Shown: positions 1-64,000 of the stretch, in pieces
Layout of the letters: each line of letters opens with the position of its first letter
How positions within the stretch are numbered: the first letter of the stretch is position 1
Sequence record: PZ386966.1
Length of the DNA stretch: 64,000 nucleotides
Strand: one strand, 5' to 3'
From: a phage
Notes under the pieces: generated by a model
The model's input: the letters and a program-made list of their open reading frames with translations, nothing else
Told to the model about the DNA's origin: nothing
Database searches by the model: none
Translations under genes and position numbers: made by a program

Positions 1-13
1 TAGTGTTATTGGG

Positions 14-313
14 ATGTATACCACCATGCAAGTTTCGGATGGTAAACAAGAAGTGTCTATCACAACAAAGTTACAACAGCTAGATAATTATTCCAAAAGC
101 AATTATTCAGCTATTCGTGATTTACAGTCTGATATGAGGCTGCTTCAGCTAGGGATGGAGAACCAGAAAGTCCAGTTAGAGAATGTTAAGGGAGAGAACG
201 CAAAACTTACTAAGACTCTTGATAAATTCTCTGATAGTGTGAACAATCTGGCTCAATCAGTATCAGCCCTCCAAGCTATTACTGAAAAGAACACAAAGAA
301 TACTGAAAAATAA
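14..313 (+). CDS. hypothetical coiled-coil protein; may be the 3' part of a gene starting upstream of the window
   Basis: ORF track; heptad-like Q/L/K-rich sequence; followed by hairpin terminator. Confidence 0.35.
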   Translation: MYTTMQVSDGKQEVSITTKLQQLDNYSKSNYSAIRDLQSDMRLLQLGMENQKVQLENVKGENAKLTKTLDKFSDSVNNLAQSVSALQAITEKNTKNTEK

Positions 314-321
314 AATTTTAA

Positions 322-347
322 GGCTCCTTTTTACGGGAGCCTTTTTG
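322..347. terminator. bidirectional intrinsic terminator between convergent genes
   Basis: GGCTCC-loop-GGAGCC stem followed by TTTTTG; T-rich on the opposite strand as well. Confidence 0.6.
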
Positions 348-350
348 TTT

Positions 351-1250
351 CTACTTGCCTACTGACAAAGGTGCTTCAATCTTTCCTGCATGTTGGTAGT
401 TACTAATTCCACCGATAAAGTCACTTGCGGTAAGATGTTTCAGGTCACTTAAAGTATTAAGTTGTAGACCAATCTCAAAAGTTGGTGCATGGAACTCTTC
501 ATTGTTCATCAGTTCATAAACCTGCTTCATATGATTCTGATAAATCTGAGTATCCCCAAAGACACCTATCAAGTACCGTGGAGTGTATCCAGTCATCTTA
601 CAAAGAACTTCCAGAATAAAACCATAAGATGCAATATTAAACGGAAGTCCTAAAAAGGTGTCTACTGAACGCTGATACCACTGTAAGTCAACTTCACCCT
701 CGTTAGTAATATAAATCTGAAACAGAACATGGCAAGGTGCTAGAGCCATTGAGTTTGCTGCAATATCTGCTGCATTCCAAGCATTCACAAGCATGTAACG
801 GTCTGTGATATCACCCTTCATCTTCGTTACTAAGGTCTCTAGCTGGTCTACAACACAACCGTTATGACCTTCAAAGTTTCTCCACTGAACTCCGTAGATT
901 CTTCCACCTGCATCTTCTAACCAATCTTGTTCAGAAGAATAGTTAGAGCTTAACCAACGTTTAAAATCATCTGACCAGATAGTCCAGCGTTCCCCATCAT
1001 TTTCATCCCAAGTGCGATAACGGAGTTCGCCAAGTTTATTCTCACCATTCAGGAACCATAAAGCTTCCCCAATAACTTGCCGTGTAAACACCTGTTTAGA
1101 TGTTAAGAGTGGGAAACCAGTACGCATATCAAAACGAAACTTAGGTGGAGCAAATGCAGAGATAACATCTCCAGTTCGTGTAGTACGCAGTTCACCGACT
1201 GATAAAACATGGTTCAGGATATTTTTGTAACTTGTATCTGCTTGTGACAT
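351..1250 (-). CDS. thyA: thymidylate synthase
   Basis: 299 aa; conserved active-site region ...ALAPCHVLFQ... and overall ThyA-like sequence. Confidence 0.9.
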   Translation of the reverse strand: MSQADTSYKNILNHVLSVGELRTTRTGDVISAFAPPKFRFDMRTGFPLLTSKQVFTRQVIGEALWFLNGENKLGELRYRTWDENDGERWTIWSDDFKRWLSSNYSSEQDWLEDAGGRIYGVQWRNFEGHNGCVVDQLETLVTKMKGDITDRYMLVNAWNAADIAANSMALAPCHVLFQIYITNEGEVDLQWYQRSVDTFLGLPFNIASYGFILEVLCKMTGYTPRYLIGVFGDTQIYQNHMKQVYELMNNEEFHAPTFEIGLQLNTLSDLKHLTASDFIGGISNYQHAGKIEAPLSVGK

Positions 1251-1251
1251 A

Positions 1252-1797
1252 TCAAAAGTGTCCTTTTACTTGTGGAACATAAATTTCAAAAGTTGCTTTA
1301 CCATCCTCTGATGGTTTTGACTGTACCTTTGTAAATACACGGTTATCATACAGCTTCTCAAAGAAGTTTTCAAAAGGTAAATGCACAGTGACCTCTTCAG
1401 TAACTTTATGGAAAACAGTATGGAACACTACATCAGCATACGGTAAAGCATCGACAAGGACACCTGCACCACCAATTACAAAGACATCTTCATCAATAGA
1501 GTTATCAAGATACTTCAAAAATGCTCCAAATGACTCTTTACTGGCTTTAGCATACATTACATCATCTTTGCCAAAGTCTATGCCTAAGTATGGTACAGAA
1601 TTTGTTAAGATGAGGTTTGCACGTTCTGGTAAAGGCTTACACCCCAGAGTCTTGAAAGTCTCATTACCCATCACTACTAAGTTATTTTTAGTGAGTTTCT
1701 TAAACTCTTGCATGTCCTGTTTATGTCGAGGCCACGGCATACCAGTTGGAGTACCAAACTCCCCATTTTCACCACTTGCAAAGATTAATTTAATCAT
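1252..1797 (-). CDS. frd: dihydrofolate reductase
   Basis: 181 aa; DHFR-like N-terminus (IFASGENGEFG...MPWPRHKQD) and GxxxxLP motifs; adjacent to thyA. Confidence 0.85.
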   Translation of the reverse strand: MIKLIFASGENGEFGTPTGMPWPRHKQDMQEFKKLTKNNLVVMGNETFKTLGCKPLPERANLILTNSVPYLGIDFGKDDVMYAKASKESFGAFLKYLDNSIDEDVFVIGGAGVLVDALPYADVVFHTVFHKVTEEVTVHLPFENFFEKLYDNRVFTKVQSKPSEDGKATFEIYVPQVKGHF

Positions 1798-2054
1798 TTT
1801 GTAAATCCTTTCTTAATGAACCAGTTGACGACACTCTTCACAACTTTACTACGATGGTAGATAAAATGTGGAGATGGTTGGTATGAACCATAAGCCCAGA
1901 AAGCGATAATTTCATTACACCCTGTGCATCGGGTACTTTCTTCAGCAATATGACCGTTGACTATTTCACTTACCTCACCTTGTAAGTCTGTACACCCACA
2001 ATGTGGACATCGGATAGGTGTTCCATCAGACTCATAGCAGTGTTCAATTTTCAT
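1794..2054 (-). CDS. small zinc-ribbon protein
   Basis: 86 aa with CPHCGC...CTGC cysteine pairs. Confidence 0.4.
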   Translation of the reverse strand: MKIEHCYESDGTPIRCPHCGCTDLQGEVSEIVNGHIAEESTRCTGCNEIIAFWAYGSYQPSPHFIYHRSKVVKSVVNWFIKKGFTK

Positions 2055-2570
2055 TTATTTAACCTCAAAAACTGGCTCAAGAGCCAATATAAAGTCTACA
2101 CAGTCATCTTCTTCATCCAGAATACCATCAAAGTTCTTAGGAACGAAGTCGAAGAGGCTCATAACAAAACAGTCAGAAGTGACCCTGATAGTCCCTCCAA
2201 TGTTCTCTACAGTCAACACTGTACGACTTTCTTTTACCTCCCTCAGAAGATTACTCACAAAGTCATCTAAGAAGTACTTCATCAGTGACTTAAAACCTTT
2301 AGGGTAATCTGTACCAGAGTATGTTTCAATCTGAGGTACAAGCTTAACATTTATACTAGTCTTTGTTAAGAATGCACTAGAGAACATACTATCAGGTAGC
2401 TTACAAACAGTCTTTCCAGTACCTTCATGTTCAATCTCAACAAAACCAGCTTCGTCGCCACATGTGACTATTTTAAAAGATGCTTCATTCTCATGCTGCG
2501 AAGCCATAAACTTTTTGAGCATCACTTTAAGGAAATCTGCATGAGCATCTTGTAAGAAGATATCAATCAT
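2055..2570 (-). CDS. hypothetical protein
   Basis: 171 aa ORF in operon context, abuts neighbours. Confidence 0.4.
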   Translation of the reverse strand: MIDIFLQDAHADFLKVMLKKFMASQHENEASFKIVTCGDEAGFVEIEHEGTGKTVCKLPDSMFSSAFLTKTSINVKLVPQIETYSGTDYPKGFKSLMKYFLDDFVSNLLREVKESRTVLTVENIGGTIRVTSDCFVMSLFDFVPKNFDGILDEEDDCVDFILALEPVFEVK

Positions 2571-2583
2571 AGTTAATCACCTA

Positions 2584-2943
2584 TTATGGGAACAGACACT
2601 TAATGTCATCGTTTTTGAAAACGAAACTTGTGTAGTTATGACCATCAACATCCAGCCAAACAGCCTGAACATCTACACCATCAAGATTTTGGTAAAGCTC
2701 TTTGATGAAGTGGTCTTTTACAATCTGACTGCTAGTTGTTTCCAACTTAATGTTAGAGATTGCTGAACCTACAGCCATATAGCCCATGACACGTTTCTTC
2801 TCAGTATGCTTAATCTTACCATCTTTGTAAGCCATAATGAGATTGGAAAGAATCTTTACACCATAATACTTCTCAAGGTGAGTAGGTACACCATAAAAGC
2901 CTAATGCAAAGTTTTCAGAGTGGATAATGTTTTCACGTTTCAT
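2584..2943 (-). CDS. hypothetical protein
   Basis: 119 aa ORF, co-oriented. Confidence 0.4.
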   Translation of the reverse strand: MKRENIIHSENFALGFYGVPTHLEKYYGVKILSNLIMAYKDGKIKHTEKKRVMGYMAVGSAISNIKLETTSSQIVKDHFIKELYQNLDGVDVQAVWLDVDGHNYTSFVFKNDDIKCLFP

Positions 2944-2944
2944 A

Positions 2945-3274
2945 TTAATCTGCCAACCTTAAATTGAAATTAACACCAAATTTTTCACATACTTCCAACA
3001 TATACTCAAGGGAGACGTTACCAGTGAGGTGGATTATGTTGGATACACGAGCCTGAGAGATACCACAAATTTTAGCAACTTGCTCTTGAGAAAGACCTCT
3101 GGATTTAATCTCTCTCTTAAAACGATGTGCAACGAAGTCTCTCATTTCGTCTACATCCATTGGACAAATATAACTCTCCATTTCAGCCTCTCTATCAGCC
3201 TCCCAATCATCTTGTGGGGCATAAGGGTCAAAGACCTCATTCATCTTTCTTCTTCCGTTTGCGTGAAGTGTCAA
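2945..3274 (-). CDS. helix-turn-helix (XRE-like) DNA-binding protein
   Basis: C-terminal LSQEQVAKICGISQARVSNI HTH-like segment. Confidence 0.5.
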   Translation of the reverse strand: MTLHANGRRKMNEVFDPYAPQDDWEADREAEMESYICPMDVDEMRDFVAHRFKREIKSRGLSQEQVAKICGISQARVSNIIHLTGNVSLEYMLEVCEKFGVNFNLRLAD

Positions 3275-3449
3275 TCAATGAATCTATGTTTGTAGCCCTA
3301 ACCTTTTCACGTTCATCGTTAAGATAATCATCAAGAGCCTTTTCAATCTGTGAATCATCTTGACAGATAACTGTAAAGATTGTAAAGCCGTCTGTATCAT
3401 CAATTATCTTACCATAACCGCTTCTGGGATGTAACTTTTTAAGAGCCAT
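3237..3449 (-). CDS. hypothetical protein
   Basis: 70 aa ORF, basic C-terminus. Confidence 0.3.
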   Translation of the reverse strand: MALKKLHPRSGYGKIIDDTDGFTIFTVICQDDSQIEKALDDYLNDEREKVRATNIDSLIDTSRKRKKKDE

Positions 3450-3450
3450 A

Positions 3451-3834
3451 TCAAATACCTGTGCAACTTCTGTTTTCTAAGAAATACTCAACACCATACA
3501 TAGCTTTTTGCATCAAATCTTCTTTAAACTGGATACGGTGGTTGAGCATAGCCTGTACATCAATATCATCACGGTGTTTCTCTTTAATATTTGCAGATTG
3601 CAGGAAATACTCTGCAAGAACGTGATACTGATAGTCAGTTACCTTATCAGTCATCTCTGTCAAAGATTCTTCAGAGATTGGTTTAAGTAGCTCACCATTA
3701 GCTAGAGCAACACCTTTTACAATCTGGCAAGTGTCTTCTGGAACACCTGATAAGTCCACATTTGGGAGTTCTGTTGCATTGACTGGTAAATTCATTGCCA
3801 TAACCATTGCAGCAGCTAATAAAATCTTTTTCAT
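3451..3834 (-). CDS. secreted protein with signal peptide
   Basis: N-terminal MKKILLAAAMVMAMNLPVNA signal-like sequence. Confidence 0.5.
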   Translation of the reverse strand: MKKILLAAAMVMAMNLPVNATELPNVDLSGVPEDTCQIVKGVALANGELLKPISEESLTEMTDKVTDYQYHVLAEYFLQSANIKEKHRDDIDVQAMLNHRIQFKEDLMQKAMYGVEYFLENRSCTGI

Positions 3835-4265
3835 AATGACCTCAAAGTTATATTGAATTTTGTATCACATTGAGTATAAAAATAAGCTATAACACCTGAC
3901 TTGTCAACAGACTTTATAGCTTATTTGGCAGATTTTTTATAAGGCTACTACCATCCTTCCATACCAGACTACACCATGCCAGACCAGACTTCACATCACC
4001 TTACCGTGCAATACATCACTTGAAAACCCTCTTAGAAGACTCTTAAGTGATGTTGGTGAGTACCCGTTGGTTTATGCTGCTCAGTATACTCACCAAATTT
4101 TCTATGTCAACAACTTTATATAAAAGTCCTGATAACTATATGCGTTACAAAACAGAAGATTGTGAACAAGACACCCATTGCAAAGGATGTGTTCAAAAGC
4201 TTACTTGCAACGTATGACAATACAAAGACAACCAGTATAAATAGAATGACTGTACTGAACATAGT

Positions 4266-5366
4266 TTACTCATAATCCCTAATAACTAGCCCTACAGGAA
4301 ACTGTAAAGAACCTTTACGAGTCATCTTCTGGAACTGAACAGTTAAAGGTTTCCCGATAAACTCTTCAGGATGTTCAGCAAGATACTGTTTCTTCTCGTG
4401 TGTAGTTTTCCATGAAACATCTACAAAGACGTTAGGAAGAGTCTCTACAACGAACTTACCATGACCACGCTTATCGGTCTTTACACCAGTCACTTTAAAC
4501 TCTTCAGTGTGCATCTTCTTGTGCTTAATCAAGAAGTATGAACGGTGACAACACTCATAGAAGGAGTCTTCAGAGATTGAACGGTACATTGCACCTTCAA
4601 ACTTAACTTCAACCCACTTATCATGAGCTTCATCAAACTCTTCCCAAGAATTTACACGACGAGACTTAACAGGGACAACTTTACAGCCGTCTCTAAAGTC
4701 ATTCAATGGTGAAGTCTCAATAATATCTCTACGCTCAGGCCACGGCTTAGTGCTGTCACAGATATCGTACCAGTAGAACTGGAGTAGATGTCGGTCTGGA
4801 TTGTCTTCATTTTTAATCATGGAGACAATATCTTCTAAGTCCCACCCATGAGCATAAATCTCTCCATCAAATTCATCAACGTCTTTATGGAGCCTCAACA
4901 TAGTCATAATGTCAGGTGTTAGCTCAGTAGGTATTTTATAAACAGTATTCTCACGAGAATAAGCCGTGAAACTAACTGAATCATCACCTCTTGAAATTCT
5001 ACAACGTACACCATCAAGTTTTGGTTGAGCATCAGCAGGGAACTTCAGATACTTTGCATGACTAACCTTTGCAGCATCATGAGCAAGCTGTACACCTACC
5101 TTCTCAGTACTCTGTGCAGACTCTTTTGTGTAAGCATAACCTTTACGGTCAACTTGCTTTTTATACTTAGCAGCAACTTCAAAGAGAGCTTGCTGTTCAG
5201 CGTTACGCTCATTCTTTTTACCGATGTTTTTAGGTTCTGCTGTGTACTCTTCAAACATCATCTTGCCATTTTCTTTACCGTAGGTTGTAATAACTTTGTC
5301 ACCTACAGCCACACATGACCAGACATTGAAAGAGCCATCTTTATTTTGTTTGTATAGAATTGTCAT
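4266..5366 (-). CDS. ATP-dependent DNA ligase
   Basis: Adenylation motif I KLDGVRC; likely start at MTILYKQ (ATG 5364-5366) with GAGGA RBS upstream. Confidence 0.75.
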   Translation of the reverse strand: MTILYKQNKDGSFNVWSCVAVGDKVITTYGKENGKMMFEEYTAEPKNIGKKNERNAEQQALFEVAAKYKKQVDRKGYAYTKESAQSTEKVGVQLAHDAAKVSHAKYLKFPADAQPKLDGVRCRISRGDDSVSFTAYSRENTVYKIPTELTPDIMTMLRLHKDVDEFDGEIYAHGWDLEDIVSMIKNEDNPDRHLLQFYWYDICDSTKPWPERRDIIETSPLNDFRDGCKVVPVKSRRVNSWEEFDEAHDKWVEVKFEGAMYRSISEDSFYECCHRSYFLIKHKKMHTEEFKVTGVKTDKRGHGKFVVETLPNVFVDVSWKTTHEKKQYLAEHPEEFIGKPLTVQFQKMTRKGSLQFPVGLVIRDYE

Positions 5367-5367
5367 T

Positions 5368-5559
5368 TTATTCCTCTGAGTGATACCAAGTATTGCAAGC
5401 ATTACATGCGTAAAGCTCTAAGTCATTTTTATCAGGTTTATGAAAGCAGTTTGCTCCGCAGTGGCAACGAAACGGCTTTCCACCAACTGTCAGGGTGAAG
5501 GATTGAACCTTTCCATCAGGAGTTCGTACAGCATTTTTATGCTTATCTTCTTTGTTCAT
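5368..5559 (-). CDS. small zinc-finger protein
   Basis: CHCG...CNAC cysteine motifs, 63 aa. Confidence 0.4.
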   Translation of the reverse strand: MNKEDKHKNAVRTPDGKVQSFTLTVGGKPFRCHCGANCFHKPDKNDLELYACNACNTWYHSEE

Positions 5560-5762
5560 TTTCTCTTACCACCAATCTCTACGTCAACCACTTGAACATC
5601 ACCAGCAACATCAAACTTATGAATGATGCTTTCCACAGTGTAAGTCCAACCATCAATGCGAACTAACTCACCTTCTCGTGGGACGATTGGATTACGTTGA
5701 GCTACAGTTGTAGTGGAGTGAACAACATCATAACAATAGATATAGTTTACTAATACTTCCAT
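5556..5762 (-). CDS. hypothetical protein (start trimmed to internal Met to avoid overlap)
   Basis: ORF track 5556-5861; internal Met at 5762 gives non-overlapping gene. Confidence 0.3.
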   Translation of the reverse strand: MEVLVNYIYCYDVVHSTTTVAQRNPIVPREGELVRIDGWTYTVESIIHKFDVAGDVQVVDVEIGGKRK

Positions 5763-5772
5763 CGTGAAAACC

Positions 5773-6030
5773 TCACTCAATAACCGTGGTATGTGATTGA
5801 CCATTTTTGCCATAGCTATAAGATGTTGTTGTTTGAGAGTTTGGACATCTGACAACAACAATATCCCTGCTTATAGCGTCACCATTGAGTTTGTAGATTT
5901 TGCAGTCTTGCATCTCTGGAGGTAGGCTGTAAGAAGCATCTTTGTTTTCATAAGAAGGGTTGCAGCCAGCCAGAAAAATTACTCCAAGTGCAACCATTAC
6001 TTTCACATGGCTCTTAATCTTATTGTTCAC
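5773..6030 (-). CDS. lipoprotein
   Basis: Signal peptide with lipobox ...FLAGC. Confidence 0.45.
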   Translation of the reverse strand: MNNKIKSHVKVMVALGVIFLAGCNPSYENKDASYSLPPEMQDCKIYKLNGDAISRDIVVVRCPNSQTTTSYSYGKNGQSHTTVIE

Positions 6031-6162
6031 GATAGTCTACCTCTCTGTATGTTTTTAAATAGTGAGTGATGAGTTCTGGTAATTCACTACGTTTAACGTT
6101 TGAACGAAGAAGTGTCCAGTCAAAACCTTTACCAACCCTTCCCCAGAGACTGTACAGTTTCT

Positions 6163-6396
6163 TCATATCAACTCCAGAATATTAATACGTTCGCCCTTAA
6201 GAACTCCAGTACGGTCTCTTGCAATCTTGCCGTCAACAATAAGGATATGTGCAGCCCTTAAAGAGTCACCATTAAAACCTTTTACGAACTTGCTAGGCAT
6301 CACTACAATGGACATCTCCTGAATCAACTCTGGAGTATAGCAATTATCGTGAAGTTGCTGAATAACGTCTGCAAGTGTCATTTTTGATGTCTCCAA
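6163..6396 (-). CDS. hypothetical protein
   Basis: 77 aa ORF. Confidence 0.3.
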   Translation of the reverse strand: METSKMTLADVIQQLHDNCYTPELIQEMSIVVMPSKFVKGFNGDSLRAAHILIVDGKIARDRTGVLKGERINILELI

Positions 6397-6587
6397 TACT
6401 CAATGTCAATAAGTTCTTGTGCAATGCTTTTCAGATTACCTTTCAAGAAAACCTTCTCAGAACCTGAAAGAGATGAATTGTCAATTAACCTGTTCATTCT
6501 CTCAAACAACTTCTGCTTACGGTTCTTAATAGTTTCCTTTGAAGCACCTTTCATCATCGCTGCATGGGTTCTTCCACGGTGGCTCAT
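6378..6587 (-). CDS. hypothetical protein
   Basis: 69 aa basic ORF. Confidence 0.3.
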   Translation of the reverse strand: MSHRGRTHAAMMKGASKETIKNRKQKLFERMNRLIDNSSLSGSEKVFLKGNLKSIAQELIDIEYWRHQK

Positions 6588-6648
6588 AAGTCCTCCTATA
6601 TAAGATATAGTATAAGGTACTCTTCCATGAGCACCTTGTCAATACTAA

Positions 6649-7212
6649 TCAGTGTACCTCAAGCCAATTCTTACCAACTTTACCAGTACCAGTTACAAGC
6701 GTTTCCTCCTTAAGTCCTAAGTTTCTTGATGCCTGACCATACATCCAGTCAATCACTGCTTTAACATCTTGTGTCATCTCTTCTGGGCACTCCCAACTAT
6801 TCTCATCGTGGTATGCTAGAAGCAATCTAGCACCAATGGCTGGTTTTCGACCATTCAGCTTTGTAAGACCCTCTTCACAAGTTCTTCTACAAGCGAGGTT
6901 GATAGCTTCATTCTGAACCTGACTTTCCGAACCCATGAGCAAGTAATTTAAAAGTTTGTGCGGAGATTTACACCACAACCATGCACCTGCTACCTTTACA
7001 AAACCACCCTTAGATATTGCAGCAGTCTTACCAAACACCTCTTCAAGAGCCTTCTTAGTGGCTTTGAAGTCTGCTTCCAAATTATCTATCAACTTTTTAA
7101 TCTTAGGAAGGCGTACAAAGTAAGTTTGCTTAGTTAAAGCACCTTCTTCGGTTGTTGATGCTTTAATCGTCTTGGCAAACTTCTCATCACCTGCCCCAAA
7201 CAATACATCTGG
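6649..7212 (-). CDS. DNA polymerase, family A (T7-like), C-terminal segment (exon 2 or separate polypeptide)
   Basis: Begins ..VLFGAGDEKFAK matching T7 pol motif B (FLYGAGDEK); RLLLAYHDE resembles motif C; in-frame stop at 7213-7215 upstream. Confidence 0.75.
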   Translation of the reverse strand, partial: PDVLFGAGDEKFAKTIKASTTEEGALTKQTYFVRLPKIKKLIDNLEADFKATKKALEEVFGKTAAISKGGFVKVAGAWLWCKSPHKLLNYLLMGSESQVQNEAINLACRRTCEEGLTKLNGRKPAIGARLLLAYHDENSWECPEEMTQDVKAVIDWMYGQASRNLGLKEETLVTGTGKVGKNWLEVH

Positions 7213-8008
7213 TCAATACACTCGCAAGGTGTACCAGTTCTCTTATGAACTTCTCCGCATTTCTACGGAGTGTCGGACTATATCACGTAGTAGTAATACT
7301 ACCGTTGCACTTGGGAATGGTCATTAGCTTACCAACCTACTCTACTCAGTTCATACATTAAGTATGCTTTTCGATAGTCTCTGAACGTTTCTCTGTTAGG
7401 AATCTCTATAATCATGTTATTTACTCAGGTAGTCAATTGCCCTTTGCATATTATCAACGCTATCTGCAAGTAACCCTAAAGCCCTATTGCAATTGTGGCA
7501 CAACATACCTCTTACTTTTCCGGTTTTGTGGTCATGGTCAACGACAAGTTTAGCTTTATGCCGTGAACTATTCATGATAAAACCTTCACCGCCACAAATT
7601 TGACATTTGTAATCACAGTTGCGAAGTAGGTTTTCAACCTCTTCTCTTTCTAAACCATATGTTCTCAGGTAGTAATTCTTAACTCTACCTTTCTCTCCGC
7701 AATGTGAAGAACAATAAACTTGCCTTGCTGTTCTAGGCATGAACACCTTCTCACAGCTAGGACATTTCTTAGTAAGAACCCTATGTTCTGCTCTTCTGTC
7801 AAATTTTAATACGCAACTTCTGCACCGTTTTTGATTGTATTGGTATGGTTTAAACTCTGCACCACACTCAGTACACAATCTTTCTTTGTAACCTGCCATT
7901 GTCTCTCTCCTTTGCTTTAGGAGTCCTAACAGAGACTTCGCTGCTGATTACCATATCTTTACAGACTTAGGCTTCCAGCAATTCACAACGTTTTACATGC
8001 GCCACTGA
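7207..8008 (-). mobile_element. intervening sequence in DNA polymerase gene (putative group I intron) carrying an HNH endonuclease ORF
   Basis: Polymerase motif B is split across the flanks (..KNGIYA / LFGAGDEK); endonuclease ORF with its own strong RBS lies between; boundaries approximate. Confidence 0.5.
7417..7899 (-). CDS. HNH homing endonuclease
   Basis: HNH core ..VVDHDHKTGKVRGMLCHNCNRALG; AAGGAGAG RBS upstream; not in frame with polymerase N-terminal segment. Confidence 0.8.
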   Translation of the reverse strand: MAGYKERLCTECGAEFKPYQYNQKRCRSCVLKFDRRAEHRVLTKKCPSCEKVFMPRTARQVYCSSHCGEKGRVKNYYLRTYGLEREEVENLLRNCDYKCQICGGEGFIMNSSRHKAKLVVDHDHKTGKVRGMLCHNCNRALGLLADSVDNMQRAIDYLSK

Positions 8009-10150
8009 CGCATAAATGCCATTTTTGGCTTTCTTACGACCTTTGCTAATTTCTTGAAGAAGATTTGTATCCTGAGTGGCTCGACAGGTCAAGATGTCTT
8101 CCTCTTTATTAAGGCTGAAGTAAATACTATTTAAAGTATGCGCATCAGTTCCTGAGTACACCACGTACAAGTCATTTTCCGAATCATAATGCAAATACTT
8201 GTCAATCTCTGGGTTTAGATACTGGTCAAAATGTTTGCAATAGTATCTGCCATCATCTTGTTTGACAAACTCAACCTCTTCTTTACCCTCTGTTACTGCT
8301 TTAGTGAACTCTTTATCACCCATAAAGTTACACAGCAGTACAAGTTGCGCGCTATTCATATCTGCTGAAACAATATTAGTTCCCTCTTCACAAGTCCACA
8401 CCTCCCTCATAGGTGCTCCATAGACAGCAGCACCAGACGGTACGTTTACAATACCATATTGTGTCATACGTCCAGTTGAAGTACCAAACACCATTGCACC
8501 AGCACTAAGGCGACCATCAGGACGAATCTGGTTCAACCATCCTTTTTCATCATCCTTTGAGTTCTCAATAGTTCTGCGTCGGTGCATCAAAGTGTAGTAC
8601 TTAGCAATCTTCTGTCCAAGCTCACCTTCAATCGTATCATAAGATGATTCAGTAAGTTTTGGTGAAGTACGAATTAAGCAAGGTTCAAGTAAGTCTGTGT
8701 ACTTCTTAACAGACCAGTTATGCTCAATGTACTGGACACCTTCATGTTCAACATAGCTCAAGCCACAACGCTCAACCATCTCATCCCATTTAGGATGCTT
8801 GGTAATCATCTTTTTGTTGTCTTTGAAACGACAAACCTTAACAGGACGACCATCAGAGTCTTTCTTATAGTTCCAGTCATCAGGAATCCAACCAACTGAT
8901 TTCAAGTAGTCCTTCACAACAGCCACCTGAGTCATTCGAGAAACTTCAAACTCAATTGGTGTATATGGTGCATCAATCAAACCTGTGTAGCGACTTGACT
9001 CAAGTCCAAAGTGGTTAACAACATGACTGTTATAGTACTTCACAGTTTTAACTGTTTTTACTGGCTTCCAGTCTTTGCATTTCTTACCAATCTTTGCATT
9101 CAACTCGTTGCAAATTGCACGAGCATCCTTCATTGCTACAAAACCTTCCTTGTACTCTTCGCCAGTTACAGTGTTGGTTGGTGTATAGCAATTCCGCTTT
9201 TCAATGTTAAAAATCTTTGTAGTTGGCTTACCAAATGGCTTGATTTCATATGTCTGCATCTCACCGTTACGTACCTGCTGACGATACTTTGTCTTAGGGT
9301 ACTTGGTAATTCTTTTCAGTCCATCTGCATGACCAAACGCTTCAACATACTCATTCCAAGCTTTTGCAAACTCTTCTCCAGTGACTTTACCTTTGGTCTT
9401 AATAGTTGGTGGAAGGTGTGGTTCAACTTCTGAAGCAAGCTCATTAGTCAACTTGTCAAGTTCCTTTACATGGAACTCCATAAGCTCTTTATCAGCTTTC
9501 CAACCATTGATAGCCTGTTGACTCATCCAGAAAGATGTCTCTTTAGCTCGCATATAGGTTTCATAAGTGTCTATGCCACACTTCTTTAACTTGAGATATT
9601 CATTATCCAGTGCGCGTTTAGTTTTGGCGTTAATACGGATATCTTCTACAACACGAGTGAAGATTTCTGCATTCCACACACCCCAATGTTCAATCTCTGG
9701 TTTACGGACACCAACACGAGCACCCCATGCTGCCAAGCCATGAGCACCTTTATAGCCTTTTGGAGTTGGTCTATCCATCCACTGAACACGAGACTGGATA
9801 AGAGAGTCCTGAAAGAAATTACTCCACGGCTTACATTTTGGATTATCGAAGTTCCACAAATCAGGTGCAATATGATTGAAAACCCACCAGTCATACCCCA
9901 GACCATTATGGATACAAAGCCGTTTTGCCTTTAACGCAAACTCAATACCTTCACGTAAACCACCCTTAATGTACTTGGTATACTTGTGACCGAGGATAGG
10001 CTCATCTGTAAAGACCCATACAGGTGGCTCCTCATCGTCAGATTTATAGTCTGCGAAAGCCATGACGTGGACTTTAGTGAACTCAAGGAGTAAACCATCA
10101 GTTTCTGTATCACCAACTAAGTGTAAGTTTTTAAAATCTACGTTTTCCAT
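7970..10150 (-). CDS. DNA polymerase, family A (T7-like), N-terminal segment with 3'-5' exonuclease domain
   Basis: VGDTETDG exo motif; ends ..RKKAKNGIYA (T7 RDNAKTFIYG) then reads into the insertion to stop at 7967-7969; start at ATG 10148-10150 with GGGAG RBS. Confidence 0.8.
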
Positions 10151-10208
10151 TTGTACTCCCTCTAATTCGTTAACCCCATACATTACTGCAAAAAATTATA
10201 AAAAGCAA

Positions 10209-10232
10209 GTTGACAATGTACTTGACAAGGTG
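10209..10232 (+). promoter_or_regulatory. conserved promoter-like motif GTTGACAATGTACTTGACAAGGTG at divergent junction
   Basis: Two TTGACA hexamers 8 bp apart; near-identical copy at 56082-56105. Confidence 0.45.
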
Positions 10233-10406
10233 TTAATCTTTGCGAAGTGGGTTTTTACTTAAAAGGTTACTTAACAGTTTAACTATACAGACACTTTAAA
10301 ACTCTTAAAAGATTATTTAATAGCTTTTAAAAAGCTTTAAAGTATAACGTATAGAATACGTTAAGATAAAAGATTAAAACTTAATAGTTACTTAAAAGAG
10401 GCTTAC

Positions 10407-10829
10407 ATGCAGAAAATGTTTGTTCACCCAGACATAGCTGACTTTGTTAGGGCTTTGCAGAAGTTGGAAGAACTTGACATTGCTGCTCAACGGGAATATG
10501 CTCACCATCACAGGAGAATGGTTGATATACAACATGAAATAGAGTTGTCTGAAAACTACGAAGATGACTTAAAATGCTCTGTATTTGAGCATATGAAAGA
10601 TGTTGCTACAGCTAGACGTAAAGCTAAAGATACGGTTGCTTTACTAGATTCTCTTAAAAAGAGGTTGCAAAGTGGTACAGACCTGTGTAGTCTAGCGTCA
10701 CTGATTAACGATGTTGAAACTTCTTGGGATAGACATTACTATCCACGTTCTGAAAAGACGCTTGACTTTTCTTCATCTGAAAACTTAAAATGTTCTAGAA
10801 AGAAACTTAACCAACTGAGAGAGAAATAA
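10407..10829 (+). CDS. hypothetical protein
   Basis: 140 aa ORF, first gene of + block. Confidence 0.45.
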   Translation: MQKMFVHPDIADFVRALQKLEELDIAAQREYAHHHRRMVDIQHEIELSENYEDDLKCSVFEHMKDVATARRKAKDTVALLDSLKKRLQSGTDLCSLASLINDVETSWDRHYYPRSEKTLDFSSSENLKCSRKKLNQLREK

Positions 10830-10830
10830 T

Positions 10831-11643
10831 ATGAATACTACTGTAGACCAAATGCTTAAAGAAAAAGGTATTGACGAAGCATTCTTAATCAATGCCGTAG
10901 AAAGCATGGCTATGATTCTTCGTGGAAACAACTATACAGAACAGTTTATTCCTGAGAGTTACAACTTACCTAAAGATAAGTCTGATAACGGTGCTTTTGC
11001 AGAACAGGTTAACATGATGTTGACAGACCATGCACTAGCTCTTGCATCTATCGCTGTTGGTGTTGATGCACTTGCTGAGTTCATTTTTTATGAAATGCAG
11101 AAGAATGACTATATCAGGATGTCAGACGAAAATAAGGAACTGTTGCTGACTCAGGATACTGATTCCCTTATTGATACAATCATTGCATCAACAAGTGCTG
11201 TTATGGCTGCTCTTGAGAAGCGCATGGAAGAGAAGCTGTCACGATATGAAAAGCTTGATTGGGGTGTAGAAGAGTTAACCCCACGAATCAAAGAGATTAT
11301 CCAGCAAACTAAAGAGTCTTTAGAAGAAGCTGTGAAAGATGATTCTGTAGCTAATGTAGAACCACTACAGGTGAAAGTTGCTCTGATGATTCCAGCTATT
11401 TCTACAATGATGAATATCGTTGCACTAATCCAACTTTCTCAGATGTTGGGGGCAAGCATTGAGTTCATTGAGGAGATGACTGGTGGTGTCAGTATGCAAG
11501 CAATCAATGATGTTTTGGTAAACATTGGCGCTTCAATCATTGAAGAGAAGCTACGTATTAATTTTGGTGATGATTTTGTGAAGCAAGTCTCAGCTATGGC
11601 TGAAAAAGAGCAATCACAGATTACTAGTGAACAACTGCACTAA
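10831..11643 (+). CDS. hypothetical protein
   Basis: 270 aa ORF, acidic. Confidence 0.45.
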   Translation: MNTTVDQMLKEKGIDEAFLINAVESMAMILRGNNYTEQFIPESYNLPKDKSDNGAFAEQVNMMLTDHALALASIAVGVDALAEFIFYEMQKNDYIRMSDENKELLLTQDTDSLIDTIIASTSAVMAALEKRMEEKLSRYEKLDWGVEELTPRIKEIIQQTKESLEEAVKDDSVANVEPLQVKVALMIPAISTMMNIVALIQLSQMLGASIEFIEEMTGGVSMQAINDVLVNIGASIIEEKLRINFGDDFVKQVSAMAEKEQSQITSEQLH

Positions 11644-11704
11644 GTCTTTATAAATCTTACAAGCCTCCTTAGTTGGGGGCTTTTTAGTAATTAAGGTAGA
11701 AAGA

Positions 11705-12448
11705 ATGAGTAAAATTATCGCATTTACTGGAAAGGCACGTTCTGGAAAAGACACCTCATGCTCTATTGTGAAGGATATCTTAGAAGATGAGTACGGTTAC
11801 AACGTTGCGGTGATGGCTTTTGCAGACAATCTTAAACTCTCTGCATCAAAGATATTTGACCTGACTTGGAATGACCTGTACGGTGAAACTAAAGAGACAC
11901 CACAAGTCTTTGACTTATCATACTATAAACTCATGCCTAAAGTTACGGAAGCTATGGAGTTCACCTTCAAAGATGAACGTTATCATATGGACTTTAAACT
12001 CTTGTCAGAGTTGACTGGGCGATTAATCATGGAACTTAAGAAGGTCGCTAAACCGACTCTATTAACGCGTCTAGGACTCAGTGAGAAGTATAAATTCTCT
12101 TCAAGACAAATCCAACAGATTTGGGGAACTGAAGTTGTCCGTAAAGTCATGGGTGACAGGTTCTGGTCTAAAGACCTTGAGAAACGAATGGTTAGATTCT
12201 TTGATGTTTGCTCACTTAGAAATGAAGAAGGTGTTGTTTTAATCAGTGACTTAAGGTTTGATTCTGAAGCTGAGTGGCTGAGCAGATTTGCACACCAAAC
12301 TATTGAAGTAAAAAGAGACAATGCGGATAAGATTTCATCACACGTTTCAGAAAACGGTATTTCCACCAAATATGAGCGTGACATTATTCATAATAATGGT
12401 ACTCTTGCAGACCTTGAAAGCAAGCTAAGAGCTATCCTGAAAATTTAA
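11705..12448 (+). CDS. deoxynucleoside monophosphate kinase
   Basis: N-terminal P-loop IAFTGKARSGKDT typical of phage dNMP kinases. Confidence 0.6.
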   Translation: MSKIIAFTGKARSGKDTSCSIVKDILEDEYGYNVAVMAFADNLKLSASKIFDLTWNDLYGETKETPQVFDLSYYKLMPKVTEAMEFTFKDERYHMDFKLLSELTGRLIMELKKVAKPTLLTRLGLSEKYKFSSRQIQQIWGTEVVRKVMGDRFWSKDLEKRMVRFFDVCSLRNEEGVVLISDLRFDSEAEWLSRFAHQTIEVKRDNADKISSHVSENGISTKYERDIIHNNGTLADLESKLRAILKI

Positions 12449-12456
12449 AAGAGAGA

Positions 12457-12657
12457 ATGAAGATGAGAGTAAAAGATAATTTCAAAGTTATTGACCATCG
12501 TTTAGTGGAACTCTCATCTCTTTCCAATGAGGTAATGATTGAACGCCTTAAGAGAGTTGAATCACGAAGGAAAGAGATTGCAGATGAAATTCATGAACTG
12601 GACAAGATTGAAAATGGATTGAAGGCAGAACTACAACGAAGAGGTGCTAATGTCTAA
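12457..12657 (+). CDS. hypothetical protein
   Basis: 66 aa ORF with RBS. Confidence 0.35.
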   Translation: MKMRVKDNFKVIDHRLVELSSLSNEVMIERLKRVESRRKEIADEIHELDKIENGLKAELQRRGANV

Positions 12658-14635
12658 AGGTCGTAAATTGAAAGAGGCTGGTCAGTTTATTGGTCATTGT
12701 GCATGTCCACGTTGTGGCTCATCAGATGCTGGTTCAATCTACCATCATGATGATGATTCTTATTCGATGACTTGCTTTAGTTGTAATAAAGGTTTCCCAG
12801 AGTGGGATTTTGATAAAGGACAAATCGTGAGCACTTATTCTACTGGTTCAGATAATAAAAACCGTACTTTCCGTGGAATGGATTTAGATGACGTAAAAGA
12901 AAACCTAGAAGCAATGGACTTGAAAGACAGGAAGATTCCTGCAAAAGTCCTTGAACGTTTAGGCATCAAGGTTGACATTGATAGTGACGGTGAAATTGAC
13001 GCACATTTCTACCCAACTTACAAACGCAATGAAGATGGCAAACTAGAACATGTTGGCTACCGTGTTCGTCACCGTTACCCAGAAGACCATCCAAAAGAAC
13101 ACCTACGTGGTAAGTTAAAAGACTTTTCAGGTGGTGTTGGAGATATCAAAGGTGAACTGGCAATGTTCGGTTCATGGATTGCTCCAGAAGGTGGCAACCG
13201 TCTATTCATCTGGGAAGGTGAGATGGAATGTGCTACAGCAATCTACATGACTTCTCTGGCAATTAAAGATAAGTCTCGTCGTAAGAATTACTGTCACGTA
13301 TCTGTTCCATCAGGTGCAAACATTAAGTCTATCAAAGACAACTATCAGTACATCACATCATTTGATGAGATTTACTTGTGCTTTGATAACGATGAAGCAG
13401 GTGCTAAAGCTACCAAAGAGGCTGCTGGTATCCTACCTATTGAGAAGGTTCGTTTATTCCAGTATCCAGAGGGTGTAAAAGACCTTAATGAATGGTGGAC
13501 AAAGTTCTATAAAGAGAAAGATACAGTTCTGGAAGGATTTAAGCAGCGTATCTACAATGCACCTCGTTACTGTCCTGCTGGTATCAAGAACTTCGCAGAT
13601 GGTTTTGAGGCAATGAAGAATCGTGGTCAGATTCCATTGATTCCTTTCCCAGAATCTTTCGGAGATTTGAACAGACTGACTTATGGTGGTTATGGTCTAG
13701 GTGAGATTACAACTCTGGCAGCACCATCTTCAGTGGGTAAATCAGCATACACTCGTGAAATGATTTACACAGCTTGGAAAGATACCGATTACAATATTGG
13801 TGTAATTCCTGTAGAAGATACCTATGAAGAGTTGATGGAGATGCTCTGTGCAATCCACCTGAGCAAGCAGATTTCTGAGATTCCTTATGACGAACGTGAT
13901 TGGGATGAATTGAAGGAAGCACATGCAGAACTGTCTAAAGGTCGTCGTATCCACATCGTTGACCATCAAGGTGCAATTGACCAAGATAACCTGCTGGAAT
14001 TTGTTGACTATCTTGTTAATAGTTTAGACTGTAAGATTATTATTCTTGACCCTATTACGTTGGCTCTGTCACGTTCAGATACGGATGAAGAGGAAGTTTT
14101 GTCTGAACTATTGCGTCGTTGCAAACGCTACCAGTATGCACAGGTAAACGTCTGCCACGTTCGTAAGAGCGCAGGTGGTCAGAAGGCTAACTCTGAAGGT
14201 GGGGATATCTCTGAAGAGGATATTAAAGGCTCTGGTGCGTATTTCCAGATTTCTATGAACAACATTCTGTTAATGCGTAACAAGGTTGACCCAGACCCTG
14301 TTAAGAAAAACTTGACAAAAATCAAGTTAACTAAATGCCGTCGTCATGGCAAGTCAACGGGTATTGCTGGTCATACTTGGTACAATCCAGATACAGGACG
14401 TCTCATTAAAGCATCTGGTTGTGGAGTTGATATTGATGGTGCAGCAGAGAATATTCGCCAACAGTTTGGCATTGGTGAAGCTGAAGACCATTACGATGAC
14501 TCTTTGCCACATTATGAGGATGAAGTGTTTGACCGTGAGACTGGTGAAGTCTATACTGAAGAGCAGCGTCAAAGCTCAACGATTCCACCTGTATTAAGTG
14601 AGGATGCAGATGACTGCCCATTCGAAACTGAGTGA
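12644..14635 (+). CDS. DNA primase-helicase (T7 gp4-like)
   Basis: N-terminal Cys4 zinc finger (CACPRCGSSD...CFSCNKG), central primase region, DnaB-like Walker A APSSVGKSAY. Confidence 0.85.
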   Translation: MLMSKGRKLKEAGQFIGHCACPRCGSSDAGSIYHHDDDSYSMTCFSCNKGFPEWDFDKGQIVSTYSTGSDNKNRTFRGMDLDDVKENLEAMDLKDRKIPAKVLERLGIKVDIDSDGEIDAHFYPTYKRNEDGKLEHVGYRVRHRYPEDHPKEHLRGKLKDFSGGVGDIKGELAMFGSWIAPEGGNRLFIWEGEMECATAIYMTSLAIKDKSRRKNYCHVSVPSGANIKSIKDNYQYITSFDEIYLCFDNDEAGAKATKEAAGILPIEKVRLFQYPEGVKDLNEWWTKFYKEKDTVLEGFKQRIYNAPRYCPAGIKNFADGFEAMKNRGQIPLIPFPESFGDLNRLTYGGYGLGEITTLAAPSSVGKSAYTREMIYTAWKDTDYNIGVIPVEDTYEELMEMLCAIHLSKQISEIPYDERDWDELKEAHAELSKGRRIHIVDHQGAIDQDNLLEFVDYLVNSLDCKIIILDPITLALSRSDTDEEEVLSELLRRCKRYQYAQVNVCHVRKSAGGQKANSEGGDISEEDIKGSGAYFQISMNNILLMRNKVDPDPVKKNLTKIKLTKCRRHGKSTGIAGHTWYNPDTGRLIKASGCGVDIDGAAENIRQQFGIGEAEDHYDDSLPHYEDEVFDRETGEVYTEEQRQSSTIPPVLSEDADDCPFETE

Positions 14636-15109
14636 TAGTTATAAAAGAGAGGGGTTCACACCCTTCTTTGAAGAAAAAAGTTTAAATAAATTTCAGGAAG
14701 AGTGTTTGACAAAGATTGATAGGTTCTATAGAATGCTCTACATGAAATGTGATGGAGGCATTGAGGTAGAAGAAAAGTTCCATCACAGTATTATCACAGT
14801 CACTATTACTATACCTCAGCATAATATTGGTTGGCTGTTTATAATGAAAGAAAATGTGTTTGAATATCAAGTATATCGGAGAATATCATGAAACACTCTA
14901 AAGCATTTGAAAAAGTTTTTGGGGATTCCTTAAAAGCCACTGCTGGAAAACCAGCAAAATACTATGAAGAAAAACGTGTAAGAACTGGAAAAACTGCACG
15001 TAAAGCAGCCTCTAAAGATAAGCACAACTTCCAGTAATTAGCATTTGACAATAGAGTATCAACAAATTAGAATTGGTACTCTTCATAAATTGAGATAGAG
15101 GTTTAAATA

Positions 15110-15967
15110 ATGTCTAAAGTTGTTAAAATGAAAGCTCCGGTAGAGAAGTACAACGGTACTGAACGTCAAACTCTGCGTTACCTGCTGAAAGATGTCTGGT
15201 TTTATTACCTGAACACTTCACCACGTCCGGGCAAAGGTAAATCTATTGACAAGAAATTCCCAGGAAAAGATTGTAACTACAGCGTGTCAATTCTGGCAGA
15301 AGACGGTAACAAGCTCTTTAAAGAGTTTACTAAGTCTAAGAAGAACCCAGAAGGTTGGGATAAAGTTACTACTGAAGCAGTTGATGCAGATGACTTCGAA
15401 GAGAAGTTTGGTTGCAAACCACCTTTTGAAGCAGACACTTACTACATCTTGAAAGTAAGTCGTGCAGCAGCTTATAAAGATGGTGCTGTATGGACAGCTA
15501 AACAGTCATTCCCTGTTATGCTTATTGAAGAAGTAAATGGTAAGCGTGTAGCTGTTAAACAGCCGATGAAGAAAATTAAAGCTCAAGCATCTGATAAACA
15601 TGAAGATGACAAGAACTATGATGTAATTCATCCAGATATTGCAGTTGGTAACGGTTCTTTTGGTAGTGTGATTCTTTCTACTCACTTCTACACTTTTGAG
15701 AACAATGTTCTGACAAAACCTATTCAGGAACAGTTTATCATTGATACTCTTGTACCTTACACTGGTGGTAACGGTGCTAACGGCGAACCTGAACTGGATG
15801 AAGACGAACTGGCTATGCTTGGTCTTGATGGTGTCGAAGATAACGGTGAAATCACTGAAGAAGACGCAACAGACCATAAATCTTCGAATGAGTCTGATGA
15901 TGGTGATGATGAAGATTTGCCAGACCCAGATGACGAAGAAGATGAAGACTTCGATACAGAAGACTAA
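15110..15967 (+). CDS. putative single-stranded DNA-binding protein
   Basis: Strongly acidic C-terminal tail ending DEDFDTED, like T7 gp2.5-type SSBs; position in replication module. Confidence 0.45.
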   Translation: MSKVVKMKAPVEKYNGTERQTLRYLLKDVWFYYLNTSPRPGKGKSIDKKFPGKDCNYSVSILAEDGNKLFKEFTKSKKNPEGWDKVTTEAVDADDFEEKFGCKPPFEADTYYILKVSRAAAYKDGAVWTAKQSFPVMLIEEVNGKRVAVKQPMKKIKAQASDKHEDDKNYDVIHPDIAVGNGSFGSVILSTHFYTFENNVLTKPIQEQFIIDTLVPYTGGNGANGEPELDEDELAMLGLDGVEDNGEITEEDATDHKSSNESDDGDDEDLPDPDDEEDEDFDTED

Positions 15968-16029
15968 TCTCTAAAAGTTACTTTAAAGCCCTGTACTTAG
16001 TATGGGGCTTTTTCATATGGAGAGCCATA

Positions 16030-17076
16030 ATGGAGAAGTACACATTAACAAAACTTCCCGATTCAGTTACACATGTTTTTATTGACTCTGACAGTATTGC
16101 CTATAAAGGTGCTTGTGTAGTTGAGAAAGCAAAATATAAATATGTCAATAAACTCACAGCAGAAGAATCTGAACCATTTGATAATGCGAAAGATGCTGCA
16201 AGATGGTTAGCAGACCAGAGAATCCTTGTGGAAGAACTTGGCCTGACATTTGATGAAGATGAATGGGAAAGACAAACTTGGAAAGAAGCTAAGAGTGAAA
16301 AAGAAGCTATCATGGCTACTCAACAGGTGCTTCAGGAATGGCTTAAGGTGGTTGGTAAAGAGAGAACTTGGGTAGGTTATTTAACAGAGAAAGGTGTGCA
16401 TAAACATAAAGACATTAAAGGTCTTGAGCACCAATATCAAGGGAACCGTAAAGATGCTGTCACACCAACACACTTAGTCGCTTGTCGTGAATATCTTCTG
16501 TCAAGACCAGAGTTCAAATTGATTCTTGATGGATTTGAAGCTGACTCTATCGTTATCGCTAAAGCTGAAAAGATGGGAAAAAAGGCTGCCTTAATGAGTA
16601 TTGATAAAGACCTTCGCCAAGCTGAAGGTACTTACTGCATTGATATGACCTATGAAAAATCACCTTTAATTTTCATTGCTGATAACAACGTTGGTGAAAT
16701 TTGGGATTGTCCAATAAAATCGACACCAAAAACTAAGAAGACAGTTGGTGTAGGTTTTAAATTTCTTTGTTATCAAGCTGTGGCTGGTGATAATGCGGAT
16801 AATTACTTTGGTTTAAAGGGTGTTGGCAAAGCTGCTGTGATGAAGGCTCTTGAAGGGAAAACAACTTACAAAGAGTGCCTTGATGCAATTTACGAGCTAT
16901 ATGCTAAGAAAGACTCCTACACTTATGTATCATGGGATGGTCAAACAATTACCAGAACACCTTTAGAATTAATGCAGCAACACTTTTTCTTAGCTTATCA
17001 GGAAAGAAATAAGAAAGACGATTTTACTTTTGATAAGTATGGGTGGACACCAAATGTTAACTCAACAAACTCTTAA
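16030..17076 (+). CDS. 5'-3' exonuclease / flap endonuclease
   Basis: VFIDSDSIAYKG, GFEADSIVIA...SIDKD and AGDNADNYFGLKGVG motifs parallel T5/T7 FEN family. Confidence 0.7.
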   Translation: MEKYTLTKLPDSVTHVFIDSDSIAYKGACVVEKAKYKYVNKLTAEESEPFDNAKDAARWLADQRILVEELGLTFDEDEWERQTWKEAKSEKEAIMATQQVLQEWLKVVGKERTWVGYLTEKGVHKHKDIKGLEHQYQGNRKDAVTPTHLVACREYLLSRPEFKLILDGFEADSIVIAKAEKMGKKAALMSIDKDLRQAEGTYCIDMTYEKSPLIFIADNNVGEIWDCPIKSTPKTKKTVGVGFKFLCYQAVAGDNADNYFGLKGVGKAAVMKALEGKTTYKECLDAIYELYAKKDSYTYVSWDGQTITRTPLELMQQHFFLAYQERNKKDDFTFDKYGWTPNVNSTNS

Positions 17077-17554
17077 AGAGTACCTGCGCTATGACCCCGA
17101 AACAGGGGTCTTTACTTGGTTAGTTGATAGAAAAGGTAAGGCCAAAGCTGGCTCAGTAGCAGGTTTGAAACACCATAGCGGTTATATCTATATAAAACTC
17201 TTCGGGAAAAGATACGCAGCACACAGACTGGCATTCTTGTATATGAAAGGATACCTCCCAAAATTTGTTGACCATAAGAATGGTATCAGGCACGACAACT
17301 GGTTCGACAATTTGAGAGAGTGTAGCAGGTCAGACAATAACTGTAATGCAGTCAAAAGAAGAGATAATAAATCTGGTGTGAAGGGTGTATATTACCACAA
17401 GCAAAGGGGTAGATGGGCTGCACAAGTCAAGCATAATAAAGTTTGCTATCATCTAGGTTTATTTGACTCTATCGCTGAGGCTGAATCAGTTGTCAAAAAG
17501 AAAAGAGAAGAACTCCATAGAGAGTTTACAAATCACGGAGAAGCTTATGAATGA
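17030..17554 (+). CDS. HNH homing endonuclease with AP2-like DNA-binding domain
   Basis: VDHKNGIRHDN HNH motif and GVKGVYYHKQRGRWAAQV AP2-like segment; start uncertain. Confidence 0.6.
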   Translation: MISMGGHQMLTQQTLKEYLRYDPETGVFTWLVDRKGKAKAGSVAGLKHHSGYIYIKLFGKRYAAHRLAFLYMKGYLPKFVDHKNGIRHDNWFDNLRECSRSDNNCNAVKRRDNKSGVKGVYYHKQRGRWAAQVKHNKVCYHLGLFDSIAEAESVVKKKREELHREFTNHGEAYE

Positions 17555-18051
17555 TTAAAGTTAAAGGTTTTGGGAGTTGTCCAACTTATGGACATTGGGT
17601 TTCACTATGTGGTGAAGTTGACCCAGCAAAGCACTTTGGTTTTGTCTACCTAGTGTACTGCAAAAAGACTGGACAGTACTATTTGGGTAAGAAACAGCTT
17701 AATAGCGTAACCAAAAGAAAAGTTGCTGGCAAGACTCGGAAGAAGATAGTCACTAAGGAAAGTGATTGGATGACTTACGAGACTTCTTCTGAGTATATTA
17801 AAAAAGATATTGAGAGCTTTGGAAAAGAATTTTTTGACTTTTACATTATCCAAACCTACTACACAAAAGGTGGTCTAGTTTATGGTGAAGCAAACCTTCA
17901 ACATAAGTTCGATGTGATGACAAAAAGGATTGACTCGAAGCTCAGACTCTTCTACAATGCCAATATTGCAGCAATTAAGTTTATTACTAAAGAAACTTAT
18001 GAAGATGCTGAAAAAAGAATCCATAAGGTAATGAAAGCAAATCGTGCTTGA
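17551..18051 (+). CDS. GIY-YIG-like endonuclease domain protein
   Basis: FVYLVYCKKTGQYYLGKK resembles the GIY-(x10)-YIG motif. Confidence 0.4.
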   Translation: MIKVKGFGSCPTYGHWVSLCGEVDPAKHFGFVYLVYCKKTGQYYLGKKQLNSVTKRKVAGKTRKKIVTKESDWMTYETSSEYIKKDIESFGKEFFDFYIIQTYYTKGGLVYGEANLQHKFDVMTKRIDSKLRLFYNANIAAIKFITKETYEDAEKRIHKVMKANRA

Positions 18052-18057
18052 TAACTA

Positions 18058-18321
18058 TTGAGAGAGAATAAAATGTTTAACAAAAGTAAAGCTGTGAGTC
18101 ATGTAGCAAAAGTTGACAGCAAGATTGAAGAACTTGAGCGCATCCTTGCAAATGCTAGAGAGTCAATAATTAAAGAAGTTGAAGCTGTTGAGTCTCAAAT
18201 GCAGCACCTAATGCTTAAGCGTCAAGAGCTACGTGAGCATCTAGAATATATTGAAACACGAGAGCTAAAGGTTAACAAATATTTTAAGGAGTCCGAATGT
18301 TTAACTCAAGAGAATCAGTAA
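18058..18321 (+). CDS. hypothetical coiled-coil protein
   Basis: 87 aa ORF. Confidence 0.35.
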   Translation: MRENKMFNKSKAVSHVAKVDSKIEELERILANARESIIKEVEAVESQMQHLMLKRQELREHLEYIETRELKVNKYFKESECLTQENQ

Positions 18322-19052
18322 AAAACTGGAACCTTCGTTGTGGAAACACTCAAAAGCAACCTTACAGTAATGAGTATTGGGAATCTTTAAAATCTCAATC
18401 TCTGTGTATGCTTGAAGAAGCAAAAGAGCTTGTAAAAGCAATTGAAGAGAAAGACCCCATTGAGACACTGGATGCTCAGGCAGATTTGCAATATGTTCTT
18501 GACGGCTTGATTTATCTGTCACAACATGACCATAACGGTGCTATGAAAGCTGTTTGCCATAATAATGACCTGAAGTACACAGATGACTATGAAGAAGCTT
18601 TAAAACGTCTTGCAGACATTGAAAAGCGTACTGGTCAAGAGTGTATTATCAGAATGTCAGTAGTTGATGGTAAAGAGTGGTATGCTATTGTTCGTGCAGC
18701 CGATGGGAAGATTATGAAGCAATCAAATCTCCCTAAAGTACAGCTTGGTGAATACATTGTAGAACTTGAAAGCCAAGAACTTTTTGTGGTAGTATCTGAG
18801 ACATGCGTTATCTGCAAAGGTATTGTAGGTAGCTTAAAGGATTTGGGTGTAGATGGTTTTGTAGAAGTTAATCCAATTACCTCTAAAGCAGATAAAGACT
18901 TCTGTAAAGAGAATGGACTATGGATTGCAGATATTGTCTACTATGATGGTGAGCAGTTCCATGTAACCTCATACCCGAAACTGAATTATGATGCTAATAA
19001 CCTGAAGTGCTGGTTAAAAGGGGTTGGTTATAATGGATTCACAGAACATTAA
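18297..19052 (+). CDS. hypothetical protein, possibly MazG-like NTP pyrophosphohydrolase
   Basis: LEEAKELVKAIEEKD...DAQADL acidic helices resembling MazG EExxE/D motifs; weak. Confidence 0.35.
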   Translation: MFNSRESVKNWNLRCGNTQKQPYSNEYWESLKSQSLCMLEEAKELVKAIEEKDPIETLDAQADLQYVLDGLIYLSQHDHNGAMKAVCHNNDLKYTDDYEEALKRLADIEKRTGQECIIRMSVVDGKEWYAIVRAADGKIMKQSNLPKVQLGEYIVELESQELFVVVSETCVICKGIVGSLKDLGVDGFVEVNPITSKADKDFCKENGLWIADIVYYDGEQFHVTSYPKLNYDANNLKCWLKGVGYNGFTEH

Positions 19053-19356
19053 TAAAGAGGGTGTGGCTCAGAAGAGCCACTTCTCAAACTACAATATTTC
19101 TATGACGGTGTTTATGAATGACCCGTTACTTGAAAAGTATGGTGAGACTCCAGATACACTTCTGGATAATGAACAAGTTTTAAAAGCAGTCCTGTACAAA
19201 TACGGGATTGACATTGAGAAAGAGTATTCTTTTGAAATATGCCAACACAGGAATACTTTTGGTAAAGTTGTGATGGCTCCACTTTTTATGGGTGTAGAAA
19301 GGACTGACTACGGTTGGTTATATCTAAAAAGAAACTTGGAGAAATACCGTGTCTAA
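19024..19356 (+). CDS. hypothetical protein
   Basis: 110 aa ORF. Confidence 0.35.
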   Translation: MVIMDSQNINKEGVAQKSHFSNYNISMTVFMNDPLLEKYGETPDTLLDNEQVLKAVLYKYGIDIEKEYSFEICQHRNTFGKVVMAPLFMGVERTDYGWLYLKRNLEKYRV

Positions 19357-19687
19357 AGCAAAAAAGCTATCTTATGATGACATTATCTCAGGTGTTAAGT
19401 TAGGTGTTGACAGCATCGGACAAGACGTTAAGCACGGAGACACAGTTATGTACTGTGATGACCGAAGAGGGAGAAGTGCAATCTTGTTTGGAAGAATTGT
19501 TTGCAAGATGCGAGGTAATTACGTTGTTGCAGACATGGATGTGAACGTTACACAAAAACTTGAAACAATTACGGATAATAATACATCATCATGGTTCTCC
19601 CTGAACTGTATGCACACTTCTTCAGTCACAAAAGTAAGTGATAAGTTTTACGATATGTGGCAGAATGAGCAAATTTTCAAGATTTAA
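19349..19687 (+). CDS. hypothetical protein
   Basis: 112 aa ORF. Confidence 0.35.
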   Translation: MSKAKKLSYDDIISGVKLGVDSIGQDVKHGDTVMYCDDRRGRSAILFGRIVCKMRGNYVVADMDVNVTQKLETITDNNTSSWFSLNCMHTSSVTKVSDKFYDMWQNEQIFKI

Positions 19688-19692
19688 ACTAG

Positions 19693-19716
19693 GGAGCCTC
19701 TTCGGAGGCTCTTTTC
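19693..19716 (+). terminator. intrinsic terminator
   Basis: GAGCCTC-TTCG-GAGGCTC hairpin then TTTTC. Confidence 0.6.
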
Positions 19717-19733
19717 ATCTGTAGGATTCGAAA

Positions 19734-21968
19734 ATGATTAAGACAATTAAAAAATCAAATGGTACAGTAGTAAGCTTTGACCCAGAAAGACCGAATAAGT
19801 GGGCGTCATGGGCAGATAAACATGGAATTATCTGGTCAGAAGTCACTATGGAAGCTGTGAAACGTGTTTATGAAGGATGCACCACAAAAGAGATGCACCA
19901 AGCCATGATTGATGTTTGTGTTGATAAACAAACTCAAGAGTACTCAGAGATGGCTGGACGGCTACTTTTGGGTATCATCTACAAAGAAGCCTTTGGAGGC
20001 TTTACTAAGGTTCCTACGCTGGTTACCTTTGTTAAAAATATGGAGAGAGCAGGACTTTGGGAGAAGATGGATTATTCACAGGAAGAGCTTGAATACCTGC
20101 AAGGTTACATCGTACACTCAAAAGATATCTCTTACGGTTATGCAGTCTTGAAACAGTTCAGAGACAAGTATGGTATCCGTGATATTAAAACTGGAAGACT
20201 TTTTGAGTCACCACAGTTTATGTTTATGGGTATGGCTATGAAAGCCTTTGAGAAGCAACCAAAGCACCGTAGACTGCAAGATGTTATCAAGCTGTACACT
20301 TACCTGTCTGACCTGAAGATTAATGCTCCTACACCTTATTTAAACGGTTTAAGAGCCACCAAGTCAGGCTATGCGTCATGCTGTTTGATTAAGGCAAATG
20401 ATACTGCTGAGTCCCTCGGTATTGCTGCAAAGGTTGCTTATGATATGACCACAAAGCAAGCTGGTATTGGTATGCTGATGGAGACACGTACCATTGGTGA
20501 TGGTATCCGTCAAAATACGATTGAGCACATGGGTAAACTACCTTATTACAAGCTTGTACGCTCATCTGTAGAGGCAAACAAACAGAAGAGTCGTGGTGGT
20601 TCAGCTAATAACTTCTACACTGCTCTAGACCCGCAGATTGAAGATTTACTGCGTTTGAAGCACCCTACAACGGTTCCTTCTAAACGTATTAATGAGATGG
20701 ACTACTCATTCGGCACAAACGATTATTTCTGGCAGTGTGTTCAGTATGATACAGATTGGTTGCTATTCTCTTACAAAGATGCACCAAAACTCTATGACAT
20801 GTTCTACACAGCATCTGCTGATGAGTTTGCTATGGCAGTTGGTCACGCAGTACATTCAGGAGTTAAGCACAGACGAGTCAAGGCTCGTGAAATTGCTAAG
20901 CTGTTTATTCAGCAGCGTTATGCTACAGGTCGTGTGTATCCATTCTTCACTAACAATGCAAACACACATACACCATTTAAAGAGCCTTTGAAGATGTCAA
21001 ATCTTTGTATGGAAATTGTGTTGCCAGTGTATGGTTTTGAGAAAGAGACAGACCTTTACAGAGATGATGCTGTGAAAGAGGATGGTGAGGTGGCTCTTTG
21101 CTTCCTAGCTAGTTTGGTTGCAGGGAGAATTTCAGAAGATGAATACGCTGACGTTGCTTATTATGCTCTTGCAATGGTTGACTCCGTTATTGACCTTATG
21201 GATTATCCGTATCCGTCGATGCGTAACCATGTTCAGAAGCGTCGTTCTGTTGGGATTGGCCTTACAAATGTGGCTCATTACCTTGCGAAGAACTATGTGA
21301 ACTACTCTTCACGAGCAGGTAAGACGAAGCTTCATGAACTTGCAGAGATGCACTCTTACTATCTGCATGAAGCCTCTCTGAGACTGGCTAAAGAGCGTGG
21401 TGTTCCAGAATACATGAAGTTCACTAAGTATCCTGAAGGCTGGGTTCCTCCAAAGACAGCTAACAAGAAAATTGATGAAAAGCATGATGCAAAACTACGA
21501 TATGATTGGGATGACTTAGCACAACGTATCAAAGAAAATGGTGGAATCCGAAACTCTGTATTAGAAGCTTACATGCCTAATGAGAGTTCTTCACTAGCAA
21601 CTAATACGACAAATGGCTTGTATCCAATTCGTGACTTTATTTTAACTAAAAAGTCTGCAACTGGTAACGTACTGTTTATTGTTCCAGATTATGAAGAGTT
21701 GAAGTATGTCTATGAAATTGCTTGGGATATTGACACCTTTGATATGATTGATTGTTATGCAATTGTTCAAAAGTTCACTGGTCAAGCTATCTCTTCAGAC
21801 TTCTATGTTGACTATGCAAAGTCTAAGAAGGTATCATTGTCTCAAGCTTTGAAGTACATGATTTATGCCAACTCGGTAGGTATGAAAACCATGTACTACC
21901 TTAACAGTCGCATTGGTGTAGGTAAATCTGCACTGCAAGATGCTTATTGCGAGGGTTGTGGTGTTTAG
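19734..21968 (+). CDS. nrdA: ribonucleoside-diphosphate reductase large subunit (class I)
   Basis: 744 aa; catalytic-site NLCMEIVLP motif. Confidence 0.85.
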   Translation: MIKTIKKSNGTVVSFDPERPNKWASWADKHGIIWSEVTMEAVKRVYEGCTTKEMHQAMIDVCVDKQTQEYSEMAGRLLLGIIYKEAFGGFTKVPTLVTFVKNMERAGLWEKMDYSQEELEYLQGYIVHSKDISYGYAVLKQFRDKYGIRDIKTGRLFESPQFMFMGMAMKAFEKQPKHRRLQDVIKLYTYLSDLKINAPTPYLNGLRATKSGYASCCLIKANDTAESLGIAAKVAYDMTTKQAGIGMLMETRTIGDGIRQNTIEHMGKLPYYKLVRSSVEANKQKSRGGSANNFYTALDPQIEDLLRLKHPTTVPSKRINEMDYSFGTNDYFWQCVQYDTDWLLFSYKDAPKLYDMFYTASADEFAMAVGHAVHSGVKHRRVKAREIAKLFIQQRYATGRVYPFFTNNANTHTPFKEPLKMSNLCMEIVLPVYGFEKETDLYRDDAVKEDGEVALCFLASLVAGRISEDEYADVAYYALAMVDSVIDLMDYPYPSMRNHVQKRRSVGIGLTNVAHYLAKNYVNYSSRAGKTKLHELAEMHSYYLHEASLRLAKERGVPEYMKFTKYPEGWVPPKTANKKIDEKHDAKLRYDWDDLAQRIKENGGIRNSVLEAYMPNESSSLATNTTNGLYPIRDFILTKKSATGNVLFIVPDYEELKYVYEIAWDIDTFDMIDCYAIVQKFTGQAISSDFYVDYAKSKKVSLSQALKYMIYANSVGMKTMYYLNSRIGVGKSALQDAYCEGCGV

Positions 21969-22023
21969 TTTTAACAACTATGAGGGTCGTAAAAGACCCT
22001 CTAAAAATAACTTTGGAGAGACC

Positions 22024-22281
22024 ATGAAAGATTTAATAGAAAAACATGAGCGACCTATATACTTGCTCCACAAGCCTCGGAAAACGATGTACTATGTGAG
22101 TAGCACAGACATGATGATAAAACAAAATGATGACTCATGGGTTGCTGGTATCTCTTACATCTCTACAGCAGATGGTAAAATCTACGCAAGACCTTATGAG
22201 ATGTTTAACAAAGAAAATTGGGAAGTTTTAGACAGAAAACAAGCCTTAGAAATGATAAAGAAAGGAGAAATCACGCTATGA
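22024..22281 (+). CDS. hypothetical protein between nrdA and nrdB
   Basis: ORF 21940-22281 trimmed to Met with GGAGAG RBS. Confidence 0.35.
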   Translation: MKDLIEKHERPIYLLHKPRKTMYYVSSTDMMIKQNDDSWVAGISYISTADGKIYARPYEMFNKENWEVLDRKQALEMIKKGEITL

Positions 22282-23351
22282 TTAACCAGCACCCAATCTT
22301 TTTAGGTGGTGAGAGAAAAACTTTTGACTCACTTAATAAGCACTACCCAAAAATCTTTGAACTTTATAAACAACAAAAAGCACAAGATTGGTCAGAAGAT
22401 GAGTTCCCTTTTGAACAATCACGTCTTGATTTTGAGAGTGTCCCAGCATCAATGTCAGGTGTAATGCTTGAGATTCTTAAGTGGCAATGGGAAGCAGATA
22501 CTCAAGTTGCTAAGAGCTTGGCATTTGCCTTTGCACCCTTTATCTCTGATGACATTTATGCAACTGCAATTATGAAGCAGTCTGAGATTGAAAACCTACA
22601 TGCTCTTACTTACTCGGAGATTGTAAGACAATGTATTAAAAACCCTGAAACAATCTTAGATGAGATTAACCAGAATGTTGCTGTGCAAGACCGATTAAAA
22701 ACTGTGAATCGTGTTCTTGAAGAATTACTGGATGAAGGGATAAACTACCGACTGAGTTATGTCCGTGATTCACTTCTGGACAAAGACCCTTTACACTTCC
22801 ATAAAGTGATTCTGAAAGGTCTATTTGCAGTGACTGCACTGGAGGGTATATCTTTTATGGCATCCTTTGCATGTACTTTTGCACTTGATGCTCAAGATAA
22901 ATTTCAGGGTATTGCTCAAGCTGTCCAGAAGATTATGCTTGATGAAATCCTTCACACTAAAATTGATATTGAAGTTTTAAAAGAAACTTTAAGAGATGAT
23001 GCGTGGCAGAAAGCTTTTCAACAAATTCTTCCAGAGATTAAAGTAATCTTAGATGAAGTAGTTGAAAGTGAAGAGAAATGGTCGTATTATATCTTCTCCG
23101 AAGGACGTGCTGTAGTTGGCTTAAATACAAAGCTTCTTCATGAGTGGGTTTACTATAATGCTGCCCCACTGTATGATATGTTTGGCATTCCCAGAGATTT
23201 TGTAGCTCCTAAAGAACCACCTTTGAAGTACATGATTAAGAAGATGGAAATTGATAAAGAGCAGAATGCTAATCAGGAGCAACAGAACGGTGCGTACCTA
23301 TTGAATACTGTTGTAGATGATTTGAATAGTGGATTTTTAGAGGTTCCTTAA
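22278..23351 (+). CDS. nrdB: ribonucleoside-diphosphate reductase small subunit
   Basis: Ferritin-like di-iron protein; likely start MINQHPIF at 22278 with AGGAG RBS. Confidence 0.8.
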   Translation: MINQHPIFLGGERKTFDSLNKHYPKIFELYKQQKAQDWSEDEFPFEQSRLDFESVPASMSGVMLEILKWQWEADTQVAKSLAFAFAPFISDDIYATAIMKQSEIENLHALTYSEIVRQCIKNPETILDEINQNVAVQDRLKTVNRVLEELLDEGINYRLSYVRDSLLDKDPLHFHKVILKGLFAVTALEGISFMASFACTFALDAQDKFQGIAQAVQKIMLDEILHTKIDIEVLKETLRDDAWQKAFQQILPEIKVILDEVVESEEKWSYYIFSEGRAVVGLNTKLLHEWVYYNAAPLYDMFGIPRDFVAPKEPPLKYMIKKMEIDKEQNANQEQQNGAYLLNTVVDDLNSGFLEVP

Positions 23352-23593
23352 TGACTTATGTAATTTACTCCAAAACTGGATGCCCTCAGTGTGAGACTGC
23401 AAAGAATTTCGCAAAAGTTCGTGGTATTGACCATGTTGTGAGAATGTTAGGGCAGGACTATGAACTATCAGACCTGATGGATATTGCACAGATGCCAGTT
23501 CGTCAGATGCCATTCATCATGAAAACCGATGGACAAAACCTAAAACCTGTTGGGACGCTACAGAATTTTATGGCAGAGGTGAATAATGCTTAA
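23351..23593 (+). CDS. glutaredoxin/NrdH-like redoxin
   Basis: 80 aa, CPQC active site near N-terminus, adjacent to nrdAB. Confidence 0.65.
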   Translation: MTYVIYSKTGCPQCETAKNFAKVRGIDHVVRMLGQDYELSDLMDIAQMPVRQMPFIMKTDGQNLKPVGTLQNFMAEVNNA

Positions 23594-23792
23594 ACGCATT
23601 TGGGAAGGTTTGGTTGTTGATGCACCAGCTATTGTGATTGGTATGCTTATTGTTAACCTATTTACTGACTTTGAACAAGGTTCATTGTTTGGAGCCATGT
23701 TACTATGGGTTATCTTCGAAATATTAGAGATACAGTTAGGTATCACTGAAAAACTAAGAGAACTCTTTGCGAAGTTTTCTAAAAAGATTTAA
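23586..23792 (+). CDS. small membrane protein
   Basis: 68 aa with two hydrophobic segments. Confidence 0.35.
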   Translation: MLKRIWEGLVVDAPAIVIGMLIVNLFTDFEQGSLFGAMLLWVIFEILEIQLGITEKLRELFAKFSKKI

Positions 23793-23800
23793 AATGAAAG

Positions 23801-23821
23801 GGTCTCTTCGGAGACCTTTTT
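23801..23821 (+). terminator. intrinsic terminator
   Basis: GGTCTC-TTCG-GAGACC then TTTTT. Confidence 0.6.
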
Positions 23822-23840
23822 AGCATGTAAAGGGGAAATA

Positions 23841-25985
23841 ATGAACAAAGTACAGATTATTAAAAAGAATGGCTCACTCGAAGAACCTGATATCAAAAAA
23901 GTTTTAGCAGCAGTCACAAAGTCAGCTAATAGGATTGGGTATAAAGAACTCCCACCAGATGTTACTCAAGCTCTTGAGTCAGCATTTATGAGGATTCTGG
24001 TAAAGTCCACTAAGCAGAATAATTTGCTAATTTCTGTAAACGATATTCACAGTATTGTTGAGGGTGCTTTGGCAGAAGTCAATCACGAAATTTATGAGTC
24101 TTACTCAACATACAGAAATTACCGTAAAGAAGTTGCTCAAAATTGGGATGAACTCTACCAGAAGACCAGAGATACACTCTTCTTAGGTGACAGAGAGAAT
24201 GCTAACTTTGACAGCAGTTTAATTTCTACAAAAGGTTCAATTATTCGTGGTTACCTGACTAAAGAAATCTTTAAACAGTACCATTTAACACCAGAGGAAC
24301 TTGAAGCCATTGAAAAAGGGTTTATCTATATCCATGATTTAAGAGACCTAATTTTTGGTGGTATCAACTGTTGCCTGTTTGACATTGGTAAAGTACTGAA
24401 AGGTGGCTTTGAAATGTCTGGCATTGAATATTGTGAACCAAAGTCTGTGCTATCAGCCTTACAGGTTATTGGTGATGTAGTTCTTTCAGCAACTGCACAG
24501 CAATTTGGTGGCTTTACTTTAGCAGAGATTGATAAGGTACTTGTACCGTATGCTAAGAAGTCTCTACGCTATCATGCTGAGAAAGCAGCATCTTATGGTA
24601 TTCCTAAAGAACATTACCACAATTATGTCATGGAGCAGCTACAGATTGAACTGACTCAAGGTTTCCAGTCACTTGAAATGAAACTAAACACTGTACCTTG
24701 TAGCCGTGGGGATTTTGCATTCACAACTTTGACATTCGGGTTACTTGACTCAGATATGTCCAATGAAGATAACCGACTACAATACATGATTGCAAGTACT
24801 CTCCTAGATGTTCGTATGAATGGACAAGGTAAGAGTAAGAAACCTGTTGTATTCCCTAAACTGGTTTATATTTATGACCAGAAGAGACATAATGAGAATA
24901 TCTGTCAAGGACACCTGTACAGTAAAGCCATTGAGTGTTGCTCTAAAGCAATGTATCCAGATTTCTTAAGTGTATCTGGTCATGGTGCTGTAGCAGAGGC
25001 TTTTGAGCGTTCTGGTAAGGTTATTTCACCGATGGGTTGTAGAGCCTTCTTATCTCCATATTTTAACGAGAGTGGAGAAGAGTTCTATGTTGGTCGTGCT
25101 AATATTGGTGCTGTATCTTTGAACTTACCAATGATTTATCAGCACGCCAAAGAGAATGGATTAGATTTCTGGAAAGAGCTTGATAAGTACCTAGAAATGA
25201 TTCGCAGCTTCCACAAGAAACGTTACGAAATGATTGCTAATATACCAGCAAGTTCTAACCCTCTTGCATTCACACAAGGTGGTCTGTACAAAGGGAATAA
25301 GAAACCTACTGACAGGGTTGGTTGGGATATCGTGAAGTCCTTCACAGCTTCTTTTGGGGTTACTGCGCTTGATGAGCTATCTGTTCTTGCTGAAGGTAAA
25401 CGACTTCATGAAGTTGGAAGCTGTAGTTTTGCATACGATGTTCTGGAATACATCAACATGAAAACTGAAGAGTTTAAAAATGAAGACGGCTTCTTATATG
25501 CAGTCTATGGTACTCCAGCAGAATCACTTTGTGGAACTCAGCTAAAACAGTTCAGAGATATGTTTGGCGTTATCAAAGGTGTTTCTGATAAGGAATACTT
25601 TACAAACAGCTTCCATATGAATGTTGCAGCAGACATCTCACCATTTGAGAAGCAAGACTTAGAAGAACCATTCTTCCATATCTGTAGAGGTGGTAGAATC
25701 CAGTATGTAAGAGTAGCTAACCCAGAAAACTTATCAGCACTTAAAAGTTGTATTACGAGAGGTATGTTGAAAGGTTTCTATCAGGGACTTAACTTTGACT
25801 TAGCAATCTGTGAACATTGTGGTAACAGACCAAAGGCTGATGTTGAAGAATGTGAGGTTTGCCATTCACACGACATCTCTGTGATTAACAGGGTGTGCGG
25901 ATATCTTGGGTGGACTAAGATTAAAGGTGAATCCCGAATGAATGATGCAAAAATCGCTGAGATTCGTGACAGAGTTTCTATGTAA
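23841..25985 (+). CDS. nrdD: anaerobic ribonucleoside-triphosphate reductase
   Basis: 714 aa; C-terminal glycyl-radical motif RVCGYLG and Cys-rich zinc site. Confidence 0.85.
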   Translation: MNKVQIIKKNGSLEEPDIKKVLAAVTKSANRIGYKELPPDVTQALESAFMRILVKSTKQNNLLISVNDIHSIVEGALAEVNHEIYESYSTYRNYRKEVAQNWDELYQKTRDTLFLGDRENANFDSSLISTKGSIIRGYLTKEIFKQYHLTPEELEAIEKGFIYIHDLRDLIFGGINCCLFDIGKVLKGGFEMSGIEYCEPKSVLSALQVIGDVVLSATAQQFGGFTLAEIDKVLVPYAKKSLRYHAEKAASYGIPKEHYHNYVMEQLQIELTQGFQSLEMKLNTVPCSRGDFAFTTLTFGLLDSDMSNEDNRLQYMIASTLLDVRMNGQGKSKKPVVFPKLVYIYDQKRHNENICQGHLYSKAIECCSKAMYPDFLSVSGHGAVAEAFERSGKVISPMGCRAFLSPYFNESGEEFYVGRANIGAVSLNLPMIYQHAKENGLDFWKELDKYLEMIRSFHKKRYEMIANIPASSNPLAFTQGGLYKGNKKPTDRVGWDIVKSFTASFGVTALDELSVLAEGKRLHEVGSCSFAYDVLEYINMKTEEFKNEDGFLYAVYGTPAESLCGTQLKQFRDMFGVIKGVSDKEYFTNSFHMNVAADISPFEKQDLEEPFFHICRGGRIQYVRVANPENLSALKSCITRGMLKGFYQGLNFDLAICEHCGNRPKADVEECEVCHSHDISVINRVCGYLGWTKIKGESRMNDAKIAEIRDRVSM

Positions 25986-25996
25986 AACTTGACATG

Positions 25997-26034
25997 GTGG
26001 TGTGAGTCTTGATAGGCTTACACCACCTTTTTTA
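25997..26034 (+). terminator. intrinsic terminator
   Basis: GGTGGTG...CACCACC stem then TTTTTT. Confidence 0.55.
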
Positions 26035-26139
26035 TTGGATGTTAGATATGGCAGAGAACATCATTGGCCTATTCATAGGCTCTGTCTTACTAGGGTTCTT
26101 TTTAGGACTCTCTTATTGTGAATTAAGAGGCAAGCTAAA

Positions 26140-26340
26140 ATGTTTAAAATATCAAAAACGTTGATATACATACTACACATAGTAATCTTCTTCTTTGGTG
26201 TTAGTGTTATGGTGTGGGGTTTCTCAGACCCACAATGGAGTTTCTCATATCATGGTCAGATGGATTTATGGTCATGCTTCAAACCATTTTTAGGGTTAGC
26301 TATAGCATTCAGTGCATTACCAACTAAGGTGAAATTATGA
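26140..26340 (+). CDS. small membrane protein
   Basis: 66 aa hydrophobic ORF. Confidence 0.35.
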   Translation: MFKISKTLIYILHIVIFFFGVSVMVWGFSDPQWSFSYHGQMDLWSCFKPFLGLAIAFSALPTKVKL

Positions 26341-26732
26341 TTAAGTTGAGCCAAAAACAGTTAGAGTGGATTAAAGATTATGCCTCAGAGTGTGGCTCTT
26401 GCAAAAAGAATCACGTAAGATACTCAACATTCCACACGGTCTTCACATTGTATATTGGTGACAATGTTCTAAGTGATTCTGTAGAAGATAGTGTAGCATT
26501 ACCTAATGAATTACTTGATAAACTAGCTGTAGTCACTGGAACTTGGTCTGAAGAAGACGGTCATGAATTATCTGACGATGTTGTCTTCTACACCCTTGAA
26601 AACATCATGAATCCAGAGTACATTATGCTAATGACTTGCGCACAAGATTGTGTACCATTACAAAACTTTATTAAAGAGCACTGTGAAGAGTTTATTACTA
26701 AACAGGTTCCTTGTCAGGTGGTGTTTGAATGA
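26337..26732 (+). CDS. hypothetical protein
   Basis: 131 aa ORF, overlapping stop/start with neighbours. Confidence 0.4.
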   Translation: MIKLSQKQLEWIKDYASECGSCKKNHVRYSTFHTVFTLYIGDNVLSDSVEDSVALPNELLDKLAVVTGTWSEEDGHELSDDVVFYTLENIMNPEYIMLMTCAQDCVPLQNFIKEHCEEFITKQVPCQVVFE

Positions 26733-27028
26733 GTAAAACAATTCGAAGAAAAGGTTTAAAGAACGTTCATGGACTTTATGAGTGGAGAAATGAGGTACGG
26801 AACAGAGAAAACGCTTCAGATGTCTACTTCCATTCTGATATGATGTCCAGAAAAGGTGGCTCTTATGACTTTACAAGTCAGCCTTGTAGAGAGATTAAGC
26901 AGGCTACTAAACGTCTTACAAGAACACAAATCAGTCAGCTTTCTAAGACATCCTTCTTAGATGAAGATTTTGACATTGACAGCAAGTCTCCAAAGAAAGC
27001 TGCTCAGAGCACTTATATGTATTGGTGA
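26729..27028 (+). CDS. hypothetical protein
   Basis: 99 aa ORF. Confidence 0.4.
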   Translation: MSKTIRRKGLKNVHGLYEWRNEVRNRENASDVYFHSDMMSRKGGSYDFTSQPCREIKQATKRLTRTQISQLSKTSFLDEDFDIDSKSPKKAAQSTYMYW

Positions 27029-27037
27029 GGTAACTAG

Positions 27038-27523
27038 ATGAATTACATGGAGATTCGACCTTTTGATACAGCTAATGGTGAAGGGGTTCGTGTAAGCCTC
27101 TTCGTAGCTGGCTGTAAACATCACTGTGAAGGCTGCTTTAACAGGGAGTCTTGGAAGTTTAATGCTGGTAAAGTGTTCACTTACGCAAACCTCTACGGCA
27201 TCATTAGGTTAATGGATGATGAGGCCATCAGTGGGTTGTCAATACTTGGTGGGGAGCCTCTGGATGATAGAAATATTCAAGAGGTGACCGACATATGCAA
27301 ACGTATTAAAACCATTTACCCAGAAAAATCTATCTGGCTCTGGACAGGTTTTCAGTTACACGAAAAAATTCACCTAGATGTGATGAAATATGTTGACGTG
27401 GTGATTGATGGTAAGTATGATTCATCTAAACCAACAGTTAAACCATATCGTGGTTCTGATAACCAAAACCTCTGGAGAAAAGAGTATGGGTGGCAAGGCG
27501 ATTGTCAATGGCGAGCAGAATGA
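27038..27523 (+). CDS. nrdG: anaerobic ribonucleotide reductase activating protein (radical SAM)
   Basis: CKHHCEGC radical-SAM cysteine triad near N-terminus; follows nrdD. Confidence 0.8.
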   Translation: MNYMEIRPFDTANGEGVRVSLFVAGCKHHCEGCFNRESWKFNAGKVFTYANLYGIIRLMDDEAISGLSILGGEPLDDRNIQEVTDICKRIKTIYPEKSIWLWTGFQLHEKIHLDVMKYVDVVIDGKYDSSKPTVKPYRGSDNQNLWRKEYGWQGDCQWRAE

Positions 27524-27761
27524 TTATTCTGGTAAGTGGACTTACGACATCAACAAGTTAGATGCTTGGATGATTTATACGAGAGAAAAATTTGGTTCAC
27601 GTTCATTATGTGCTCTTGCAACGATTGTAAAGAATGTCACGTTTGTCATTCATGAATCAGATAAGTTTGGAGACTTCTACAGGGTTCAAAATATCAGAGA
27701 AGGTATCACCCCAATAGGTATCACTGAAGAAGAACTTCATAAGTTCTGTATTAAACTTTAA
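27486..27761 (+). CDS. hypothetical protein
   Basis: ORF 27405-27761 trimmed to Met 27486 with RBS. Confidence 0.3.
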   Translation: MGGKAIVNGEQNDYSGKWTYDINKLDAWMIYTREKFGSRSLCALATIVKNVTFVIHESDKFGDFYRVQNIREGITPIGITEEELHKFCIKL

Positions 27762-27776
27762 TGAGAGAGGCTAAAA

Positions 27777-28043
27777 ATGGGAATTTTAGGTAATATGAAA
27801 GCTGGCTTCTTGAAGGCACTGACAAAAGCAGTAGCAATTGTTTCTATGACTGGAAAGCAAGTTGGTGTAGATGCTTCAGCAGTTGCACAGGTTCTTGCAA
27901 GCCAAATAGAACAGCAGCCTTACATCCACGTTGGACGTGGTAAAGGTGGTAAGAAGCAGGCTCATCGTAAATCTGGTGCAGCAGCAATTAAACGTGCAGC
28001 TAAGAAAGCTCGTAACCGTAAACGTAACAAGAAGGCTAAATAA
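27777..28043 (+). CDS. small basic protein
   Basis: 88 aa, K/R-rich C-terminal tail. Confidence 0.4.
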   Translation: MGILGNMKAGFLKALTKAVAIVSMTGKQVGVDASAVAQVLASQIEQQPYIHVGRGKGGKKQAHRKSGAAAIKRAAKKARNRKRNKKAK

Positions 28044-28045
28044 TC

Positions 28046-28366
28046 ATGAGCAAAGTTTATAACACTCGTAAATTGCAGATTTTCGTACTGTGCCAGTTTA
28101 TGGCTAAAGAGTATAACTACTACTACTGTGGTACAGGGTTCATTAGTGACGATGATGGCTCATATCTACCATTCAAAGAAGCTGTAAAACTCTTCAATGA
28201 AGAGGAAAGCTCTAAGAAAGATATCGAAAAGGTCAAGCTAACCTATAGCAAGAAAGATAAGAAGATTATCTGCCTAGATAACTTTGTAAAAGTTACTGGA
28301 GAAGCAAAAGAGTTTATGGATGAGAGTGAGATTTCATTCACAAGCATCTTGAAAGTAGCTCAGTAA
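28046..28366 (+). CDS. hypothetical protein
   Basis: 106 aa ORF followed by hairpin terminator ~28380-28405. Confidence 0.4.
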   Translation: MSKVYNTRKLQIFVLCQFMAKEYNYYYCGTGFISDDDGSYLPFKEAVKLFNEEESSKKDIEKVKLTYSKKDKKIICLDNFVKVTGEAKEFMDESEISFTSILKVAQ

Positions 28367-28417
28367 ACAGATACTATAAGGGAACTGTAAAGGTTCCCTT
28401 TTTATTTTGGAGATGAT

Positions 28418-28933
28418 ATGTATCTGTCAAATCTAAAACGTTCTGCTGCAATGACAGTATTAAGACTCAGCTTTGAGGAACGTCAAGAGTTCATTGACTC
28501 CCACCAATACGACCCTTCTAACTCCAATCACATGATTCTATGGAATCGTGACAGCACTCGTGAGAGAGCACTATTCCGCTACTACCCACATTACACCATA
28601 GATAACCTGTATGAATGTTTTGTTGTGAAGAACACCATTACAGTACTCAATAAACTTTGCAGATACACAGGTAGTCAATCCTTCACATTAGGACACCACA
28701 AACCTGTTACAAAGGGTGGTGAGCATCACTGTGCAAACTGGTTTATCCAGACTAAACTTGATAACCAGAAGCAAGGAGATAACCTTCTAAGCACACCTAA
28801 GATGACCTATGAAGAGCAAGAGAAATATATCAAAAATAATATGCCAGATGTGCTTGACAACAACTATACAGATTTGGCAATATCTCTCCTGTTGAAGTTC
28901 GAGACAGTTTATAGGGCAACTTATAATGGCTAA
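28418..28933 (+). CDS. putative HNH-family nuclease
   Basis: HHKPVTKGGEHHCANWFIQTKLDNQKQGDN resembles HNH (His-Asn-His) core. Confidence 0.4.
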   Translation: MYLSNLKRSAAMTVLRLSFEERQEFIDSHQYDPSNSNHMILWNRDSTRERALFRYYPHYTIDNLYECFVVKNTITVLNKLCRYTGSQSFTLGHHKPVTKGGEHHCANWFIQTKLDNQKQGDNLLSTPKMTYEEQEKYIKNNMPDVLDNNYTDLAISLLLKFETVYRATYNG

Positions 28934-29204
28934 AGAAAAGTGGGAAATTTTACCATTAGTCAGTGAAGGTGGTAATGGTTGTGAAATGTATATGATACGG
29001 GGTCATGTTCCAGAACCAATTGCACTTGAGATGGTAAACAACTTTACAGATGGTTCATACAAAGATTTAGGGGAACCAACTGTCAAGCAACAATGGGTTA
29101 AACCTGTACCAGACAGCACAGGTAACTGTAGTGTACTTTACCACGTTGTAGACCCTGTAAAATGCAAATCTGCAATGGCAGTAACAAACGTAACTTTTGA
29201 TTGA
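28926..29204 (+). CDS. hypothetical protein
   Basis: 92 aa ORF. Confidence 0.35.
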   Translation: MAKEKWEILPLVSEGGNGCEMYMIRGHVPEPIALEMVNNFTDGSYKDLGEPTVKQQWVKPVPDSTGNCSVLYHVVDPVKCKSAMAVTNVTFD

Positions 29205-29215
29205 GAGAGAAAACT

Positions 29216-30097
29216 ATGAAAACTGTTATTGAAGCCGTCGTCACAGCACAAGAGAAATTCTTCCACACAGAAAAATTTAATATCATTCAATTCCCATCTG
29301 GAGAAATTGGTGGAAACTTCTCTGAAGATTTTGTTAAGTTTACTGAACGTAATGCTGGTAAGATTGACAATGTTATACTCACTGTGCAGGGGTATGACAA
29401 AGATACACTGTTTGCATTAGCTTTGGCTAAGGATGCCGTTGACAGTCTTGTTCCCCAGAAATCAGCGATGAAAACCGTTGTTTTCGGATACTTACCAAAT
29501 GCTCGATATGACCGTCATATGTTCAAAGGTGATTCAGCAGCACTGAAAGTTTTTGCCAACCTCGTTAATGCAATGGGTTTTGATGCAGTATGTGCTCTTG
29601 ACCCTCACAGTAATGTTGCAGAAAACTTATTTAAGTGCTTTCAGAGCATGAAGCAAAAAGATGTTGCAGCACACTTTGCAAGTGACCCACGCATTGATTT
29701 CTTGGTAGCACCAGATGCAGGTGCAGCTAAGAAGACTGAAGATGCCGCTAAAGAGGTAGATAAACCCTATATCACAATGTCTAAGGTTCGCAATCTTAAG
29801 ACTGGAGAAATCACTGGTATGCGAGTCCTTGACGATGTTGATTTGACCGATAAAACTGTCATGATTCTTGATGATATCTGTGATGGTGGTCGAACCTTCG
29901 TGGAGGCAGCTAAACACCTACGTGAAGCAGGTGCAAAACGTGTGGAACTCTATGTAACTCATGGTATTTTCTCTAAAGGTGTTGAAAGCTTACTTGACAA
30001 CGGTATTGACCATATCTACACTACAAACTCTTTAGGTGAAGCTAAAGACCGTGGCTTAACACATTATGGCCAAGTTACTGTAGCAACCATTGATTAA
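29216..30097 (+). CDS. ribose-phosphate pyrophosphokinase (Prs)-like enzyme; candidate ADP-ribose pyrophosphokinase of an NAD+ reconstitution pathway
   Basis: PRPP-binding-loop-like VMILDDICDGGRTF; size and layout of Prs family. Confidence 0.7.
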   Translation: MKTVIEAVVTAQEKFFHTEKFNIIQFPSGEIGGNFSEDFVKFTERNAGKIDNVILTVQGYDKDTLFALALAKDAVDSLVPQKSAMKTVVFGYLPNARYDRHMFKGDSAALKVFANLVNAMGFDAVCALDPHSNVAENLFKCFQSMKQKDVAAHFASDPRIDFLVAPDAGAAKKTEDAAKEVDKPYITMSKVRNLKTGEITGMRVLDDVDLTDKTVMILDDICDGGRTFVEAAKHLREAGAKRVELYVTHGIFSKGVESLLDNGIDHIYTTNSLGEAKDRGLTHYGQVTVATID

Positions 30098-30141
30098 AAC
30101 TTATAGGGGCTTAAAAGCCCCATTTTGAGAGAGATTAAAAG

Positions 30142-31923
30142 ATGACTAAATCACTTTATGCAGTACCAGCAGGTCTTAATGCAGATGCTTACAAGGCATC
30201 ACATATATATCAGTATCCAGATGCTACGCAATATCTTATGTTGAACCTGACACCACGTAGTGACAAATGGTTTAACAGCCCCTTAGCAATTGATGGTGTG
30301 GTGGCTTTTGGTATTCAACGTTTTGTTAAAGATTACTTGATAGACCACTGGAACGCAACTTTCTTTGAGCGTGATAAAAAAGAAGCAGTTGACGAAATCT
30401 TAGAAGTCATGAATGGTGTTCTGGGTAAAGATGCTATCGGTCGAGAGCATTGGGAAGCACTTCACGACTTAGGTTATCTACCAGTTGAAGTATACGCTGT
30501 AGAAGAAGGCACAGTTGTCCCTATGCGTGTTCCGATGATTGTTTTCCAGAACACTGTTTCAGGTTTCCATTGGGTAGCAGGTTATCTGGAAGATGCTTTC
30601 TCTGCTGAGATTTGGAAGGCTTGTACCATTGCAACTATTGCATTGCACTACAAACGTATCTGTAAGAAGTGGGCTGACCTTACTTGTGACAACGACTTGC
30701 ATTTACCTTATCAGTGCCATGACTTTGCTATGCGTGGTATGTCCGGCTTTACTGATGACGCATTTAACGCTGTAGGCCACTTAACCAGCTTTAAAGGAAC
30801 TGATAGCTTTCCTGCTGTGTATACGGCTAAACGAATCTATGGACAGTCCTACCCAATCTCTGATATTGGTAGTTCTGTACCAGCCACTGAGCACTCTGTA
30901 ATGTGTGCAAACATTGCTTGGGAAGGTGGTAATGAATTGATTGAAGAAGAAAGACGCTTCAAAGGTGAGTTGCAAACCTTCCGTCGCTTCTTAACAGAGA
31001 CTTACCCGACTGGTATTGCAAGTATTGTTTCAGATACTTATAACTTCTGGAGAACTGTGTCAGAAATCTTACCAGCACTTCGTAAAGAAATTATGGAACG
31101 TGATGGTAAACTGGTAATTCGTCCTGACTCTGGAGACCCTGTACACATTGTCACAGGTTATAAAGCAATCCACTTAGAGTGTGCTAAAAAGGCTTATTAT
31201 GAGCACCTAAGCAAGCTGGAAGCCAGCGACACAATGTTGAATGCTGTTCTGAACATGAAGCTTGAAAACATCAACTATGGTATTGCTGGATGGCTACTGT
31301 CAGAAGGCTACGAAATGGTTGTTGACAGAGAAGACTTTGAAGCTGCTGATACGGTGATGTTGAAAGATGCTTATATGGTTGGTTCTGCAAACGTTGTAAC
31401 ACGCCCTGTAGCGGAGATTGATGGAGCTATTAAGACACTGTACAACATCTTTGGGGGAACTATTAACTCTAAAGGGTTTAAGGTACTGGATGAGCATATC
31501 GGTCTTATCTATGGCGACTCTATCACGCTGGAACGTGCAAACGAAATCCTGAAGCGTCTGTATGAAATGGGTTTTGCAAGCTCTAACGTAGTGTTTGGTG
31601 TAGGCTCTTACACTTACCAGTACATGACTCGTGACACCTTTGCATTTGCTGTCAAAGCAACTCTTGCAAGCATTGGTGGTAAAGAGATTATGCTTGCAAA
31701 AGACCCTAAAACAGATAGTGGTGTTAAGAAATCTGCTTTTGGTGGTGTAGCACCTATGTGGGACGGTGATAAGCTGAAAGCTGTAGATGGCTATGGGTTC
31801 CAGAGTTTTGCAGATGTACTTGACCACCCAGCTTGTGCCTTACGTTTAGTCTTTAGTGACTCTGAGCAGTTCGGTTACACAACTCTTGGTGATATTCGAA
31901 ATAATATTGACAAGCAGCTTTAA
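30142..31923 (+). CDS. nicotinamide phosphoribosyltransferase (NAMPT/NadV)-like enzyme
   Basis: 593 aa; N-terminal DAYKASHIYQYPD resembling NAMPT DSYKVTHYKQYP; immediately downstream of Prs-like gene. Confidence 0.75.
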   Translation: MTKSLYAVPAGLNADAYKASHIYQYPDATQYLMLNLTPRSDKWFNSPLAIDGVVAFGIQRFVKDYLIDHWNATFFERDKKEAVDEILEVMNGVLGKDAIGREHWEALHDLGYLPVEVYAVEEGTVVPMRVPMIVFQNTVSGFHWVAGYLEDAFSAEIWKACTIATIALHYKRICKKWADLTCDNDLHLPYQCHDFAMRGMSGFTDDAFNAVGHLTSFKGTDSFPAVYTAKRIYGQSYPISDIGSSVPATEHSVMCANIAWEGGNELIEEERRFKGELQTFRRFLTETYPTGIASIVSDTYNFWRTVSEILPALRKEIMERDGKLVIRPDSGDPVHIVTGYKAIHLECAKKAYYEHLSKLEASDTMLNAVLNMKLENINYGIAGWLLSEGYEMVVDREDFEAADTVMLKDAYMVGSANVVTRPVAEIDGAIKTLYNIFGGTINSKGFKVLDEHIGLIYGDSITLERANEILKRLYEMGFASSNVVFGVGSYTYQYMTRDTFAFAVKATLASIGGKEIMLAKDPKTDSGVKKSAFGGVAPMWDGDKLKAVDGYGFQSFADVLDHPACALRLVFSDSEQFGYTTLGDIRNNIDKQL

Positions 31924-31976
31924 AAGTATATGATAAGAGGCTCCTACGGGAGCCTTTTTAATTTCTGGAGAATGCT

Positions 31977-32321
31977 ATGGACAACCTTTCCATATGGTTT
32001 AACAATAAACCTGTACAACCGAAATACTTACAAGTTGCCTATACAGACATCCTTAAAGTTCTCGGTAAAGAAAAGTTTGAAAAGTTTTGTGAAGGTATCT
32101 ACAATCACCACTGCCAATTTGCTACAAAAGAAGGTATGTTTGTCATAGAACAGTTCTTTGGCAGAGACCCAGATGACTCCGAAGAGATTAGCTTTGTAAT
32201 GAAATACATGATAGAGTATATTGAAAATCGTGGATTCGAAGTTAATCCTGAATTTTATGAGCATGAGGGTGTACCTTTAGCAAAAGGTTTCGATGGCATA
32301 CTCATTAACTGGACTTGGTGA
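31977..32321 (+). CDS. hypothetical protein
   Basis: 114 aa ORF. Confidence 0.4.
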   Translation: MDNLSIWFNNKPVQPKYLQVAYTDILKVLGKEKFEKFCEGIYNHHCQFATKEGMFVIEQFFGRDPDDSEEISFVMKYMIEYIENRGFEVNPEFYEHEGVPLAKGFDGILINWTW

Positions 32322-32326
32322 AAACT

Positions 32327-32662
32327 ATGAAAATCAAAGAGATGAACATCAACATTATCTTAGAAGAACGTTGGGAAAACATTAAGAAGCCTGAAGGTGG
32401 TAAAAAGTTCCTTAACAAAATTTTAGTAGCAGCTAAAGAAGAACTGACTGGCAAGATTGCAGCAGCAATCACAATAAAAGTCTGTGTAAAAGGTCTTCCA
32501 CAACATCACCAATTTGCACTTGACGAGTTTAAAGAAAGCTTCTACAATCCAAACAAACAGATGCTTGAAAGTAACTTTGCAGTATCTACAAGTATCGTCC
32601 ATGACAGAAGCTTTATCCTTTACAAGAATATGAGAGGTGAGTCATGCAAGCATATTGGATAG
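32327..32662 (+). CDS. hypothetical protein
   Basis: ORF 32315-32662, start uncertain. Confidence 0.3.
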   Translation: MKIKEMNINIILEERWENIKKPEGGKKFLNKILVAAKEELTGKIAAAITIKVCVKGLPQHHQFALDEFKESFYNPNKQMLESNFAVSTSIVHDRSFILYKNMRGESCKHIG

Positions 32663-32820
32663 AAATTTTACTATCACTTGGTAGTGTAGCAGTGTTTGTT
32701 TACCTTCTTTGCAAGTACTATGCAGAGTACAAGAAGTGTGACTACTGCAATGGGGAAGGGTATACAAGGGCAGGTTGTTGCCCTATGTGTGGTGGTTCTG
32801 GTAAAATGTTTAATAAGTGA
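32644..32820 (+). CDS. small membrane-anchored DnaJ-type zinc-finger protein (58 aa, below ORF-track cutoff)
   Basis: Manual translation: hydrophobic N-terminus then CDYCNGEG...CPMCGGSG (CxxCxGxG x2); GAGG RBS. Confidence 0.4.
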   Translation: MQAYWIEILLSLGSVAVFVYLLCKYYAEYKKCDYCNGEGYTRAGCCPMCGGSGKMFNK

Positions 32821-32848
32821 TTTAACAGTAAACTAAGAGGAAAGTATT

Positions 32849-35215
32849 ATGCGCATGGTAAACGACCACGCAGAAGTGATTAAGAGTTCAACTTCTTTGG
32901 AGACATCTCAAGCACAGATTACAATGACACCTGAAATGTTCAGCCTTTTGAGTTCAGGTGTATACACATTCAAAGAAAGGGCAGTGATTCGTGAACTGTC
33001 ATGTAACGCAGTAGATGCTCAAAAAGAAGCTGGAAAAGAGAACATCCCATTCCATGTGCATTTACCTACTCGATTTGAGCCTTACTTTGAAGTCCGTGAC
33101 TTTGGAACTGGTTTAACCCATGACAAAGTAATGAGTTTGTATCTGAACTATGGGGCTTCTACGAAGAATGACTCCAATGATTACATTGGTGCAATGGGTA
33201 TCGGCTCAAAATCCCCATTTGCAATTGCTCAGTCATTCACAGTATCTAGCTATGTTGATGGTGTTGTTAATAAGTACTCTGTTTACCTTGAGAATGGTAT
33301 CCCTCAAGTAACTAAGCTTACTACCAACCCAACAAATGAACCCAATGGTTTAGCTGTACGTGTAGCAGTTGCTGACCATCGTATTTCAAAGTTCTTTGAA
33401 GAGGCTGGTCATGTATACTCATACTTTGCTGTAAAACCAGAAAGTAACATTGTATATGATGATGTATTAGCAGATATGAATGTCATTGCCCGTGAAGAGG
33501 GTGTTTATGATGCTATGATTCATAAGCAAAGCTGGCGTTCTAGTGGCAACAGGACAGAGTTTAATGTGGTGATGGGTAATATTTCCTACCCAGTGAACAT
33601 GGAAGCATTACTTGGTGATGATTTCTTCAAAGTCTTGCCAGAGTTTTTCCGTAGGAGCGTAGACCTTGTAAACATCTACATGCCTATTGGTTCAGTGGCT
33701 ATTGCAGCTTCTCGTGAAGCATTGCAGATGAATGACACGACAAAAAATGTTATCATCGAGGCTACTAAAAAGATAACTGAAGCCATTACAAAGGATGTTA
33801 TCAAGAAAGTTAACAGTCAACCTACACTCATGGATGCTGCACAGGCTTATGCTGAGTTACGTTTAAACTCACGAGAGATGTTTAATGCTGTGTGTCCAAA
33901 GCTAGAGTGGGGTGGTGTTAAGCTTGATTCTCTGGAAGAAGAATTACTAAACATTCGTCGTGGGATTATCTACGCAGAAGACGGCTCAGTCATTTATGAA
34001 CGTGACGGTAAAGGTAATATTAAGGTTGATAGGAACGGGAATAATATCCCCAAAGTAGATTACCTATACAATCCAGTTGCTTATGTCAAGTTCAACTCTT
34101 TGGAGAGTAAGATTCGTGCAACATCGCTTTCCTACACTCAAGAGGCGAGTATGTTCAATATCTTTGGCGCAATGCGTAAAAGTCAAATTGAACAGTTTTT
34201 GTTTGTTATAAACGACCGTCGCAATAAAAATGGTACTGAGAAGACTGTAGGCCGCAATCAGATTCTGCGTGGTGCATGTCGAGACTACGCTAACGAGTCA
34301 AGCCTGTTCCACAGATACAATGGTATTGTGTTTGTATTCTCGACTGAAAAAGAGTTAGATGATTTAATCAACCTACATAAACTTGATAAAAGTTTGTTAA
34401 AGATTGTGAAGATGTCTGATAAGGAGCACCATTATCAGCGTAAAGAAGCTGTGAGGGGTGTTGTAAAACTCTGGAAAGCTGTTCCATCAGAAACTAAAGC
34501 TTCATACACAGAGGTGTCAGAAGACCTAGATACAATTGAAGAACCCCAGCTTTATATCAAGGCAGTAGGCGACACAGTTGATGGTGAATGTTTTTGCTCA
34601 TCCCCAGAAGATGTAGCTAAAACAATTGCTAATGTTATAGGAAAAACAGTCTATGTTTTCCGAAAAGCAAATTGGAAAAAGATACCAGAAGACTGGATTG
34701 GAGTAGATGAGAAGCTATTGAATGACAGCTTAACTGATGTTCACTGGATTAATCATAACAGGTATATGACACGTATCTATATGAATGGTGTCCTTGACCT
34801 TACAAGTAGTTGGATTATTGCCAGAAACTTTACGTTTAATAACAAGAAGATTTCTCGCGGGTATTGCTATTCACGAGATACAAACAAAACCATCTTCTTA
34901 GAAGGTAATGAGAATGCTGTTGAGGCAATGTTTGGTAAGATTCAGTATGTGGCTGCACCGTTTGCATACACTTACACTACCAGTGTTCTTCAGGATTTGA
35001 AGTCATGCCTTGACAATGATACAAAACTGTACAAAAAGATTAAGAAAGCGGGTGACCGCATGGTTATTAAACTGACAAACTACCTTTCAAAAAGAAAACA
35101 AGAAAACTTCTTGCTTTCCCATTTAGATTGGAATAAAGTGTCACCCATCGAAGTGAGTAAGTTCTTAGGCTTTGATGTGAAGTGTGTTCCAGAAGGAACT
35201 ACAGTTTACGATTAA
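32849..35215 (+). CDS. rIIA: rIIA-like protein
   Basis: 788 aa; N-terminal Bergerat-fold ATPase-like motif VIRELSCNAVDAQ; followed by rIIB-like gene. Confidence 0.6.
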   Translation: MRMVNDHAEVIKSSTSLETSQAQITMTPEMFSLLSSGVYTFKERAVIRELSCNAVDAQKEAGKENIPFHVHLPTRFEPYFEVRDFGTGLTHDKVMSLYLNYGASTKNDSNDYIGAMGIGSKSPFAIAQSFTVSSYVDGVVNKYSVYLENGIPQVTKLTTNPTNEPNGLAVRVAVADHRISKFFEEAGHVYSYFAVKPESNIVYDDVLADMNVIAREEGVYDAMIHKQSWRSSGNRTEFNVVMGNISYPVNMEALLGDDFFKVLPEFFRRSVDLVNIYMPIGSVAIAASREALQMNDTTKNVIIEATKKITEAITKDVIKKVNSQPTLMDAAQAYAELRLNSREMFNAVCPKLEWGGVKLDSLEEELLNIRRGIIYAEDGSVIYERDGKGNIKVDRNGNNIPKVDYLYNPVAYVKFNSLESKIRATSLSYTQEASMFNIFGAMRKSQIEQFLFVINDRRNKNGTEKTVGRNQILRGACRDYANESSLFHRYNGIVFVFSTEKELDDLINLHKLDKSLLKIVKMSDKEHHYQRKEAVRGVVKLWKAVPSETKASYTEVSEDLDTIEEPQLYIKAVGDTVDGECFCSSPEDVAKTIANVIGKTVYVFRKANWKKIPEDWIGVDEKLLNDSLTDVHWINHNRYMTRIYMNGVLDLTSSWIIARNFTFNNKKISRGYCYSRDTNKTIFLEGNENAVEAMFGKIQYVAAPFAYTYTTSVLQDLKSCLDNDTKLYKKIKKAGDRMVIKLTNYLSKRKQENFLLSHLDWNKVSPIEVSKFLGFDVKCVPEGTTVYD

Positions 35216-35294
35216 AGTGTTTGACAAGGGGCTTTGAAGCCCCTTAGAATAGCCTCACAAAATGATTTATTAACTAACAAGAGAGAGTAATAAG

Positions 35295-36404
35295 ATGACT
35301 ACTAAAACTAAAGCACAGATTGACGCAGAAATTTACAAACTGGTTAAAGAGGGTAAGCTGACTAAAACAGCTATTGCACAGAAATTTAACACCTCAACCC
35401 GTTCAGTCGGTCGTGCTGTAGAGCGTCATGAAGCAACCTTAAAAGGTAAGAAAAAGGTAGCTTCTAAACCAGCTACGAAGACTTTGAAGCAAGTTGCTAA
35501 ATCAGTTAAAAAGAAAGCTGGAAAACCAGTTGAAAATGTTGTTAAAGAGACTGTACAAAAGGCTCCGGTAAATAAACTACACGAAGCTATGCAGAATGGT
35601 AACCAGATTGAGTATATGATTACTGGCGATTCTGTTATCATGACTTTCGGTGCAGATTCTGAAATCATTGAATCTACCCATCCGAACTATAAAGAAATCG
35701 TAATGGCTGTTGTATCCGGTGAGTATAAGAAAGCTTTCGAACTGATGAACATTCGTAAGTCTATCGAAAACTTCACTCAGGGTGCTATCACAATCAAAGG
35801 TGACAAGCTATTCTACGGTGCTGTTGAGATGCGTTCTACTCTGGTTGACCGTATTCTTCACATGATGAAGACTGGAGATAAAGGTTTTGAACGCCTTGTG
35901 ATGTTCTTCGAAAAACTGATGGAAAACCCATCTAAAGACTCTGTAGAACAACTTTGGGGCTTCGTATCTCACCTTGATGTTGAAATTGATGAAGAAGGTT
36001 ACATCATTGGTTGGAAGAAAGTATCTACTCGTGAAGGCAAGCTGGTTGACTCCCACACCTACAGAGTACCTAATGATTTGGGTAACATTGTAGAAATGCC
36101 ACGTTGGATGGTTGATAATAACCGTAACGTGACTTGCTCTCAAGGTCTTCATGTTGGTGCTTGGGATTATGTTCGTTGCTTCTCAGGTGATACAATCCTG
36201 AAGGTTCGTGTCCATCCACGAGACGTTGTATCCGTACCAACTGATTACAATGATATGAAGATGCGCTCGTCTCGTTATGAAGTTGCAGCAATCGTTGATA
36301 ATCAACGTAAAGTGCTGAAAGCATGGGATGGCAAGACTGAAGCTTTGCATGTCATCGTTGGCACTGCTGGTGAACTCATCTCTCAACGTAAACGTGAAAT
36401 CTAA
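35295..36404 (+). CDS. rIIB: rIIB-like protein
   Basis: 369 aa, N-terminal HTH-like region, position downstream of rIIA-like gene. Confidence 0.5.
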   Translation: MTTKTKAQIDAEIYKLVKEGKLTKTAIAQKFNTSTRSVGRAVERHEATLKGKKKVASKPATKTLKQVAKSVKKKAGKPVENVVKETVQKAPVNKLHEAMQNGNQIEYMITGDSVIMTFGADSEIIESTHPNYKEIVMAVVSGEYKKAFELMNIRKSIENFTQGAITIKGDKLFYGAVEMRSTLVDRILHMMKTGDKGFERLVMFFEKLMENPSKDSVEQLWGFVSHLDVEIDEEGYIIGWKKVSTREGKLVDSHTYRVPNDLGNIVEMPRWMVDNNRNVTCSQGLHVGAWDYVRCFSGDTILKVRVHPRDVVSVPTDYNDMKMRSSRYEVAAIVDNQRKVLKAWDGKTEALHVIVGTAGELISQRKREI

Positions 36405-36420
36405 TAAGTAATTTCTTAAA

Positions 36421-36445
36421 AGGCTGCTTCGGCGGCCTTTTTTAT
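36421..36445 (+). terminator. intrinsic terminator
   Basis: GGCTGC-TTCG-GCGGCC then TTTTTT. Confidence 0.6.
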
Positions 36446-36504
36446 TTGTATTTTGTGCAGAGTGCTGTATAATTGTTGTCACGATAAACTAAACAGGAGA
36501 ACCA

Positions 36505-37053
36505 ATGAAGAAATTGATTCTAGGTTTGTGCTTAATGTTTACAGCACACTTATCTTATGCAGTTGACTGCCCAGAGCTATCAATTAGCCAAAAAGTAAAC
36601 ATGTTAAAAGCTTACCAGTATGGTGAGAATAACATGGGTAAAGGTTGGGGTATCACTCTAGCTGCTATAGCCTTACAAGAGTCAGAGTTAGGTCTGAAGG
36701 TAGAGAATAAAAAGACACATGATTATGGTATTTTCCAGAATCACTTGAAGACTGTTGTAAAGCGTAACAAAATTAGTCCTAATGTGGCTAAAAAGAAACT
36801 CTTAAGAGACTTTGACTATGCTGCAAAGGAAACGCACAAAGAACTTGAATTTTGGACAAAGGTGCATGGTCAGCCAAAGTCAAAGAAAACTTTACAAAAA
36901 GTTTTAGCATCATATAATGCTGGGTATTCGTACAGAATCCCTAAAGCTAAAAAATATTCTCAAGATGTCTATAACAACATGAAAGTTATCGCTCAATGTG
37001 AATTTGCAACAAACATTTCTAAGGTAAATCATGAAAAAATTAAGAAAGTCTGA
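36505..37053 (+). CDS. secreted lytic transglycosylase-like protein
   Basis: Signal peptide; AIALQESELG...GIFQ resembles SLT-domain ES/GLMQ motifs. Confidence 0.45.
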   Translation: MKKLILGLCLMFTAHLSYAVDCPELSISQKVNMLKAYQYGENNMGKGWGITLAAIALQESELGLKVENKKTHDYGIFQNHLKTVVKRNKISPNVAKKKLLRDFDYAAKETHKELEFWTKVHGQPKSKKTLQKVLASYNAGYSYRIPKAKKYSQDVYNNMKVIAQCEFATNISKVNHEKIKKV

Positions 37054-37726
37054 TGAAGTACTGTGTCATGCTTATGACTTACATCCTCATGAGTTAGGTC
37101 TTGATTCCTGTGTATGGACTCCAGAACAGTGTAGGGATTTTGAAGACACTGCAAGAGAAGTTGTATGTTCACTTGAAGAGTTTCACACATCAGAGCCAAT
37201 TGTGAATGTTGTAGATAAAGAGACTGGACAAACTATAGGGGTAAGTCGTGATAGTTTAGTCATAGTCAATAAAGACCTTGTAGAAAAAGGTAACCTCATC
37301 TTAGCAGATATTGATGGTGTTCTTACAAATTTTAATCACGAAGATTGCTCAACGGAATTGACTGATGGGTCATTCTCACAGTACACTAATCTTCTTGACT
37401 CTGTAAGAGCAAAACCAACGTATGTTTTTAGTATTATTGATGCAATTGCTAATCATGCTGCCATTGGACTCTTGACAGCGAGAGGTGAATCTCAGAGAAT
37501 ACCTACTGAGATGTTTTTAAGGCATAACATAGAGCATGACTACATGCTTTTTATGCGTGGTTTTGGAACTAACTCTATAAGTGCAGAAAGTTTGAAAGTG
37601 AGGATGATTCAATCTTGCATTCTGCCTTACTTTAATATAGTATGTTTTATAGAAGATACAGAGAAGAATGTGCAGAAGGTGAACAGAATCCTTCCACACA
37701 TTAAAACCATGTTAGTTAAACATTGA
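37031..37726 (+). CDS. HAD-superfamily hydrolase-like protein
   Basis: LADIDGVLTNF resembles HAD motif I (DxDGV). Confidence 0.35.
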   Translation: MKKLRKSDEVLCHAYDLHPHELGLDSCVWTPEQCRDFEDTAREVVCSLEEFHTSEPIVNVVDKETGQTIGVSRDSLVIVNKDLVEKGNLILADIDGVLTNFNHEDCSTELTDGSFSQYTNLLDSVRAKPTYVFSIIDAIANHAAIGLLTARGESQRIPTEMFLRHNIEHDYMLFMRGFGTNSISAESLKVRMIQSCILPYFNIVCFIEDTEKNVQKVNRILPHIKTMLVKH

Positions 37727-37736
37727 GAGAAAACTT

Positions 37737-38201
37737 ATGAACAATATCATTACGGTAGCACTGGACGATACGGTAAACAAATCGGCAGTAGTTCGTAAAA
37801 TGATTCAAGGTAACTTTGAAGGTAAAATTTTTCGTGCTGTTAATGTAAAAGCTGATGGCAGCATTCGTGAATATCGTGCATTGTTGAATGTTAAAAAACA
37901 CGTAAAAGGTGCTGGTTCAACGACTGCACACAAAGAAAACCTGATGACTATCTATGATATGGGTAAGGCTTCAGAGTTAGGTGCTGAAGGTATCGTTAAA
38001 GAAGGTGCTCCGTATCGCTCTTTCAATCTGGAAACTACTCTTATGCTTTCCTTTACAAGTGGTTCTAAAACAATCACTTACCTCTTTACTGATGCTGCAA
38101 CGGTATCTGCTATTAAGGATAGCACTGTCAAAGCTGGCGTAGTTGCTGCTGCAAAAGCTTCTTCGATGGCTGCGAATATCCTTGCTAAAGTCCTCGGTTA
38201 A
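37737..38201 (+). CDS. hypothetical protein
   Basis: 154 aa ORF followed by terminator at 38214-38236. Confidence 0.45.
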   Translation: MNNIITVALDDTVNKSAVVRKMIQGNFEGKIFRAVNVKADGSIREYRALLNVKKHVKGAGSTTAHKENLMTIYDMGKASELGAEGIVKEGAPYRSFNLETTLMLSFTSGSKTITYLFTDAATVSAIKDSTVKAGVVAAAKASSMAANILAKVLG

Positions 38202-38213
38202 GGTTAAGATACA

Positions 38214-38236
38214 GGCTCCTTCGGGAGCCTTTTTCA
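38214..38236 (+). terminator. intrinsic terminator
   Basis: AGGCTCC-TTCG-GGAGCCT then TTTTT. Confidence 0.6.
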
Positions 38237-38253
38237 TTTCAGGAGATTGTTAA

Positions 38254-38601
38254 ATGACATTTAAAGAGTTCTGTCAAGCTACTTTCATAATTGTTTTCTT
38301 AGTTGGGGCAGGTGTCTGGGGGGGATACTCTTACAGAGACTACCAAGTTGCTGAAACTGAGCTAAACAATCAAAAGCTCATAAGTGTTGCTAAAGATGCT
38401 TATCAGGAAGGTTTAGTCACACTCAGCACCAATTACAAAAATGATTTGAAAGATGTGCTTGCTAAGAATAAGCATACAAAAGAGGTACTAACATATGAAA
38501 AAACTAAGCCAGAGTTTTATAATGTTTGTGTTACTGATAACTATGTCAGGGTGTTCAACGAACAAAGTGAGCAGTACATTCAAAAACTCCCAAGTAAGTG
38601 A
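38254..38601 (+). CDS. membrane protein
   Basis: N-terminal TM segment FIIVFLVGAGVWGG; overlaps next ORF. Confidence 0.35.
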   Translation: MTFKEFCQATFIIVFLVGAGVWGGYSYRDYQVAETELNNQKLISVAKDAYQEGLVTLSTNYKNDLKDVLAKNKHTKEVLTYEKTKPEFYNVCVTDNYVRVFNEQSEQYIQKLPSK

Positions 38602-38764
38602 GAGTGATAAGTACACTCAAGAGGAATCACGGTATATCATCAAAGGCAACACAGGCAGTGATGTAGCAGCAGCCCTTGAGTTCTATCGTGACGGCTTTTA
38701 CCAGTGCACAATCAAAGCTAACAACCTTATTGACATGATTTTATTAGGGAATAAGCAGCAATGA
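38495..38764 (+). CDS. lipoprotein
   Basis: Signal peptide with lipobox ITMSGC; AAAGAGG RBS. Confidence 0.45.
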   Translation: MKKLSQSFIMFVLLITMSGCSTNKVSSTFKNSQVSESDKYTQEESRYIIKGNTGSDVAAALEFYRDGFYQCTIKANNLIDMILLGNKQQ

Positions 38765-39030
38765 CAGAGAATGAAGATACTTTTTACGTAGAAGGGTACT
38801 TACTGTTACCGCGACCAAAAGAAACTTATATGCGAATTGACTTCATACCAACCATTATGGATAATGTGATGTGTCATATCTTTATGCATGGTGTCACAGC
38901 ACAGCTTAAGCATGTTGGTAAAGACTGCAAAATAAAGGTTGACACTCATCCAGAAATCAAAGAGAATCACTACACATGGTTCTTACCAGATTCTAAAGAA
39001 ATCTTAGCAGTTCTTAAAACGAGGAAGTAA
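38761..39030 (+). CDS. hypothetical protein
   Basis: 89 aa ORF. Confidence 0.4.
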   Translation: MTENEDTFYVEGYLLLPRPKETYMRIDFIPTIMDNVMCHIFMHGVTAQLKHVGKDCKIKVDTHPEIKENHYTWFLPDSKEILAVLKTRK

Positions 39031-39032
39031 CT

Positions 39033-39359
39033 ATGCAGATTAATGGAAGAGACTTTGTAGCCGTTTACTACGAGAAAGATAAAGAAGTTGGCGTAGCTCA
39101 AGTATCTTATGGTAATGGTAAGTTGTTGTATGGGACAATCGCAGTAGTCGGAACAAGAAGTGATACAAAAACTTTTAAAGACTGTGTTGACCTTCTTGAA
39201 GAATCCATCCATAATCATTGGTGTCTGATATGGATGACTGACAACGAAGTGATAGAACGCTTCAAAAAGATTGGTATCAACATTGATAGTATTGAGCATG
39301 TTGACTTATATGAGCTAACTGAGAAGGTAAACTATGAAAGTAATACTAGCCAGAGATAA
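39033..39359 (+). CDS. hypothetical protein
   Basis: 108 aa ORF. Confidence 0.4.
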   Translation: MQINGRDFVAVYYEKDKEVGVAQVSYGNGKLLYGTIAVVGTRSDTKTFKDCVDLLEESIHNHWCLIWMTDNEVIERFKKIGINIDSIEHVDLYELTEKVNYESNTSQR

Positions 39360-39561
39360 AAAGACACGGAAAATTATCCGGTCAGCAGTATTCATTGGAA
39401 GAAATGAAGTGATTCCTTTTACAGCAAATGATGTGATAGTCTACAGGAAAAAATTAGCATTCAGTTATTGCTTACGTGGCTTCATCTCCCAACCGTTGGA
39501 AGACTTTAAAAGCCGTTGTGGTAAAGGTATCATCATTCAAGAGGCAATTATTCATGGCTGA
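39334..39561 (+). CDS. hypothetical protein
   Basis: 75 aa ORF. Confidence 0.35.
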   Translation: MKVILARDKKTRKIIRSAVFIGRNEVIPFTANDVIVYRKKLAFSYCLRGFISQPLEDFKSRCGKGIIIQEAIIHG

Positions 39562-39754
39562 TTTCTGCAAGAAGTGTGCAATAGAACATTTTGGTGTTGA
39601 TACAGGGGACTTGAAAGGTCTCTTCACCAAAGAAGAGTTTGAAGCTGGTTCAGCTATGCCAGTTATCTGTGAAGGTTGTGGTGCAGGTTATGTAGACCAT
39701 GAAGGTAACCGTGTAAAACCATCCGAAGATATGCAACGTTGGGAGCATTATTAG
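39554..39754 (+). CDS. small Cys-rich protein
   Basis: ORF 39476-39754 trimmed to MADFCKKC...; CxxC...CEGC motifs. Confidence 0.35.
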   Translation: MADFCKKCAIEHFGVDTGDLKGLFTKEEFEAGSAMPVICEGCGAGYVDHEGNRVKPSEDMQRWEHY

Positions 39755-39755
39755 T

Positions 39756-40541
39756 ATGGGTATTGTAAAAATCATCAATGGTGATATCTTTGCAGCATTT
39801 GATAAAGGTAAGTTTGACGTCATCGGTCACGGTTGCAACTGTATGAACCTAATGGGTGCAGGTATCGCTGATAAGATTTCTAAACTTTACCCAAAAGCAT
39901 ATGAGACCGATACAGAAGTTTATCTATATGCAGGCGGTATAGGTCACAAACCCTGTGAAAATTTACTGGGTAATTTCTCCGTAGCACGTTTAAAACAAGG
40001 CCGTATAGCTAACCTTTACACTCAGCTTAAGACTGGTAAAGATGCTCGATATAGTGCTTTAGAGTCATCTTTGAAACAGCTTAACAGATACTGTGAAGTC
40101 AATCAGTTGAAGAAAGTCGGGTTACCTATGATTGGTGCAGGTATCGGTGGGCTAGACCCCCAAGCCGTCACAGTTATCATCAATCAGGTGATGAAGAGTG
40201 TAGATGTGTATCTGTATGTCTATGAAGGAGAGATGTACCACAAGTTACACTCAGGTTGGGAGAACTACTGTGAACCAGAATACTTTGCAGGTGTAGCAGT
40301 GTTCACGGATAATGCAGTTACCCTCTTCAGACGAAGAAAAGGTAAGATACATCAAAGTAACCCTCCGGTTGAAAAGATGTCTCTAAGTAACGCTCTAGTT
40401 ACCCACCTGTCGAAGAGCAATCACAGAATTGCAGTAACATTTGGCAGTGATGCAGATACTTACATCTATGCAAGAACTGATGAGGATATCGAGACAGTTT
40501 TCTCTTCGCCGGAAGTTACCTTCTTAGACGCAAAGAACTAA
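39756..40541 (+). CDS. macro-domain protein (ADP-ribose binding/processing)
   Basis: IINGDIFAAFDKGKFDVIGHGCNCMNLMGAGIADKI and VGLPMIGAGIGGLDP match the two glycine-rich macro-domain motifs. Confidence 0.6.
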   Translation: MGIVKIINGDIFAAFDKGKFDVIGHGCNCMNLMGAGIADKISKLYPKAYETDTEVYLYAGGIGHKPCENLLGNFSVARLKQGRIANLYTQLKTGKDARYSALESSLKQLNRYCEVNQLKKVGLPMIGAGIGGLDPQAVTVIINQVMKSVDVYLYVYEGEMYHKLHSGWENYCEPEYFAGVAVFTDNAVTLFRRRKGKIHQSNPPVEKMSLSNALVTHLSKSNHRIAVTFGSDADTYIYARTDEDIETVFSSPEVTFLDAKN

Positions 40542-40619
40542 GAAACTCTGTAGAATATTCACAAGAGACTAAGCCTTTCTTATCTGGTAAATTTTTCAGG
40601 TAAGGAGGGCTTTTTTATT

Positions 40620-40800
40620 TCAGGATTGTGCAGGTAGAGTTCTGTAGAGAAATCTGTAGAGAAAATTTTGAACTCCAAAGAGAAAATTCATTTTCAAACT
40701 GTGCAGGTAATCTCCAAAGAGCTTTTTCATTTTCAAAACGTGCAGACCCCACTCAGGTCGGGCAAGAAAAATCATTTGAGAATTGTGCAGGTAGGTTTTT
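40620..40800. repeat. direct repeats CTCCAAAGAG..TTCATTTTCAAA..TGTGCAGG (two ~36-bp units, extra TGTGCAGGTA copies)
   Basis: Units at 40672-40707 and 40713-40746; TGTGCAGGTA at 40627, 40700, 40787. Confidence 0.55.
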
Positions 40801-40968
40801 ATAGACAGCCAGACCAACCCCTCTCCCCCTCTTACTCCCCCTCTCCCAAAGAGTCAAGAGAAAAATTTGTAGCGGATTGAAAAATAATTCTTGATTATTG
40901 TTCTGTTTTGTGGTAGCCGTGTGCGCCCGTTTCATTACAGTTTTTTGCAAAAATATTTTTAAAATTTT

Positions 40969-40997
40969 CTTGACTCTCTGGATTTTGTTGCCTAGTA
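40969..40997 (+). promoter_or_regulatory. sigma70-like promoter for small-gene array
   Basis: TTGACT-17 bp-TAGTAT upstream of first small gene. Confidence 0.5.
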
Positions 40998-41050
40998 TTT
41001 GCAGCAGACAGGGTGACAAGCCCACTAACCTAAACTGGAGAATCTAAGAA

Positions 41051-41434
41051 ATGGCATACCGTGCAACTAAGTTCATCAACAAAGATAACTTCCGCAATGT
41101 ACTGGAGAAGTCACTTGATGAAAATTTCAAAGGTAATACTATTGTTGTTCACGCATTTAATTTTAAATATGACGTAAATGGTAACAGGATTAACCATTAC
41201 ACGGCAACCATGTTAGACGGTACTCTGTCAAGTGAAAAAGCAATTTTACATGCACTTGCAGGACGTGGTAAAAACCTGATAAGATGCGATAAGAGACGTT
41301 ATCAAGGTGGTGCATATGGTTACGATGATGCTATCTATCATCTTGAGAATATGGGCTATCTAGTAGAAAAAGCGGGAGTACCCCAAATTATTGGTAGTGA
41401 TGGCTATGTAACAATTTTCAAAATTAACCGATAA
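41051..41434 (+). CDS. hypothetical protein (small-gene array 1)
   Basis: Preceded by conserved TAAACTGGAGA..ATG initiation region. Confidence 0.5.
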   Translation: MAYRATKFINKDNFRNVLEKSLDENFKGNTIVVHAFNFKYDVNGNRINHYTATMLDGTLSSEKAILHALAGRGKNLIRCDKRRYQGGAYGYDDAIYHLENMGYLVEKAGVPQIIGSDGYVTIFKINR

Positions 41435-41519
41435 AGTACTTTACAAGGGGCTTAGTAGTTGATACCTTAAGCCCCAGATAAAGAGCTTTACCACTAAATC
41501 CTAAATTGGAGATTCAAAA
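41431..41519 (+). repeat. intergenic element A copy 1 (TAAAGTACTTTA palindrome + GGGGCTTA/TAAGCCCC hairpin + conserved RBS)
   Basis: Near-identical to copy at 43111-43199. Confidence 0.7.
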
Positions 41520-41810
41520 ATGGCTATTATCAAAAACGTTGTAGTTCCTGCAAAAACTCGTGATGACGCTCGCATCATGGCGAAAAAGTTAGGCGGGAAA
41601 GTGGTTGACAACGGAAAACAATCTGCTGTAAGGTGGGGCGTAAAGGCTGATAAGCAGTTGAAGTTAAAAAATTCACCAATAAACCTTTTTACATGTGTAA
41701 ACACTATCGGGAAGACAAATGTATACACGAAAAAGGCATATATTAGACGCGTAGCCTTAACATCCCCCATTCGTACAATGAGAGGTTATGCAAAACTGAA
41801 AATTAACTGA
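41520..41810 (+). CDS. hypothetical protein (array 2)
   Basis: ORF after element A. Confidence 0.5.
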   Translation: MAIIKNVVVPAKTRDDARIMAKKLGGKVVDNGKQSAVRWGVKADKQLKLKNSPINLFTCVNTIGKTNVYTKKAYIRRVALTSPIRTMRGYAKLKIN

Positions 41811-41899
41811 TAAAGTACTTTACAGGGGGCTTAAAAGTTGGTATCTTAAGCCCCAGATAAAGAGCTTTACCACTCAATCCTTAAACTAGGAGAGTCAAA
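41811..41899 (+). repeat. intergenic element A copy 2
   Basis: Same palindrome and stem, different loop. Confidence 0.65.
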
Positions 41900-42112
41900 A
41901 TGAACATTAATCAAAAACTGAAAGCCGCCTCACAAGTCCTATTCACAGATGATGACTATTTCAATAAAGACCTTACAGGTTTGAAATCTCTCAAAGAGAT
42001 TAAAGAGCGCATGAAAATTTATGGAAAACCTCGGTTAGTTGGCGTATTCTCTAACTGTTATGTTTATCAGCTTAATGGTCATTACAATTTTACAATTACT
42101 ATTTTATCCTAA
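41900..42112 (+). CDS. hypothetical protein (array 3)
   Basis: ORF after element A. Confidence 0.45.
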   Translation: MNINQKLKAASQVLFTDDDYFNKDLTGLKSLKEIKERMKIYGKPRLVGVFSNCYVYQLNGHYNFTITILS

Positions 42113-42128
42113 ACTGGAGATTCAAAAA

Positions 42129-42425
42129 ATGAAATTATCAAATAAAGTTCGTGAAAATCTGAGCAAGTTACTCAACAAAATTGATTTCATTGAAACATCA
42201 AGAAATAGTCATGATGTTATGGAATGGTTACACGGCAAAATAAAAGGTCGTCGTGTAGTAATTTGCTTATGGAATAGTTGCAGGGAGTATAAAAAACCTG
42301 TATTACAAATCAATGTTTATGATGATACTTTTAAAAGTCCTGTAAAGTCTAAAAGCGATTTATTAGAATCCTATGAGATATCTGTAAATGGTAAAGTGTC
42401 ACGTAAAGAGGAAACACCATGCTGA
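42129..42425 (+). CDS. hypothetical protein (array 4)
   Basis: ORF 42039-42425 trimmed to Met following conserved CTAAACTGGAGATTCAAAAAATG. Confidence 0.45.
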   Translation: MKLSNKVRENLSKLLNKIDFIETSRNSHDVMEWLHGKIKGRRVVICLWNSCREYKKPVLQINVYDDTFKSPVKSKSDLLESYEISVNGKVSRKEETPC

Positions 42426-42751
42426 TGACTGGTATCACTGCAATCATTGCCATTTTCGCACTCTATAAGGCATATAAAGCCTATAATCTAGCAAATAAAG
42501 CAATCACGCAGCAGGTTAGCAATAGCCTTGTAGAGAGCTTTCTAGAGCGCCTCAGTGATGAGCAAATAAAACGGCTAGAGATGAGCTTCAGATATAAAGC
42601 GAAAACCTATCAGATAAGTGACATCTTCAAAGATGATTTTCAGTTAGTCGATGATTATAATTCACTGATAAATGCTTTAAATATCAGTGACTTAAAAGAC
42701 TACTACGCTGTAATTGTTCAAGAATTGAGCAAACGAAAACAAAGTGTTTGA
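42419..42751 (+). CDS. hypothetical membrane protein (array 5)
   Basis: N-terminal hydrophobic segment MLMTGITAIIAIFALY. Confidence 0.45.
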   Translation: MLMTGITAIIAIFALYKAYKAYNLANKAITQQVSNSLVESFLERLSDEQIKRLEMSFRYKAKTYQISDIFKDDFQLVDDYNSLINALNISDLKDYYAVIVQELSKRKQSV

Positions 42752-42841
42752 CACTGGTTTTTAGATAGATTAAATTACACATCAACGGGGAGGGAATGAC
42801 CTTCCCCACTAAGTAAAGTCCTTAAACTAGGAGATTCTAAA
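42748..42841 (+). promoter_or_regulatory. element B copy 1: promoter (TTGACA-17-TAAATT) + GGGGAGG..CCTTCCCC hairpin + RBS
   Basis: TTGACA 42748-53, TAAATT 42771-76, hairpin 42787-42807. Confidence 0.6.
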
Positions 42842-43114
42842 ATGTATACTACTAACAACGGTCGTACTTTAAATGTCACTCTACGTCACTATGTAGATGG
42901 TGTAATGTGCTTTGAGGATTTACAAGCTGAGCAACACATCTTAGATTGGCAACTTGCAGGACTCCAAAAAACTACTACTGGATACGGTAAAAAGATTCCA
43001 ACTAGCTGGAAAGTATACTACGAAGGACGTTTGCGCAGAATTTATCAAGATGTGTATAGTAATAGTGCATCAAGTTACATCATGGTAAAAGGTAAAAAAC
43101 TGCATTTAGTATAA
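42842..43114 (+). CDS. hypothetical protein (array 6)
   Basis: ORF after element B. Confidence 0.5.
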   Translation: MYTTNNGRTLNVTLRHYVDGVMCFEDLQAEQHILDWQLAGLQKTTTGYGKKIPTSWKVYYEGRLRRIYQDVYSNSASSYIMVKGKKLHLV

Positions 43115-43199
43115 AGTACTTTACAAGGGGCTTAGTAGTTGATACCTTAAGCCCCAGATAAAGAGCTTTACCACTAAATCCTAAATTGGAGATTCAAAA
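43111..43199 (+). repeat. intergenic element A copy 3
   Basis: Identical by eye to copy 1. Confidence 0.7.
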
Positions 43200-43604
43200 A
43201 TGGCTATTAATGACCGTGAGTTATCAATACTGAAAGCACGTTTGACCGTTAACCGGATTAATGTTATTACATCATCAGCACCTGATGAGACATTGCACAA
43301 CATTATTGGAAAGATTCAAAGTGTTATCTTAGACGTTGAAAATGTAAAAAACTCATTGGCTGACGTTGCAGCAGGTATCACGCTAGACGGCGCACAATAT
43401 GAAATGGCTGACATGTTAGGCAAATCAAAGGTAATGAATAAAGAATTAGACTTGAAAATGTTCAGATTTGCTGTTAAAGTGTGGCTATCCGTCGAGTATG
43501 ACGCCAATTTTGCAATCGCTGATTTCTTTGCCACTTGGTTACAACGTAACTTAACAAGCTATGATTTTCGTGATATCTGTGATGCAATTTATGCAGAACT
43601 CTAA
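43200..43604 (+). CDS. hypothetical protein (array 7)
   Basis: 134 aa ORF. Confidence 0.5.
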   Translation: MAINDRELSILKARLTVNRINVITSSAPDETLHNIIGKIQSVILDVENVKNSLADVAAGITLDGAQYEMADMLGKSKVMNKELDLKMFRFAVKVWLSVEYDANFAIADFFATWLQRNLTSYDFRDICDAIYAEL

Positions 43605-43610
43605 AAACTG

Positions 43611-43704
43611 TTGACACTGGTTTTTAGATAGATTAAATTACACATCAACGGGGAGGGAATGAACTTCCCCACTAAACAAAGTCCTTAAACTAGGAGACTC
43701 AAAA
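43611..43704 (+). promoter_or_regulatory. element B copy 2
   Basis: TTGACA 43611-16, TAAATT 43634-39, hairpin 43650-43670. Confidence 0.6.
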
Positions 43705-43908
43705 ATGGCTATTATTAACGGCTTAAACATCGAAACAACACACATCAAAGACATTAAAGTTGGTGATGTAGTCCTTTCCCACGGCGTAGAGAAAACTGTT
43801 ACTGCAAAGGATATCAAAGAGGATTCTTTCATGGGTAGGACTCTCTTCGGTGATTCTTATTGCTTAGGGTATCTTGCAGTTTTAAAAGTTGTCAAAAATA
43901 ACAAATAA
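43705..43908 (+). CDS. hypothetical protein (array 8)
   Basis: 67 aa ORF. Confidence 0.45.
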   Translation: MAIINGLNIETTHIKDIKVGDVVLSHGVEKTVTAKDIKEDSFMGRTLFGDSYCLGYLAVLKVVKNNK

Positions 43909-43994
43909 AGTACTTTACAAGGGGCTTATAGTTAGATAAAGTAAGCCCCAGATAAAGAGCTTTACCACTAAATCCTTAAACTAGGAGAGTCAAA
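43906..43994 (+). repeat. intergenic element A copy 4
   Basis: Same palindrome; stem GGGGCTTA/TAAGCCCC with different loop. Confidence 0.65.
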
Positions 43995-44537
43995 ATGAAA
44001 TGCTTTCACGGCACTACTCAAGAAAATTTTATCAATCTGATTAATAACGGCGATAAGCCATCAGGTGCATGGAATTGTTCGGATATGGACGGCAATTTTT
44101 ACGTGTATCCAGAAAATAAAATCTATGGCGACGATGAGGAAGAGATAACATCCGAAGGTATTCAACAAGCATTAGGAAATGCCACTATTACCGCAGCTTT
44201 TCAGATGAAGACTCAAAATATTGTTATCTTAGAACTTGACATTCCAGAGGATGAGTTAAATGATGATTACTCTTGTGATAATATGTCAAGCGTGGCAAGT
44301 TTTACAGAGTACTTTGATTTAAATTGGATTAAAAAGGTTTACATCACTGAGTTTAATGCTATGTTTTCGCCTTTTTGTCTTCCTTCACTGGATAACCCCA
44401 ATTTAAACTATCTTGATGAGTCTCTGGAGCTTCTTGCTAAAAGTGTTCAACAGTCCGACAGTATTCAGGTTTTTTGTGATATCATGGATACACTGACAGG
44501 AAACATCACAGAAAGAGATTTGAAGAGTTTTTTCTAA
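43995..44537 (+). CDS. hypothetical protein (array 9)
   Basis: 180 aa ORF, hairpin terminator after it. Confidence 0.5.
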   Translation: MKCFHGTTQENFINLINNGDKPSGAWNCSDMDGNFYVYPENKIYGDDEEEITSEGIQQALGNATITAAFQMKTQNIVILELDIPEDELNDDYSCDNMSSVASFTEYFDLNWIKKVYITEFNAMFSPFCLPSLDNPNLNYLDESLELLAKSVQQSDSIQVFCDIMDTLTGNITERDLKSFF

Positions 44538-44603
44538 AAACCTATGCAATCACCTTATAAACACTGATTAGCCCCTTGTAGGGGCTTTTAGAGGGCTTAA
44601 ATC

Positions 44604-44837
44604 ATGCTTACAACTGTTTACCTCATCCTTTCCATCTGTAATGGTCATTCATGTGATTTTAAAGGGCTTGAGGAGTTTACAGGGAGTAAAGAAAATGCTA
44701 TTCAAGTTTGCCAGATAGCAAGACAAGACTATCCCGCCAGTGATGATATTCAATGCTACTTTAAGACAGAAGATGAAGACGGCGTCTATTTTGACAGTGT
44801 CGATGGTCAATATGAAATTATCATTGAAAAAGACTAG
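44604..44837 (+). CDS. hypothetical protein (array 10)
   Basis: 77 aa ORF. Confidence 0.4.
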   Translation: MLTTVYLILSICNGHSCDFKGLEEFTGSKENAIQVCQIARQDYPASDDIQCYFKTEDEDGVYFDSVDGQYEIIIEKD

Positions 44838-44927
44838 ACAAGCCTGATAAAAATCTGTAAATTGTCAATCAACGGGGAGGGAATGACCTTCCCCACTAAA
44901 TAAAGTCCTAAACTGGAGAATCTAAAA
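44835..44927 (+). promoter_or_regulatory. element B copy 3 (variant -35 TAGACA)
   Basis: TAGACA-17-TAAATT, hairpin 44873-44893. Confidence 0.5.
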
Positions 44928-45269
44928 ATGGCTTATGTAACCGTAATTACCGATAAAGCTGGCGCATCTTGGTCAACTCAGGTCAGTGATAAGATGTCAC
45001 CTATGCAGTGCCTAAAATACTTTGAACAGTGGAATAAAGGCGAGGACACAAGCCCCTTTCAAGTGATGCAGATTATCCATGTAGACAACGAAGGGAATAA
45101 AACGACGCTGAATAGTGAGTACTATGCAAGCCGTTTTGAAACGAGAAGTAAAACAATGAAACTTTTACGTGAATCCGGTTATACCCATATCGCCGCGTTA
45201 ATCTGGGATGACCTGCTAAAAAGTCAGCGTATCAGCTATGTAAAACCTGAAAAAATATTCATCAGTTAA
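44928..45269 (+). CDS. hypothetical protein (array 11)
   Basis: 113 aa ORF. Confidence 0.5.
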   Translation: MAYVTVITDKAGASWSTQVSDKMSPMQCLKYFEQWNKGEDTSPFQVMQIIHVDNEGNKTTLNSEYYASRFETRSKTMKLLRESGYTHIAALIWDDLLKSQRISYVKPEKIFIS

Positions 45270-45300
45270 TCAATGACTTACAAAAAACTTTTAAAAAGAT

Positions 45301-45325
45301 GTTGACAATCCCTCTTGACATTGGT
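45301..45325 (+). promoter_or_regulatory. double-TTGACA promoter-like motif GTTGACAATCCCTCTTGACATTGGT
   Basis: Same architecture as motifs at 10209 and 56082. Confidence 0.4.
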
Positions 45326-45398
45326 AACTTTGTTCGAGGGGGTTTATCTAAAAGGGATTAACTTAAAAGATTCTTTATAGATAGACTTAAAAAATTGC

Positions 45399-45491
45399 TT
45401 GCAATCAGATATCAAAACAAGTAAATTACTCATCAACGGGGAGGCAATAACCTCCCTACTAAGTAAAGTCCTTAAACTAGGAGATTCTAAA
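45399..45491 (+). promoter_or_regulatory. element B copy 4 (compensated stem GGGAGG..CCTCCC)
   Basis: TAAATT box 45423-28, hairpin, conserved RBS. Confidence 0.5.
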
Positions 45492-46022
45492 ATGAACAAG
45501 TTCAAAGCTATCAACTATATTCGTTCAAATAATGTAATGTCTAAGCCTGTTAAAGATACCTATGAATTTCGTTGCAATGGTGAGCACTTTGCTACTATCA
45601 CTAAATCAGAAAACGGGGCTTATTATATCCATCGTCGTAATGTTTCTACGGTTGTAGTTTCTAACTTTATGCAAGCTGTAGCGGAACTCCTCCCGCTCTT
45701 CTTAGAAAAGTATACCGTACAGTGTGAAAGTGTTCGTGAATGCACTAAAACAGTGTTAAACGGTTATCGTATGGCTTACGAGCGCTCTTTAAAGAATCTC
45801 AACAAGTACTACAAAGCACCGGAAGGTACTACCTCGACAGCCTACGGGGTAGGGGGCTTCAATGTTAGCCTTTACGAAGTGGAAGAAATCGAGCTTTATG
45901 ACCATCGCCCAAATGGTTACGCTAAAACACTGGGGGAAGGGTTAATGATGAATATCAAGAACTTAGAAAAAACTTTAAGAGAAATTGAAAAAGACATTGA
46001 CGAGACAATCACGAATCTGTAA
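45492..46022 (+). CDS. hypothetical protein (array 12)
   Basis: ORF 45399-46022 trimmed to MNKFKAINY after conserved RBS. Confidence 0.5.
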   Translation: MNKFKAINYIRSNNVMSKPVKDTYEFRCNGEHFATITKSENGAYYIHRRNVSTVVVSNFMQAVAELLPLFLEKYTVQCESVRECTKTVLNGYRMAYERSLKNLNKYYKAPEGTTSTAYGVGGFNVSLYEVEEIELYDHRPNGYAKTLGEGLMMNIKNLEKTLREIEKDIDETITNL

Positions 46023-46024
46023 AG

Positions 46025-46083
46025 TGTCTTTTAACGGGGGATGACCTCCCCCACTAAACAAAATCCTAAACTGGAGATTCAAA
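46025..46083 (+). promoter_or_regulatory. element B copy 5 (hairpin + RBS)
   Basis: GGGGGATGACCTCCCCC hairpin and conserved initiation region. Confidence 0.45.
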
Positions 46084-46347
46084 ATGGAACACGTAGAATT
46101 GACCACACTGTTACAGATTGCAACCGACAAAGAGGATGTAGCATTATTCCATCGTATCGAGAGTGATTTGTTCAATGGTGAAATCATTAAAGAGTCTTAC
46201 GAAGTTGTCGGATTCAAAGACGGTAAAGCGTTCGGATTCTTTGACCTCGACAAAGGCAAAGCGGTTACAAAATATGATGTTTTATCTTGTGAGATTCTGA
46301 CAAAATACAACGAAAAAAGGCTTGCAACATACGCCAACATGCAGTAA
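46084..46347 (+). CDS. hypothetical protein (array 13)
   Basis: 87 aa ORF. Confidence 0.5.
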   Translation: MEHVELTTLLQIATDKEDVALFHRIESDLFNGEIIKESYEVVGFKDGKAFGFFDLDKGKAVTKYDVLSCEILTKYNEKRLATYANMQ

Positions 46348-46415
46348 ATTACTAATCAACGGGGAGGTTATTGCCTCCCTACTAAGTAAAGTCCTTAAAC
46401 TAGGAGATTCAAAAA
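46347..46415 (+). promoter_or_regulatory. element B copy 6 (hairpin loop is the reverse complement of copy 4)
   Basis: GGGAGGTTATTGCCTCCC versus GGGAGGCAATAACCTCCC. Confidence 0.5.
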
Positions 46416-46664
46416 ATGGCAACTATCCGCGCAACTGTCAATGCTTATGGCTGTTATACCCTGGACGTTAAATTTGATATTGGTGGAACTGATGAGTGTT
46501 TTTCATTAGTGAAGACAGTTATCAAGCAAGTTATCCCAGATTATAACCCTACTGATGACTTCTGGAAAGACGCTGTAAAAGAGGCATTAAACGACGAGCA
46601 TCACTATCATTACTGGGGTGACTTGATTATCTCACTGTACTACAATAAACAAGGTTACAACTAA
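46416..46664 (+). CDS. hypothetical protein (array 14)
   Basis: 82 aa ORF. Confidence 0.5.
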   Translation: MATIRATVNAYGCYTLDVKFDIGGTDECFSLVKTVIKQVIPDYNPTDDFWKDAVKEALNDEHHYHYWGDLIISLYYNKQGYN

Positions 46665-46702
46665 TCGACGCAACGGGGCTAAATAGCCCCAGATACCTTT
46701 AC

Positions 46703-46726
46703 AGCCCCATTTAAGGGGCTTTTTTA
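46703..46726 (+). terminator. intrinsic terminator ending the + strand block
   Basis: AGCCCC-ATTTA-AGGGGCT then TTTTTT. Confidence 0.65.
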
Positions 46727-46900
46727 CGTCTATGTAATAGCCTCTATACAATCCTTTCCCTTTCCTTTCCAGAGTCTATCCCACTAATTTGATAGAATCT
46801 ATCTCGTACCTTAAAAGCAATAACTCTATAGTCTACTCTATAATCTCTTATCAAATCAACTTAAATATAAGCCCATAACCCGAAAGGGAAGGGCAACCGT

Positions 46901-46927
46901 TTAATTGGTATTGTTACCAATCCCTAA
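46901..46927. repeat. 27-bp exact repeat TTAATTGGTATTGTTACCAATCCCTAA (copy 1), contains TTGGTA..TACCAA palindrome
   Basis: Second copy at 47596-47622. Confidence 0.7.
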
Positions 46928-47595
46928 ACGCTCTATAAAGCTCTATAACAGCCTTATCAACCTAACTTAAGGGATTGCATTAACTCACCTTAAAAAGCTC
47001 TTTACAGGGCTTTATAGAGGCTTAAAAGAATCTTATAAGGTTATAAGCTTTATTATCTCGTTAGCTATCTTGTGAACTACTAAAAAGGGGCTTGTTAGTA
47101 TCTTAAAAGTATGTTATAGGGGCTATAAAGTTACTCCAAAGTTACGTAAATGTTAGCCCCCTTAACATTTTCTTAACAATTTCTTAACAAACCCTACATA
47201 GTTATGCTTGTTAGCCCCTTGTTAAATCTCTGTTACAACCATGTAAAAGCCTTGTAAGAACCTTTGACATAGCCTTTAAAGCCTCTGTAAAGCCCTATAA
47301 AGAGCTATCTGTACAGTTGGGCTGTAGTTACTAGGGAGAGACTTAAAAGGGGCTATGCAGAGCTATACAGAGCTTTTAAGAGGTATGTTTAAAGAATCAC
47401 TAAGAGGGAAAGGGAACGATAAGAAAAGAAAGTTGTGTTTGTAAACAACCACTGTGACCATGTTAACAGCTTGTTAAAAAGATTAAACACTTGTTAGGAA
47501 CTTGTTAATTATCTTAACAAAATAACTCTTTAAAATTAACTTGTTAGCTCTTGTTAATCATCTGTTAAGACTCTGTAAAGACTATGTATCAACTG

Positions 47596-47622
47596 TTAAT
47601 TGGTATTGTTACCAATCCCTAA
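47596..47622. repeat. 27-bp exact repeat (copy 2)
   Basis: Identical to 46901-46927. Confidence 0.7.
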
Positions 47623-48355
47623 GAAACTGTTACGCTCTTGTTAGTTCTGTTAAGGAACTGTTAAGACCTTTGAAGGGTTGTTAAGAAGATGTGAGAACTG
47701 TTAAGAGATTGTTAAGGATATTTTAAAATTTTGCAAAGGGGGTGTTAAGGAGCTGTTAAGGGCTACCAAGCAGATATACATCTTCTACAGATATTTTTCA
47801 GTTCCTTCAAAGACCCTGAAAAATGACTTGACAGTCTTATTTTATAAAAATTTTAAAATTCTGAATAATTACCTATACAGTCTTTTAAAAATACAGGCAT
47901 AAACAGGCTTATAAGATACCTTGTTAGTACCGTGTTAGACCTTGTGAGATAAGGTCTGTGAAGATATTCCTGTTAAGTTTGTTAAAACAGTCTATATAGA
48001 GGTTTAGTAGTACCTAGTGAACACCTATAGAGAGTATCATAGCTGACATAGAGATTAAGAGGTGTATAGGGGCTTCTAAGAGGCTATAGAGAGATGGTTA
48101 AGGTGATTGTATAGGTTGTTAAGAAGGCTTGTTAGAAGAGTGTTTAGAAGGGCTATACAGAGGGGCTATTAAGACCACTAGATAGATACTAAGATACTAT
48201 ATAGTACTATATAACTATATAGAGAGTAAGATTAAGAAGGTTGTTAAGAAGGGTAGATATTTTATTCACATATGATGGTGACCCAGAGGTTGGGACAACC
48301 GATGAAATTTTATAAAAATTAAAAAGCCCCCAATTAAGGAGGCTCTTAAGATATT

Positions 48356-48949
48356 TTAAATCAGTGTTTCCAGAACTGTTTTTAGTGACGACTTGGTTGT
48401 CTGATAAAAATGAGTAAATCCATTGTTATTATCGAATACCTGCATCATGATATCATCACCCTTGATTGGGTAAACTCGGATATCGTAGTGAAATCCATTA
48501 AAGACACAAGAACCACTACAGAATGCTCTAAAGTCATCTACTGAGATATACTCTTCATGACCTGTGGTTTTTATACAAACACCTTTACTCGGTCTCTTAG
48601 GGTTGATATCTTCCATCACAGACATACTCTGTCCACCAAGAGATACCATAGTAACCACTTTACGGTTCTTCTGTTTAAAGTACATCTTAACTTTCTGTAA
48701 GGTGTCTTCATAGAACGGATAAGACCTTTCTACAAAGATTCCTTCAAGTGGCTCTTTACCATTTTCAACTTCTCGGTTGTGCCGTACTGCAAAGATAATT
48801 TGTTGGAACCAGTCAAAATTTTCTTCAGATAGTGCTTCCCGAACATCAGACCAATCAAGGACTAGGTAGTTACCTTCAACTTCTTTTAAGTTATCTTTTT
48901 CCATATCTATCACACCATTATCGTAAAACTTGGTAATCTGGGACTGCAA
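48356..48949 (-). CDS. hypothetical protein
   Basis: 197 aa ORF; hairpin + T-run downstream on minus strand (~48318-48345). Confidence 0.45.
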   Translation of the reverse strand: MQSQITKFYDNGVIDMEKDNLKEVEGNYLVLDWSDVREALSEENFDWFQQIIFAVRHNREVENGKEPLEGIFVERSYPFYEDTLQKVKMYFKQKNRKVVTMVSLGGQSMSVMEDINPKRPSKGVCIKTTGHEEYISVDDFRAFCSGSCVFNGFHYDIRVYPIKGDDIMMQVFDNNNGFTHFYQTTKSSLKTVLETLI

Positions 48950-49382
48950 ACTTGTTGTCTTTGTTTTTAATGAGGTCTTCTTTTGTTACAAAGAATGTAA
49001 GCCCACATAAGTGTGTATGGTGGCTATCATACTCAAATACTTTAAGTAAGTATTCACCGTCATCATAAACATGCTCTACTACACCTTTTGCAACAACCTT
49101 TCCAGTCTTGAAATCTTTAAGTGGGTATACATTTCCAACTTTAGGGACTGTTTTCATCTCAGGTTCTTTTAGTTTCTCACCAGCTTCTACATCACCTAGA
49201 AGATGAGAACTTTCAAAAGCTACATATTGCATATAAGCCTCTGAGCAATCCCAGATAAAACAATGTACAAGAGCCTTAGCAGCATGTCTTGAACAATTCA
49301 ACTTATCGCAAATCTCTTTGTACATTTCATCTTTAGTTGAGTTGTCGAGCATTGCTTTTCGAACTGTTTCTTTAACTTTCAT
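48918..49382 (-). CDS. hypothetical protein
   Basis: 154 aa ORF. Confidence 0.45.
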   Translation of the reverse strand: MKVKETVRKAMLDNSTKDEMYKEICDKLNCSRHAAKALVHCFIWDCSEAYMQYVAFESSHLLGDVEAGEKLKEPEMKTVPKVGNVYPLKDFKTGKVVAKGVVEHVYDDGEYLLKVFEYDSHHTHLCGLTFFVTKEDLIKNKDNKFAVPDYQVLR

Positions 49383-49800
49383 AAGCTCTCCGAATAACCC
49401 TATTAAGCATCTCTAAAGTCAGCTTTCCAGATTCTAAATGTGGCATAATAAGTTTTAAAGCTTTTTCAACATCATGCACAACATCTATTATACCTTCTTC
49501 ATAGGCTTCTACAAGGATATCTTTTACATTTTGTGATTTACCTTTTTGTGGTATCACTAGACGCATATCAAACTCATTTGCTTGAGGATGGTTCTTACCT
49601 TGCCAATAACCGTCTTTGTTAAAGCTGATGTAGTCACCATGATAAAAGTGTACACCATTAGCTTTAAACTTTTCCAGCACAAGGCATTGAATGGGGTATT
49701 CAGTATTCCAATCCCTAACTCCTATAGCCTTCACTGTTGCGATATACTTCTGTGTTTTTGCATCTATGATGTCAAGTTCTTGACCAGCTATGATTTGCAT
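49372..49800 (-). CDS. hypothetical protein
   Basis: 142 aa ORF. Confidence 0.45.
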   Translation of the reverse strand: MQIIAGQELDIIDAKTQKYIATVKAIGVRDWNTEYPIQCLVLEKFKANGVHFYHGDYISFNKDGYWQGKNHPQANEFDMRLVIPQKGKSQNVKDILVEAYEEGIIDVVHDVEKALKLIMPHLESGKLTLEMLNRVIRRAYES

Positions 49801-49854
49801 ATTCGCTACCTTCTAAGTTCCTACAAAGGGGCTATCAAGTAACCCCTAAAGCTA

Positions 49855-50079
49855 CTACTCAGACTTTTCAGTCTTCTTATCGGATTTCTTACTAGTCTTC
49901 TTCTCAGCTTTCTGTTCAGGTTCCTTCTCAGAAGTTGCCTTGATAACCATATCAAGAAGCTCTGATAAGTCACTCTTCAGCAAAGTAACAGGCTGCTCAT
50001 TGTAGAAGTTTTTGTCAAGATAAACTTTGAGCTCTTCTATAGAAGGAAATCCAAAAATTGGTACAGGTGTCTTAATCAT
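49855..50079 (-). CDS. hypothetical protein with lysine-rich C-terminus
   Basis: 74 aa ORF. Confidence 0.35.
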   Translation of the reverse strand: MIKTPVPIFGFPSIEELKVYLDKNFYNEQPVTLLKSDLSELLDMVIKATSEKEPEQKAEKKTSKKSDKKTEKSE

Positions 50080-50155
50080 TACTTAGTTTCTCCATAGGCA
50101 TCTTTCAAGATTGCCTTGTTAATCATTTCAGCGATTGCAAAACGAACACATACAG

Positions 50156-50659
50156 CTATAATTGTAGGTTGCATTCTTTACTTACCTCTTCAAGTTTAAC
50201 CTCAGAATCCTTAAGTCGTTTCTTATGAACTCTGAATCTCATTAGTGAGATGATGATACCAACTAAAGGAACAGCATACAAGTACCAAACATCATATACC
50301 TTTGCAGTAATCTGTGTAATGGTTAAATCTTGAGCTACGGAACTAATTACTGATACTGCCAGCAACGTTGCTAAGAAAAATGCCAGTACCATTACCGTAC
50401 TTAAACAACCTCTGGCATGGTGTTCATGCTTAATGCACTTATTCTTCTCGTCAACAACCCTGTTGTAGTCATTTGTAAAGTCTCTGTAGAAAGCTTTCAA
50501 GTATTCTTTATTGTAGCCTTCAAAGCAACCTGTACCGTACCAATAATCACCACCAAAATGTGCTATGATACCGGTATCCCCATTTGGTTTGGTTACTCTC
50601 AAAGAGGTGTGATGACGAGTATCTTGATAGTCTATTTTGTATCTTTCTTCGTAAATCAT
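50156..50659 (-). CDS. membrane protein (two predicted TM helices)
   Basis: Hydrophobic segments VMVLAFFLATLLAVSVI and AVPLVGIIISLM. Confidence 0.4.
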   Translation of the reverse strand: MIYEERYKIDYQDTRHHTSLRVTKPNGDTGIIAHFGGDYWYGTGCFEGYNKEYLKAFYRDFTNDYNRVVDEKNKCIKHEHHARGCLSTVMVLAFFLATLLAVSVISSVAQDLTITQITAKVYDVWYLYAVPLVGIIISLMRFRVHKKRLKDSEVKLEEVSKECNLQL

Positions 50660-50874
50660 TTCCCAACCCCTCTCAATCGTTTATTCCACTCAAGGTCAAC
50701 AAGTCTTTGCAGGACTTTCCCTCTAGGTGTTACACCTTTTAAATCTGCATCGTAGCAACGGTAAAAGTCACCTTCAGCGTGTTTACCATAGCACTTTCTT
50801 ATATTCTGACTTCTACGATATTGCTCTAACAGGGACAGTTTGTAGTAATCTTCAACTGTAGTTAGCTTTTTCAT
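50656..50874 (-). CDS. hypothetical protein
   Basis: 72 aa ORF. Confidence 0.35.
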   Translation of the reverse strand: MKKLTTVEDYYKLSLLEQYRRSQNIRKCYGKHAEGDFYRCYDADLKGVTPRGKVLQRLVDLEWNKRLRGVGK

Positions 50875-50957
50875 TCTTTCACCATGAATCCTCTTAAGAA
50901 ACTAAAAAGGGAACTACCTCTCGATAGCTCCCATCATAGTTAATGTTGTATATTCGG

Positions 50958-51539
50958 TCAAGAGTATTTTTTAGGCAGTAATGCACTGCGCTTGTTACTC
51001 TCTTCACTCAATAGTGCGATAAACTCATCACCTTTCCCTTTCCACGGGCTGAATGTAGGGATGTGCTCTCTGATAGCATCAATCACTGTTTTCAGGGCGT
51101 TGTTCTTTAACCACCAATCAGATACCGCTGAAGCTACAATGTAGTAAGCGCCGTCATCTGTGAAGATTGGCTCAGAGATACATGGTGAAATCATGGTAGT
51201 AATGATAGAACCATTATTCATGTAGTATGTTCTTTTTTCAACCTTGTCAAGAAGCTTGTGAAGGTCTGCAAAGAGACTTACCACCTCTTTATGGTCAATA
51301 TCTTTTTCAAGATTTGCTCTGTACTTTAATAGTGCAGCATCAACCTCTTTATCATTGAATTTGAAGTACTGGACTTCTTCATTCACACATACACTGATAT
51401 TGTTAGTGTTTATCGTCAATTTGCACAGTTTGACTGGAGAGTTGATGTTGGTCTGAAAAAGTGCTACACAGCCTTCTACATTTCCGAAATGTTTTACTAA
51501 TGTAACTTCTGGTTGGATGTGTTCATGCTCTTCTGACAT
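50958..51539 (-). CDS. hypothetical protein
   Basis: 193 aa ORF. Confidence 0.45.
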   Translation of the reverse strand: MSEEHEHIQPEVTLVKHFGNVEGCVALFQTNINSPVKLCKLTINTNNISVCVNEEVQYFKFNDKEVDAALLKYRANLEKDIDHKEVVSLFADLHKLLDKVEKRTYYMNNGSIITTMISPCISEPIFTDDGAYYIVASAVSDWWLKNNALKTVIDAIREHIPTFSPWKGKGDEFIALLSEESNKRSALLPKKYS

Positions 51540-51883
51540 TATAGTTTCCTCATTAAATACTTTTTAAGTTGTGTGTTAGGTTTCTCAAAAACTTCTATAG
51601 AAGATATCTTGACAGACTCACCACGCATACCTGTATGTTTAAATATGTAATATTCTAACATTCCTATGTACTTTGCTGGTAAGTCATGTTTGACATACAC
51701 TGTTACAGAATCTTCAAATTCAACAACCTTTGTACCATCCTTGTAGTTAAACTCTCTAGGGTGGTTGTAGTTATCAATGTCATACATTAAAAAGAGTCTT
51801 TTCCGTTGCATGTCAAGCTTATTGGTTAAAGACTCTTTGATGTCTGAGAAGTTTTTGTATACTGTGACATGGAGCTTACTCAT
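51539..51883 (-). CDS. hypothetical protein
   Basis: 114 aa ORF. Confidence 0.45.
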   Translation of the reverse strand: MSKLHVTVYKNFSDIKESLTNKLDMQRKRLFLMYDIDNYNHPREFNYKDGTKVVEFEDSVTVYVKHDLPAKYIGMLEYYIFKHTGMRGESVKISSIEVFEKPNTQLKKYLMRKL

Positions 51884-52169
51884 CGTTAAACTCTCTGACG
51901 AAGAAATAGTTGACTTTATTATTACCTACCATAAGGTCAAAGCAGGTATTCTCAAAAGGTTTGTTGTAGGCATCGTATGAAGTGTACGTATCAGCTACTT
52001 GTTTAGTATTGAGCTTTTTACTTGATGGGTTTAAGAGGCCACCATACAGTTTCTTGATAGCCTCTTCTACAACAGACCAGATAATTTCGTCAGTAATTTC
52101 TTCGTACAGGTCAAGTTCACGCTCTAGTGAGAAGTCACAAATAGGGAAGATAACCTGTACTTTGCTCAT
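51876..52169 (-). CDS. hypothetical protein
   Basis: 97 aa ORF. Confidence 0.4.
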   Translation of the reverse strand: MSKVQVIFPICDFSLERELDLYEEITDEIIWSVVEEAIKKLYGGLLNPSSKKLNTKQVADTYTSYDAYNKPFENTCFDLMVGNNKVNYFFVREFNDE

Positions 52170-52567
52170 TAACGAATAACCTGTGAAACTTGAATTGCTT
52201 CAGTTACAGACAAATCACCAACTTTCTCTTCTTTGATGAAAGTAAAGGTGAGTTCAACAGGTTCTTGCTCTTCTTGCTCAACTGGAATACCATTAAGCTC
52301 ATCAAAGATTGATTGGGTAGTCCAGTCTTCTCCACCATCTGGGTAGTGGATTGCGTAAAGAGGGAACTCCCTGTCAAACCAACCAAATACAGGACAACCA
52401 TCTTCATCATCTCGTACTCGATGAAGTGTGCTTCCAGACCCTGTAAACTGAAGGAATAAATCTCCGTTGCACTTGTATATTACTGCATCGGCAAAACCTA
52501 TATCTTCTCGACCATCATAGCCAAACGTGTCAACTTTTACTTGGATATCTCTAACATCTTTATTCAT
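52169..52567 (-). CDS. hypothetical protein
   Basis: 132 aa ORF. Confidence 0.45.
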   Translation of the reverse strand: MNKDVRDIQVKVDTFGYDGREDIGFADAVIYKCNGDLFLQFTGSGSTLHRVRDDEDGCPVFGWFDREFPLYAIHYPDGGEDWTTQSIFDELNGIPVEQEEQEPVELTFTFIKEEKVGDLSVTEAIQVSQVIR

Positions 52568-52958
52568 AAAAACCTCTCTCTGCTTGTTCGATTTTTGCTC
52601 TTAAAGTTTCGCAATGATGTAGGTGGTAGTTAGCTTCTTGTTCATGTGTTGCTAACTGCCTTTCCAGAACAGTTTTATAGTAACCTGCAAGTTGCTCTTT
52701 TGTCAACGGGTGTTCTGAAATAATATCAAGTCCACTTTCGCCAAGAGGGTTGAATTGTCCATGCTCATTGACATTGTAAGTCTCAAACTTGAACAGACCA
52801 TTGTTCACAGACTCAATAGGCGACAGCTCAACAAGCTCTACAGTAAACCGTGTATATACCTTGTCACCTCTTGAAACCACATTGTTTCCGACAATGCGTA
52901 CAAGCGAGCCATTACGAGTGTACTTAAAAGTTCCAAAGTCACTAGCCCAAAGTTTCAT
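52560..52958 (-). CDS. hypothetical protein
   Basis: 132 aa ORF. Confidence 0.45.
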   Translation of the reverse strand: MKLWASDFGTFKYTRNGSLVRIVGNNVVSRGDKVYTRFTVELVELSPIESVNNGLFKFETYNVNEHGQFNPLGESGLDIISEHPLTKEQLAGYYKTVLERQLATHEQEANYHLHHCETLRAKIEQAERGFYE

Positions 52959-52969
52959 AGTTTTCTCCT

Positions 52970-52999
52970 TAGAAAATAAAAAAGGCTCCCGAAGGAGCC
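52970..52999 (-). terminator. intrinsic terminator downstream of lysozyme gene
   Basis: GGCTCC-TTCG-GGAGCC hairpin with T-run on minus strand. Confidence 0.6.
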
Positions 53000-53009
53000 T
53001 ATGAAGATA

Positions 53010-53474
53010 TTACTTTGGATATACACTGTCAAGATAAATGTCAGCTTCCATTCTACGTCTGTTTTTCAGGCCGTTTGAAGTGACCTTCTTACCTTTTACT
53101 GTAACCTTGTTCCACCACTGCATAGCTTCTGCACAACCGACCTTATTACCAGCATTGTGGCGCTTGATAAATGTAGAGTCCTGCATAGCTGTGATACCAA
53201 TGTTGTATGTTTCACTTACAAGTGCATCAAACTCATTCTGAGAAGTTGGAACCTTGATGGCTTTGTTCACTGCTGCAACGAACTTTTCAACATCTGCAAG
53301 AAGATACTGTTCAGCTTGTTCAGCGGTAATCTTCATACCCATCTTAACAGGTTTTCCGTCAATACGGATTGTCCCATACCCGATTGTTGGGATTCCGGCA
53401 GAGTCTTCGTAAGCCTCTAACTTCAGACCTTCAAAGAACTTAATAGCCTCTAAACCTTTTCTTGAGAGTTGCAT
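53010..53474 (-). CDS. lysozyme (T4 e-type, GH24 family) endolysin
   Basis: LEAIKFFEGLKLEAYEDSAGIPTIGYGT catalytic-region signature. Confidence 0.85.
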   Translation of the reverse strand: MQLSRKGLEAIKFFEGLKLEAYEDSAGIPTIGYGTIRIDGKPVKMGMKITAEQAEQYLLADVEKFVAAVNKAIKVPTSQNEFDALVSETYNIGITAMQDSTFIKRHNAGNKVGCAEAMQWWNKVTVKGKKVTSNGLKNRRRMEADIYLDSVYPK

Positions 53475-54607
53475 TATGCCTCCCCTGCTGGACTAACTGT
53501 AACTGTCGCTGCATTAGATGTTACAGAACCACCTGCACCAGTAACTACACAGGTGTAGCTTCCTGAATCAGCAGCGGTTGCACCTTCTTTGGTGTAAGTT
53601 GCAGTAGTTGCATCGAGGATATCTTCCTCACCTTTCTTCCACTGGTAACCTGTTGCACCTGTTGCCACAACATTCAGTGTTAAGGTCTCACCTTCATTGA
53701 TTTCTTGATTGGTTGGCTGTTGAGTGATTACTGGAAGTGCATTCACAGTAACTGTTGCAGCGTTAGACGTTACAGAGCCACCTGCACCTGTTACAATGCA
53801 AGTGTATGAACCTGCATCTGCTGGCAGAGCACCAGACTTGCTATAGGTAGCATTTGTAGCTGAAGGAATGTCAGAGCCATCTTTCTTCCATTGGTAACCT
53901 GTTGCACCTGTTGCAGTAACTGCTAAGTTGATGTTTCCACCTTCATTAATAGTCTGGTTAGAAGGTTGCTTGGTAATCACAGGTAGTGCGTTAACAGTAA
54001 CTGTTGCCGCATCTGAGGTAACGCTTGTTCCAGCCTCTCCAGATACAACACAAGTGTATGAACCAGCATCAGAAGGTACTACAGACTGTTTTGTGTAGGT
54101 TGCAGATGTGGCGCTAGTGATATCCTCACCATCTTTTTTCCATTGATATCCAGTGGCATTAGTTGCAATAACGCTTAGGTTAAGTGTACCACCTTCATTT
54201 ACTGTTTGATTGGTTGGTTGCTGAGTGATTGATGGTGGCTTGATAGCATCCTTCAACTTAGCATTCAACATTGAGAATGGTTTAACTCTTGCCAGCCATT
54301 CACAATAAACTGTATCAACATCTTTACCATTGATAATTGCATATTGCAAGTCCATGAAGAAGTCAGACGTTCTCATTTGAGCACCAACGCTGTAAAGCAA
54401 CTCATCACTAAATGGAACTTTGTAGTCTGGTTTGTAGTCAAACTTCTCAACTTCTGCAATATCAGCTTCAGGCCAATACGAACTATAGGTAAGTGGTAAA
54501 ATAGCCTCTTGATATGTTCTAAAATCATATCTCTTACCAGCCTTTACGTTCGCAACGAAGCCCTTCACAAACTCTTTGAAGTCTGGGTAAGTCTTTGCTT
54601 TAATCAT
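53474..54607 (-). CDS. protein with three tandem Ig-like repeats
   Basis: Three ~85-aa near-identical repeats (..QPTNQTINEGG..ATGYQWKKDG..SYTC(V/I)VTGAGGSVTS..ATVTVNA); N-terminal domain paralogous to 54604-54975. Confidence 0.6.
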   Translation of the reverse strand: MIKAKTYPDFKEFVKGFVANVKAGKRYDFRTYQEAILPLTYSSYWPEADIAEVEKFDYKPDYKVPFSDELLYSVGAQMRTSDFFMDLQYAIINGKDVDTVYCEWLARVKPFSMLNAKLKDAIKPPSITQQPTNQTVNEGGTLNLSVIATNATGYQWKKDGEDITSATSATYTKQSVVPSDAGSYTCVVSGEAGTSVTSDAATVTVNALPVITKQPSNQTINEGGNINLAVTATGATGYQWKKDGSDIPSATNATYSKSGALPADAGSYTCIVTGAGGSVTSNAATVTVNALPVITQQPTNQEINEGETLTLNVVATGATGYQWKKGEEDILDATTATYTKEGATAADSGSYTCVVTGAGGSVTSNAATVTVSPAGEA

Positions 54608-54975
54608 TTCTTTTTAGCCTCTAAATGTGCGTTTAGTCTAAAATAACCTTTGTGATGCGGAGATACATCACCAACAACAATACCTTTAACCTTATAGCCT
54701 TTACCAATTACATACTGGATATCCATAAGGAATCTTCCAAGTCCAACAATATGGAACATTGGGTATAATAGGTTCTCAGAATCTGGAATATTGATTTCAG
54801 GTTTGTAGGTACGCTGTTCGCTTGTTGGTGTAATATCTTCTTCAGGCCATTTACTGAGTCTCCATGTCAAAGGTGTTGGGATAACATCATTAAGGCTGTA
54901 CCTTTCACCATTTTGCACGGAATTGATATAGGATTGTAGGAAGCAATAAAAGTCTTTTGCACTCTTAGCTTTCAT
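54604..54975 (-). CDS. paralog of N-terminal domain of the Ig-repeat protein
   Basis: MKAKSAKDFYCFLQSYINSVQNGERY vs MIKAKTYPDFKEFVKGFVANVKAGKRY; FLMDIQYVI vs FFMDLQYAI. Confidence 0.5.
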   Translation of the reverse strand: MKAKSAKDFYCFLQSYINSVQNGERYSLNDVIPTPLTWRLSKWPEEDITPTSEQRTYKPEINIPDSENLLYPMFHIVGLGRFLMDIQYVIGKGYKVKGIVVGDVSPHHKGYFRLNAHLEAKKK

Positions 54976-55022
54976 TAAGTATCCTTATAAATAGTTAAAG
55001 GGGCATCAGCCCCTATTCACAC

Positions 55023-55613
55023 TTAAGCTTTGGTCTTAAGTAGGTTCTTAAGTTTTTTAAGATTCATACTCTCATCAAACTTAAAACCAAATCCATTGAC
55101 ATAATCAATGAACTCGGATTTCTTACTGAGTGACAATGCGTAACTCATATCAAAGTTCTTACTTGTTTCTGCGTCTGGACTAGAGTTCACATCAAATGAA
55201 ATTTCCGTAGGCTCTTGCTTACTTTTTCTCATATTATCAACCAACAAACATGTATAGTTTGCTGGATAGAAATTTACACTACCATCAACGTAGCTGTACT
55301 TATTATTATGGATAAGGTTGGAAAATACCTTAAGGAATGTTTCTGAGTCGTGGCAAACAAGTTTGAATTGGCTGCTCTCTCCAAGCGCAACTAATGAGTA
55401 CGGACTTTCACTATCAAAGTCATAATTTTGATTCGATGCCGTTACTGTTACACGCATCAAGTTATTAGCAATAGTCTTCTGTTTAAAAGAATTTTGAACA
55501 TAGTGAAGACCTCTATCACACTGATTGACTAGCTCTTTAAGCAGGTCATTTGCATATGGTGAATTAATTGATACAGAGCCATCACTATTGTAATTAAAAC
55601 TTACTGTTAACAT
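55023..55613 (-). CDS. hypothetical protein
   Basis: 196 aa ORF. Confidence 0.45.
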   Translation of the reverse strand: MLTVSFNYNSDGSVSINSPYANDLLKELVNQCDRGLHYVQNSFKQKTIANNLMRVTVTASNQNYDFDSESPYSLVALGESSQFKLVCHDSETFLKVFSNLIHNNKYSYVDGSVNFYPANYTCLLVDNMRKSKQEPTEISFDVNSSPDAETSKNFDMSYALSLSKKSEFIDYVNGFGFKFDESMNLKKLKNLLKTKA

Positions 55614-55840
55614 TTTTCAGTTCTCCTGCGGTTTATAATTTTGCTGCAATAGAGAAACGAAGTAAACTCACTGGAAGAAACCATTAAGTGTTGTTCACTA
55701 GATTGAGCCATTGCCCTGAAATACATTCCAGTCAAAGCATCATAGTGACTATTCTTTCCAATTGAGGTTATATAGCCATGACTCTTTGCAGTTTGATATA
55801 AATCTATAATATCTGCGATTTCTAATTGGGAACTACACAT
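55607..55840 (-). CDS. hypothetical protein
   Basis: 77 aa ORF. Confidence 0.35.
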   Translation of the reverse strand: MCSSQLEIADIIDLYQTAKSHGYITSIGKNSHYDALTGMYFRAMAQSSEQHLMVSSSEFTSFLYCSKIINRRRTEKC

Positions 55841-56081
55841 AGATAATCCTCTTGTCTTCTGTAATTTTGAAAGAACAGGTACAGACCAATTTCAGAGGAC
55901 GAATAGTAGATTAATTCTACCCTTTTTGATTCCTTACAGTGATTGGTATTCTTACCTTTCTTCGGTTTATTTGATTTTCTCATTAAGTCTCCTTTGTAGA
56001 ACAAGGCAGACCTACAGCTTTAAGTAAGATGGTACAGTAATCCATACAACAAGTCAAGAACTATTGCAAGTTAAAAAAGTT

Positions 56082-56105
56082 GTTGACAAAGTACTTGACA
56101 AGGTG
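56082..56105 (+). promoter_or_regulatory. conserved promoter-like motif GTTGACAAAGTACTTGACAAGGTG at divergent junction
   Basis: 23/24 identical to motif at 10209-10232. Confidence 0.45.
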
Positions 56106-56232
56106 TAGGCTTATAAATACTTAGAAGATAACTTAAAAGGTTCCTCTAAAAAGGCTATTTAAACAGATATCTTTCTGGATATCTATCTTTTATCTTAAAA
56201 GCCTTTTAAGAGGTCTTATAAGAGGCATACCA

Positions 56233-56604
56233 ATGAAAAACAGAACAAACAAAGGCCAGTTTAAAAAAGGCCAATCTGGAAACCCATCTGGAAGACCAAA
56301 AGGCTCTCGTAACAAAAGCTCACTTGTAAAAGCTCAACTGACCATTGATAATTCTGCTGAGTTTGCTGCAAAGTTGTTTGAGGCGGTTGTTACAAGGGAT
56401 GCTGCTAAGCTTGCAGAGTTCGGTTTGACGACTGACGATGTAAACCTGAAGTCGATGATGGAGGCTGGTAAAACCATCATGACTCACTCAGCAGGTGAGA
56501 TGAAAGCGATTGCAGCAGACACTAAGAAGACCCCTGATAATGGTGGTCAGTCTCAGACAGATAACAAACCAACGTTCTCTGCTGTAGCGACTCTCAAAAA
56601 ATAA
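56233..56604 (+). CDS. hypothetical protein with basic GNPSGRPKG N-terminal motif
   Basis: 123 aa; FKKGQSGNPSGRPKGSRNK N-terminus. Confidence 0.45.
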   Translation: MKNRTNKGQFKKGQSGNPSGRPKGSRNKSSLVKAQLTIDNSAEFAAKLFEAVVTRDAAKLAEFGLTTDDVNLKSMMEAGKTIMTHSAGEMKAIAADTKKTPDNGGQSQTDNKPTFSAVATLKK

Positions 56605-56685
56605 TTTTAAAAGGTGTTGACAGACTCTACAAAGTTGCTCTAAAGTCTGTCACATCAACAAACAAATGAGAGAAGAGAGTAAAAT

Positions 56686-63556: not shown

Positions 63557-63593
63557 AGTTATTTTACTCTCTCTCAATTAAAATAATAATAAT

Positions 63594-63653
63594 GCCCTGC
63601 TATAAGTATTCTTCCTTTCGCTACCGAAGAGTATTTTTAGACAGGGCTTTTTT
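63594..63653 (+). terminator. intrinsic terminator ending tRNA operon
   Basis: GCCCTG...CAGGGC stem followed by TTTTTT. Confidence 0.6.
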
Positions 63654-63778
63654 ACAGAGTTATACTTTATAGGAAGACTTATACAGTATGTCTCTGACGT
63701 ACATTGTGGTTTCTCCTTGACGGTCTCTGTGCCGTCTTTTTTAAGGGGAAACAAGATTTATTATTTGGAGAAAACATA

Positions 63779-63979
63779 ATGAGCGAGAACGTTTATAAAG
63801 AACTTTATGAAGCTAACAAGAAGTTAGAGTTTATGCAGAATACTATCATGGCAATTGCAGATAGATTATCTGTAGCAACAGGTATTGATATTAAAGAAGC
63901 ATCTATGGATGCACTTCTTGATGCTGTTGATGCAAAGTTCGAAGTTAAGAAAGAAGAGACCGCTACAGACTCTGAATAA
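63779..63979 (+). CDS. hypothetical protein
   Basis: ORF 63704-63979 trimmed to Met 63779 with GGAG RBS. Confidence 0.4.
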   Translation: MSENVYKELYEANKKLEFMQNTIMAIADRLSVATGIDIKEASMDALLDAVDAKFEVKKEETATDSE

Positions 63980-64000
63980 TTCTATTTGCGGAGGCGCTTA

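Follow-up and report, generated by a model that had tools for sequence, protein, structure and literature searches.

Judged from its sequence, the stretch between positions 40970 and 46726 of the 64,000-nucleotide phage DNA analysed here (the window) is a variable (hyperplastic) early-gene island of a Felix-O1-like phage, in which small genes stand behind repeated cassettes. We consider it probable that the island as a whole is best explained as a series of one- and two-gene modules equipped with composite cassettes, with recombination between the cassettes exchanging the modules. Sequence comparison established how the island is built and conserved, that its hairpins are maintained, that its indels are bounded by cassettes and that cassettes evolve in concert; from these we infer that the promoters are active and act early, what the hairpins do and by which pathway recombination proceeds. 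The phage belongs to Felixounavirus (Felix-O1-like myoviruses), and the island, 89% identical to phage HY02, is matched by 253 related records, of which only 14 cover at least 80% of it. It comprises 14 + strand genes between a leader promoter on the left and a terminator on the right. Upstream lie rIIA, rIIB and a macro-domain gene (39756-40541; Macro domain match, E 1e-7), whose operon ends at an intrinsic terminator with a 17-bp stem and a T run (40571..40612, + strand) that forms the left border of the island. On the right, the sequence and a consensus scan revealed a gene-less terminal remnant, CAACGGGGCTAAATAGCCCCAGATACCTTTACA, a hybrid of the A and B motifs described below (46670..46726, + strand), and the terminator scan placed the island's own intrinsic terminator after it (46703-46720 plus a T run, + strand). 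Three cassette motifs gave 6, 5 and 4 matches against about 0.2, about 0.2 and 0 expected, and within the 64 kb window none lay outside 41-46.5 kb.

All 14 consecutive reading frames listed in the initial annotation were found, with starts from 41051 to 46416. Its size range of 67-207 residues has to be corrected to 67-180, because the 207-residue frame begins at an upstream TTG and the cassette-linked ATG at 45492 gives a g12 of 176 residues. The absence of recognisable domains was borne out: none of the 14 proteins has a Pfam or NCBIfam match, and a domain, family name or structural match was looked for in all of them and not found. All 14 belong to PHROGs of unknown function and, compared with each other, are mutually unrelated. 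The + strand genes begin with g1 (41051..41434, 127 residues, phrog_4495), the basic g2 (41520..41810, 96 residues, phrog_5089) and g3 (41900..42112, 70 residues, phrog_12266), the last present only in this window and HY02 among 14 genomes. The g3 stop codon sits within the initiation-region motif of g4 (42129-42425, 98 residues), whose frame overlaps (ATGCTGA) that of g5 (42419-42751, 110 residues, with an N-terminal membrane helix), making a two-gene module at 42129..42751. Next come g6 (42842..43114, 90 residues, phrog_3436), g7 (43200..43604, 134 residues, phrog_4327) and g8 (43705..43908, 67 residues, phrog_3623), in place of which Mooglevirus has an unrelated 82-residue gene. The acidic g9 (43995-44537, 180 residues) and g10 (44604-44837, 77 residues) make up a second module (43995..44837); between them lies a terminator-like hairpin, AGCCCCTTGTAGGGGCTTTT (44570-44589, + strand), annotated as a terminator in the wV8 record. 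The series ends with g11 (44928..45269, 113 residues, phrog_4318), g12 (45492..46022, phrog_4725), g13 (46084..46347, 87 residues, phrog_7022), missing in 5 of 14 genomes, and g14 (46416..46664, 82 residues, phrog_4559).

A full cassette lies upstream of 11 genes, all except g4, g5 and g10. There are two families, type B (six copies and a degenerate one before g1) and type A (four copies), which share one order of elements: the upstream gene's stop codon, lying in A-rich sequence, a predicted host sigma-70-type promoter with a 17-nt spacer, a stem-loop with a G-rich 5' arm and a C-rich 3' arm, and a strong translation-initiation region in which GGAG is followed after about 8 nt by ATG. This region, CCT(T)AAAyT(A)GGAGAttcaaaaATG, had been described as almost invariant before nearly all genes; it is indeed common to 12 of the 14, but is missing from g5, with its overlapping ATGCTGA start, and from g10, which has its own SD after the terminator-like hairpin. 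Before g4 it occurs alone, as CCTAAACTGGAGATTCAAAAA (42107..42128, + strand), without promoter or hairpin.

In type B, the -35 hexamer, 17 nt, TAAATT and a further 10 nt precede a G-run/C-run hairpin, predicted to stand at the mRNA's 5' end. Such elements head six genes, the number given in the initial annotation (g6, g8, g11, g12, g13 and g14). Of the proposed TTGACA-17-TAAATT promoter, the 17-nt spacing stands, but a perfect TTGACA occurs in only two of the six; the other -35s are TAGACA, TTGCAA (twice) and TTGACG, 17 nt from TAAATT or TAAAGT. The g6 cassette (42748..42841) has TTGACA at 42748, overlapping the g5 stop TGA, TAAATT at 42771-42776 and a hairpin at 42787-42807 (-15.2 kcal/mol, z -3.5). 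Before g8 (43611..43704), TTGACA-17-TAAATT spans 43611-43639 and the hairpin 43650-43670; before g11 (44835..44927), TAGACA-17-TAAATT spans 44835-44863 and the hairpin 44874-44894. The g12 copy, with TTGCAA at 45399-45404, TAAATT at 45422-45427 and a hairpin at 45438-45457, ends a 222-nt spacer (45270..45491), in whose conserved part two TTGACA hexamers overlap and a CCCTC..GAGGG hairpin is present (~45300-45345); folding here gives -12.5 kcal/mol (z -4.8). In the g13 cassette (45997..46083), TTGACG falls within the coding end of g12 and TAAAGT (46020-46025) includes the g12 stop codon, followed by the hairpin GGGGGATGACCTCCCCC at 46036-46052. In the g14 cassette (46322..46415; -14.6 kcal/mol, z -4.2), TTGCAA lies at 46322-46327, TAAATT at 46345-46350, including the g13 stop codon, and the hairpin at 46361-46380. 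Type B folds overall range from -11.7 to -15.2 kcal/mol (z -2.4 to -4.8). In the degenerate copy, the g1 leader (40970..41050), TTGACT-17-TAGTAT (40970-40998) is followed by GGGTGACAAGCCC, a weak hairpin at 41011-41023, and by CCTAAACTGGAGAATCTAAGAA as initiation region; this slot holds the full GGGGAGG..CCTTCCCC hairpin in wV8, Mushroom, PMBT20 and HY02. All seven copies are on the + strand.

Type A cassettes, which had gone unmentioned in the initial annotation, head g2, g3, g7 and g9, again on the + strand. Here TTTACA is followed after 17 nt by TAnnnT, and the -10 lies within a 20-bp two-part hairpin starting at the upstream stop codon. In the g2 copy (41432..41519; -22 kcal/mol, z -4.4), TAA at 41432 is followed by TTTACA at 41440-41445 and TACCTT at 41463-41468, preceded by TGA; the upper stem pairs 41447-41455 with 41467-41475 and the lower about 41433-41444 with 41479-41490, after which the initiation region begins. 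The g3 copy (41808..41899) has TTTACA-17-TATCTT with TG at 41819-41847, the g7 copy (43112..43199) is 100% identical to that of g2 over 99 nt, and the g9 copy (43906..43994) has TTTACA-17-TAAAGT at 43914-43942. The type A folds are at -22 kcal/mol (z -3.4 to -4.7), and RNAalifold independently recovers the two-part helix. The -35 directly precedes the upper stem and falls partly within the lower stem and internal loop; the -10, often with TGn, is located in the loop and 3' arm. The antisense strand folds better, at -28 kcal/mol, so folding does not single out the strand on which type A acts.

In the 16 Ounavirinae genomes compared, the hexamers of the promoters stay fixed, spacers and loops vary, and hairpin pairing is kept throughout 33 sequence variants. 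The 78 type B cassettes of 15 genomes have TTGACA, TTGCAA, TTGACG, TAGACA, TTGACT or TTGATT as -35, always at 17 nt from a TAnnnT (78 of 78), with a spacer nearly without information. All 33 distinct type B hairpin sequences fold, with G.U in 22 of 220 pairs and 210 G against 10 C in their 5' halves; the summed folding energies favour the sense strand over the antisense (-361 versus -310 kcal). As for the compensatory hairpin variants reported within the window, the loop inversion is real (GGCAATAACC at 45443 in the g12 copy, GGTTATTGCC at 46366 in the g14 copy), but the others are one-sided G-C/G.U changes, and genuine double-sided compensation becomes visible only once relatives are compared. 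Among 30 distinct type A cassettes TTTACA is near-invariant (one T-to-C exception), and T32, A33 and T37, the TAnnnT at 17 nt, are invariant, while its middle three bases and the other loop bases vary freely. Pairing is retained in 92.9% of cells, against 33-58% with the partners slid; pair 6-56 is compensatory (GC 21, UA 5, AU 1, GU 1), and Erwinia phage phiEa104 has GGTG..CACC where others have GGGG..CCCC. The 17-nt spacing survives this stem change as well as a 1-bp stem loss.

The genes of the island are not strictly conserved: among 14 genomes their content differs by 10 indels, while their order is constant. The suggested modular shuffling thus holds for presence, absence and replacement, but not for order. 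In the long allele, each of the 10 indels lies between direct repeats in register (20-95 nt, 82-100% identity), which end at the ATG. The genes g4 and g5 always travel together, and g9 and g10 come and go as a unit. E9 and Michonne have tandem "empty" cassettes, and in the g2 slot of Michonne two adjacent 258-bp genes, presumably tandem copies, each follow a type A cassette. Paralogous cassettes are nearly as similar (0.87-0.88) as orthologous ones (0.89-0.91). Between the g2 and g7 cassettes, 1.7 kb apart, 4.9 positions differ within a genome versus 8.6 between genomes (permutation p 0.004); there are no differences in the window, where both share a private loop variant, none in heid and one in Silverhawkium. 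By this comparison, the g2 and g7 cassettes evolve in concert. In DNA, the 60-100-bp cassettes are dispersed direct repeats, between which homologous recombination probably deletes, inserts, duplicates or replaces whole modules without disturbing neighbouring expression, and which gene conversion probably homogenises.

It is very unlikely that the repeats are passive, as leftovers of serial duplication or as an optimal expression signal, with cassette-bounded indels arising merely from selection against gene damage. Purifying selection on promoter, hairpin and ribosome site could by itself keep the copies alike, type B as a whole shows no significant within-genome homogenisation (p 0.19), and, against our preferred reading, selection against in-gene junctions would enrich intergenic breakpoints even without cassette-mediated recombination. 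However, because the island proteins are unrelated, the array is not a duplication series; the private variants shared by g2 and g7 cassettes within a genome fall at free positions (loop and post-SD bases) and require sequence exchange; the indel junctions keep the register, with a single clean cassette left behind each time; and unequal crossing-over typically yields such products as the presumed tandem gene duplication and the tandem empty cassettes. An unlikely, if less remote, alternative is that the stem-loops are terminators or attenuators insulating the modules, as in T4-type PeSLs, each gene being expressed only from its own promoter. The hairpins are G/C-rich and stable, some GenBank records label them terminators, and one polyG/polyC stem-loop from phage phi1/RB49 lowered lacZ expression to the same extent as the rrnB T1 terminator (PMC2839356). 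Nevertheless, a U tract is absent after every A or B hairpin, the + strand terminator scan finding only 40571 and 46703; type B hairpins sit 3' of their own promoter, where a strong terminator would silence the gene served; and g4 and g5, lacking their own promoter, must be reached by read-through past the type A elements that head g2 and g3.

For the promoters of the modular reading, a consensus scan recovers the same predicted sites as the cassette hexamers. Against this, promoter-like matches number 36 versus 23.7 in shuffled sequence, only about a twofold excess in an A/T-rich region, the -35 hexamer is weak in four of six, and the conservation of TTTACA is also explicable by CTTTA/TAAAG pairing in the lower stem. 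A type B hairpin, beginning 10 nt past the -10, would start at about +3 or +4, and so would form a stem-loop at the 5' terminus of each monocistronic mRNA and lie internally in read-through RNA; it may protect the mRNA from 5'-end-dependent decay and possibly attenuate read-through. Type A could act as a promoter in DNA and, in RNA arriving from upstream, as a long interrupted helix serving as attenuator, 3' stabiliser or RNase III site. Inter-cistronic RNase III sites in T7 early mRNA have the same general shape as the type A helix. It is possible, though doubtful, that type A serves chiefly to process or stabilise RNA and is not a promoter, long polycistronic early RNAs starting at the leader promoter and at those of type B: the 3x3 internal loop of the 20-bp helix would be cleaved by host RNase III, as in T7, leaving the upstream message a protective 3' hairpin and freeing the next initiation region. 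Such a role fits the helix recovered by two methods (about two helical turns in all, with a symmetric 3x3 internal loop between a lower stem of ~10-11 bp and an upper one of 6-9 bp), its covariation in both stems (pair 6-56 in the lower, phiEa104 in the upper), its start exactly at the upstream stop codon and the invariant segment AGATAAAGA 3' of the stem. Moreover, in the terminal copy without a gene, at 46675, the hairpin, AGATA and CCCCAGATA are retained but promoter hexamers are lacking, indicating a hairpin role independent of any promoter. Yet the sole invariant loop positions, T, A and T, are exactly those of TAnnnT 17 nt from TTTACA, often with TGn before, a pattern that pairing does not explain and that persists through stem changes and the 1-bp deletion. 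An Rfam search of the element gave no match, RNase III reactivity is not predictable from sequence, and the processing and promoter roles are not exclusive. A literature search for transcript data on any Ounavirinae phage found none; by RT-PCR in Felix O1, orthologues of several island genes (ORFs 16, 20, 21 and 22) peak 5 min after infection, but ORFs 14, 17, 19 and 23 were placed at 25 min (PMC3185647), so that timing is not uniformly early.

The resemblance to T4-type PeSLs pointed out in the initial annotation extends to every feature that sequence can address (Arbiol et al. 2010, PMC2839356): A/T-rich sequence around an upstream stop codon, -35 and -10 boxes of sigma-70 type, a stem-loop of polyG then polyC that includes G-T pairs and sits between the boxes, over the -10 (type A) or directly behind it (type B), SD and ATG at the 3' end, clustering among ORFans, and cassettes bounding indels between related phages. 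The terminator role seen for T4-type PeSLs may not apply to island hairpins, since these lack U tracts. No sequence likeness between the island cassettes and T4-type PeSLs is detectable, and the elements occur only in Ounavirinae; on this comparison, the island cassettes are analogues, not sequence homologues, of PeSLs. The Felix O1 genome paper listed the repeats uninterpreted, and gene gain, loss and conversion via cassettes, to which the comparison with relatives points here, had previously been described for T4-type phages and not for the Felix-O1-like group.

The 5.85-kb stretch at 40.9-46.7 kb of the window matches 253 phage records, almost all from Felixounavirus, with Escherichia phage HY02 as the best match (89% identity over the full length), and is from a Felix-O1-like myovirus. 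In HY02, rIIA, rIIB, a series of small coupled genes and a 'phosphatase' gene with a macro domain lie ahead of the stretch. It contains an island of 14 small plus-strand genes (g1-g14; 40970-46726). All 14 ORFs reported in the initial annotation were found, although the one given as 207 aa used an upstream TTG start, and the ATG behind the conserved ribosome site at 45492 reduces it to 176 aa. The statement that the encoded proteins have no recognisable domains held in HMM searches, in which none of the 14 matched Pfam or NCBIfam. Searches of Pfam, NCBIfam and PHROGs gave no significant family and no named function for the island proteins, all of which fall in PHROGs of unknown function, and per-member Pfam scans returned only weak UPF0223 matches. 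PDB sequence searches with g9 and g12 found nothing significant, the AlphaFold model of g9 has a pLDDT of 68, and a search of the viral structure library BFVD gave no match; the idea of an ADP-ribosyltransferase as protein function is a weak lead. The 14 proteins are mutually unrelated, the best pair in an all-against-all BLASTP comparison having an E-value of only 0.23, and the possibility of a duplication array was rejected on these grounds. In Felix O1, RT-PCR placed the peak of ORFs 16, 20, 21 and 22, which are island orthologues, at 5 min post-infection and that of ORFs 14, 17, 19 and 23 at 25 min (PMC3185647). Numerous GenBank records have their start or end close to the island, and we considered it as the site of physical genome ends; this was dropped because the mapped 608-bp terminal repeat of UAB_Phi87 adjoins a homologue of wV8 gp55, in the tRNA region rather than at the island.

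An initiation region, CCT(T)AAAyT(A)GGAGAttcaaaaATG, lies ahead of 12 of the 14 genes and is common to two families of cassettes, that is, composite elements made up of promoter, stem-loop and initiation region. Only a single cassette type had been proposed for the island; its presence before six genes was borne out (type B), but repeat finding and motif searches revealed a second family, type A. Type B precedes g6, g8, g11, g12, g13 and g14 (and, in degenerate form, g1) and consists of a -35 hexamer, 17 nt, TAAATT, 7 nt, AAC, a G-rich/C-rich hairpin, ACTAAnTAAAGTCC and the initiation region. Type A, found before g2, g3, g7 and g9, runs TAA-AGTAC-TTTACA-n-GGGGCTTA..loop..TAAGCCCC-AGATAAAGAGCTTTACC.. 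and then into the initiation region. Type A starts at the TAA of the upstream gene, and in type B the upstream stop codon falls in or beside the -35 or -10. All cassettes end with GGAG, about 8 nt and ATG. No full cassette precedes g4, which has the initiation region only (with the g3 stop codon inside it), g5, which overlaps g4, or g10, which follows a terminator-like hairpin. Within the 64-kb window the cassette motifs are confined to 41-46.5 kb, where they occur far above chance, and in complete relatives the number of motif matches per genome equals the cassette count of the island.

Several features of the adjoining gene sequences may be mentioned here. GGAG-type Shine-Dalgarno sequences are present at 11 of 13 island genes versus 21 of the 78 genes predicted elsewhere in the window, an enrichment due to the shared cassette; this bias would matter if the phage had a GGAG-specific nuclease like T4 RegB. 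Cassette homology also extends into coding DNA: g2, g7 and g8 all start with ATGGCTATTA (Met-Ala-Ile; 41520-41529, 43200-43209 and 43705-43714). In the unrelated proteins g10 and g12, a common ATTGAAAAAGAC (Ile-Glu-Lys-Asp) lies within the C-terminal ends or just ahead of them (44817-44840 and 45985-46002), where it adjoins the -35 of the next cassette. Protein termini may therefore be shaped by recombination junctions or by UP elements of promoters.

For a closer look at conservation, the island was fetched from 15 other Ounavirinae genomes, and 78 type B cassettes were analysed. In all 78, a TAnnnT stands 17 nt downstream of a TTGACA-like hexamer, most often TTGACA itself (22 cases), TTGCAA (21) or TTGACG (11) and more rarely TAGACA (10), TTGACT (7) or TTGATT (5); the -10 is TAAATT in 60, TAAAGT in eight, TAGTAT in five, TAATAT in four and TATAGT in one, and the 17-nt spacer carries almost no information. 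Among 30 distinct type A cassettes, TTTACA is conserved with one T-to-C exception. In the type A hairpin loop the only invariant bases are T, A and a T four bases on, the rest being free, and these three bases make up a TAnnnT exactly 17 nt from TTTACA, often with TGn before it. The spacing is retained in variants that have lost one stem base pair and in Erwinia phage phiEa104, despite its different stem sequence. A-tracts lie upstream of the -35, and a generic promoter scan finds the same sites. This pattern of conservation is that of sigma-70 promoters, and we regard the elements as predicted promoters. A T4 middle promoter (MotA box; GAGCTTTA, 11-12 nt, TAAAyT) was rejected, as the start site would fall inside the Shine-Dalgarno sequence; Felix O1 is moreover reported to have no polymerase-modifying genes (PMC3185647), which also speaks against this reading. 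The literature searched contained no transcriptome of a Felix-O1-like phage.

The two families differ in the position and build of their hairpins. In type B, the hairpin begins 10 nt past the -10, just after the promoter, which would put it 3-4 nt from the 5′ end predicted for the transcript. Type B hairpins fold with energies of -11.7 to -15.2 kcal/mol (z -2.4 to -4.8); across genomes, all 33 distinct sequences fold, and they include stems as different as GGGGAGG/CCTyCCC, GGGGG/CCCCC, GGGGC/GCCCC and GTGAGG/CCTCAC. The G-rich arm is always 5′, G.U accounts for 10% of the pairs, and the sense strand folds more stably than the antisense. In type A, the stem is placed between the boxes and over the -10, forming a helix of about -22 kcal/mol. 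Its lower stem (10-11 bp) pairs AAAGUACUUUA with UAAAGAGCUUU and takes in the upstream stop codon, and a 3x3 internal loop separates it from an upper stem of 6-9 bp. RNAalifold and a separate pair count concur on this structure: 92.9% of cells pair, compared with 33-58% when the partners are slid. One lower-stem pair displays compensatory changes (GC 21, UA 5, AU 1, GU 1), and the upper stem of phiEa104 is GGUG..CACC instead of GGGG..CCCC. The compensatory variants that had been claimed within the window itself turned out to be one-sided G-C/G.U changes. The inverted loop noted between g12 and g14 is real, the central 10 nt of the two type B hairpins being exact reverse complements (GGCAATAACC at 45443-45452 and GGTTATTGCC at 46366-46375), but it does not serve as evidence of selection for structure and is most simply seen as a small palindrome-mediated inversion. 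An Rfam search at E-values up to 1 gave two chance-level matches, both outside the cassettes.

The gene order of the island is the same in all 14 genomes compared in detail, while its content varies. At least 80% of the island is covered in only 14 of the 253 matching records, so that modular variation, anticipated in the initial annotation, prevails over strict conservation of genes. Among the 14 genomes, g3 is found only in this window and in HY02, its slot holding F16, a 170-aa gene (Felix O1 ORF16), in eight others; the block g8-g10 is absent from Felix O1 and PMBT20, g13 is absent from five genomes, and extra genes occur in wV8, finno/Shy and Silverhawkium. Silverhawkium has an unrelated gene where g8 stands. 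Replacements within one slot are g3 or F16 and g8 or x58, the unrelated gene of Mooglevirus. In ten indel events, the block of the long allele is flanked by direct repeats of 20-95 nt with 82-100% identity, in register. Both flanking repeats end at the ATG, and therefore each indel is a whole number of cassette-plus-gene units; the pairs that have no cassette between them, g4+g5 and g9+g10, always move jointly.

Paralogous cassettes are overall almost as similar as orthologous ones. The cassettes of g2 and g7, which are 1.7 kb apart, have 4.9 differences within a genome versus 8.6 between genomes (permutation p 0.004), and the within-genome value is below that of the orthologous copies (7.6 and 9.3). 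In this window the two are identical over 99 nt and have in common a loop variant unique to this genome. The g2/g7 pair gives the clearest sign of sequence exchange between cassettes (gene conversion). Over all cassettes, type A shows weak within-genome homogenisation (p 0.011) and type B shows none (p 0.19), so homogenisation was rejected as a general phenomenon, the clear signal being limited to g2/g7.

Other arrangements were noticed in relatives. E9 (fetched sequence ~2557-2721) has two tandem type A cassettes with no gene between them, an 'empty' unit. In Michonne, the ATG of a type A cassette runs straight into the next cassette (ATG|CTTTACA; fetched sequence 3082-3253), and two neighbouring 258-bp genes of the g2 slot, each with a type A cassette (2824-3511), are presumed to be a tandem duplication. 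These arrangements look like footprints of deletion and unequal crossing-over.

Taken together, the elements are quite probably regulatory cassettes resembling the promoter-early stem-loops (PeSLs) of T4-type phages, which supply a promoter and a ribosome site, have roles for their hairpins and offer homology for recombination. Each gene module would receive from its cassette an early promoter of host type together with a strong ribosome site. In type B the hairpin would be a protective stem-loop at the mRNA 5′ end, the type A helix would act on read-through RNA, and the repeats would provide the homology by which recombination adds, removes, duplicates and converts modules. That type A is chiefly a site of RNase III-type processing or 3′ stabilisation, as in T7, is a tentative possibility compatible with this main reading. 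Its two-turn interrupted helix fits such a role, as does the gene-less terminal copy at 46675, which retains the hairpin without promoter hexamers, yet pairing leaves the loop-conserved TAnnnT unexplained. Classical attenuation by the stem-loops is unlikely: neither type of hairpin is followed by a U tract, the sequence there being AGATAAAG or ACTAAnTAAAG, and type B sits downstream of its own promoter. For lack of U tracts, the A and B hairpins were also rejected as intrinsic terminators and classical termination is disfavoured; 46703 and, weakly, 44570 do qualify, and a terminator scan found plus-strand terminator-like sites only at 40571 and 46703. That the elements are passive repeats is very unlikely, being contradicted by the private variants they share.

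The PeSL-like reading may also be extended to a joint one, combining dual use of type A, a common operator and a convergent origin, although as a whole we find this combination quite unlikely. Type A may be a host promoter built into an RNase III-type processing helix: upstream RNA would be cut or stabilised there, and new transcripts would begin inside the same hairpin. A single factor of the phage or host could have its operator in the near-invariant leader/initiation region (AGAUAAAGAGCUUUACC.., ACUAAnUAAAGUCC, CCUUAAACUAGGAGAUUC) of the 12 genes and could turn off the whole island at once; suitable candidates would be a translational repressor resembling RegA or a nuclease that cuts at GGAG like RegB. 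On this view, T4-type PeSLs and the cassettes would have separate origins and would have converged on one way of plugging in early genes.

The surroundings of the island have peculiarities of their own. The 500-nt non-coding leader between the terminator of the macro gene and the island promoter contains, at 40615-40850, three direct repeats of ~34 nt (CTCCAAAGAG..TTCATTTTCAAA..TGTGCAG) and two copies of ATTT.AG.ATTGTGCAGGTAG, followed by the C-rich tract CCCCTCTCCCCCTCTTACTCCCCCTCTCCC. On the other side, 1.6 kb (46730-48320) between convergent terminators (46703 on the plus strand, 48347 on the minus strand) is free of ORFs, which is unusual for a phage of ~90% coding density. This region has a perfect 27-nt repeat, TTAATTGGTATTGTTACCAATCCCTAA, which contains a palindrome and occurs at 46901 and 47596 (695 bp apart); TGTTAAGAC is repeated at 47552-47667, and the heid and finno records have repeat_regions annotated at the same place. 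Inside the island, at 45270-45400, the 222-nt spacer between g11 and g12 is strongly conserved across genera and features A/T-rich DNA, two overlapping TTGACA hexamers (45302 and 45316) and a CCCTC..GAGGG hairpin whose polarity is reversed. The spacer is longer in Mooglevirus (Silverhawkium, Michonne), where a small extra ORF is annotated. Candidate explanations for the spacer are a strong early promoter, a small RNA and a decayed module. Farther away, 24 tRNA genes are clustered on the plus strand at 58267-63556, as expected in Felix-O1-like phages.

The repeats themselves have been seen before. The Felix O1 genome paper (Whichard et al. 2010) lists 57-bp and 39-bp repeats uninterpreted, and they are missing from its promoter and terminator lists (PMC3185647). 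We found that the 57-bp repeat (CTTTACATGGGGCTTA..AGCTTTACCACT) is type A and the 39-bp repeat (TTGACACTGGTTTTTAGATAGATTAAATTACACATCAAC) the promoter part of type B. The GenBank record of wV8 labels the same elements only as DR_1 to DR_9, and the wV8 paper nowhere mentions them. Thus, these accounts have the repeats only; structure, modularity and a comparison with PeSLs were not proposed there.

If our reading is true, gene-shuffling cassettes of the PeSL style are not peculiar to T4-type phages but have an apparently independent second origin in Ounavirinae, the subfamily of Felix O1, the classical typing phage of Salmonella, and of many candidates for therapy and biocontrol. Repeats noted without comment in 2010 would gain a reading, and candidate host-type promoters are offered for this one island. 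The Felix O1 authors could not account for the timing of transcription or for its passage through the genome's many terminators (PMC3185647). Felix O1 on Salmonella or Bas63 on E. coli K-12 would be a tractable model for cassette recombination and for the effects of 5′ hairpins on early mRNA. The island is also a set of ~20 interchangeable small genes that could be screened for host-takeover or anti-defence activity, and its cassettes, as natural and, by prediction, insulated expression units, might be used for inserting payload genes into these phages.

Individual features of the cassettes have counterparts in several known systems. The early-gene RNase III sites of T7 are repeated inter-cistronic hairpins of about two helical turns with an internal loop and conserved sequence. 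Like type A, they separate small early genes that host RNA polymerase transcribes (a prediction in our case), and the interrupted helix of ~20 bp with an internal loop is present in type A as well; the T7 sites are not host-polymerase promoters and have no known role in gene shuffling. For type B, the counterpart is a hairpin at the mRNA 5′ end, which guards E. coli mRNAs against 5′-end-dependent decay; the ompA 5′ UTR stem-loop is said to have been described as such a 5′-terminal stabiliser by Emory, Bouvet and Belasco in 1992. The type B hairpin is similarly close (~3-4 nt) to the predicted 5′ end but, unlike that of ompA, is repeated at many genes and doubles as recombination homology. The REP/BIME elements of enterobacteria are dispersed extragenic palindromes that affect mRNA stability and recombine, yet they have no promoter or ribosome site. 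Each lambdoid moron forms an autonomous gene unit complete with promoter and terminator, but moron flanks are not known to be conserved repeats or to mediate mobility. Morons are discussed in PMC2839356.

The closest parallel is provided by PeSLs, described in the T4-type phages RB49/phi1, PST and nt-1 (PMC2839356, Arbiol et al. 2010; PMC4122927, Comeau et al. 2014). The PeSL stem-loop is typically polyG followed by polyC with G-T pairs and takes five positions relative to the promoter (PMC2839356). The PeSL-like reading of the initial annotation is well founded in anatomy, which, as far as sequence can tell, agrees point by point with the published description (PMC2839356; PMC4122927). Both PeSLs and the cassettes are intergenic and composite, with the upstream stop codon in an A/T-rich stretch, sigma-70-like -35 and -10 boxes, a polyG/polyC stem-loop with G-T pairs located between the boxes or over or after the -10, and a Shine-Dalgarno sequence and ATG at the end. 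Both are clustered in a hyperplastic ORFan region, where the indels of close relatives are cassette-bounded, with crossovers between the -10 and the ATG. On the other hand, the cassettes form two tightly conserved families in one island of ~6 kb, whereas PeSLs are numerous and spread over several regions. An additional lower stem in type A results in a 20-bp interrupted helix that includes the stop codon, and type B hairpins are predicted to lie inside the transcript. U tracts are lacking in both families. PeSL criteria also comprised measured promoter and terminator activity and mini-circles, while the cassettes are known from their sequence.

As to descent, blastn (word size 11, 50,697 phage records) found no sequence similarity to the PeSL families of RB49/phi1, and thus the cassettes are PeSL analogues, not members by descent. 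Homology with T4-type PeSLs and spread to other phage groups were accordingly rejected: the cassettes were found only in Ounavirinae (Felixounavirus, Mooglevirus, Suspvirus and Kolesnikvirus), besides two uninspected records labelled Staphylococcus and Campylobacter. Types A and B both occur in Felixounavirus, Mooglevirus and Suspvirus, and type A additionally in 29 Erwinia phage records. In the literature searched, eight phage papers name PeSLs, and, judging by titles and abstracts, none of them is about Felix-O1-like phages. In Erwinia phage phiEa104 (fetched sequence 4000-10760), the relatives' island stands at the same position after the macro gene, with diverged type A elements, its own common initiation region (CCCTTAtAAAGGAATCAAAA) and elements with TTGACA-18-TAAAAT straddling a GAGGGGT..CCCCTC hairpin; the design principle therefore predates the sequences. 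Overall, the comparison supports the view that the cassettes are an apparently independent, two-family version of the PeSL-like principle in Ounavirinae.

Follow-up and report, generated by a model that had tools for sequence, protein, structure and literature searches.

A four-copy intergenic repeat of a Felixounavirus phage: a probable early promoter enclosed by a conserved RNA hairpin

The window analysed here, a 64,000-nucleotide stretch of phage DNA (PZ386966.1), comes from a Felixounavirus; HY02 is approximately 92% identical. An earlier note on this sequence described a repeat, element A, in four intergenic copies; the observation is confirmed, and all of its descriptive statements hold. 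The copies lie at 41432–41490, 41811–41869, 43112–43170, and 43906–43964, at most 1 nt from the spans first given, and the perfect palindrome said to open them, TAAAGTACTTTA, has exactly four exact matches in the window (41432, 41811, 43112, and 43906). When one mismatch was allowed, five matches were found against 0.52 expected, a number reached by 0 of 100 shuffles. A repeat search groups all four copies in one 99-nt family, within which the first and third copies, thought to be alike, are 100% identical; the repeat reaches 10 nt into the genes that follow. Every copy keeps the stem GGGGCTTA/TAAGCCCC around a loop that differs, and the stem is followed by AGATAAAGAGCTTTACCACT, GGAG, and ATG, in line with the conserved ribosome-binding site of the description. 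Two features had been missed: the "variable loop" of every window copy contains TAnnnT exactly 17 bp after TTTACA, and a second TAAAG-NN-CTTTA, the near-palindrome TAAAGAGCTTTA, lies beyond the GC stem on its 3′ side and pairs with the first. Each copy begins at the stop codon of a plus-strand upstream ORF and finishes at the next ATG, and runs in the order stop codon, A/T-rich stretch, predicted −35 box, G/C stem-loop over the predicted −10 box, Shine-Dalgarno sequence (SD), and ATG (Table 1). ORFan genes lie on either side, and a Pfam search of the flanking genes gave no match.

Table 1. Positions of the four copies of element A and of their predicted parts in the window
Copy	Feature	Position	Strand	Remarks
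1	Whole cassette	41432..41522	+	Stop TAA of ORF 41051-41434 to ATG 41520 of ORF 41520-41810
1	Predicted −35, TTTACA	41440..41445	+	Invariant among copies from profile search
1	Predicted −10, TACCTT	41463..41468	+	TGA before (extended −10)
1	Predicted start	~41476	+	A of AGA; from spacing only
1	Upper hairpin	41447..41475	+	GGGGCTTA 41447-41454, loop, TAAGCCCC 41468-41475
1	Lower stem, 5′ arm TAAAGTACTTTA	41432..41443	+	The palindrome first described; overlaps stop codon and −35
1	Lower stem, 3′ arm TAAAGAGCTTTA	41479..41490	+	
2	Whole cassette	41811..41902	+	Stop of ORF 41520-41810 to ATG 41900
2	Predicted −35, TTTACA	41819..41824	+	
2	Predicted −10, TATCTT	41842..41847	+	TGG before; promoter scan 9/12 with TG; predicted start ~41855
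2	Upper hairpin	41826..41854	+	GGGGCTTA, loop, TAAGCCCC
2	Lower stem, 5′ arm TAAAGTACTTTA	41811..41822	+	
2	Lower stem, 3′ arm TAAAGAGCTTTA	41858..41869	+	
3	Whole cassette	43112..43202	+	Same sequence as copy 1; stop of ORF 42842-43114 to ATG 43200
3	Predicted −35, TTTACA	43120..43125	+	
3	Predicted −10, TACCTT	43143..43148	+	TGA before; predicted start ~43156
3	Upper hairpin	43127..43155	+	Fold taken from identical copy 1
3	Lower stem, 5′ arm	43112..43123	+	
3	Lower stem, 3′ arm	43159..43170	+	
4	Whole cassette	43906..43997	+	Stop of ORF 43705-43908 to ATG 43995
4	Predicted −35, TTTACA	43914..43919	+	
4	Predicted −10, TAAAGT	43937..43942	+	Promoter scan 9/12; predicted start ~43950
4	Upper hairpin	43921..43949	+	
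4	Lower stem, 5′ arm	43906..43917	+	
4	Lower stem, 3′ arm	43953..43964	+	

Conservation in related phages extends across four Ounavirinae genera: we collected 137 copies (106 distinct) from Felixouna-, Moogle-, Susp-, and Kolesnikvirus genomes and IMG/VR contigs. Single matches to the retrieval pattern in six non-Ounavirinae IMG/VR contigs lack both the stem and the −10 box and are attributed to chance. The family has been recorded before. The 57-bp direct repeat annotated in Felix O1, CTTTACATGGGGCTTAAAAGTCTGTAAAGTAAGCCCCAGATAAAGAGCTTTACCACT (PMC3185647), is element A, and DR_1, DR_7, and DR_9 of the wV8 record (EU877232) belong to the same sequence family; in these records it is listed as a direct repeat only, with no promoter, structure, or function assigned. 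The Felix O1 promoter list omits the element A sites (PMC3185647), and the wV8 paper does not discuss the annotated repeats. A scan of 40500–47500 with the Rfam 15 covariance models at a permissive threshold gave chance-level matches only (E ≥ 2.3, far under the gathering scores).

The distinct copies carry a promoter signature. In an unanchored profile search, TTTACA was invariant in all complete, non-decayed copies, and TAnnnT follows it by 17 or 18 bp in 66 of 67 distinct spacer-to-discriminator variants from the four genera (fraction of sequences, 0.87 at 17 and 0.12 at 18). Fourteen different −10 hexamers occur, and their three middle positions carry just 0.1–0.2 bit; by contrast, all 106 aligned sequences carry T at −12 and A at −11, despite the location of these bases in an unpaired loop. 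Only these two positions are independent of the hairpin described below, because the −7 T doubles as a stem base. A TGn lies upstream of the −10 hexamer in 40 of 66 variants, against approximately 6% expected by chance. The hexamers themselves are weak (3–4 of 6 matches to TATAAT), and promoter-consensus matches are common by chance in this A/T-rich region (42 found, 29 expected), so that the case for a promoter rests on conservation and not on the match score. The −35 is preceded by an (A/T)TAAAGTA stretch, a context common to other promoters of the phage; AAAGTnnTTGACA, the context of its other evident promoters, has 24 matches against 5.4 expected. The earlier note had observed that the palindrome resembles the TTGACA promoters of this phage, and the shared context AAAGTACTT(G/T)ACA bears this out; the resemblance indicates, however, that TTTACA is itself the predicted −35 box, and it does not point to an operator. 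Ahead of rIIB, a sister element (35213–35258) has TTGACA, a hairpin GGGGCTT/AAGCCCC wholly inside the spacer, and then TAGAAT. In Felix O1, the genes that come immediately after the two copies, 16 and 20, reach maximal expression at 5 min (PMC3185647), in keeping with the predicted promoter.

The same DNA encodes an RNA structure. Base pairing between the 5′ palindrome and TAAAGAGCTTTA, which lies past the GC stem, gives a two-part hairpin of approximately 21 bp round the core promoter: a lower stem of 12 positions, a 2 × 2 or 3 × 3 internal loop, an upper G/C stem of 8–10 bp, and a loop of 10–13 nt. The upper stem, GGGGCTTA/TAAGCCCC, spans the spacer to the discriminator and holds the −10 box in its loop. 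The predicted fold has a minimum free energy of −24.9 to −28.9 kcal/mol (z = −3.3 to −4.1), and 92.4% of cells are paired, compared with 30–55% after the partner has been shifted along. Covariation scores 0.092; shuffles give 0.053, and none of 500 attains the observed value. This covariation traces back to a small number of evolutionary events in related paralogues. Changes from G-C to U-A that compensate each other are present in 12 sequences in the lower stem and in 11 in the upper stem. Alignment columns 6–59 pair as GC in 85 sequences and as UA in 12, columns 22–44 as U·G in 53 and as C-G in 51, and columns 7–58 as U·G in 90. A minus-strand reading was rejected: there the U·G wobbles turn into A·C mismatches, and the pairing works in plus-strand RNA only. 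Template switching in inverted repeats could be an alternative source of compensatory changes, with no selection on RNA.

Taken together, we consider it probable (roughly 70%) that element A serves Felix O1-like (Ounavirinae) phages as a composite cassette for early-gene expression, in which a host-type early promoter sits inside a conserved RNA hairpin. T4-type phages have cassettes of the same kind, called promoter-early stem-loops (PeSLs). At the DNA level, the promoter would be of the host sigma70 type, consisting of the A/T-rich TAAAGTA, the −35 TTTACA, a 17-bp spacer often ending in TGn, and the −10 TAnnnT in the hairpin loop. Transcription would start approximately at the A of CCCC-AGA, a position predicted from the spacing, and the downstream ORFan would thereby receive its own mRNA, with a leader of approximately 45 nt and the conserved SD. 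At the level of plus-strand RNA, read-through transcripts arriving from upstream would fold into the two-part hairpin, with the lower stem formed by TAAAGTACTTTA and TAAAGAGCTTTA. The cassette's own transcripts could not form it, because the predicted start is 3′ of the upper stem; the hairpin would therefore act on incoming transcripts only. By analogy with PeSLs, it may attenuate or end upstream transcription, be cut by an RNase III-type activity, or serve as a 3′ stabiliser, and each cassette would be insulated by either kind of role. Such an element would hold two overlapping codes in approximately 60 nt, a DNA promoter and an RNA hairpin, each constraining the sequence of the other.

A more specific version, which we think rather unlikely, is that the enclosing hairpin is a site for an RNase III-type endonuclease, and that cleavage in the 3′ strand of the internal loop (AGA) falls at the very position where the promoter starts transcription. 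If so, read-through transcripts would share their 5′ end with those initiated at the promoter, each ORFan cassette would be a fully insulated, portable expression unit, and PeSL-like cassettes would represent a design principle that arose convergently or was exchanged across unrelated myovirus lineages, not a peculiarity of the T4 family. The Mordin record note offered another nuclease as a lead, a RegB-like endoribonuclease that might cut the conserved GGAG leaders; we rejected it, as the homologue in the window (36505–37053) matches an SLT transglycosylase only, and weakly.

Processing might also be the whole of the function. The early region of T7 is transcribed as a polycistronic RNA with intercistronic RNase III sites (R0.3–R1.3), hairpins with two stems of approximately 10 bp and a small internal loop; cleavage has been demonstrated for these sites, and they contain no promoter. 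Element A, read here from its sequence, is likewise intercistronic and offers approximately two turns of double-stranded RNA (about 12 + 9 bp) with a small internal loop, and its stable fold, covariation, plus-strand-specific wobble pairs, and location exactly between genes would all suit a processing site or mRNA 3′ stabiliser between the cistrons of one long early transcript, with the promoter-like hexamers incidental. We nevertheless judge this explanation unlikely. Unlike the T7 sites, element A contains a predicted promoter, and a role in RNA only would leave unexplained why an unpaired T and A are invariant in the loop amid freely varying neighbours, why they keep a distance of 17–18 bp from the invariant TTTACA despite changes in loop length, and why TGn is enriched just upstream of them. 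The −35 context is moreover shared with TTGACA promoters that have no hairpin, and no Rfam family matches. An RNA processing signal, one of the two suggestions of the earlier note, may apply to the hairpin part and leaves the promoter signature unexplained.

The composite promoter-hairpin reading finds its closest parallel in the PeSLs, which were described from the T4-type phages RB49/phi1 (Arbiol et al., 2010; PMC2839356) and also from T4/PST and KVP40/nt-1 (Comeau et al., 2014; PMC4122927). PeSLs and element A have in common an A/T-rich stretch, sigma70-type −35 and −10 boxes 17 bp apart, an SD after them, and a G-run/C-run stem-loop with G-T pairs between or over the promoter boxes. PeSLs are also clustered among small early ORFan genes and located at indel breakpoints, traits that element A may share. 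The layout of a PeSL-type cassette was found in 4 of 4 window copies and in all 56 copies of 10 relatives. On inspection of the phi1 sequences, the PeSLs have the layout of element A, with PeSL199/198, 186/185, and 205/204 likewise placing the −10 box within a G/C hairpin loop, and the −35 of the T4/PST PeSLs is TTTACW. The two differ in that PeSL phages are Straboviridae and the element A phage belongs to the Ounavirinae, that the −10 hexamers of element A are weaker, and that element A has an additional 12-position lower stem, in which sequence preceding and overlapping the −35 is paired with sequence just 3′ of the predicted start, so that the whole core promoter is enclosed. Promoter and terminator/attenuator activity in vivo and mini-circle formation are further marks of a PeSL-type cassette. 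A profile of 16 intergenic phi1 PeSL cassettes gave no match at element A and a marginal one at the rIIB element only (35214–35287, E = 0.03); similarity to the phi1 PeSLs was not significant for element A in this comparison, though the motifs AAAGTTGTTGACA and GGAGAATCAAAATG are similar by eye. Literature searches found no PeSL reports in Felix O1-like phages, and for Ounavirinae phages they found neither transcriptomes nor mapped transcript ends nor reporter assays. An element of this kind is already known from T4-like phages, and the finding is real and fairly ordinary.

The early-promoter reading of element A would extend the PeSL concept, that of mobile promoter/stem-loop cassettes, past T4-type phages. 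Felix O1-like phages are widely used in typing and biocontrol of Salmonella and E. coli, and the Felix O1 genome paper stated that how transcription passes terminators, and how it is timed, was not known. If element A is read as an early promoter, together with its relatives, cassettes B and C, the ORFan-rich early region gains a concrete, testable promoter map.

Another reading makes element A a selfish or recombinogenic repeat, MITE-like or a hotspot inverted repeat, that spreads and is homogenised by gene conversion with no role in expression. The 99-nt identity of copies 1 and 3 would fit this, as would a tandem duplication in Mordin (8905–9067) and the shuffling of loop types between positions, these being common to paralogous positions of one genome and not to orthologous ones. 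Alignment breakpoints with relatives are enriched at the repeats, with 32 of 76 distinct breakpoints in cassettes covering 20% of the region (p = 8e-6); yet most of these belong to cassettes of type B and only 6 to copies of A, and a bias is expected anyway, as intergenic breakpoints are favoured by selection. HSP ends overlap within the repeats, which appear to serve as recombination sites between cassettes. Such a role is compatible with, and already part of, the composite cassette, and a purely selfish repeat is very unlikely, given an orientation that is always that of the genes, a position always between stop codon and ATG, a position-specific conservation that fits sigma70 rules, and persistence over four genera.

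The interpretation in the earlier note stands in part: its points on the stem and loop, on the lack of a canonical intrinsic terminator, and on the TTGACA context hold, and its operator for a dimeric regulator is not supported. In the fullest form of that idea, TAAAG-NN-CTTTA dyads at approximately −43 to −32 and +4 to +15 from the predicted start would bind a dimeric phage regulator, such as an XRE-type HTH protein, and the promoter between them would be shut off or looped out. Two near-identical dyads do flank the predicted promoter, the 5′ one perfectly palindromic in the window; the XRE-type ORF named as a candidate exists (HTH_3 protein, 2945–3274); and operators of lambda/P22-type HTH repressors are likewise 12-bp dyads overlapping a promoter. 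Unlike in those operators, the symmetry of each dyad is not conserved and the complementarity between dyads is: at least 12 distinct copies have TAAATTGCTTTA or TAGATTTCTTTA as the 5′ site and TAAAGAGATTTA as the 3′ site, and the same changes break each palindrome singly and leave the mutual pairing intact, which speaks against a pair of operators that act independently. The −35 box and its pairing partner already account for the inner halves, U·G wobbles are meaningless for a DNA site, and with 47 bp from centre to centre (approximately 4.5 helical turns) the two sites would face opposite sides of the DNA. Nine matches to TAAAG-NN-CTTTA occur in the window, eight being the arms of the four elements and one lying inside a gene; the dyad is absent from all other non-coding DNA of the window, and no regulator has been linked to the palindrome. 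We regard an operator pair as highly improbable.

Least credible of all is an intrinsic (Rho-independent) terminator closing each upstream gene's transcript: a G/C-rich stem does lie right after the stop codon, and a phi1 PeSL stem-loop cut lacZ read-through as strongly as rrnB T1 (PMC2839356), but AGATAAAG follows the upper stem and CCACTAAA the full stem, neither with a U-tract, whereas the true terminators of the region (40571–40612 and 46703–46720) do have a T-run. The earlier note had likewise seen no canonical terminator here, and the terminator scan does not call the plus-strand hairpins. With overlapping terminator-promoter pairs, element A has in common a G/C hairpin after a stop codon that would act on incoming transcripts only. 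Elsewhere in the same genome, at 31907–31960, TTGACA/TATGAT is directly followed by a true terminator hairpin.

Element A, a four-copy intergenic repeat, lies in the genome of a Felixounavirus phage with about 92% identity to phage HY02 across 5 kb, in a region where the + strand carries all genes. Direct reading and an exact-match search both recovered the four intergenic copies described in the earlier note; when up to one mismatch was allowed, TAAAGTACTTTA gave five matches in the window against 0.52 expected, a number reached by 0 shuffles. A repeat search of the window returned a four-copy family of 99 nt, over which copies 1 and 3, previously noted as alike, are identical; this span takes in the first ten bases of the genes that follow. 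Every copy extends from the stop codon of a small ORF to the ATG of the next. The GC stem GGGGCTTA/TAAGCCCC with loops differing among copies, the AGATAAAGAGCTTTACCACT tail followed by GGAG, and the absence of a T-run after the hairpin were likewise as stated, and the original observation is thus confirmed. Three bases 3' of the GC stem, TAAAGAGCTTTA forms a second TAAAG-NN-CTTTA.

Positions of element A and of other features in the window
Feature	Position	Strand	Remark
Element A, copies 1 to 4	41432, 41811, 43112, 43906	+	exact TAAAGTACTTTA sites
Element A, predicted starts	41476, 41855, 43156, 43950	+	about the A of CCCC-AGA
Cassette B	42748-42844, 43611-43707, 44835-44930, 45398-45494, 46343-46418
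Cassette B, related copy	about 46020-46086
Cassette C	35213-35258		upstream of rIIB; TAAAGTGTTTGACA-AGGGGCTTTGAAGCCCC-T-TAGAAT
Intrinsic terminators	40571-40612, 46703-46720		bound the chain of small genes
Double TTGACA sites	10199-10233, 56072-56106		TTGACA-A(A/T)GTAC-TTGACAAGGTGT
Conserved leader	41488-41522, 42096-42133, 43168-43202, 43673-43707		also at further gene starts of the region
Promoter with terminator hairpin	31907-31960	+	TTGACA-N16/17-TATGAT or TATCTT
Promoter with terminator hairpin	about 53032-52975	-	TTGACA-N16/17-TATGAT or TATCTT
Related hairpins	36421, 38213
XRE-type HTH ORF	2945-3274	-	HTH_3 PF01381, E = 6e-10
Tandem motif	40673-40790		three copies of about 34 nt
ORF with RegB-labelled homologues	36505-37053
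Repeat of about 250 bp	53529-54274	-	three copies
tRNA gene cluster	about 58300-63560

The element is already on record as a repeat, without an assigned function. The Felix O1 genome paper gives its sequence as a direct repeat of 57 bp, located between genes 15/16 and 19/20, leaves it uninterpreted, and does not include it among the predicted promoters (PMC3185647). The wV8 record labels it DR_1, DR_7, and DR_9, annotated repeats that the wV8 paper does not discuss. Element A is contained in 289 phage records, and the genomes looked at in detail belong to Felixounavirus, Mooglevirus, Suspvirus, and Kolesnikvirus. For comparison, copies were collected from ten annotated relatives and by a pattern scan of IMG/VR in which stem and loop were left unspecified, yielding 137 copies. 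Over 61 nt, 106 of these are distinct, and the interval from TTTACA to GATAAAG has 67 distinct sequences.

The best-supported reading of element A is a two-layer element that combines a promoter with an RNA hairpin. The first layer would be an early promoter that provides each downstream ORFan with a separate transcript; the second would be a hairpin that only transcripts arriving from upstream can form, the predicted start being 3' of the upper stem. In an unanchored profile search, TTTACA, which matches five of the six positions of the −35 consensus, was unaltered in every complete, non-decayed copy. TAnnnT follows 17 or 18 bp past TTTACA in 66/67 distinct sequences (fraction 0.87 at offset 17 and 0.12 at offset 18), and TGn directly precedes the hexamer in 40/66. 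The hexamer itself takes 14 different forms (including TATCTT, TAGTAT, TAAGAT, TAAAGT, and TACCTT), its middle three positions carrying only 0.1-0.2 bit, although its T and A are invariant in 106/106 aligned sequences despite being unpaired loop bases. This putative −10 has the conservation pattern of a sigma70 −10 element, in which positions −12, −11, and −7 are the most important, together with an extended −10, and stands at canonical spacing from TTTACA. Transcription is predicted, from spacing alone, to start just past the C-run of the stem.

The promoter reading agrees with three further lines of evidence. The AAAGTAC upstream of TTTACA is a context also found at the evident TTGACA promoters of the phage, and AAGTNCTTKACA has 24 matches in the window against 5.4 expected. 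Cassette C, a sister element upstream of rIIB, shares the 5' context of element A and carries a consensus −35 and a −10 box, TAGAAT; its short hairpin, GGGGCTT-TGA-AGCCCC, is a shortened form of the element A hairpin and lies wholly within the spacer. Finally, Felix O1 genes 16 and 20, each directly 3' of an element A copy, reach maximal expression 5 min after infection. Two 'double TTGACA' sites elsewhere in the window are 86% identical to each other; TAnnnT lies 17-18 bp past their first TTGACA, and their second has AAGTACTT(G/T)ACAAGG in common with element A.

As RNA, each copy folds as a single extended hairpin of −24.9 to −28.9 kcal/mol (z = −3.3 to −4.1 vs shuffles). The lower stem spans 12 positions with one A·A mismatch and one U·G, and is joined through a 3x3 internal loop (CAA/AGA) to an upper stem of 8-9 bp with a loop of about 11 nt. 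T7-type RNase III sites resemble this predicted hairpin in length and in having an internal loop. Standard pairs fill 92.4% of cells in the 106-sequence alignment, compared with 30-55% once the 3' partner is shifted by 1-3 columns, and the covariation score (0.092) exceeds that of column shuffles (0.053) and was reached by 0/500 of them, a control that ignores relatedness. In Kolesnikvirus, GGTG/CACC replaces GGGG/CCCC in the upper stem (G-C to U-A, 11 sequences), and in the lower stem 85 sequences pair G-C at columns 6-59 and 12 pair U-A. These compensatory changes represent few events among related paralogues, and in inverted repeats template switching can yield such changes without selection on RNA. 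At columns 22-44, 53 sequences have U·G and 51 have C-G, and at columns 7-58 U·G occurs in 90. Such wobbles are pairs in + strand RNA only; the opposite strand would have A·C mismatches in their place, and a DNA cruciform T·G mismatches.

The overall anatomy matches that of the promoter-early stem-loop (PeSL) cassettes of the T4-type phages RB49 and phi1, with the activities of element A here predicted from sequence. Those cassettes comprise a stop codon in an A/T-rich stretch, sigma70-like −35 and −10 boxes, and a G-run/C-run stem-loop with G-T pairs, mostly between the boxes or over the −10, followed by an SD and a start codon; they concentrate among ORFans in hyperplastic regions, and lacZ fusions demonstrated both promoter and terminator/attenuator activity (PMC2839356). 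The −35 of T4/PST PeSLs is TTTACW (PMC4122927). In phi1 cassettes 199/198, 186/185, and 205/204, the −10 lies inside the loop of a G/C hairpin, as in element A, and the flanks look similar (AAAGTTGTTGACA, GGAGAATCAAAATG). A profile built from 16 phi1 cassettes had no match at element A in the window, its sole, marginal match being at cassette C (E = 0.03); we therefore claim for element A and PeSLs a common architecture and not common descent. The PeSL papers cover T4-like phages only (PMC2839356, PMC4122927), and our literature search found no paper reporting PeSL-like cassettes in Felix O1-like phages. Element A differs from the known composite cassettes in its hallmark, an additional lower stem that encloses the entire core promoter, and is best filed as an Ounavirinae addition to this class.

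By analogy with PeSLs, the hairpin may attenuate read-through. Canonical intrinsic termination is not predicted at element A, because its hairpin lacks a U-tract. Two consensus-like promoters elsewhere in the window have a true intrinsic terminator hairpin only a few bases further on (GGCTCC-TACG/TTCG-GGAGCC with its T-run), with an SD beyond it, in what looks like an overlapping terminator-promoter arrangement; related hairpins occur at two further sites. Promoters directly before true terminator hairpins in the same genome show that a structure acting solely on incoming transcripts is a logic that recurs in this phage.

The earlier note also took the palindrome for a possible operator, an interpretation that is not supported. 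The lower-stem variants decide the question: copies in Mordin (11447), SUSP1 (14010), Sf13 (9931), and Felix O1 (8929), among others, carry TAAATTGCTTTA or AGATTTCTTTA at the 5' site and TAAAGAGATTTA at the 3' site, so that both sites have lost their own dyad symmetry and retain their mutual complementarity. The −35 box and its pairing partner already account for the invariant inner halves, CTTTA and TAAAG. Of the nine occurrences of TAAAG-NN-CTTTA in the window, eight are arms of the four copies and one lies within a gene, leaving no extra non-coding sites. The XRE-type ORF proposed as a candidate does exist; no link between it and element A was found.

Two intrinsic terminators bound a chain of small genes without Pfam matches, with element A or a second cassette, B, between them. 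In cassette B, TTGACA-N17-TAAATT is followed, a few bases past the predicted start, by a hairpin (GGGGAGGG...CCTTCCCC) that would form the 5' end of its own transcript, with the conserved leader and SD next; the Felix O1 paper records the first 39 bp of this cassette simply as a direct repeat. Both cassettes are places where alignments with relatives break. Gene 41900-42112 is absent from wV8, with the junction within 36 nt of common leader; wV8 carries an insertion at 44906/44928 with an extra gene and an extra element A; and 43710-44858, between two B copies, is missing in Felix O1. Over all loci, 32/76 distinct breakpoints fall in cassettes, which make up 20% of the region (p = 8e-6), an enrichment tempered by the fact that intergenic junctions are favoured by selection anyway. 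Only six are at A copies; most indel breakpoints with relatives are at B copies. Recombination between PeSLs has been demonstrated and produces indels and mini-circles (PMC2839356). Loop variants are common to paralogous positions within a genome and not to orthologous positions between genomes, a distribution that indicates gene conversion between cassettes; the HY02 pair orthologous to copies 1 and 3, for example, is nearly identical mutually, with a loop unlike that of the window. In Citrobacter phage Mordin (8905-9067), two element A copies stand in tandem, the second beginning where the first has its 3' lower arm (…GATAAAGAGCTTTACCAACTTTACATGGGG…), which looks like the product of recombination or slippage between cassettes.

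The leader, (A/T)TCCT(T)AAA(C/T)T(A)GGAGA(T/G)TC(A/T)AAAATG, is a highly conserved sequence for translation initiation, common to genes whether or not they have a cassette. It contains the stop codon of ORF 41900-42112 and at least one deletion junction (wV8). Just 3' of the first terminator, in the ORF-poor stretch 40620-41050, a tandem motif (CTCCAAAGAG..TTCATTTTCAAA.TGTGCAG) is spaced at 39-45 nt, at a position where the HY02 annotation has no gene.

Homologues of 36505-37053 are labelled 'putative T4 endoribonuclease RegB' (Erwinia phage Tian) and 'similar to RegB' (Mordin). We rejected this identity, as the sole match of the window ORF is a weak one to an SLT transglycosylase (PF01464, E = 0.0012, under the curated cut-off); the label seems to have arisen when 'protein in the vs-regB intergenic region' was misread and the error propagated. 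The three-copy repeat of about 250 bp, seen as several repeat families that all have the 249/252 spacing, is probably a protein domain repeated within a structural gene on the − strand. The dense tRNA gene cluster, marked by many T-arm/acceptor-end repeats with CCAA at their ends, fits the roughly 20 tRNAs that Felix O1-like phages carry.

Follow-up and report, generated by a model that had tools for sequence, protein, structure and literature searches.

The gene-free, repeat-rich region of a Felix O1-like phage is very probably its genome-end junction and carries two apparent insertions of a 21-nt hairpin

A terminal repeat at the junction of the genome ends is already known biology for Felixounavirus. 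In phage UAB_Phi87, a direct terminal repeat (DTR) of 608 bp was determined experimentally by Bal31 digestion and run-off sequencing, and the Felix O1-type TerL has been placed in a DTR cluster (PMC4837284). A DTR of 581 bp was delimited by PhageTerm in Pr103Blw (PMC8303462), and the genome announcement of E9 likewise took its DTR ends from PhageTerm. No small terminase subunit has been identified in the genus according to the Felix O1 paper.

The window, that is, the whole 64,000-nt stretch of DNA analysed here, is a Felixounavirus (Felix O1-like myovirus) genome, matched by 257 phage records that nearly all belong to Felixounavirus or its close relatives. Its gene-free, repeat-rich stretch at 46730-48320, which had been singled out in an earlier reading made without database searches (the sequence-only reading), is very probably the genome-end (concatemer-junction) region. 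As that reading had claimed, the stretch is free of ORFs, with none of 60 codons or more in 46752-48355 and the longest encoding 47 aa (47541-47684), and both of the intrinsic terminators said to flank it were found. The junction sits between the same two conserved hypothetical genes as in Felixounavirus relatives (Felix O1 ORF23 and ORF24), and its neighbouring genes are all PHROGs of unknown function. The best full-length matches to the region are ~86-89% identical, and at least 80% of it is covered, at one collinear place, in 187 of the 257 matching records, including many independent assemblies, most matching records leaving it unannotated. In the suggested comparison with related phages, the conservation of the junction's non-coding DNA equalled or exceeded that of the neighbouring genes (13 relatives). 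Being AT-rich, repetitive and full of stop codons, the region might be taken for decayed coding DNA or for an assembly artefact of low-complexity sequence, but the record coverage and the conservation, together with the want of any annotated gene there in most records, effectively refute this reading.

Among the readings offered earlier, that of a terminal-repeat junction or packaging region was borne out, with the 612-bp DTR of the genus mapping to the middle of the region (Table 1). The DTR was placed by homology to relatives. Exact terminal duplications, with the same sequence at both ends as in the Felixounavirus-type DTR, are present in the records of E9 (580 bp), CRP22 (579 bp) and ECP2307 (592 bp); their boundaries are identical, beginning at GCCCCCTTAACA and finishing at GGGCTACC, and map to positions 47156 and 47767. 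The record of UAB_69 carries its own 'DTR' annotation, which covers the same stretch to within 2 nt per side. Since the UAB_Phi87 record (JN225449.1, 87,603 bp) begins within the tRNA region and has no terminal duplication, the distance between its boundary motifs was measured instead, giving 614 bp from motif to motif, 6 bp off the published 608 bp. Two further records, SLAM_phiST56 (circular) and MET-P1-301, gave no clean terminal duplication by a prefix test and were left out of the DTR placement. By this homology, the left genome end of the present phage would in all likelihood be position 47156 and the right end position 47767, with the DTR counted twice.

Table 1 Features of the putative genome-end junction, in window coordinates
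Feature	Coordinates	Strand	Description
Intrinsic terminator	46703..46726	+	Stem-loop AGCCCCATTTAAGGGGCT (46703-46720), then T-run; ends the + block running to the right genome end
Right-end flank, non-coding	46727..47155		No ORFs; C-rich on +; words such as CTCTATAAAG, CTTAAAAG and CTTTATAG
Mini-element copy A	46902..46926	+	TA, core ATTGGTATTGTTACCAATCCC (46904-46924), TA; outside the DTR
DTR, 612 bp	47156..47767		Placed by homology; one copy in this circularised or concatemer-type sequence, two expected in virion DNA
Left terminal motif	47156..47190	−	GCCCCCTTAACA-N4-CTTAACA-N4-CTTAACA; inverted words at DTR positions 7, 18 and 29
Main forward TGTTA(A/G) array	47461..47767	+	16 copies; spacing 9-11 bp or multiples; reaches the right DTR boundary
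Mini-element copy B	47597..47621	+	TA, core (47599-47619), TA; inside the DTR
Right boundary block	47729..47780		TTTTGCAAAGG...TGTTAAGGGCTACC^AAGCAGATATACA (caret, DTR boundary); most deeply conserved part
Left-end flank, non-coding	47768..48321		No ORF of 30 codons or more; G-rich on +; words such as CTATAGAG, TTGTTAAGAAGG and CTATACAGAGG
Intrinsic terminator	48322..48347	−	Ends the − block running to the left genome end

The layout runs, in order, from the + terminator through the right-end flank, the DTR and the left-end flank to the − terminator. The two end-proximal gene blocks are transcribed convergently toward the junction and are each closed by a terminator, the corresponding terminators being annotated in Mordin and Moogle for the + strand and in wV8, Mordin and Moogle for the − strand, and the DTR is buffered by 429 bp of non-coding DNA on the right-end side and 554 bp on the left-end side. 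The right-end flank, with a GC skew of ~−0.3 and a mean conservation of 0.82 among 13 relatives, terminates in a conserved AAGTTACGTAAATG(C/T)TA just before the DTR. The left-end flank, with a GC skew of up to +0.48, is conserved above the flanking genes (0.95, same 13 relatives). The reiterated short words described earlier are real, exemplified by CTTGTTAG, which occurs seven times in the region vs zero times on the + strand of the remaining 62 kb.

Conserved sequences mark both edges of the DTR, the left boundary reading TA^GCCCCCTTAACA and the right boundary GGGCTACC^AAGCAG. The forms TA^GCCCCCTT(A/T)ACA and TGTT(A/T)AGGGCTACC^AAGCAGATATACA are kept in Felixounavirus, Mooglevirus and Suspvirus and partly in Erwinia Kolesnikvirus, in which the DTR measures 442 bp and the boundary motifs are recognisably homologous. 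The left terminal motif has a conservation of 0.96-0.99, and E9, ECP2307 and SUSP2 have all three of its words at identical positions, while only those at 18 and 29 recur in Mordin. When the right DTR end is reverse-complemented, 24 of 33 positions match the left terminal motif, a terminal inverted similarity that is only modestly unusual, as 5.7% of same-region comparisons in this word-rich DNA score as well. The right boundary block is near-identical in Felixounavirus, Mooglevirus and Suspvirus, its TTTTGCAAAGG and AGATATACA being found also in Erwinia phage vEam_W_28, and it is the only part of the region that matches Erwinia phages by blastn; it is the candidate terminase recognition and cut site.

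By analogy with the short exact terminal repeats of T7 and T3, the terminase would recognise the junction and cut at both boundary motifs, the two cuts would lie 612 bp apart on opposite strands, and strand-displacement synthesis would then yield a full DTR at each end of the packaged genome. Both virion ends, read inward, start with the motif GCCC-TTAACA-N4-CTTAACA, so that one recognition mode could serve both cuts. A scan of eight large ORFs of the window, which are DNA replication and nucleotide-metabolism genes, returned no terminase domain among them.

Words of the form TGTTA(A/G) are present in the region in 27 copies on the + strand and 5 on the − strand vs 1.3 expected per strand. For the region as a whole this is an enrichment of ~20-fold. 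In the main array it reaches ~60-fold, with 16 copies observed, whereas 1000 Markov shuffles averaged 0.85 and never exceeded 6. The earlier count for 47450-47760, more than 25 TGTTAA-type copies, was too high for the strict word, which occurs there 16 times on the + strand and twice on the − strand (exact TGTTAA, 13 + 2), and 25 is passed only when one mismatch is allowed and both strands are counted (21 + 12). The words are phased at 10-10.5 bp, and the spectral peak observed in the DTR was reached by none of 200 shuffles. Their cores have a conservation of 0.99, vs 0.85-0.91 in the spacers, and 21 of the 27 words are present in all 13 relatives. The same array occurs in Mooglevirus, Suspvirus and Erwinia Kolesnikvirus, with word positions within the DTR conserved across the four genera. 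The reading of the words as a protein-binding array is plausible given that they are phased and selectively conserved, and the TGTTAA-type words, lying on one helix face, are probably a binding array for an end-recognition factor, which could be TerS-like or another end-binding protein. The accessible parts of the Felix O1, wV8 and UAB_Phi87 papers contain no mention of the phased word architecture or of the boundary blocks.

The word family extends beyond the junction. Two divergent control regions (10200-10400 and 56080-56230) hold early promoter blocks in the form of a duplicated GTTGACAAWGTACTTGACAAGGTGT, and CTTAAAAG, CTATACAG, CTTAACAG and CTTATAAG are clustered just downstream of it. 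The words may therefore be sites for a DNA- or RNA-binding factor of more general function, and not for packaging. They would then be operators for a general phage or host regulator or architectural protein, with the terminal region as a large sink or silencing zone instead of a packaging signal, and phasing by one helical turn would suit cooperative binding or DNA bending. We regard this as rather unlikely, as strict TGTTA(A/G) is concentrated in the DTR, is oriented to the DTR ends and follows the same pattern in four genera, which ties this word to the termini; an operator function and a role in packaging are, moreover, compatible.

Reiterated and helically phased words, together with an AT-rich stretch (47800-47900, GC 0.30) and the strong conservation of non-coding DNA, are also in keeping with the proposal that the phage replication origin coincides with the region or forms part of it, the words acting as iterons for an initiator, and in some DTR phages origins and ends are close together. 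The origin proposal found no support, however, and we consider it quite improbable. The region shares direct repeats and helical spacing with iteron origins, but its words, at 6-8 bp and in dozens of copies, are much shorter and far more numerous than iterons of 17-22 bp, and its single DnaA-box-like site (48262) is at chance level, the window as a whole lying below chance expectation. There is no recognisable initiator nearby because the adjacent genes are all of unknown function, and the combination of 17-22-bp iterons and an AT-rich element with DnaA boxes and/or an initiator gene was not found here. In addition, the region coincides with a cumulative GC-skew maximum, a convergence point, the skew here mostly tracking transcription.

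Non-coding RNAs had been put forward as a further possibility, and the ~95% conservation of the left-end flank, the − strand of which folds better than shuffles (z = −3.07), could be read as the mark of at least one such RNA encoded in the conserved flanks. However, the z value of the + strand is only −1.4, and since the inverted DNA repeats of a word array can by themselves lower folding energy, such values do not suffice for a non-coding RNA. No match was accepted in a search of Rfam 15, the sole match, Phe_leader, scoring 26 bits (gathering score, 55) and lying on the − terminator; sigma-70-like promoters were at shuffle level (11 found vs 8.1 ± 2.5 expected); and both neighbouring transcription units stop at terminators facing the region. 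A non-coding RNA is highly improbable on these data, and the genome-end junction is retained as the preferred reading.

Within this junction, the exact 27-bp direct repeat reported at 46901-46927 and 47596-47622 was confirmed as a repeat, but not as a fixed structural part of the junction, since it corresponds to a presence/absence-polymorphic 23-bp insertion. What is repeated is a 21-nt hairpin, ATTGGTATTGTTACCAATCCC, which occurs twice with a TA on either side (copies A and B in Table 1). Of 13 aligned relatives, 12 lack copy A and read CGTT-TA-AACG there, and CRP22 has a copy a few bases away instead; copy B is shared with heid and JLBYU32, whereas the 11 other relatives lack it and read TGT-TA-(A/G). 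Filled and empty states of the hairpin were found at at least eight sites, six in the phage terminal region and two in E. coli/E. albertii prophage DNA, with clean empty counterparts in base-by-base comparison at all sites except the CRP22 site. At six of eight well-defined sites (one of them approximate), TA-core-TA stands where the empty site has a single TA, and the insertion is irregular at the UAB87/SUSP2 site and at the CRP22 site. The hairpin occurs in both orientations, has a palindromic body with inverted ends of 7 bp (ATTGGTA/TACCAAT) and an extra CCC on one side, and is present as identical copies in otherwise diverged DNA. Judged from these filled and empty sites, the 27-bp repeat is not part of the packaging machinery but two TA-duplicating insertions of the hairpin, which appears to jump between sites. 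A relationship of the hairpin's TACCAA to the right cut site (CTACC^AAG) was considered and rejected, the overlap being uninformative because the hexamer is so frequent in the window (33 and 39 occurrences on its two strands).

Only two kinds of non-coding DNA, both derived from phages, contain the hairpin; the flank of the E. albertii copy has no match in phage and plasmid collections, and its match in E. coli is a prophage remnant on the chromosome. In exact-match scans, which diverged ends would escape, the 21-mer was found only as the mini-element and never at the end of a larger element, and no cognate transposase was found by such scans; no description of the hairpin turned up when its sequence was looked for in the literature. 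We consider the evidence evenly balanced on whether the hairpin really is an ultra-small mobile DNA that is active at present. Such an element would insert at TA and duplicate it, would move within and between the end regions of Felix O1-like virulent phages and one non-coding segment of Escherichia serine-recombinase prophages, and would be mobilised in trans by a phage or host enzyme; it may prefer targets near GAAAGGGAAG or inside TGTTAA-type words. If truly mobile, the hairpin would rank with the smallest known mobile DNAs and be a rare element common to virulent phages and prophages.

For annotation, the placement by homology fixes the physical ends of this genome; most of the 257 related GenBank records start at an arbitrary position and have nothing annotated in this 1.6 kb. 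Concrete, mutable candidates for the recognition site are provided by the conserved boundary blocks and by the TGTTAA array, which is phased and oriented, and this makes the question of how the terminase finds the junction testable.

Compared with known systems, the junction resembles T7 in architecture only, each having a short exact terminal repeat within non-coding DNA built of a reiterated 6-8-bp word. A count made directly on the T7 sequence (NC_001604), covering repeat and flanks, gave 11 exact, CCTAAGG-free copies of CCTAAAG in the first 340 nt, three of them inside the 160-bp terminal repeat, which is embedded in short-word arrays as is the DTR here. A TAAAG-like core is common to the T7 words and some words of this region (CTATAAAG and CTGTAAAG). 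T7, however, is of a podovirus family with its own RNA polymerase and has no sequence homology to this region, the significant DNA matches of which are all to Ounavirinae and none to Autographiviridae. The left end of T7 has early promoters, whereas here transcription converges into both ends and is stopped at terminators, and T7 depends on pausing of RNA polymerase at the junction, for which there is no known counterpart here.

A packaging recognition site made of many hexamer copies, as the array here is proposed to be, also has a parallel in P1 pac, which consists of repeated TGATC(A/G) hexamers that are bound cooperatively, but P1 packages by the headful mechanism with permuted ends, whereas the ends here would be fixed, as judged by homology to UAB_Phi87, E9 and Pr103Blw, for which unpermuted ends were demonstrated by Bal31 and run-off sequencing (UAB_Phi87) or by PhageTerm (E9 and Pr103Blw). 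The hairpin resembles TA-duplicating MITEs (IS630/Tc1-mariner-derived; Correia, RUP) in its filled and empty sites, its TA on both sides at six of eight sites, its palindromic body, its two orientations and its identical copies in diverged DNA. With 21 nt, or 23 nt including the duplicated TA, it is smaller than the ~50-500 bp typical of miniature transposable elements, and it has inverted ends of only 7 bp and an asymmetric CCC tail; we know of no MITE as small. Cyanobacteria have a further class for comparison, the 'very small mobile repeated elements'. Compared with REP/REPIN elements (PMC3116915), the hairpin has no GTAG-type REP head. The closest likeness is to the Felixounavirus DTRs of UAB_Phi87, UAB_69 and Pr103Blw, which have homologous sequence, the same boundary motifs, a similar length and the same position; nothing essential differs from them, and this phage adds the two 21-nt hairpin insertions.

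The ORF-free, repeat-rich region at 46730-48320 was searched by megablast with 46700-48350 as the query, which matched 257 phage records, almost all from Felixounavirus, the Felix O1-like myoviruses of Escherichia, Salmonella, Shigella and Citrobacter. The best full-length matches were ~86-89% identical, at least 80% of the query was covered in a single place by 187 of the 257 records, and most records left the region without annotation, a few having only a 'repeat_region' or tiny hypothetical ORFs. The window also contained nucleotide-metabolism and replication genes and the 24-tRNA cluster typical of Felixounavirus, directly upstream of which lies a gene for a DUF2828/DUF7788-domain protein; from its position we take this protein to be the counterpart of Bas63 gp130, described as Ro60-like in the PhageMaP preprint.

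For this genus, the Felix O1 paper infers 'short terminal repeats', and the UAB_Phi87 study gives a 608-bp direct terminal repeat (DTR) by Bal31 digestion and run-off sequencing (PMC4837284); PhageTerm yielded a 581-bp DTR for Pr103Blw (PMC8303462) and the DTR ends in the E9 genome announcement. The GenBank records of E9, CRP22 and ECP2307 have the repeat deposited at both ends, as exact duplications of 580, 579 and 592 bp, respectively, with identical boundaries, starting with GCCCCCTTAACA and ending with GGGCTACC. The same boundaries in the window delimit, by homology, a 612-bp DTR. The homologous stretch is labelled 'DTR' in the record of UAB_69, from the laboratory behind the UAB_Phi87 experiment, at most 2 nt off at each side, and the motif-to-motif distance in the UAB_Phi87 record is 614 bp versus the published 608. 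Because the relatives' boundaries map into the window, the region is very probably the concatemer junction of a Felix O1-like phage, the terminal-repeat option among those offered by the sequence-only reading. A Felixounavirus DTR junction is of an ordinary, already known kind, experimentally determined in a relative, and in Felix O1 lies between ORF23 and ORF24. The region held no ORF of at least 60 codons, as had been claimed (longest, 47 aa), and the terminators noted on either side proved to be intrinsic and to face it. Near the left genome end, a 142-aa ORF present in fjerdesal and EC6 had no counterpart in heid (alignment identity 0 over 49400-49800), which, judged from the alignment, is a gene-sized indel.

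Coordinates of the junction, its words, hairpin sites and related features (window positions unless stated)
Feature	Position	Remarks
+ terminator	46703-46720	
Right-end flank	46727-47155	429 bp
DTR	47156-47767	
Left-end flank	47768-48321	554 bp
− terminator	48347-48322	
Inverted TAACA words	DTR 7, 18, 29	3
Forward TGTTA words, first group	DTR 54-109	3-5
Word-poor middle of DTR	between first and main groups	
Forward words, main group	last 300 bp of DTR	14-16
Hairpin site	46904	this window only
Hairpin site	~46896 equivalent	CRP22
Hairpin site	~47399 equivalent	VpaE1, inverted
Hairpin site	~47516 equivalent	wV8, SUT_S920
Hairpin site	~47541 equivalent	UAB87, UAB69, SUSP2
Hairpin site	47599	this window, heid, JLBYU32
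Hairpin, comparison sequence L027	237-257	
Hairpin, O111 prophage DNA (L038)	7004-7024	
Empty site, comparison sequence L037	~10095-10110	
GAAAGGGAA(G) motif	46883-46892, 47405-47415	
GAAAGGGAA(G) motif, L038	6985-6995	
15-nt match	47729-47743	L038 8064-8078
Divergent intergenic regions	10205-10400, 56075-56235	
142-aa ORF	49372-49800	− strand
DUF2828/DUF7788 gene	56686-58101	
24-tRNA array	58267-63556	

In an alignment of 14 genomes (the window and 13 relatives), the right-end flank, DTR and left-end flank were conserved at 0.82, 0.85 and 0.95, versus 0.74-0.98 in neighbouring coding DNA, so this non-coding DNA is conserved as well as the flanking genes, or better. The left (AAGTTACGTAAATG(C/T)TA/GCCCCCTTAACA, slash marking the boundary) and right (TTTTGCAAAGG...TGTTAAGGGCTACC/AAGCAGATATACA) boundary blocks were near-invariant in Felixounavirus, Mooglevirus and Suspvirus, and both were recognisable in Erwinia phage vEam_W_28 (Kolesnikvirus), whose record has a 442-bp DTR. 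Read inward, both virion ends opened with GCCC-TTAACA-N4-CTTAACA and matched at 24 of 33 positions, a similarity that is rare against the whole window (0.15%) and only moderately rare within the same word-rich DNA (5.7%).

The abundance of short words held up: seven copies of CTTGTTAG lay in the region, versus none on the + strand of the remaining 62 kb, and TGTTA[AG] occurred 27 times on + and five on −, with 1.3 expected per strand. For 47450-47760, the claim of more than 25 TGTTAA-type copies was too high by strict count (16 on +, 2 on −; 21 and 12 with one mismatch allowed), while the enrichment itself far exceeded chance, Markov shuffles of this stretch averaging 0.85 words and never surpassing 6, versus 16. 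The words were phased at 10-10.5 bp, with a spectral peak in the DTR part reached by none of 200 shuffles, and their layout within the DTR was broadly alike in four genera, the Erwinia phage keeping it less exactly and with fewer words. The proposed comparison with related phages found region and words conserved: 21 of the 27 words were intact in all 13 relatives, and the five core bases were 0.94-0.99 conserved (four at 0.99) versus 0.85-0.91 in the spacers. This fine architecture, with boundary blocks and an oriented, phased array kept across the subfamily, appears not to have been described. Members of the broader word family (CTTAAAAG, CTATACAG, CTTAACAG) are also concentrated immediately downstream of a duplicated promoter block in the two divergent control regions (~10.2 and ~56.1 kb), so a factor whose roles extend beyond the junction may bind the words; that they bind a general regulator, which would be compatible with packaging, we consider rather unlikely. 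The two intergenic regions share the promoter-like block GTTGACAA(T/A)GTACTTGACAAGGTGT, followed by leaders rich in the terminal-region words CTTAAAAG, CTATACAG, CTTAACAG and CTTATAAG. Elsewhere in the window, CTTAAAAG was strand-biased (14 on +, 2 on −), adjoining a Shine-Dalgarno-like AGAGG in the cases inspected.

The other roles suggested for the region fared poorly. An origin of replication is very unlikely, given a single DnaA-like box (chance level), the absence of iteron-sized repeats and of a nearby initiator gene, and a maximum of cumulative GC skew located where transcription converges. The left-end flank, ~95% conserved in the 13 relatives and above adjacent genes, is much richer in G than in C (skew up to +0.48), with 'junction flank' as its sole assignable role; its − strand folds as RNA at z = −3.07, which would fit a non-coding RNA, but inverted repeats in the DNA can account for such a score, Rfam gave no match, promoter-like sites were at shuffle level and the terminators point inward, making a non-coding RNA highly improbable.

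The exact 27-bp repeat was confirmed at 46901 and 47596, and conservation in the region was lowest at its two copies (0.28 and 0.35), because they are insertions: relatives have CGTT-TA-AACG at the first and TGT-TA-(A/G) at the second, and the window has TA-ATTGGTATTGTTACCAATCCC-TA at each. This 21-nt core forms a hairpin with a 7-bp stem (ATTGGTA/TACCAAT), a TTGT loop and a CCC tail, is carried by ~66 of ~257 related phage records, and is found at six sites in the terminal regions of Ounavirinae. Among 185,579 bacterial species (one genome each), the exact 21-mer occurred once, in E. albertii, in DNA ~90% identical to an E. coli prophage remnant present in 420 of 5426 complete E. coli genomes; the hairpin itself was present in 105 of the 5426. 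The E. albertii site is filled (ATCCAC-TA-core-TA-AGCG) and that of E. coli 23CRST024 cleanly empty (ATCCAC-TA-AGCG), and in E. coli O111:H- 11128 the hairpin occupies another site, ~55 bp from this one, where neither of the other two genomes in the comparison has an insertion. The DNA around both bacterial sites is a non-coding stretch of serine-recombinase prophages. Metagenome contigs added seven prophage-context copies, five Felix-terminal copies and one odd marine match without TA flanks.

All copies were identical, while their flanks differed by 10-25%. Given clean empty counterparts for nearly all sites (six phage-terminal, two prophage), both orientations, and TA on each side at six of the eight, the hairpin behaves as would a very small mobile element whose insertion duplicates TA. 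One phage and one prophage site have a common flank (GAAAGGGAAG, 8-10 nt, TA). At the first window site and in the O111 prophage, 8-10 nt separate the GAAAGGGAA(G) motif from the insertion, and the motif also lies near the VpaE1 site. The 48 nt around the first window site, flanks included, match the prophage site at 87.5% identity, which hints at a preferred target or old common ancestry. The searchable literature yielded no mention of the hairpin sequence, and such a 21-nt mobile hairpin appears undescribed; its mobility, if confirmed, is what would surprise a specialist. Separately, a 15-nt exact match (the reverse complement of TTTTGCAAAGGGGGT, ACCCCCTTTGCAAAA) is shared by the conserved block at the right DTR boundary and the hairpin-hosting non-coding segment of the O111 prophage, with an E-value of 0.008 in a small comparison, and may be chance.

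What is established for this junction is where the DTR lies, that its boundary blocks are conserved, and that its words are phased, oriented and selectively conserved. By analogy with the T7/T3 paradigm, the terminase would recognise the junction and cut the two boundaries on opposite strands, strand-displacement synthesis would duplicate the 612 bp between the cuts, and the word array is probably the docking site of a putative recognition factor; the literature on the genus describes no small terminase subunit. T7 (NC_001604) has 11 CCTAAAG words in its first 340 nt (the 160-bp repeat and flank) and more on the right flank; its junction words CCTAAAG, CATAAAG and CTTAAAG have a TAAAG core in common with CTATAAAG, CTGTAAAG and CTTTAAAG here. 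The architecture, a terminal repeat amid reiterated short words, is the same in both, although the T7 junction has no homology to the Felix O1-like one. Since both phages infect E. coli, a host factor common to the two is conceivable, unrelated as they are.

What the first reader, a model, noticed from the sequence alone, without database searches (positions are those of the whole stretch)
53474..54975. Ig-repeat protein next to the endolysin, with a paralogous neighbour lacking the repeats
The 377-aa protein ends in three tandem ~85-aa Ig-like repeats that are nearly identical at protein level (implying ~255-bp DNA tandem repeats, about 53477-54229). Its N-terminal ~125-aa domain is paralogous to the adjacent 123-aa ORF. 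Ig-like domains in phages usually decorate virion surfaces; the location beside the T4-type lysozyme and the duplicated N-terminal module are unexplained.
Basis: seen in the sequence. Interest (0 to 1): 0.45.

Follow-up and report, generated by a model that had tools for sequence, protein, structure and literature searches.

The report
Phage head-decoration protein plus anchor-only duplicate
The Ig-repeat protein is the already-described Hoc-like fibre that Felix O1-type phages plug into the centres of capsid hexamers, and the only open point is its small neighbour, an unstudied stand-alone copy of the capsid-anchoring domain.

Summary
The window is a Felixounavirus (wV8/KhF3-like, 96-97% nt identity). 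The 377-aa ORF (53474-54607, minus strand) is the orthologue of Bas63 Hex-Dec (PDB 9NCF chain S) and Sf14 gp20 (9C2D/9C3A chain S). These are monomeric Hoc-like decoration proteins whose N-terminal ~120-aa capsid-binding domain (CapBD) sits in the centre of pentamer-adjacent hexamers of a T=9 head. Strings of Ig domains project outward.

The three Ig repeats are real (Pfam Ig_3/I-set; model pLDDT >90; titin/Robo-like). They are only 68-73% identical in protein and 67-68% in DNA, not "nearly identical". Copy number varies from 1 to 4 among relatives by whole-domain gain or loss, as already published.

The 123-aa neighbour (54604-54975) is a true paralogue of the CapBD (E 2e-16; its only PDB hits are those two chains).
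- It is translationally coupled, late-expressed and under purifying selection (dN/dS 0.12).
- It is confined to Felixounavirus and Mooglevirus and was lost once, in one lineage.
- It is not reported in published virion proteomes.
- Both capsid-contact arginines are replaced.

Neither structure paper mentions it, and its role is unknown. Main finding: already known. Residual interest: modest.

The parts
54604..54975 (-). 123-aa stand-alone paralogue of the capsid-binding domain (wV8 gp42, Felix O1 ORF37, Sf14 gp21; phrog_4463)
   Evidence: ORF. phrog_4463 at 1.3e-79, with a cross-hit to phrog_3995 at 1.2e-14. BLASTP to the 377-aa N-terminus gives E 2e-16. Its only PDB hits are 9ncf_S and 9c2d_S. 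dN/dS is 0.12. pI is 9.1.
54236..54607 (-). Capsid-binding domain (CapBD, aa 1-124) of the Hex-Dec orthologue. It carries R79 and R107, the residues that salt-bridge to MCP Asp221 in Sf14.
   Evidence: Three substitutions from Bas63 Hex-Dec across aa 1-124 in the alignment (about 98% identical). 87% identical to Sf14 gp20 CapBD. R79 and R107 numbering checked. Contacts are described in PMC11821841.
53984..54235 (-). Ig-like repeat 1 (aa 125-208)
   Evidence: Boundaries. Pfam Ig_3/I-set. pLDDT >90 and all-beta.
53735..53983 (-). Ig-like repeat 2 (aa 209-291). This module is absent from 2-Ig relatives such as Felix O1.
   Evidence: Module typing across 28 loci.
53486..53734 (-). Ig-like repeat 3 (aa 292-374), followed by a 3-aa tail and the stop codon at 53474-53485
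54604..54607 (-). ATGA start/stop overlap between the paralogue and Hex-Dec (translational coupling), with a conserved GAGG 11 nt upstream of the Hex-Dec ATG
   Evidence: Junction sequence. The overlap is conserved in all 29 related junctions while the lysine codons vary.
53010..53474 (-). Endolysin (T4-type lysozyme fold family PF00959). Its ATG overlaps the Hex-Dec stop codon (TAATG).
   Evidence: Pfam 6.6e-41. phrog_7 endolysin. Junction.
52983..53000 (-). Intrinsic terminator closing the three-gene unit
   Evidence: 7-bp stem with 5 GC pairs and a T-run. The equivalent site is annotated as a terminator in wV8.
55000..55013 (-). GC hairpin (GGGGCTGATGCCCC followed by TTT) just upstream of the paralogue. 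It is a weak terminator of the preceding gene and marks the 5' edge of the unit.
   Evidence: Sequence. The equivalent site is annotated as a rho-independent terminator in wV8. It did not pass the T-run criterion of the scan.

Best explanation
The 377-aa protein is the Felixounavirus hexamer decoration protein (Hex-Dec; Sf14 gp20), a functional analogue of T4 Hoc.

Shown in close orthologues: the N-terminal ~120-aa capsid-binding domain inserts as a monomer into the centre of the 60 pentamer-adjacent hexamers of the T=9 capsid. In Sf14 it is anchored by Arg79 and Arg107 to Asp221 of the major capsid protein. Both arginines are present here.

Inferred: the three I-set-type Ig domains form a flexible, acidic fibre pointing away from the head. 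They most likely mediate weak adhesion to host-surface or environmental glycans, which raises the rate of encounter with hosts. The Ig module number (1-4 among relatives) changes by in-frame gain or loss of whole ~250-bp repeats.

The adjacent 123-aa gene is a tandem duplicate of the capsid-binding domain alone. It arose in the common ancestor of Felixounavirus and Mooglevirus. It is made late together with Hex-Dec (4-nt ATGA overlap) and is kept by purifying selection.

The paralogue has fixed new sequences in exactly the two segments that carry the capsid-contact arginines, and it has become basic. My best guess (about 0.35-0.4, inference only) is that it is a non-structural or transient late accessory factor. 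It would act on capsid or Hex-Dec assembly rather than being a stable virion component.
For: Identity of the 377-aa protein:
- PDB 9ncf_S at E 1.6e-273 and 9c2d_S at 3.1e-171.
- About 97% nt identity to wV8/KhF3-type phages.
- Same gene order as Sf14 gp19-gp20-gp21 and Felix O1 ORF35-36-37.
- R79 and R107 are conserved.
- Capsid location, contacts and virion MS come from PMC11821841 and PMC12609058. Felix O1 gp36 was found in CsCl-purified virions (PMC3185647).
- Ig fold. The protein is acidic, pI 4.7.

Module variation: 1, 2, 3 or 4 Ig domains in 28 IMG/VR loci, built from four module types.

Paralogue:
- Homology. The Foldseek top two hits of its model are the two CapBD chains.
- It is present at a constant 122-124 aa in 27 of 28 loci. 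At least 80% of it is matched in 233 of 253 phage records.
- It is absent from Kolesnikvirus and a Hafnia Ounavirinae phage, which keep the Hex-Dec/endolysin pair.
- It is closer to its own-clade CapBD (59-66 bits) than to outgroup CapBDs (32-37 bits).
- dN/dS is 0.12.
- Felix O1 ORF36 and ORF37 both peak at 60 min (PMC3185647, Table 3).
- R79 aligns to an invariant Gly, and R107 to His or Gln. The densest runs of positions conserved within each family but different between them are paralogue residues 72-79 and 103-113.
- It is not listed in the Felix O1 virion proteome. By inference it is also not in the VpaE1 proteome (PMC3185647, PMC4690856).
- Neither cryo-EM study reports density on other capsomers (PMC12609058, PMC11821841).
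Against: Nothing here was measured on this particular phage; placement on the capsid is by orthology.

The adhesion role of the Ig fibre is untested for any Ounavirinae phage. The one functional hint is a PhageMaP screen of Bas63. In it, an Ig-domain gene (g124, presumably this orthologue) mattered more on E. coli S17-1 than on three other hosts (10.1101/2024.10.10.617714).

For the paralogue the negative virion evidence is soft.
- The Felix O1 table lists only proteins with at least 25% coverage.
- The Sf14 table lists selected structural genes only.
- A 14-kDa monomer sitting on an exact 3-fold or 5-fold axis would be smeared by icosahedral averaging.
- A basic paralogue would suit the Asp-lined capsomer centre described for Sf14.

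The AlphaFold model of the paralogue is poor (pLDDT 58). One lineage has lost the gene and is still isolated as viable phage, so any role is dispensable in culture.
Confidence: 0.85

Rival explanations
1. The 123-aa paralogue is itself a virion component. It would be an Ig-less cap occupying the capsomers that Hex-Dec does not bind (the 20 hexamers on icosahedral 3-fold axes, or the pentamers), or it would compete with Hex-Dec to set fibre density.
For: It has the same domain family across its full length. It is late and co-translated with Hex-Dec (PMC3185647, Table 3). It is basic (pI 9.1), while the Sf14 capsomer centre is described as lined with Asp (PMC11821841). Its altered contact segments are themselves conserved, which fits adaptation to a differently shaped site. 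The Sf14 authors attribute Hex-Dec selectivity to shifted Asp221 positions in the 3-fold hexamers. A monomer on a symmetry axis would be blurred in icosahedral maps.
Against: It is not among the proteins reported in Felix O1 or VpaE1 virions, although 9.7-13.7 kDa proteins were detected there (PMC3185647, PMC4690856). Bas63 authors state that no density is seen on other hexamers (PMC12609058). Both anchoring arginines are lost. A natural deletion lineage is viable.
Confidence: 0.18
2. The paralogue has been re-purposed for a job unrelated to the capsid, for example a host- or defence-directed late function. It would keep only the fold of the anchor domain.
For: There are 42 positions conserved within each family but different between them, against 35 shared. 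The shared residues are mostly aromatic or hydrophobic core positions. There is a charge switch from pI 6.3 to 9.1. It evolves faster than the CapBD (dN/dS 0.12 versus 0.05). It is dispensable in one lineage.
Against: Strict adjacency and the ATGA coupling to Hex-Dec are conserved across two genera, and both genes show the same late timing. These points suggest a linked function. There is no match to any Pfam, NCBIfam or non-Hex-Dec PDB family that would suggest another activity.
Confidence: 0.3
3. The 377-aa protein is a tail protein, as it is annotated in most genomes and as it was called in the Felix O1 genome paper.
For: GenBank annotations read 'tail protein' or 'putative tail protein'. 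phrog_3995 is labelled tail. PMC3185647 calls gp36 the major tail protein.
Against: Two independent cryo-EM studies built the orthologue into capsid hexamer centres. The Bas63 study explicitly calls the tail annotation an error (PMC12609058, PMC11821841). The PHROG 'major tail protein' matches cover only the Ig region.
Confidence: 0.02
4. The paralogue and Hex-Dec are fused by a programmed -1 frameshift at the T_AAA_AAG run just before the paralogue stop codon. This would give a double-anchor protein.
For: Hex-Dec lies in the -1 frame relative to the paralogue. A dnaX-like AAAAAG run sits 6 nt before the stop codon in this window.
Against: The heptamer is not conserved. wV8-type genomes have GAAAAG, and Mooglevirus genomes have AAGAAATGA or AATAAATGA, while the ATGA overlap and the GAGG are conserved. 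The cryo-EM models start at residue 1 of Hex-Dec, and the Felix O1 gp36 mass is given as 31.6 kDa, the unfused size.
Confidence: 0.02

Closest known systems
Bas63 (Escherichia phage JohannRWettstein) Hex-Dec, PDB 9NCF chain S
   Same: Orthologue. The CapBD differs at only 3 of 124 positions in the alignment. It has the same I-set-type Ig modules and belongs to the same genus. Per PMC12609058 it is a monomer at the centre of facet-edge hexamers with a pseudo-C2 two-lobed anchor.
   Different: Bas63 has four Ig modules and this window has three. The extra Bas63-type module lies between this window's repeats 2 and 3.
Shigella phage Sf14 gp20, PDB 9C2D/9C3A chain S (Mooglevirus)
   Same: It has three Ig modules and a CapBD 87% identical, with R79 and R107 at the same positions. 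The gene order lysin-gp20-gp21 is the same, including the 4-nt overlap with the paralogue. It was detected by MS in virions (PMC11821841).
   Different: It belongs to a different genus, and its Ig modules are more diverged.
T4 Hoc
   Same: It works the same way: a monomer at the hexamer centre carrying a string of Ig-like domains, non-essential, and implicated in adhesion and aggregation. PHROG 'Hoc-like head decoration' families match the Ig region.
   Different: The domain order is reversed (Hoc's anchor is C-terminal). The anchor is smaller and topologically distinct per PMC12609058. No sequence match to a Hoc anchor was seen here, and no anchor-only paralogue is known to me for Hoc.
T5 pb10
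   Same: [quoted passage not shown] Its Ig domain is a direct PDB hit (5lxk_A, E 1.2e-11).
   Different: It has a single Ig domain and an unrelated anchor, and the phage is a siphovirus with a T=13 capsid.
Kolesnikvirus (Erwinia phage M7 gp008) and Hafnia phage SarahDanielle gp85
   Same: Both have a homologous CapBD (E 1e-12 to 1e-16) and the same position immediately upstream of the endolysin.
   Different: The display domain is Big_2-type (PF02368) rather than I-set. No paralogue lies upstream.

Membership tests
Ounavirinae hexamer decoration protein (Hex-Dec / Sf14 gp20): the 377-aa protein | N-terminal capsid-binding domain homologous to the solved CapBD | tested here: met
   phmmer versus PDB gives 9ncf_S at 1.6e-273 and 9c2d_S at 3.1e-171, aligned from residue 1. 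It is 87% identical to the Sf14 CapBD.
Ounavirinae hexamer decoration protein (Hex-Dec / Sf14 gp20): the 377-aa protein | Capsid-contact residues Arg79 and Arg107 (salt bridges to MCP Asp221 in Sf14) | tested here: met
   Both arginines are present at the same numbering. The MCP itself is not in the window, so Asp221 could not be checked for this phage.
Ounavirinae hexamer decoration protein (Hex-Dec / Sf14 gp20): the 377-aa protein | C-terminal string of Ig-like domains | tested here: met
   Three Ig_3/I-set/Ig_2 stretches. The model has pLDDT >90 and is all-beta. Foldseek gives titin I67-I69 (TM 0.60), Robo and LRIG1.
Ounavirinae hexamer decoration protein (Hex-Dec / Sf14 gp20): the 377-aa protein | Conserved gene position directly upstream of the endolysin, outside the structural module | tested here: met
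Ounavirinae hexamer decoration protein (Hex-Dec / Sf14 gp20): the 377-aa protein | Physical occupancy of pentamer-adjacent hexamer centres on the virion | not testable with these tools
   This is known only for the orthologues (PMC11821841, PMC12609058).
Ounavirinae hexamer decoration protein: the 123-aa paralogue | CapBD homology over the full domain | tested here: met
   BLASTP E 2e-16. phmmer versus PDB gives 1.6e-11 and 8.4e-11 over residues 2-117. Foldseek top two hits have probability 0.99 and 0.97 with TM 0.45-0.49, on a low-confidence model.
Ounavirinae hexamer decoration protein: the 123-aa paralogue | Capsid-contact Arg79 and Arg107 | tested here: not met
   R79 aligns to an invariant Gly (HIVGLG). 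R107 aligns to His or Gln. Alignment in these loop regions carries some uncertainty.
Ounavirinae hexamer decoration protein: the 123-aa paralogue | Ig-like display domains | tested here: not met
   Family members are 122-124 aa, apart from a few shorter entries (88-120 aa), and none carries an Ig extension.
Ounavirinae hexamer decoration protein: the 123-aa paralogue | Presence in purified virions | not testable with these tools
   The literature is negative but not decisive. ORF37 is not in the Felix O1 list (PMC3185647). It is not among VpaE1's additional proteins (PMC4690856). Sf14 gp21 is not mentioned.
T4 Hoc family | Hoc-type C-terminal capsid-binding domain with N-terminal Ig domains | tested here: not met
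   The domain order is reversed. PHROG 'Hoc-like' matches (phrog_2973, 4069, 3945) lie only in the Ig region, aa 121-370. PMC12609058 reports a distinct anchor topology.

The most novel reading that the evidence does not exclude
The 123-aa gene encodes a previously unrecognised capsid-directed partner of the decoration system. It would be a stand-alone, remodelled copy of the anchor domain that does one of two things: it caps the capsomers Hex-Dec cannot bind (3-fold hexamers or pentamers), or it transiently controls where and when Hex-Dec binds during head maturation. To my knowledge no decoration system has been described with an anchor-only paralogue.
Probability: 0.3. Interest if true: 0.5.

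Novelty: already known. Interest (0 to 1): 0.27.

Why it matters
It matters for annotation. This protein is still labelled "tail protein" in most Felix O1-like genomes, including phages used for Salmonella and E. coli typing and biocontrol. It is in fact a head decoration fibre.

It also matters for engineering. The anchor-plus-modular-Ig layout, with 1-4 natural copies, is a ready display scaffold of about 60 copies per head.

The only new biology would come from the anchor-only paralogue. If it binds capsomers or regulates Hex-Dec placement, it would show how a phage controls which hexamers are decorated. Both structure papers leave that selectivity only partly explained.

Tried and rejected
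1. Tandem Repeats Finder found no ~250-bp array, because the copies are only about 67% identical. Protein-guided boundaries and the repeat finder were used instead.

2. The single exhaustive profile search was wasted. The profile built from A1 kept the first Ig domain (210 positions). The output was swamped by giant multi-Ig proteins (56,116 hits), and only one CapBD-bearing protein appeared in the top 150.

3. AlphaFold2 of the paralogue gave a weak model (pLDDT 58). The Sf14 authors also note that the AlphaFold CapBD did not reflect their density, so I did not over-read the model.

4. A -1 frameshift fusion at T_AAA_AAG was considered and rejected because the heptamer is not conserved.

5. 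Looked for any mention of the paralogue (gp21, gp125, paralog, duplication) in the Sf14 and Bas63 papers and in the Sf14 supplement. None was found.

6. No supplementary per-gene PhageMaP scores are held. That Bas63 g124 is the Hex-Dec orthologue is inferred only from its description (Ig domains aligned to Robo2).

7. A guessed Bas63 accession was wrong: MZ501111 is Bas51. Bas63 did not appear in the listed rows.

8. The wV8 proteome paper and the UAB_Phi87 paper contain nothing on these genes.

9. NCBIfam gave nothing for the paralogue. PADLOC was not run.

10. The word-index protein searches returned mainly 210-aa forms. Ig copy-number counts were therefore taken from IMG/VR loci instead.
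Full report
**What is in the sequence**

Three minus-strand ORFs are packed head to tail:
- a 123-aa ORF at 54604-54975;
- a 377-aa ORF at 53474-54607;
- a 154-aa lysozyme at 53010-53474 (Pfam PF00959, 6.6e-41).

The first two overlap by ATGA. The second and third overlap as TAATG. A strong intrinsic terminator follows the lysozyme at 52983-53000. A GC hairpin lies just upstream of the 123-aa gene at 55000-55013. The equivalent site in wV8 is annotated as a terminator.

The 377-aa protein has an N-terminal domain of about 124 aa followed by three repeats: aa 125-208, 209-291 and 292-374. Each repeat matches Pfam Ig_3, I-set and Ig_2 (E 3e-33 to 9e-26, three stretches each).

The repeats are 68-73% identical in protein and 67-68% in DNA. 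"Nearly identical" is therefore an overstatement. Tandem Repeats Finder does not report a ~250-bp array. The repeat finder does recover three-copy segments spaced 249 and 252 nt apart.

The N-terminal domain and the 123-aa ORF are true paralogues:
- BLASTP gives 36% identity over 101 aa, E 2e-16.
- Their PHROG families cross-hit.
- The 123-aa protein hits exactly two distinct sequences in the whole PDB, both over residues 2-117.

**Where the window comes from**

The region is 96-97% identical in DNA to wV8/KhF3-type phages of the genus Felixounavirus. At least 80% of it is matched in 213 of 251 matching phage records. The three genes correspond to wV8 gp42-gp41-gp40, Felix O1 ORF37-36-35 and Sf14 gp21-gp20-gp19.

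**What the 377-aa protein is**

The two PDB hits are chain S of 9NCF (phage Bas63; E 1.6e-273) and chain S of 9C2D/9C3A (phage Sf14; E 3.1e-171).

- In Sf14, gp20 binds as a monomer, one per asymmetric unit, at the centre of the pentamer-adjacent (quasi-3-fold) hexamers of a T=9 head.
- Its capsid-binding domain is the N-terminal 118 residues.
- Arg79 and Arg107 form salt bridges with Asp221 of the major capsid protein.
- The protein was found in virions by mass spectrometry (PMC11821841).
- In Bas63 the same protein, named Hex-Dec, binds only the facet-edge hexamers and has a pseudo-C2 two-lobed anchor.
- The Bas63 gene lies more than 10 kb from the structural module.
- Most genomes mis-annotate it as "tail protein" (PMC12609058).

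Felix O1 gp36 is the 2-Ig orthologue. It was one of the best-covered proteins in CsCl-purified virions (14 peptides, 44% coverage; PMC3185647, Table 4A).

In this window the anchor domain differs from Bas63 at 3 of 124 positions (alignment). It is 87% identical to the Sf14 anchor. R79 and R107 are at the same numbering.

My own AlphaFold2 model has a mean pLDDT of 88, with the three repeats above 90 and all-beta. Its best structural matches are multi-domain I-set arrays: titin I67-I69 (TM 0.60), Robo1/2 and LRIG1.

**Repeat-number variation**

I examined 28 related loci from IMG/VR. One is cut short by its contig end. In the rest, the protein has one (5), two (11), three (9) or four (2) Ig modules. 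The anchor stays 84-100% identical throughout.

Typing each module against four reference types gives the architectures [1,2,B3,3], [1,2,3], [1,2,B3], [1,3], [1] and [3]. The variation is thus in-frame gain or loss of whole modules, as expected from recombination between ~250-bp repeats. This agrees with the published range of 1-4 modules (PMC12609058, PMC11821841).

Several isolates other than Bas63 also align contiguously across a 4-module query, for example pinkbiff, MET-P1-301 and DaR-2019b.

**The position next to the lysozyme**

The Hex-Dec/endolysin pair is conserved beyond this genus. It occurs in Mooglevirus, Kolesnikvirus (Erwinia phage M7) and an unclassified Hafnia Ounavirinae phage.

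In the outgroups the anchor is homologous (E 1e-12 to 1e-16), but the display domain is Big_2-type (PF02368). The conserved unit is therefore the anchor and its place in a terminator-bounded unit, and the display part is exchangeable.

By RT-PCR, Felix O1 ORF36 and ORF37 peak at 60 min with portal, sheath and fibre genes. ORF35 (the lysin) peaks at 25 min (PMC3185647, Table 3). I see no evidence of a functional link to lysis beyond shared late-region transcription.

**The 123-aa paralogue: the part that is not in the literature I could read**

Neither structure paper mentions it. Searches for paralog, duplication, gp21, gp125 and related terms found nothing.

What the data show:

(i) It is a stable gene. 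It is 122-124 aa in 27 of 28 IMG/VR loci. At least 80% of it is matched in 233 of 253 phage records. No member carries Ig domains.

(ii) It is under purifying selection: pairwise dN/dS is 0.12, against 0.05 for the anchor of Hex-Dec and 0.11-0.13 for Ig module 1.

(iii) It is confined to Felixounavirus and Mooglevirus and is absent from the two outgroups. It is more similar to the anchor of its own clade (59-66 bits) than to outgroup anchors (32-37 bits). This points to a tandem duplication in the common ancestor of the two genera.

(iv) It has been lost at least once. Phage Z31, phage vB_CECAV_041 and one IMG/VR genome share the same ~230-nt deletion plus loss of the start codon. About 19 of 253 records match only the Hex-Dec anchor. 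The gene is therefore dispensable for growth in culture.

(v) Across an alignment of both families, 35 positions are invariant in both. These are mostly aromatic or hydrophobic residues. Another 42 positions are conserved within each family but differ between them. The densest runs of such positions are paralogue residues 72-79 and 103-113. These are exactly the segments that hold R79 (aligned to an invariant Gly) and R107 (aligned to His or Gln).

(vi) It is basic (pI 9.1, net +4), whereas the anchor is near neutral (pI 6.3) and full Hex-Dec is acidic (pI 4.7).

(vii) It is not in the Felix O1 virion list, although proteins of 9.7-13.7 kDa are (PMC3185647). VpaE1's 22 virion proteins add only gp54, gp58 and gp68 to the Felix O1 set (PMC4690856). 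By gene order the paralogue would be about gp40 there.

(viii) Its AlphaFold2 model is weak (pLDDT 58). It has the same secondary-structure order as the anchor in the full-length model: helices at about 6-21 and 76-91, then two strands. Its two best Foldseek hits are the solved anchors (probability 0.99 and 0.97, TM 0.45-0.49). The next hit has probability 0.57.

**Most likely mechanism**

For Hex-Dec the mechanism is carried over from the orthologues. The anchor plugs into 60 hexamer centres through R79 and R107. The three Ig modules form an acidic fibre.

The function of that fibre is inference by analogy with T4 Hoc: weak adhesion to glycans or surfaces, or control of aggregation. One genome-wide knockout screen reports that an Ig-domain gene of Bas63 (g124) is more important on E. 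coli S17-1 than on three other hosts (10.1101/2024.10.10.617714). The gene is described as aligning to Robo2, which is also my top eukaryotic hit. I could not verify the gene number against the genome record.

For the paralogue I favour a non-structural or transient late accessory role tied to Hex-Dec or the capsid (about 0.35-0.4). Co-translation and co-timing argue for a linked function. The lost arginines, the proteomes and the maps argue against stable binding at the Hex-Dec site.

Two rivals remain open:
The negative evidence is softer than it looks here. A monomer on a symmetry axis is blurred by icosahedral averaging, and the published proteome tables are filtered.
- A function unrelated to capsids (about 0.3).

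A frameshift fusion of the two ORFs at T_AAA_AAG was considered and rejected, because the slippery run is not conserved while the ATGA overlap is.

**Comparison with known systems**

The 377-aa protein passes every testable defining feature of the Ounavirinae Hex-Dec/gp20 family. It works like T4 Hoc and T5 pb10 but is not a member of either family. The Hoc anchor is C-terminal and, per PMC12609058, topologically distinct. The "Hoc-like" PHROG matches cover only the Ig region.

The paralogue passes the homology test. It fails two defining features of a decoration protein, the contact arginines and the display domains, so I do not file it as one.

**Verdict**

The main finding is real, but it was already explained by two 2025 cryo-EM papers and by earlier proteomics.

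The residual novelty is the conserved, selected, late-expressed anchor-only paralogue. It is worth a small experiment but is not a striking anomaly. Interest: 0.27.

Noticed in passing
window 56686-58101 (+) and 58267-63556 (+): A 471-aa protein with DUF2828, DUF7788 and a weak vWA match is annotated 'RNA-binding protein' in RefSeq wV8 and Felix O1. It sits directly upstream of an array of 24 tRNA genes. A DUF5681 protein (56233-56604) precedes it. The pairing of a putative RNA-binding vWA protein with the tRNA cluster is conserved in Sf14 as well.
   Followed up: partly
window 53486-54235 (Ig repeats): The closest solved non-phage relative of the Ig modules is the Aureispira grappling-hook protein GhpA (9flp_A, E 1.9e-80 over 15 stretches). 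A profile that included Ig module 1 hit 56,116 library proteins, and the top ones are giant proteins of 2,000-7,000 aa with 10-70 repeats. The module type is therefore shared with bacterial surface or adhesin-like giants.
   Followed up: no
L034 2441-3061 (Erwinia phage M7 gp008); L035 2501-3466 (Hafnia phage SarahDanielle gp85): Outgroup Ounavirinae keep the homologous capsid anchor and its place before the endolysin. They carry Big_2-type rather than I-set-type display domains. The anchor is the conserved module and the displayed domain has been swapped.
   Followed up: partly
L022 about 2750-3000; L032 and L033 about 2310-2500: One shared deletion removes most of the paralogue in an IMG/VR genome, Shigella phage Z31 and Salmonella phage vB_CECAV_041. 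All three also have the shortest (1-Ig) Hex-Dec, and in Z31 that gene is additionally split into two CDS. Other 1-Ig phages keep the paralogue, so the link may be only phylogenetic.
   Followed up: partly
window 54608-54620 (-): A dnaX-like T_AAA_AAG run lies just before the paralogue stop codon, with Hex-Dec in the -1 frame. It is not conserved in wV8-type or Mooglevirus genomes, so it is probably just lysine codons and ribosome-binding-site spacing.
   Followed up: yes
window 56166-56188 and 56203-56225: There are two pairs of 12-nt direct repeats in the divergent intergenic region between the minus-strand block and the DUF5681 gene. In KhF3 a feature annotated 'direct repeat sequence2 posible binding site of StbAB' falls within the matched stretch. 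It may correspond to this area.
   Followed up: no
window 54976-54999 (-): The sequence TATTTATAAGGA lies between the upstream hairpin and the paralogue start codon. How late transcription is controlled in Felix O1-like phages is stated to be unknown (PMC3185647). I did not test whether this motif recurs upstream of other late genes.
   Followed up: no
phage records H131-H135, H147: Several sequenced isolates (AN17P8, MET-P1-301, pinkbiff, DaR-2019b, vB_Si_DR094, LNA1) align contiguously over a 4-Ig query. Four modules are therefore not unique to Bas63, as a comparison limited to ICTV exemplar species might suggest.
   Followed up: partly
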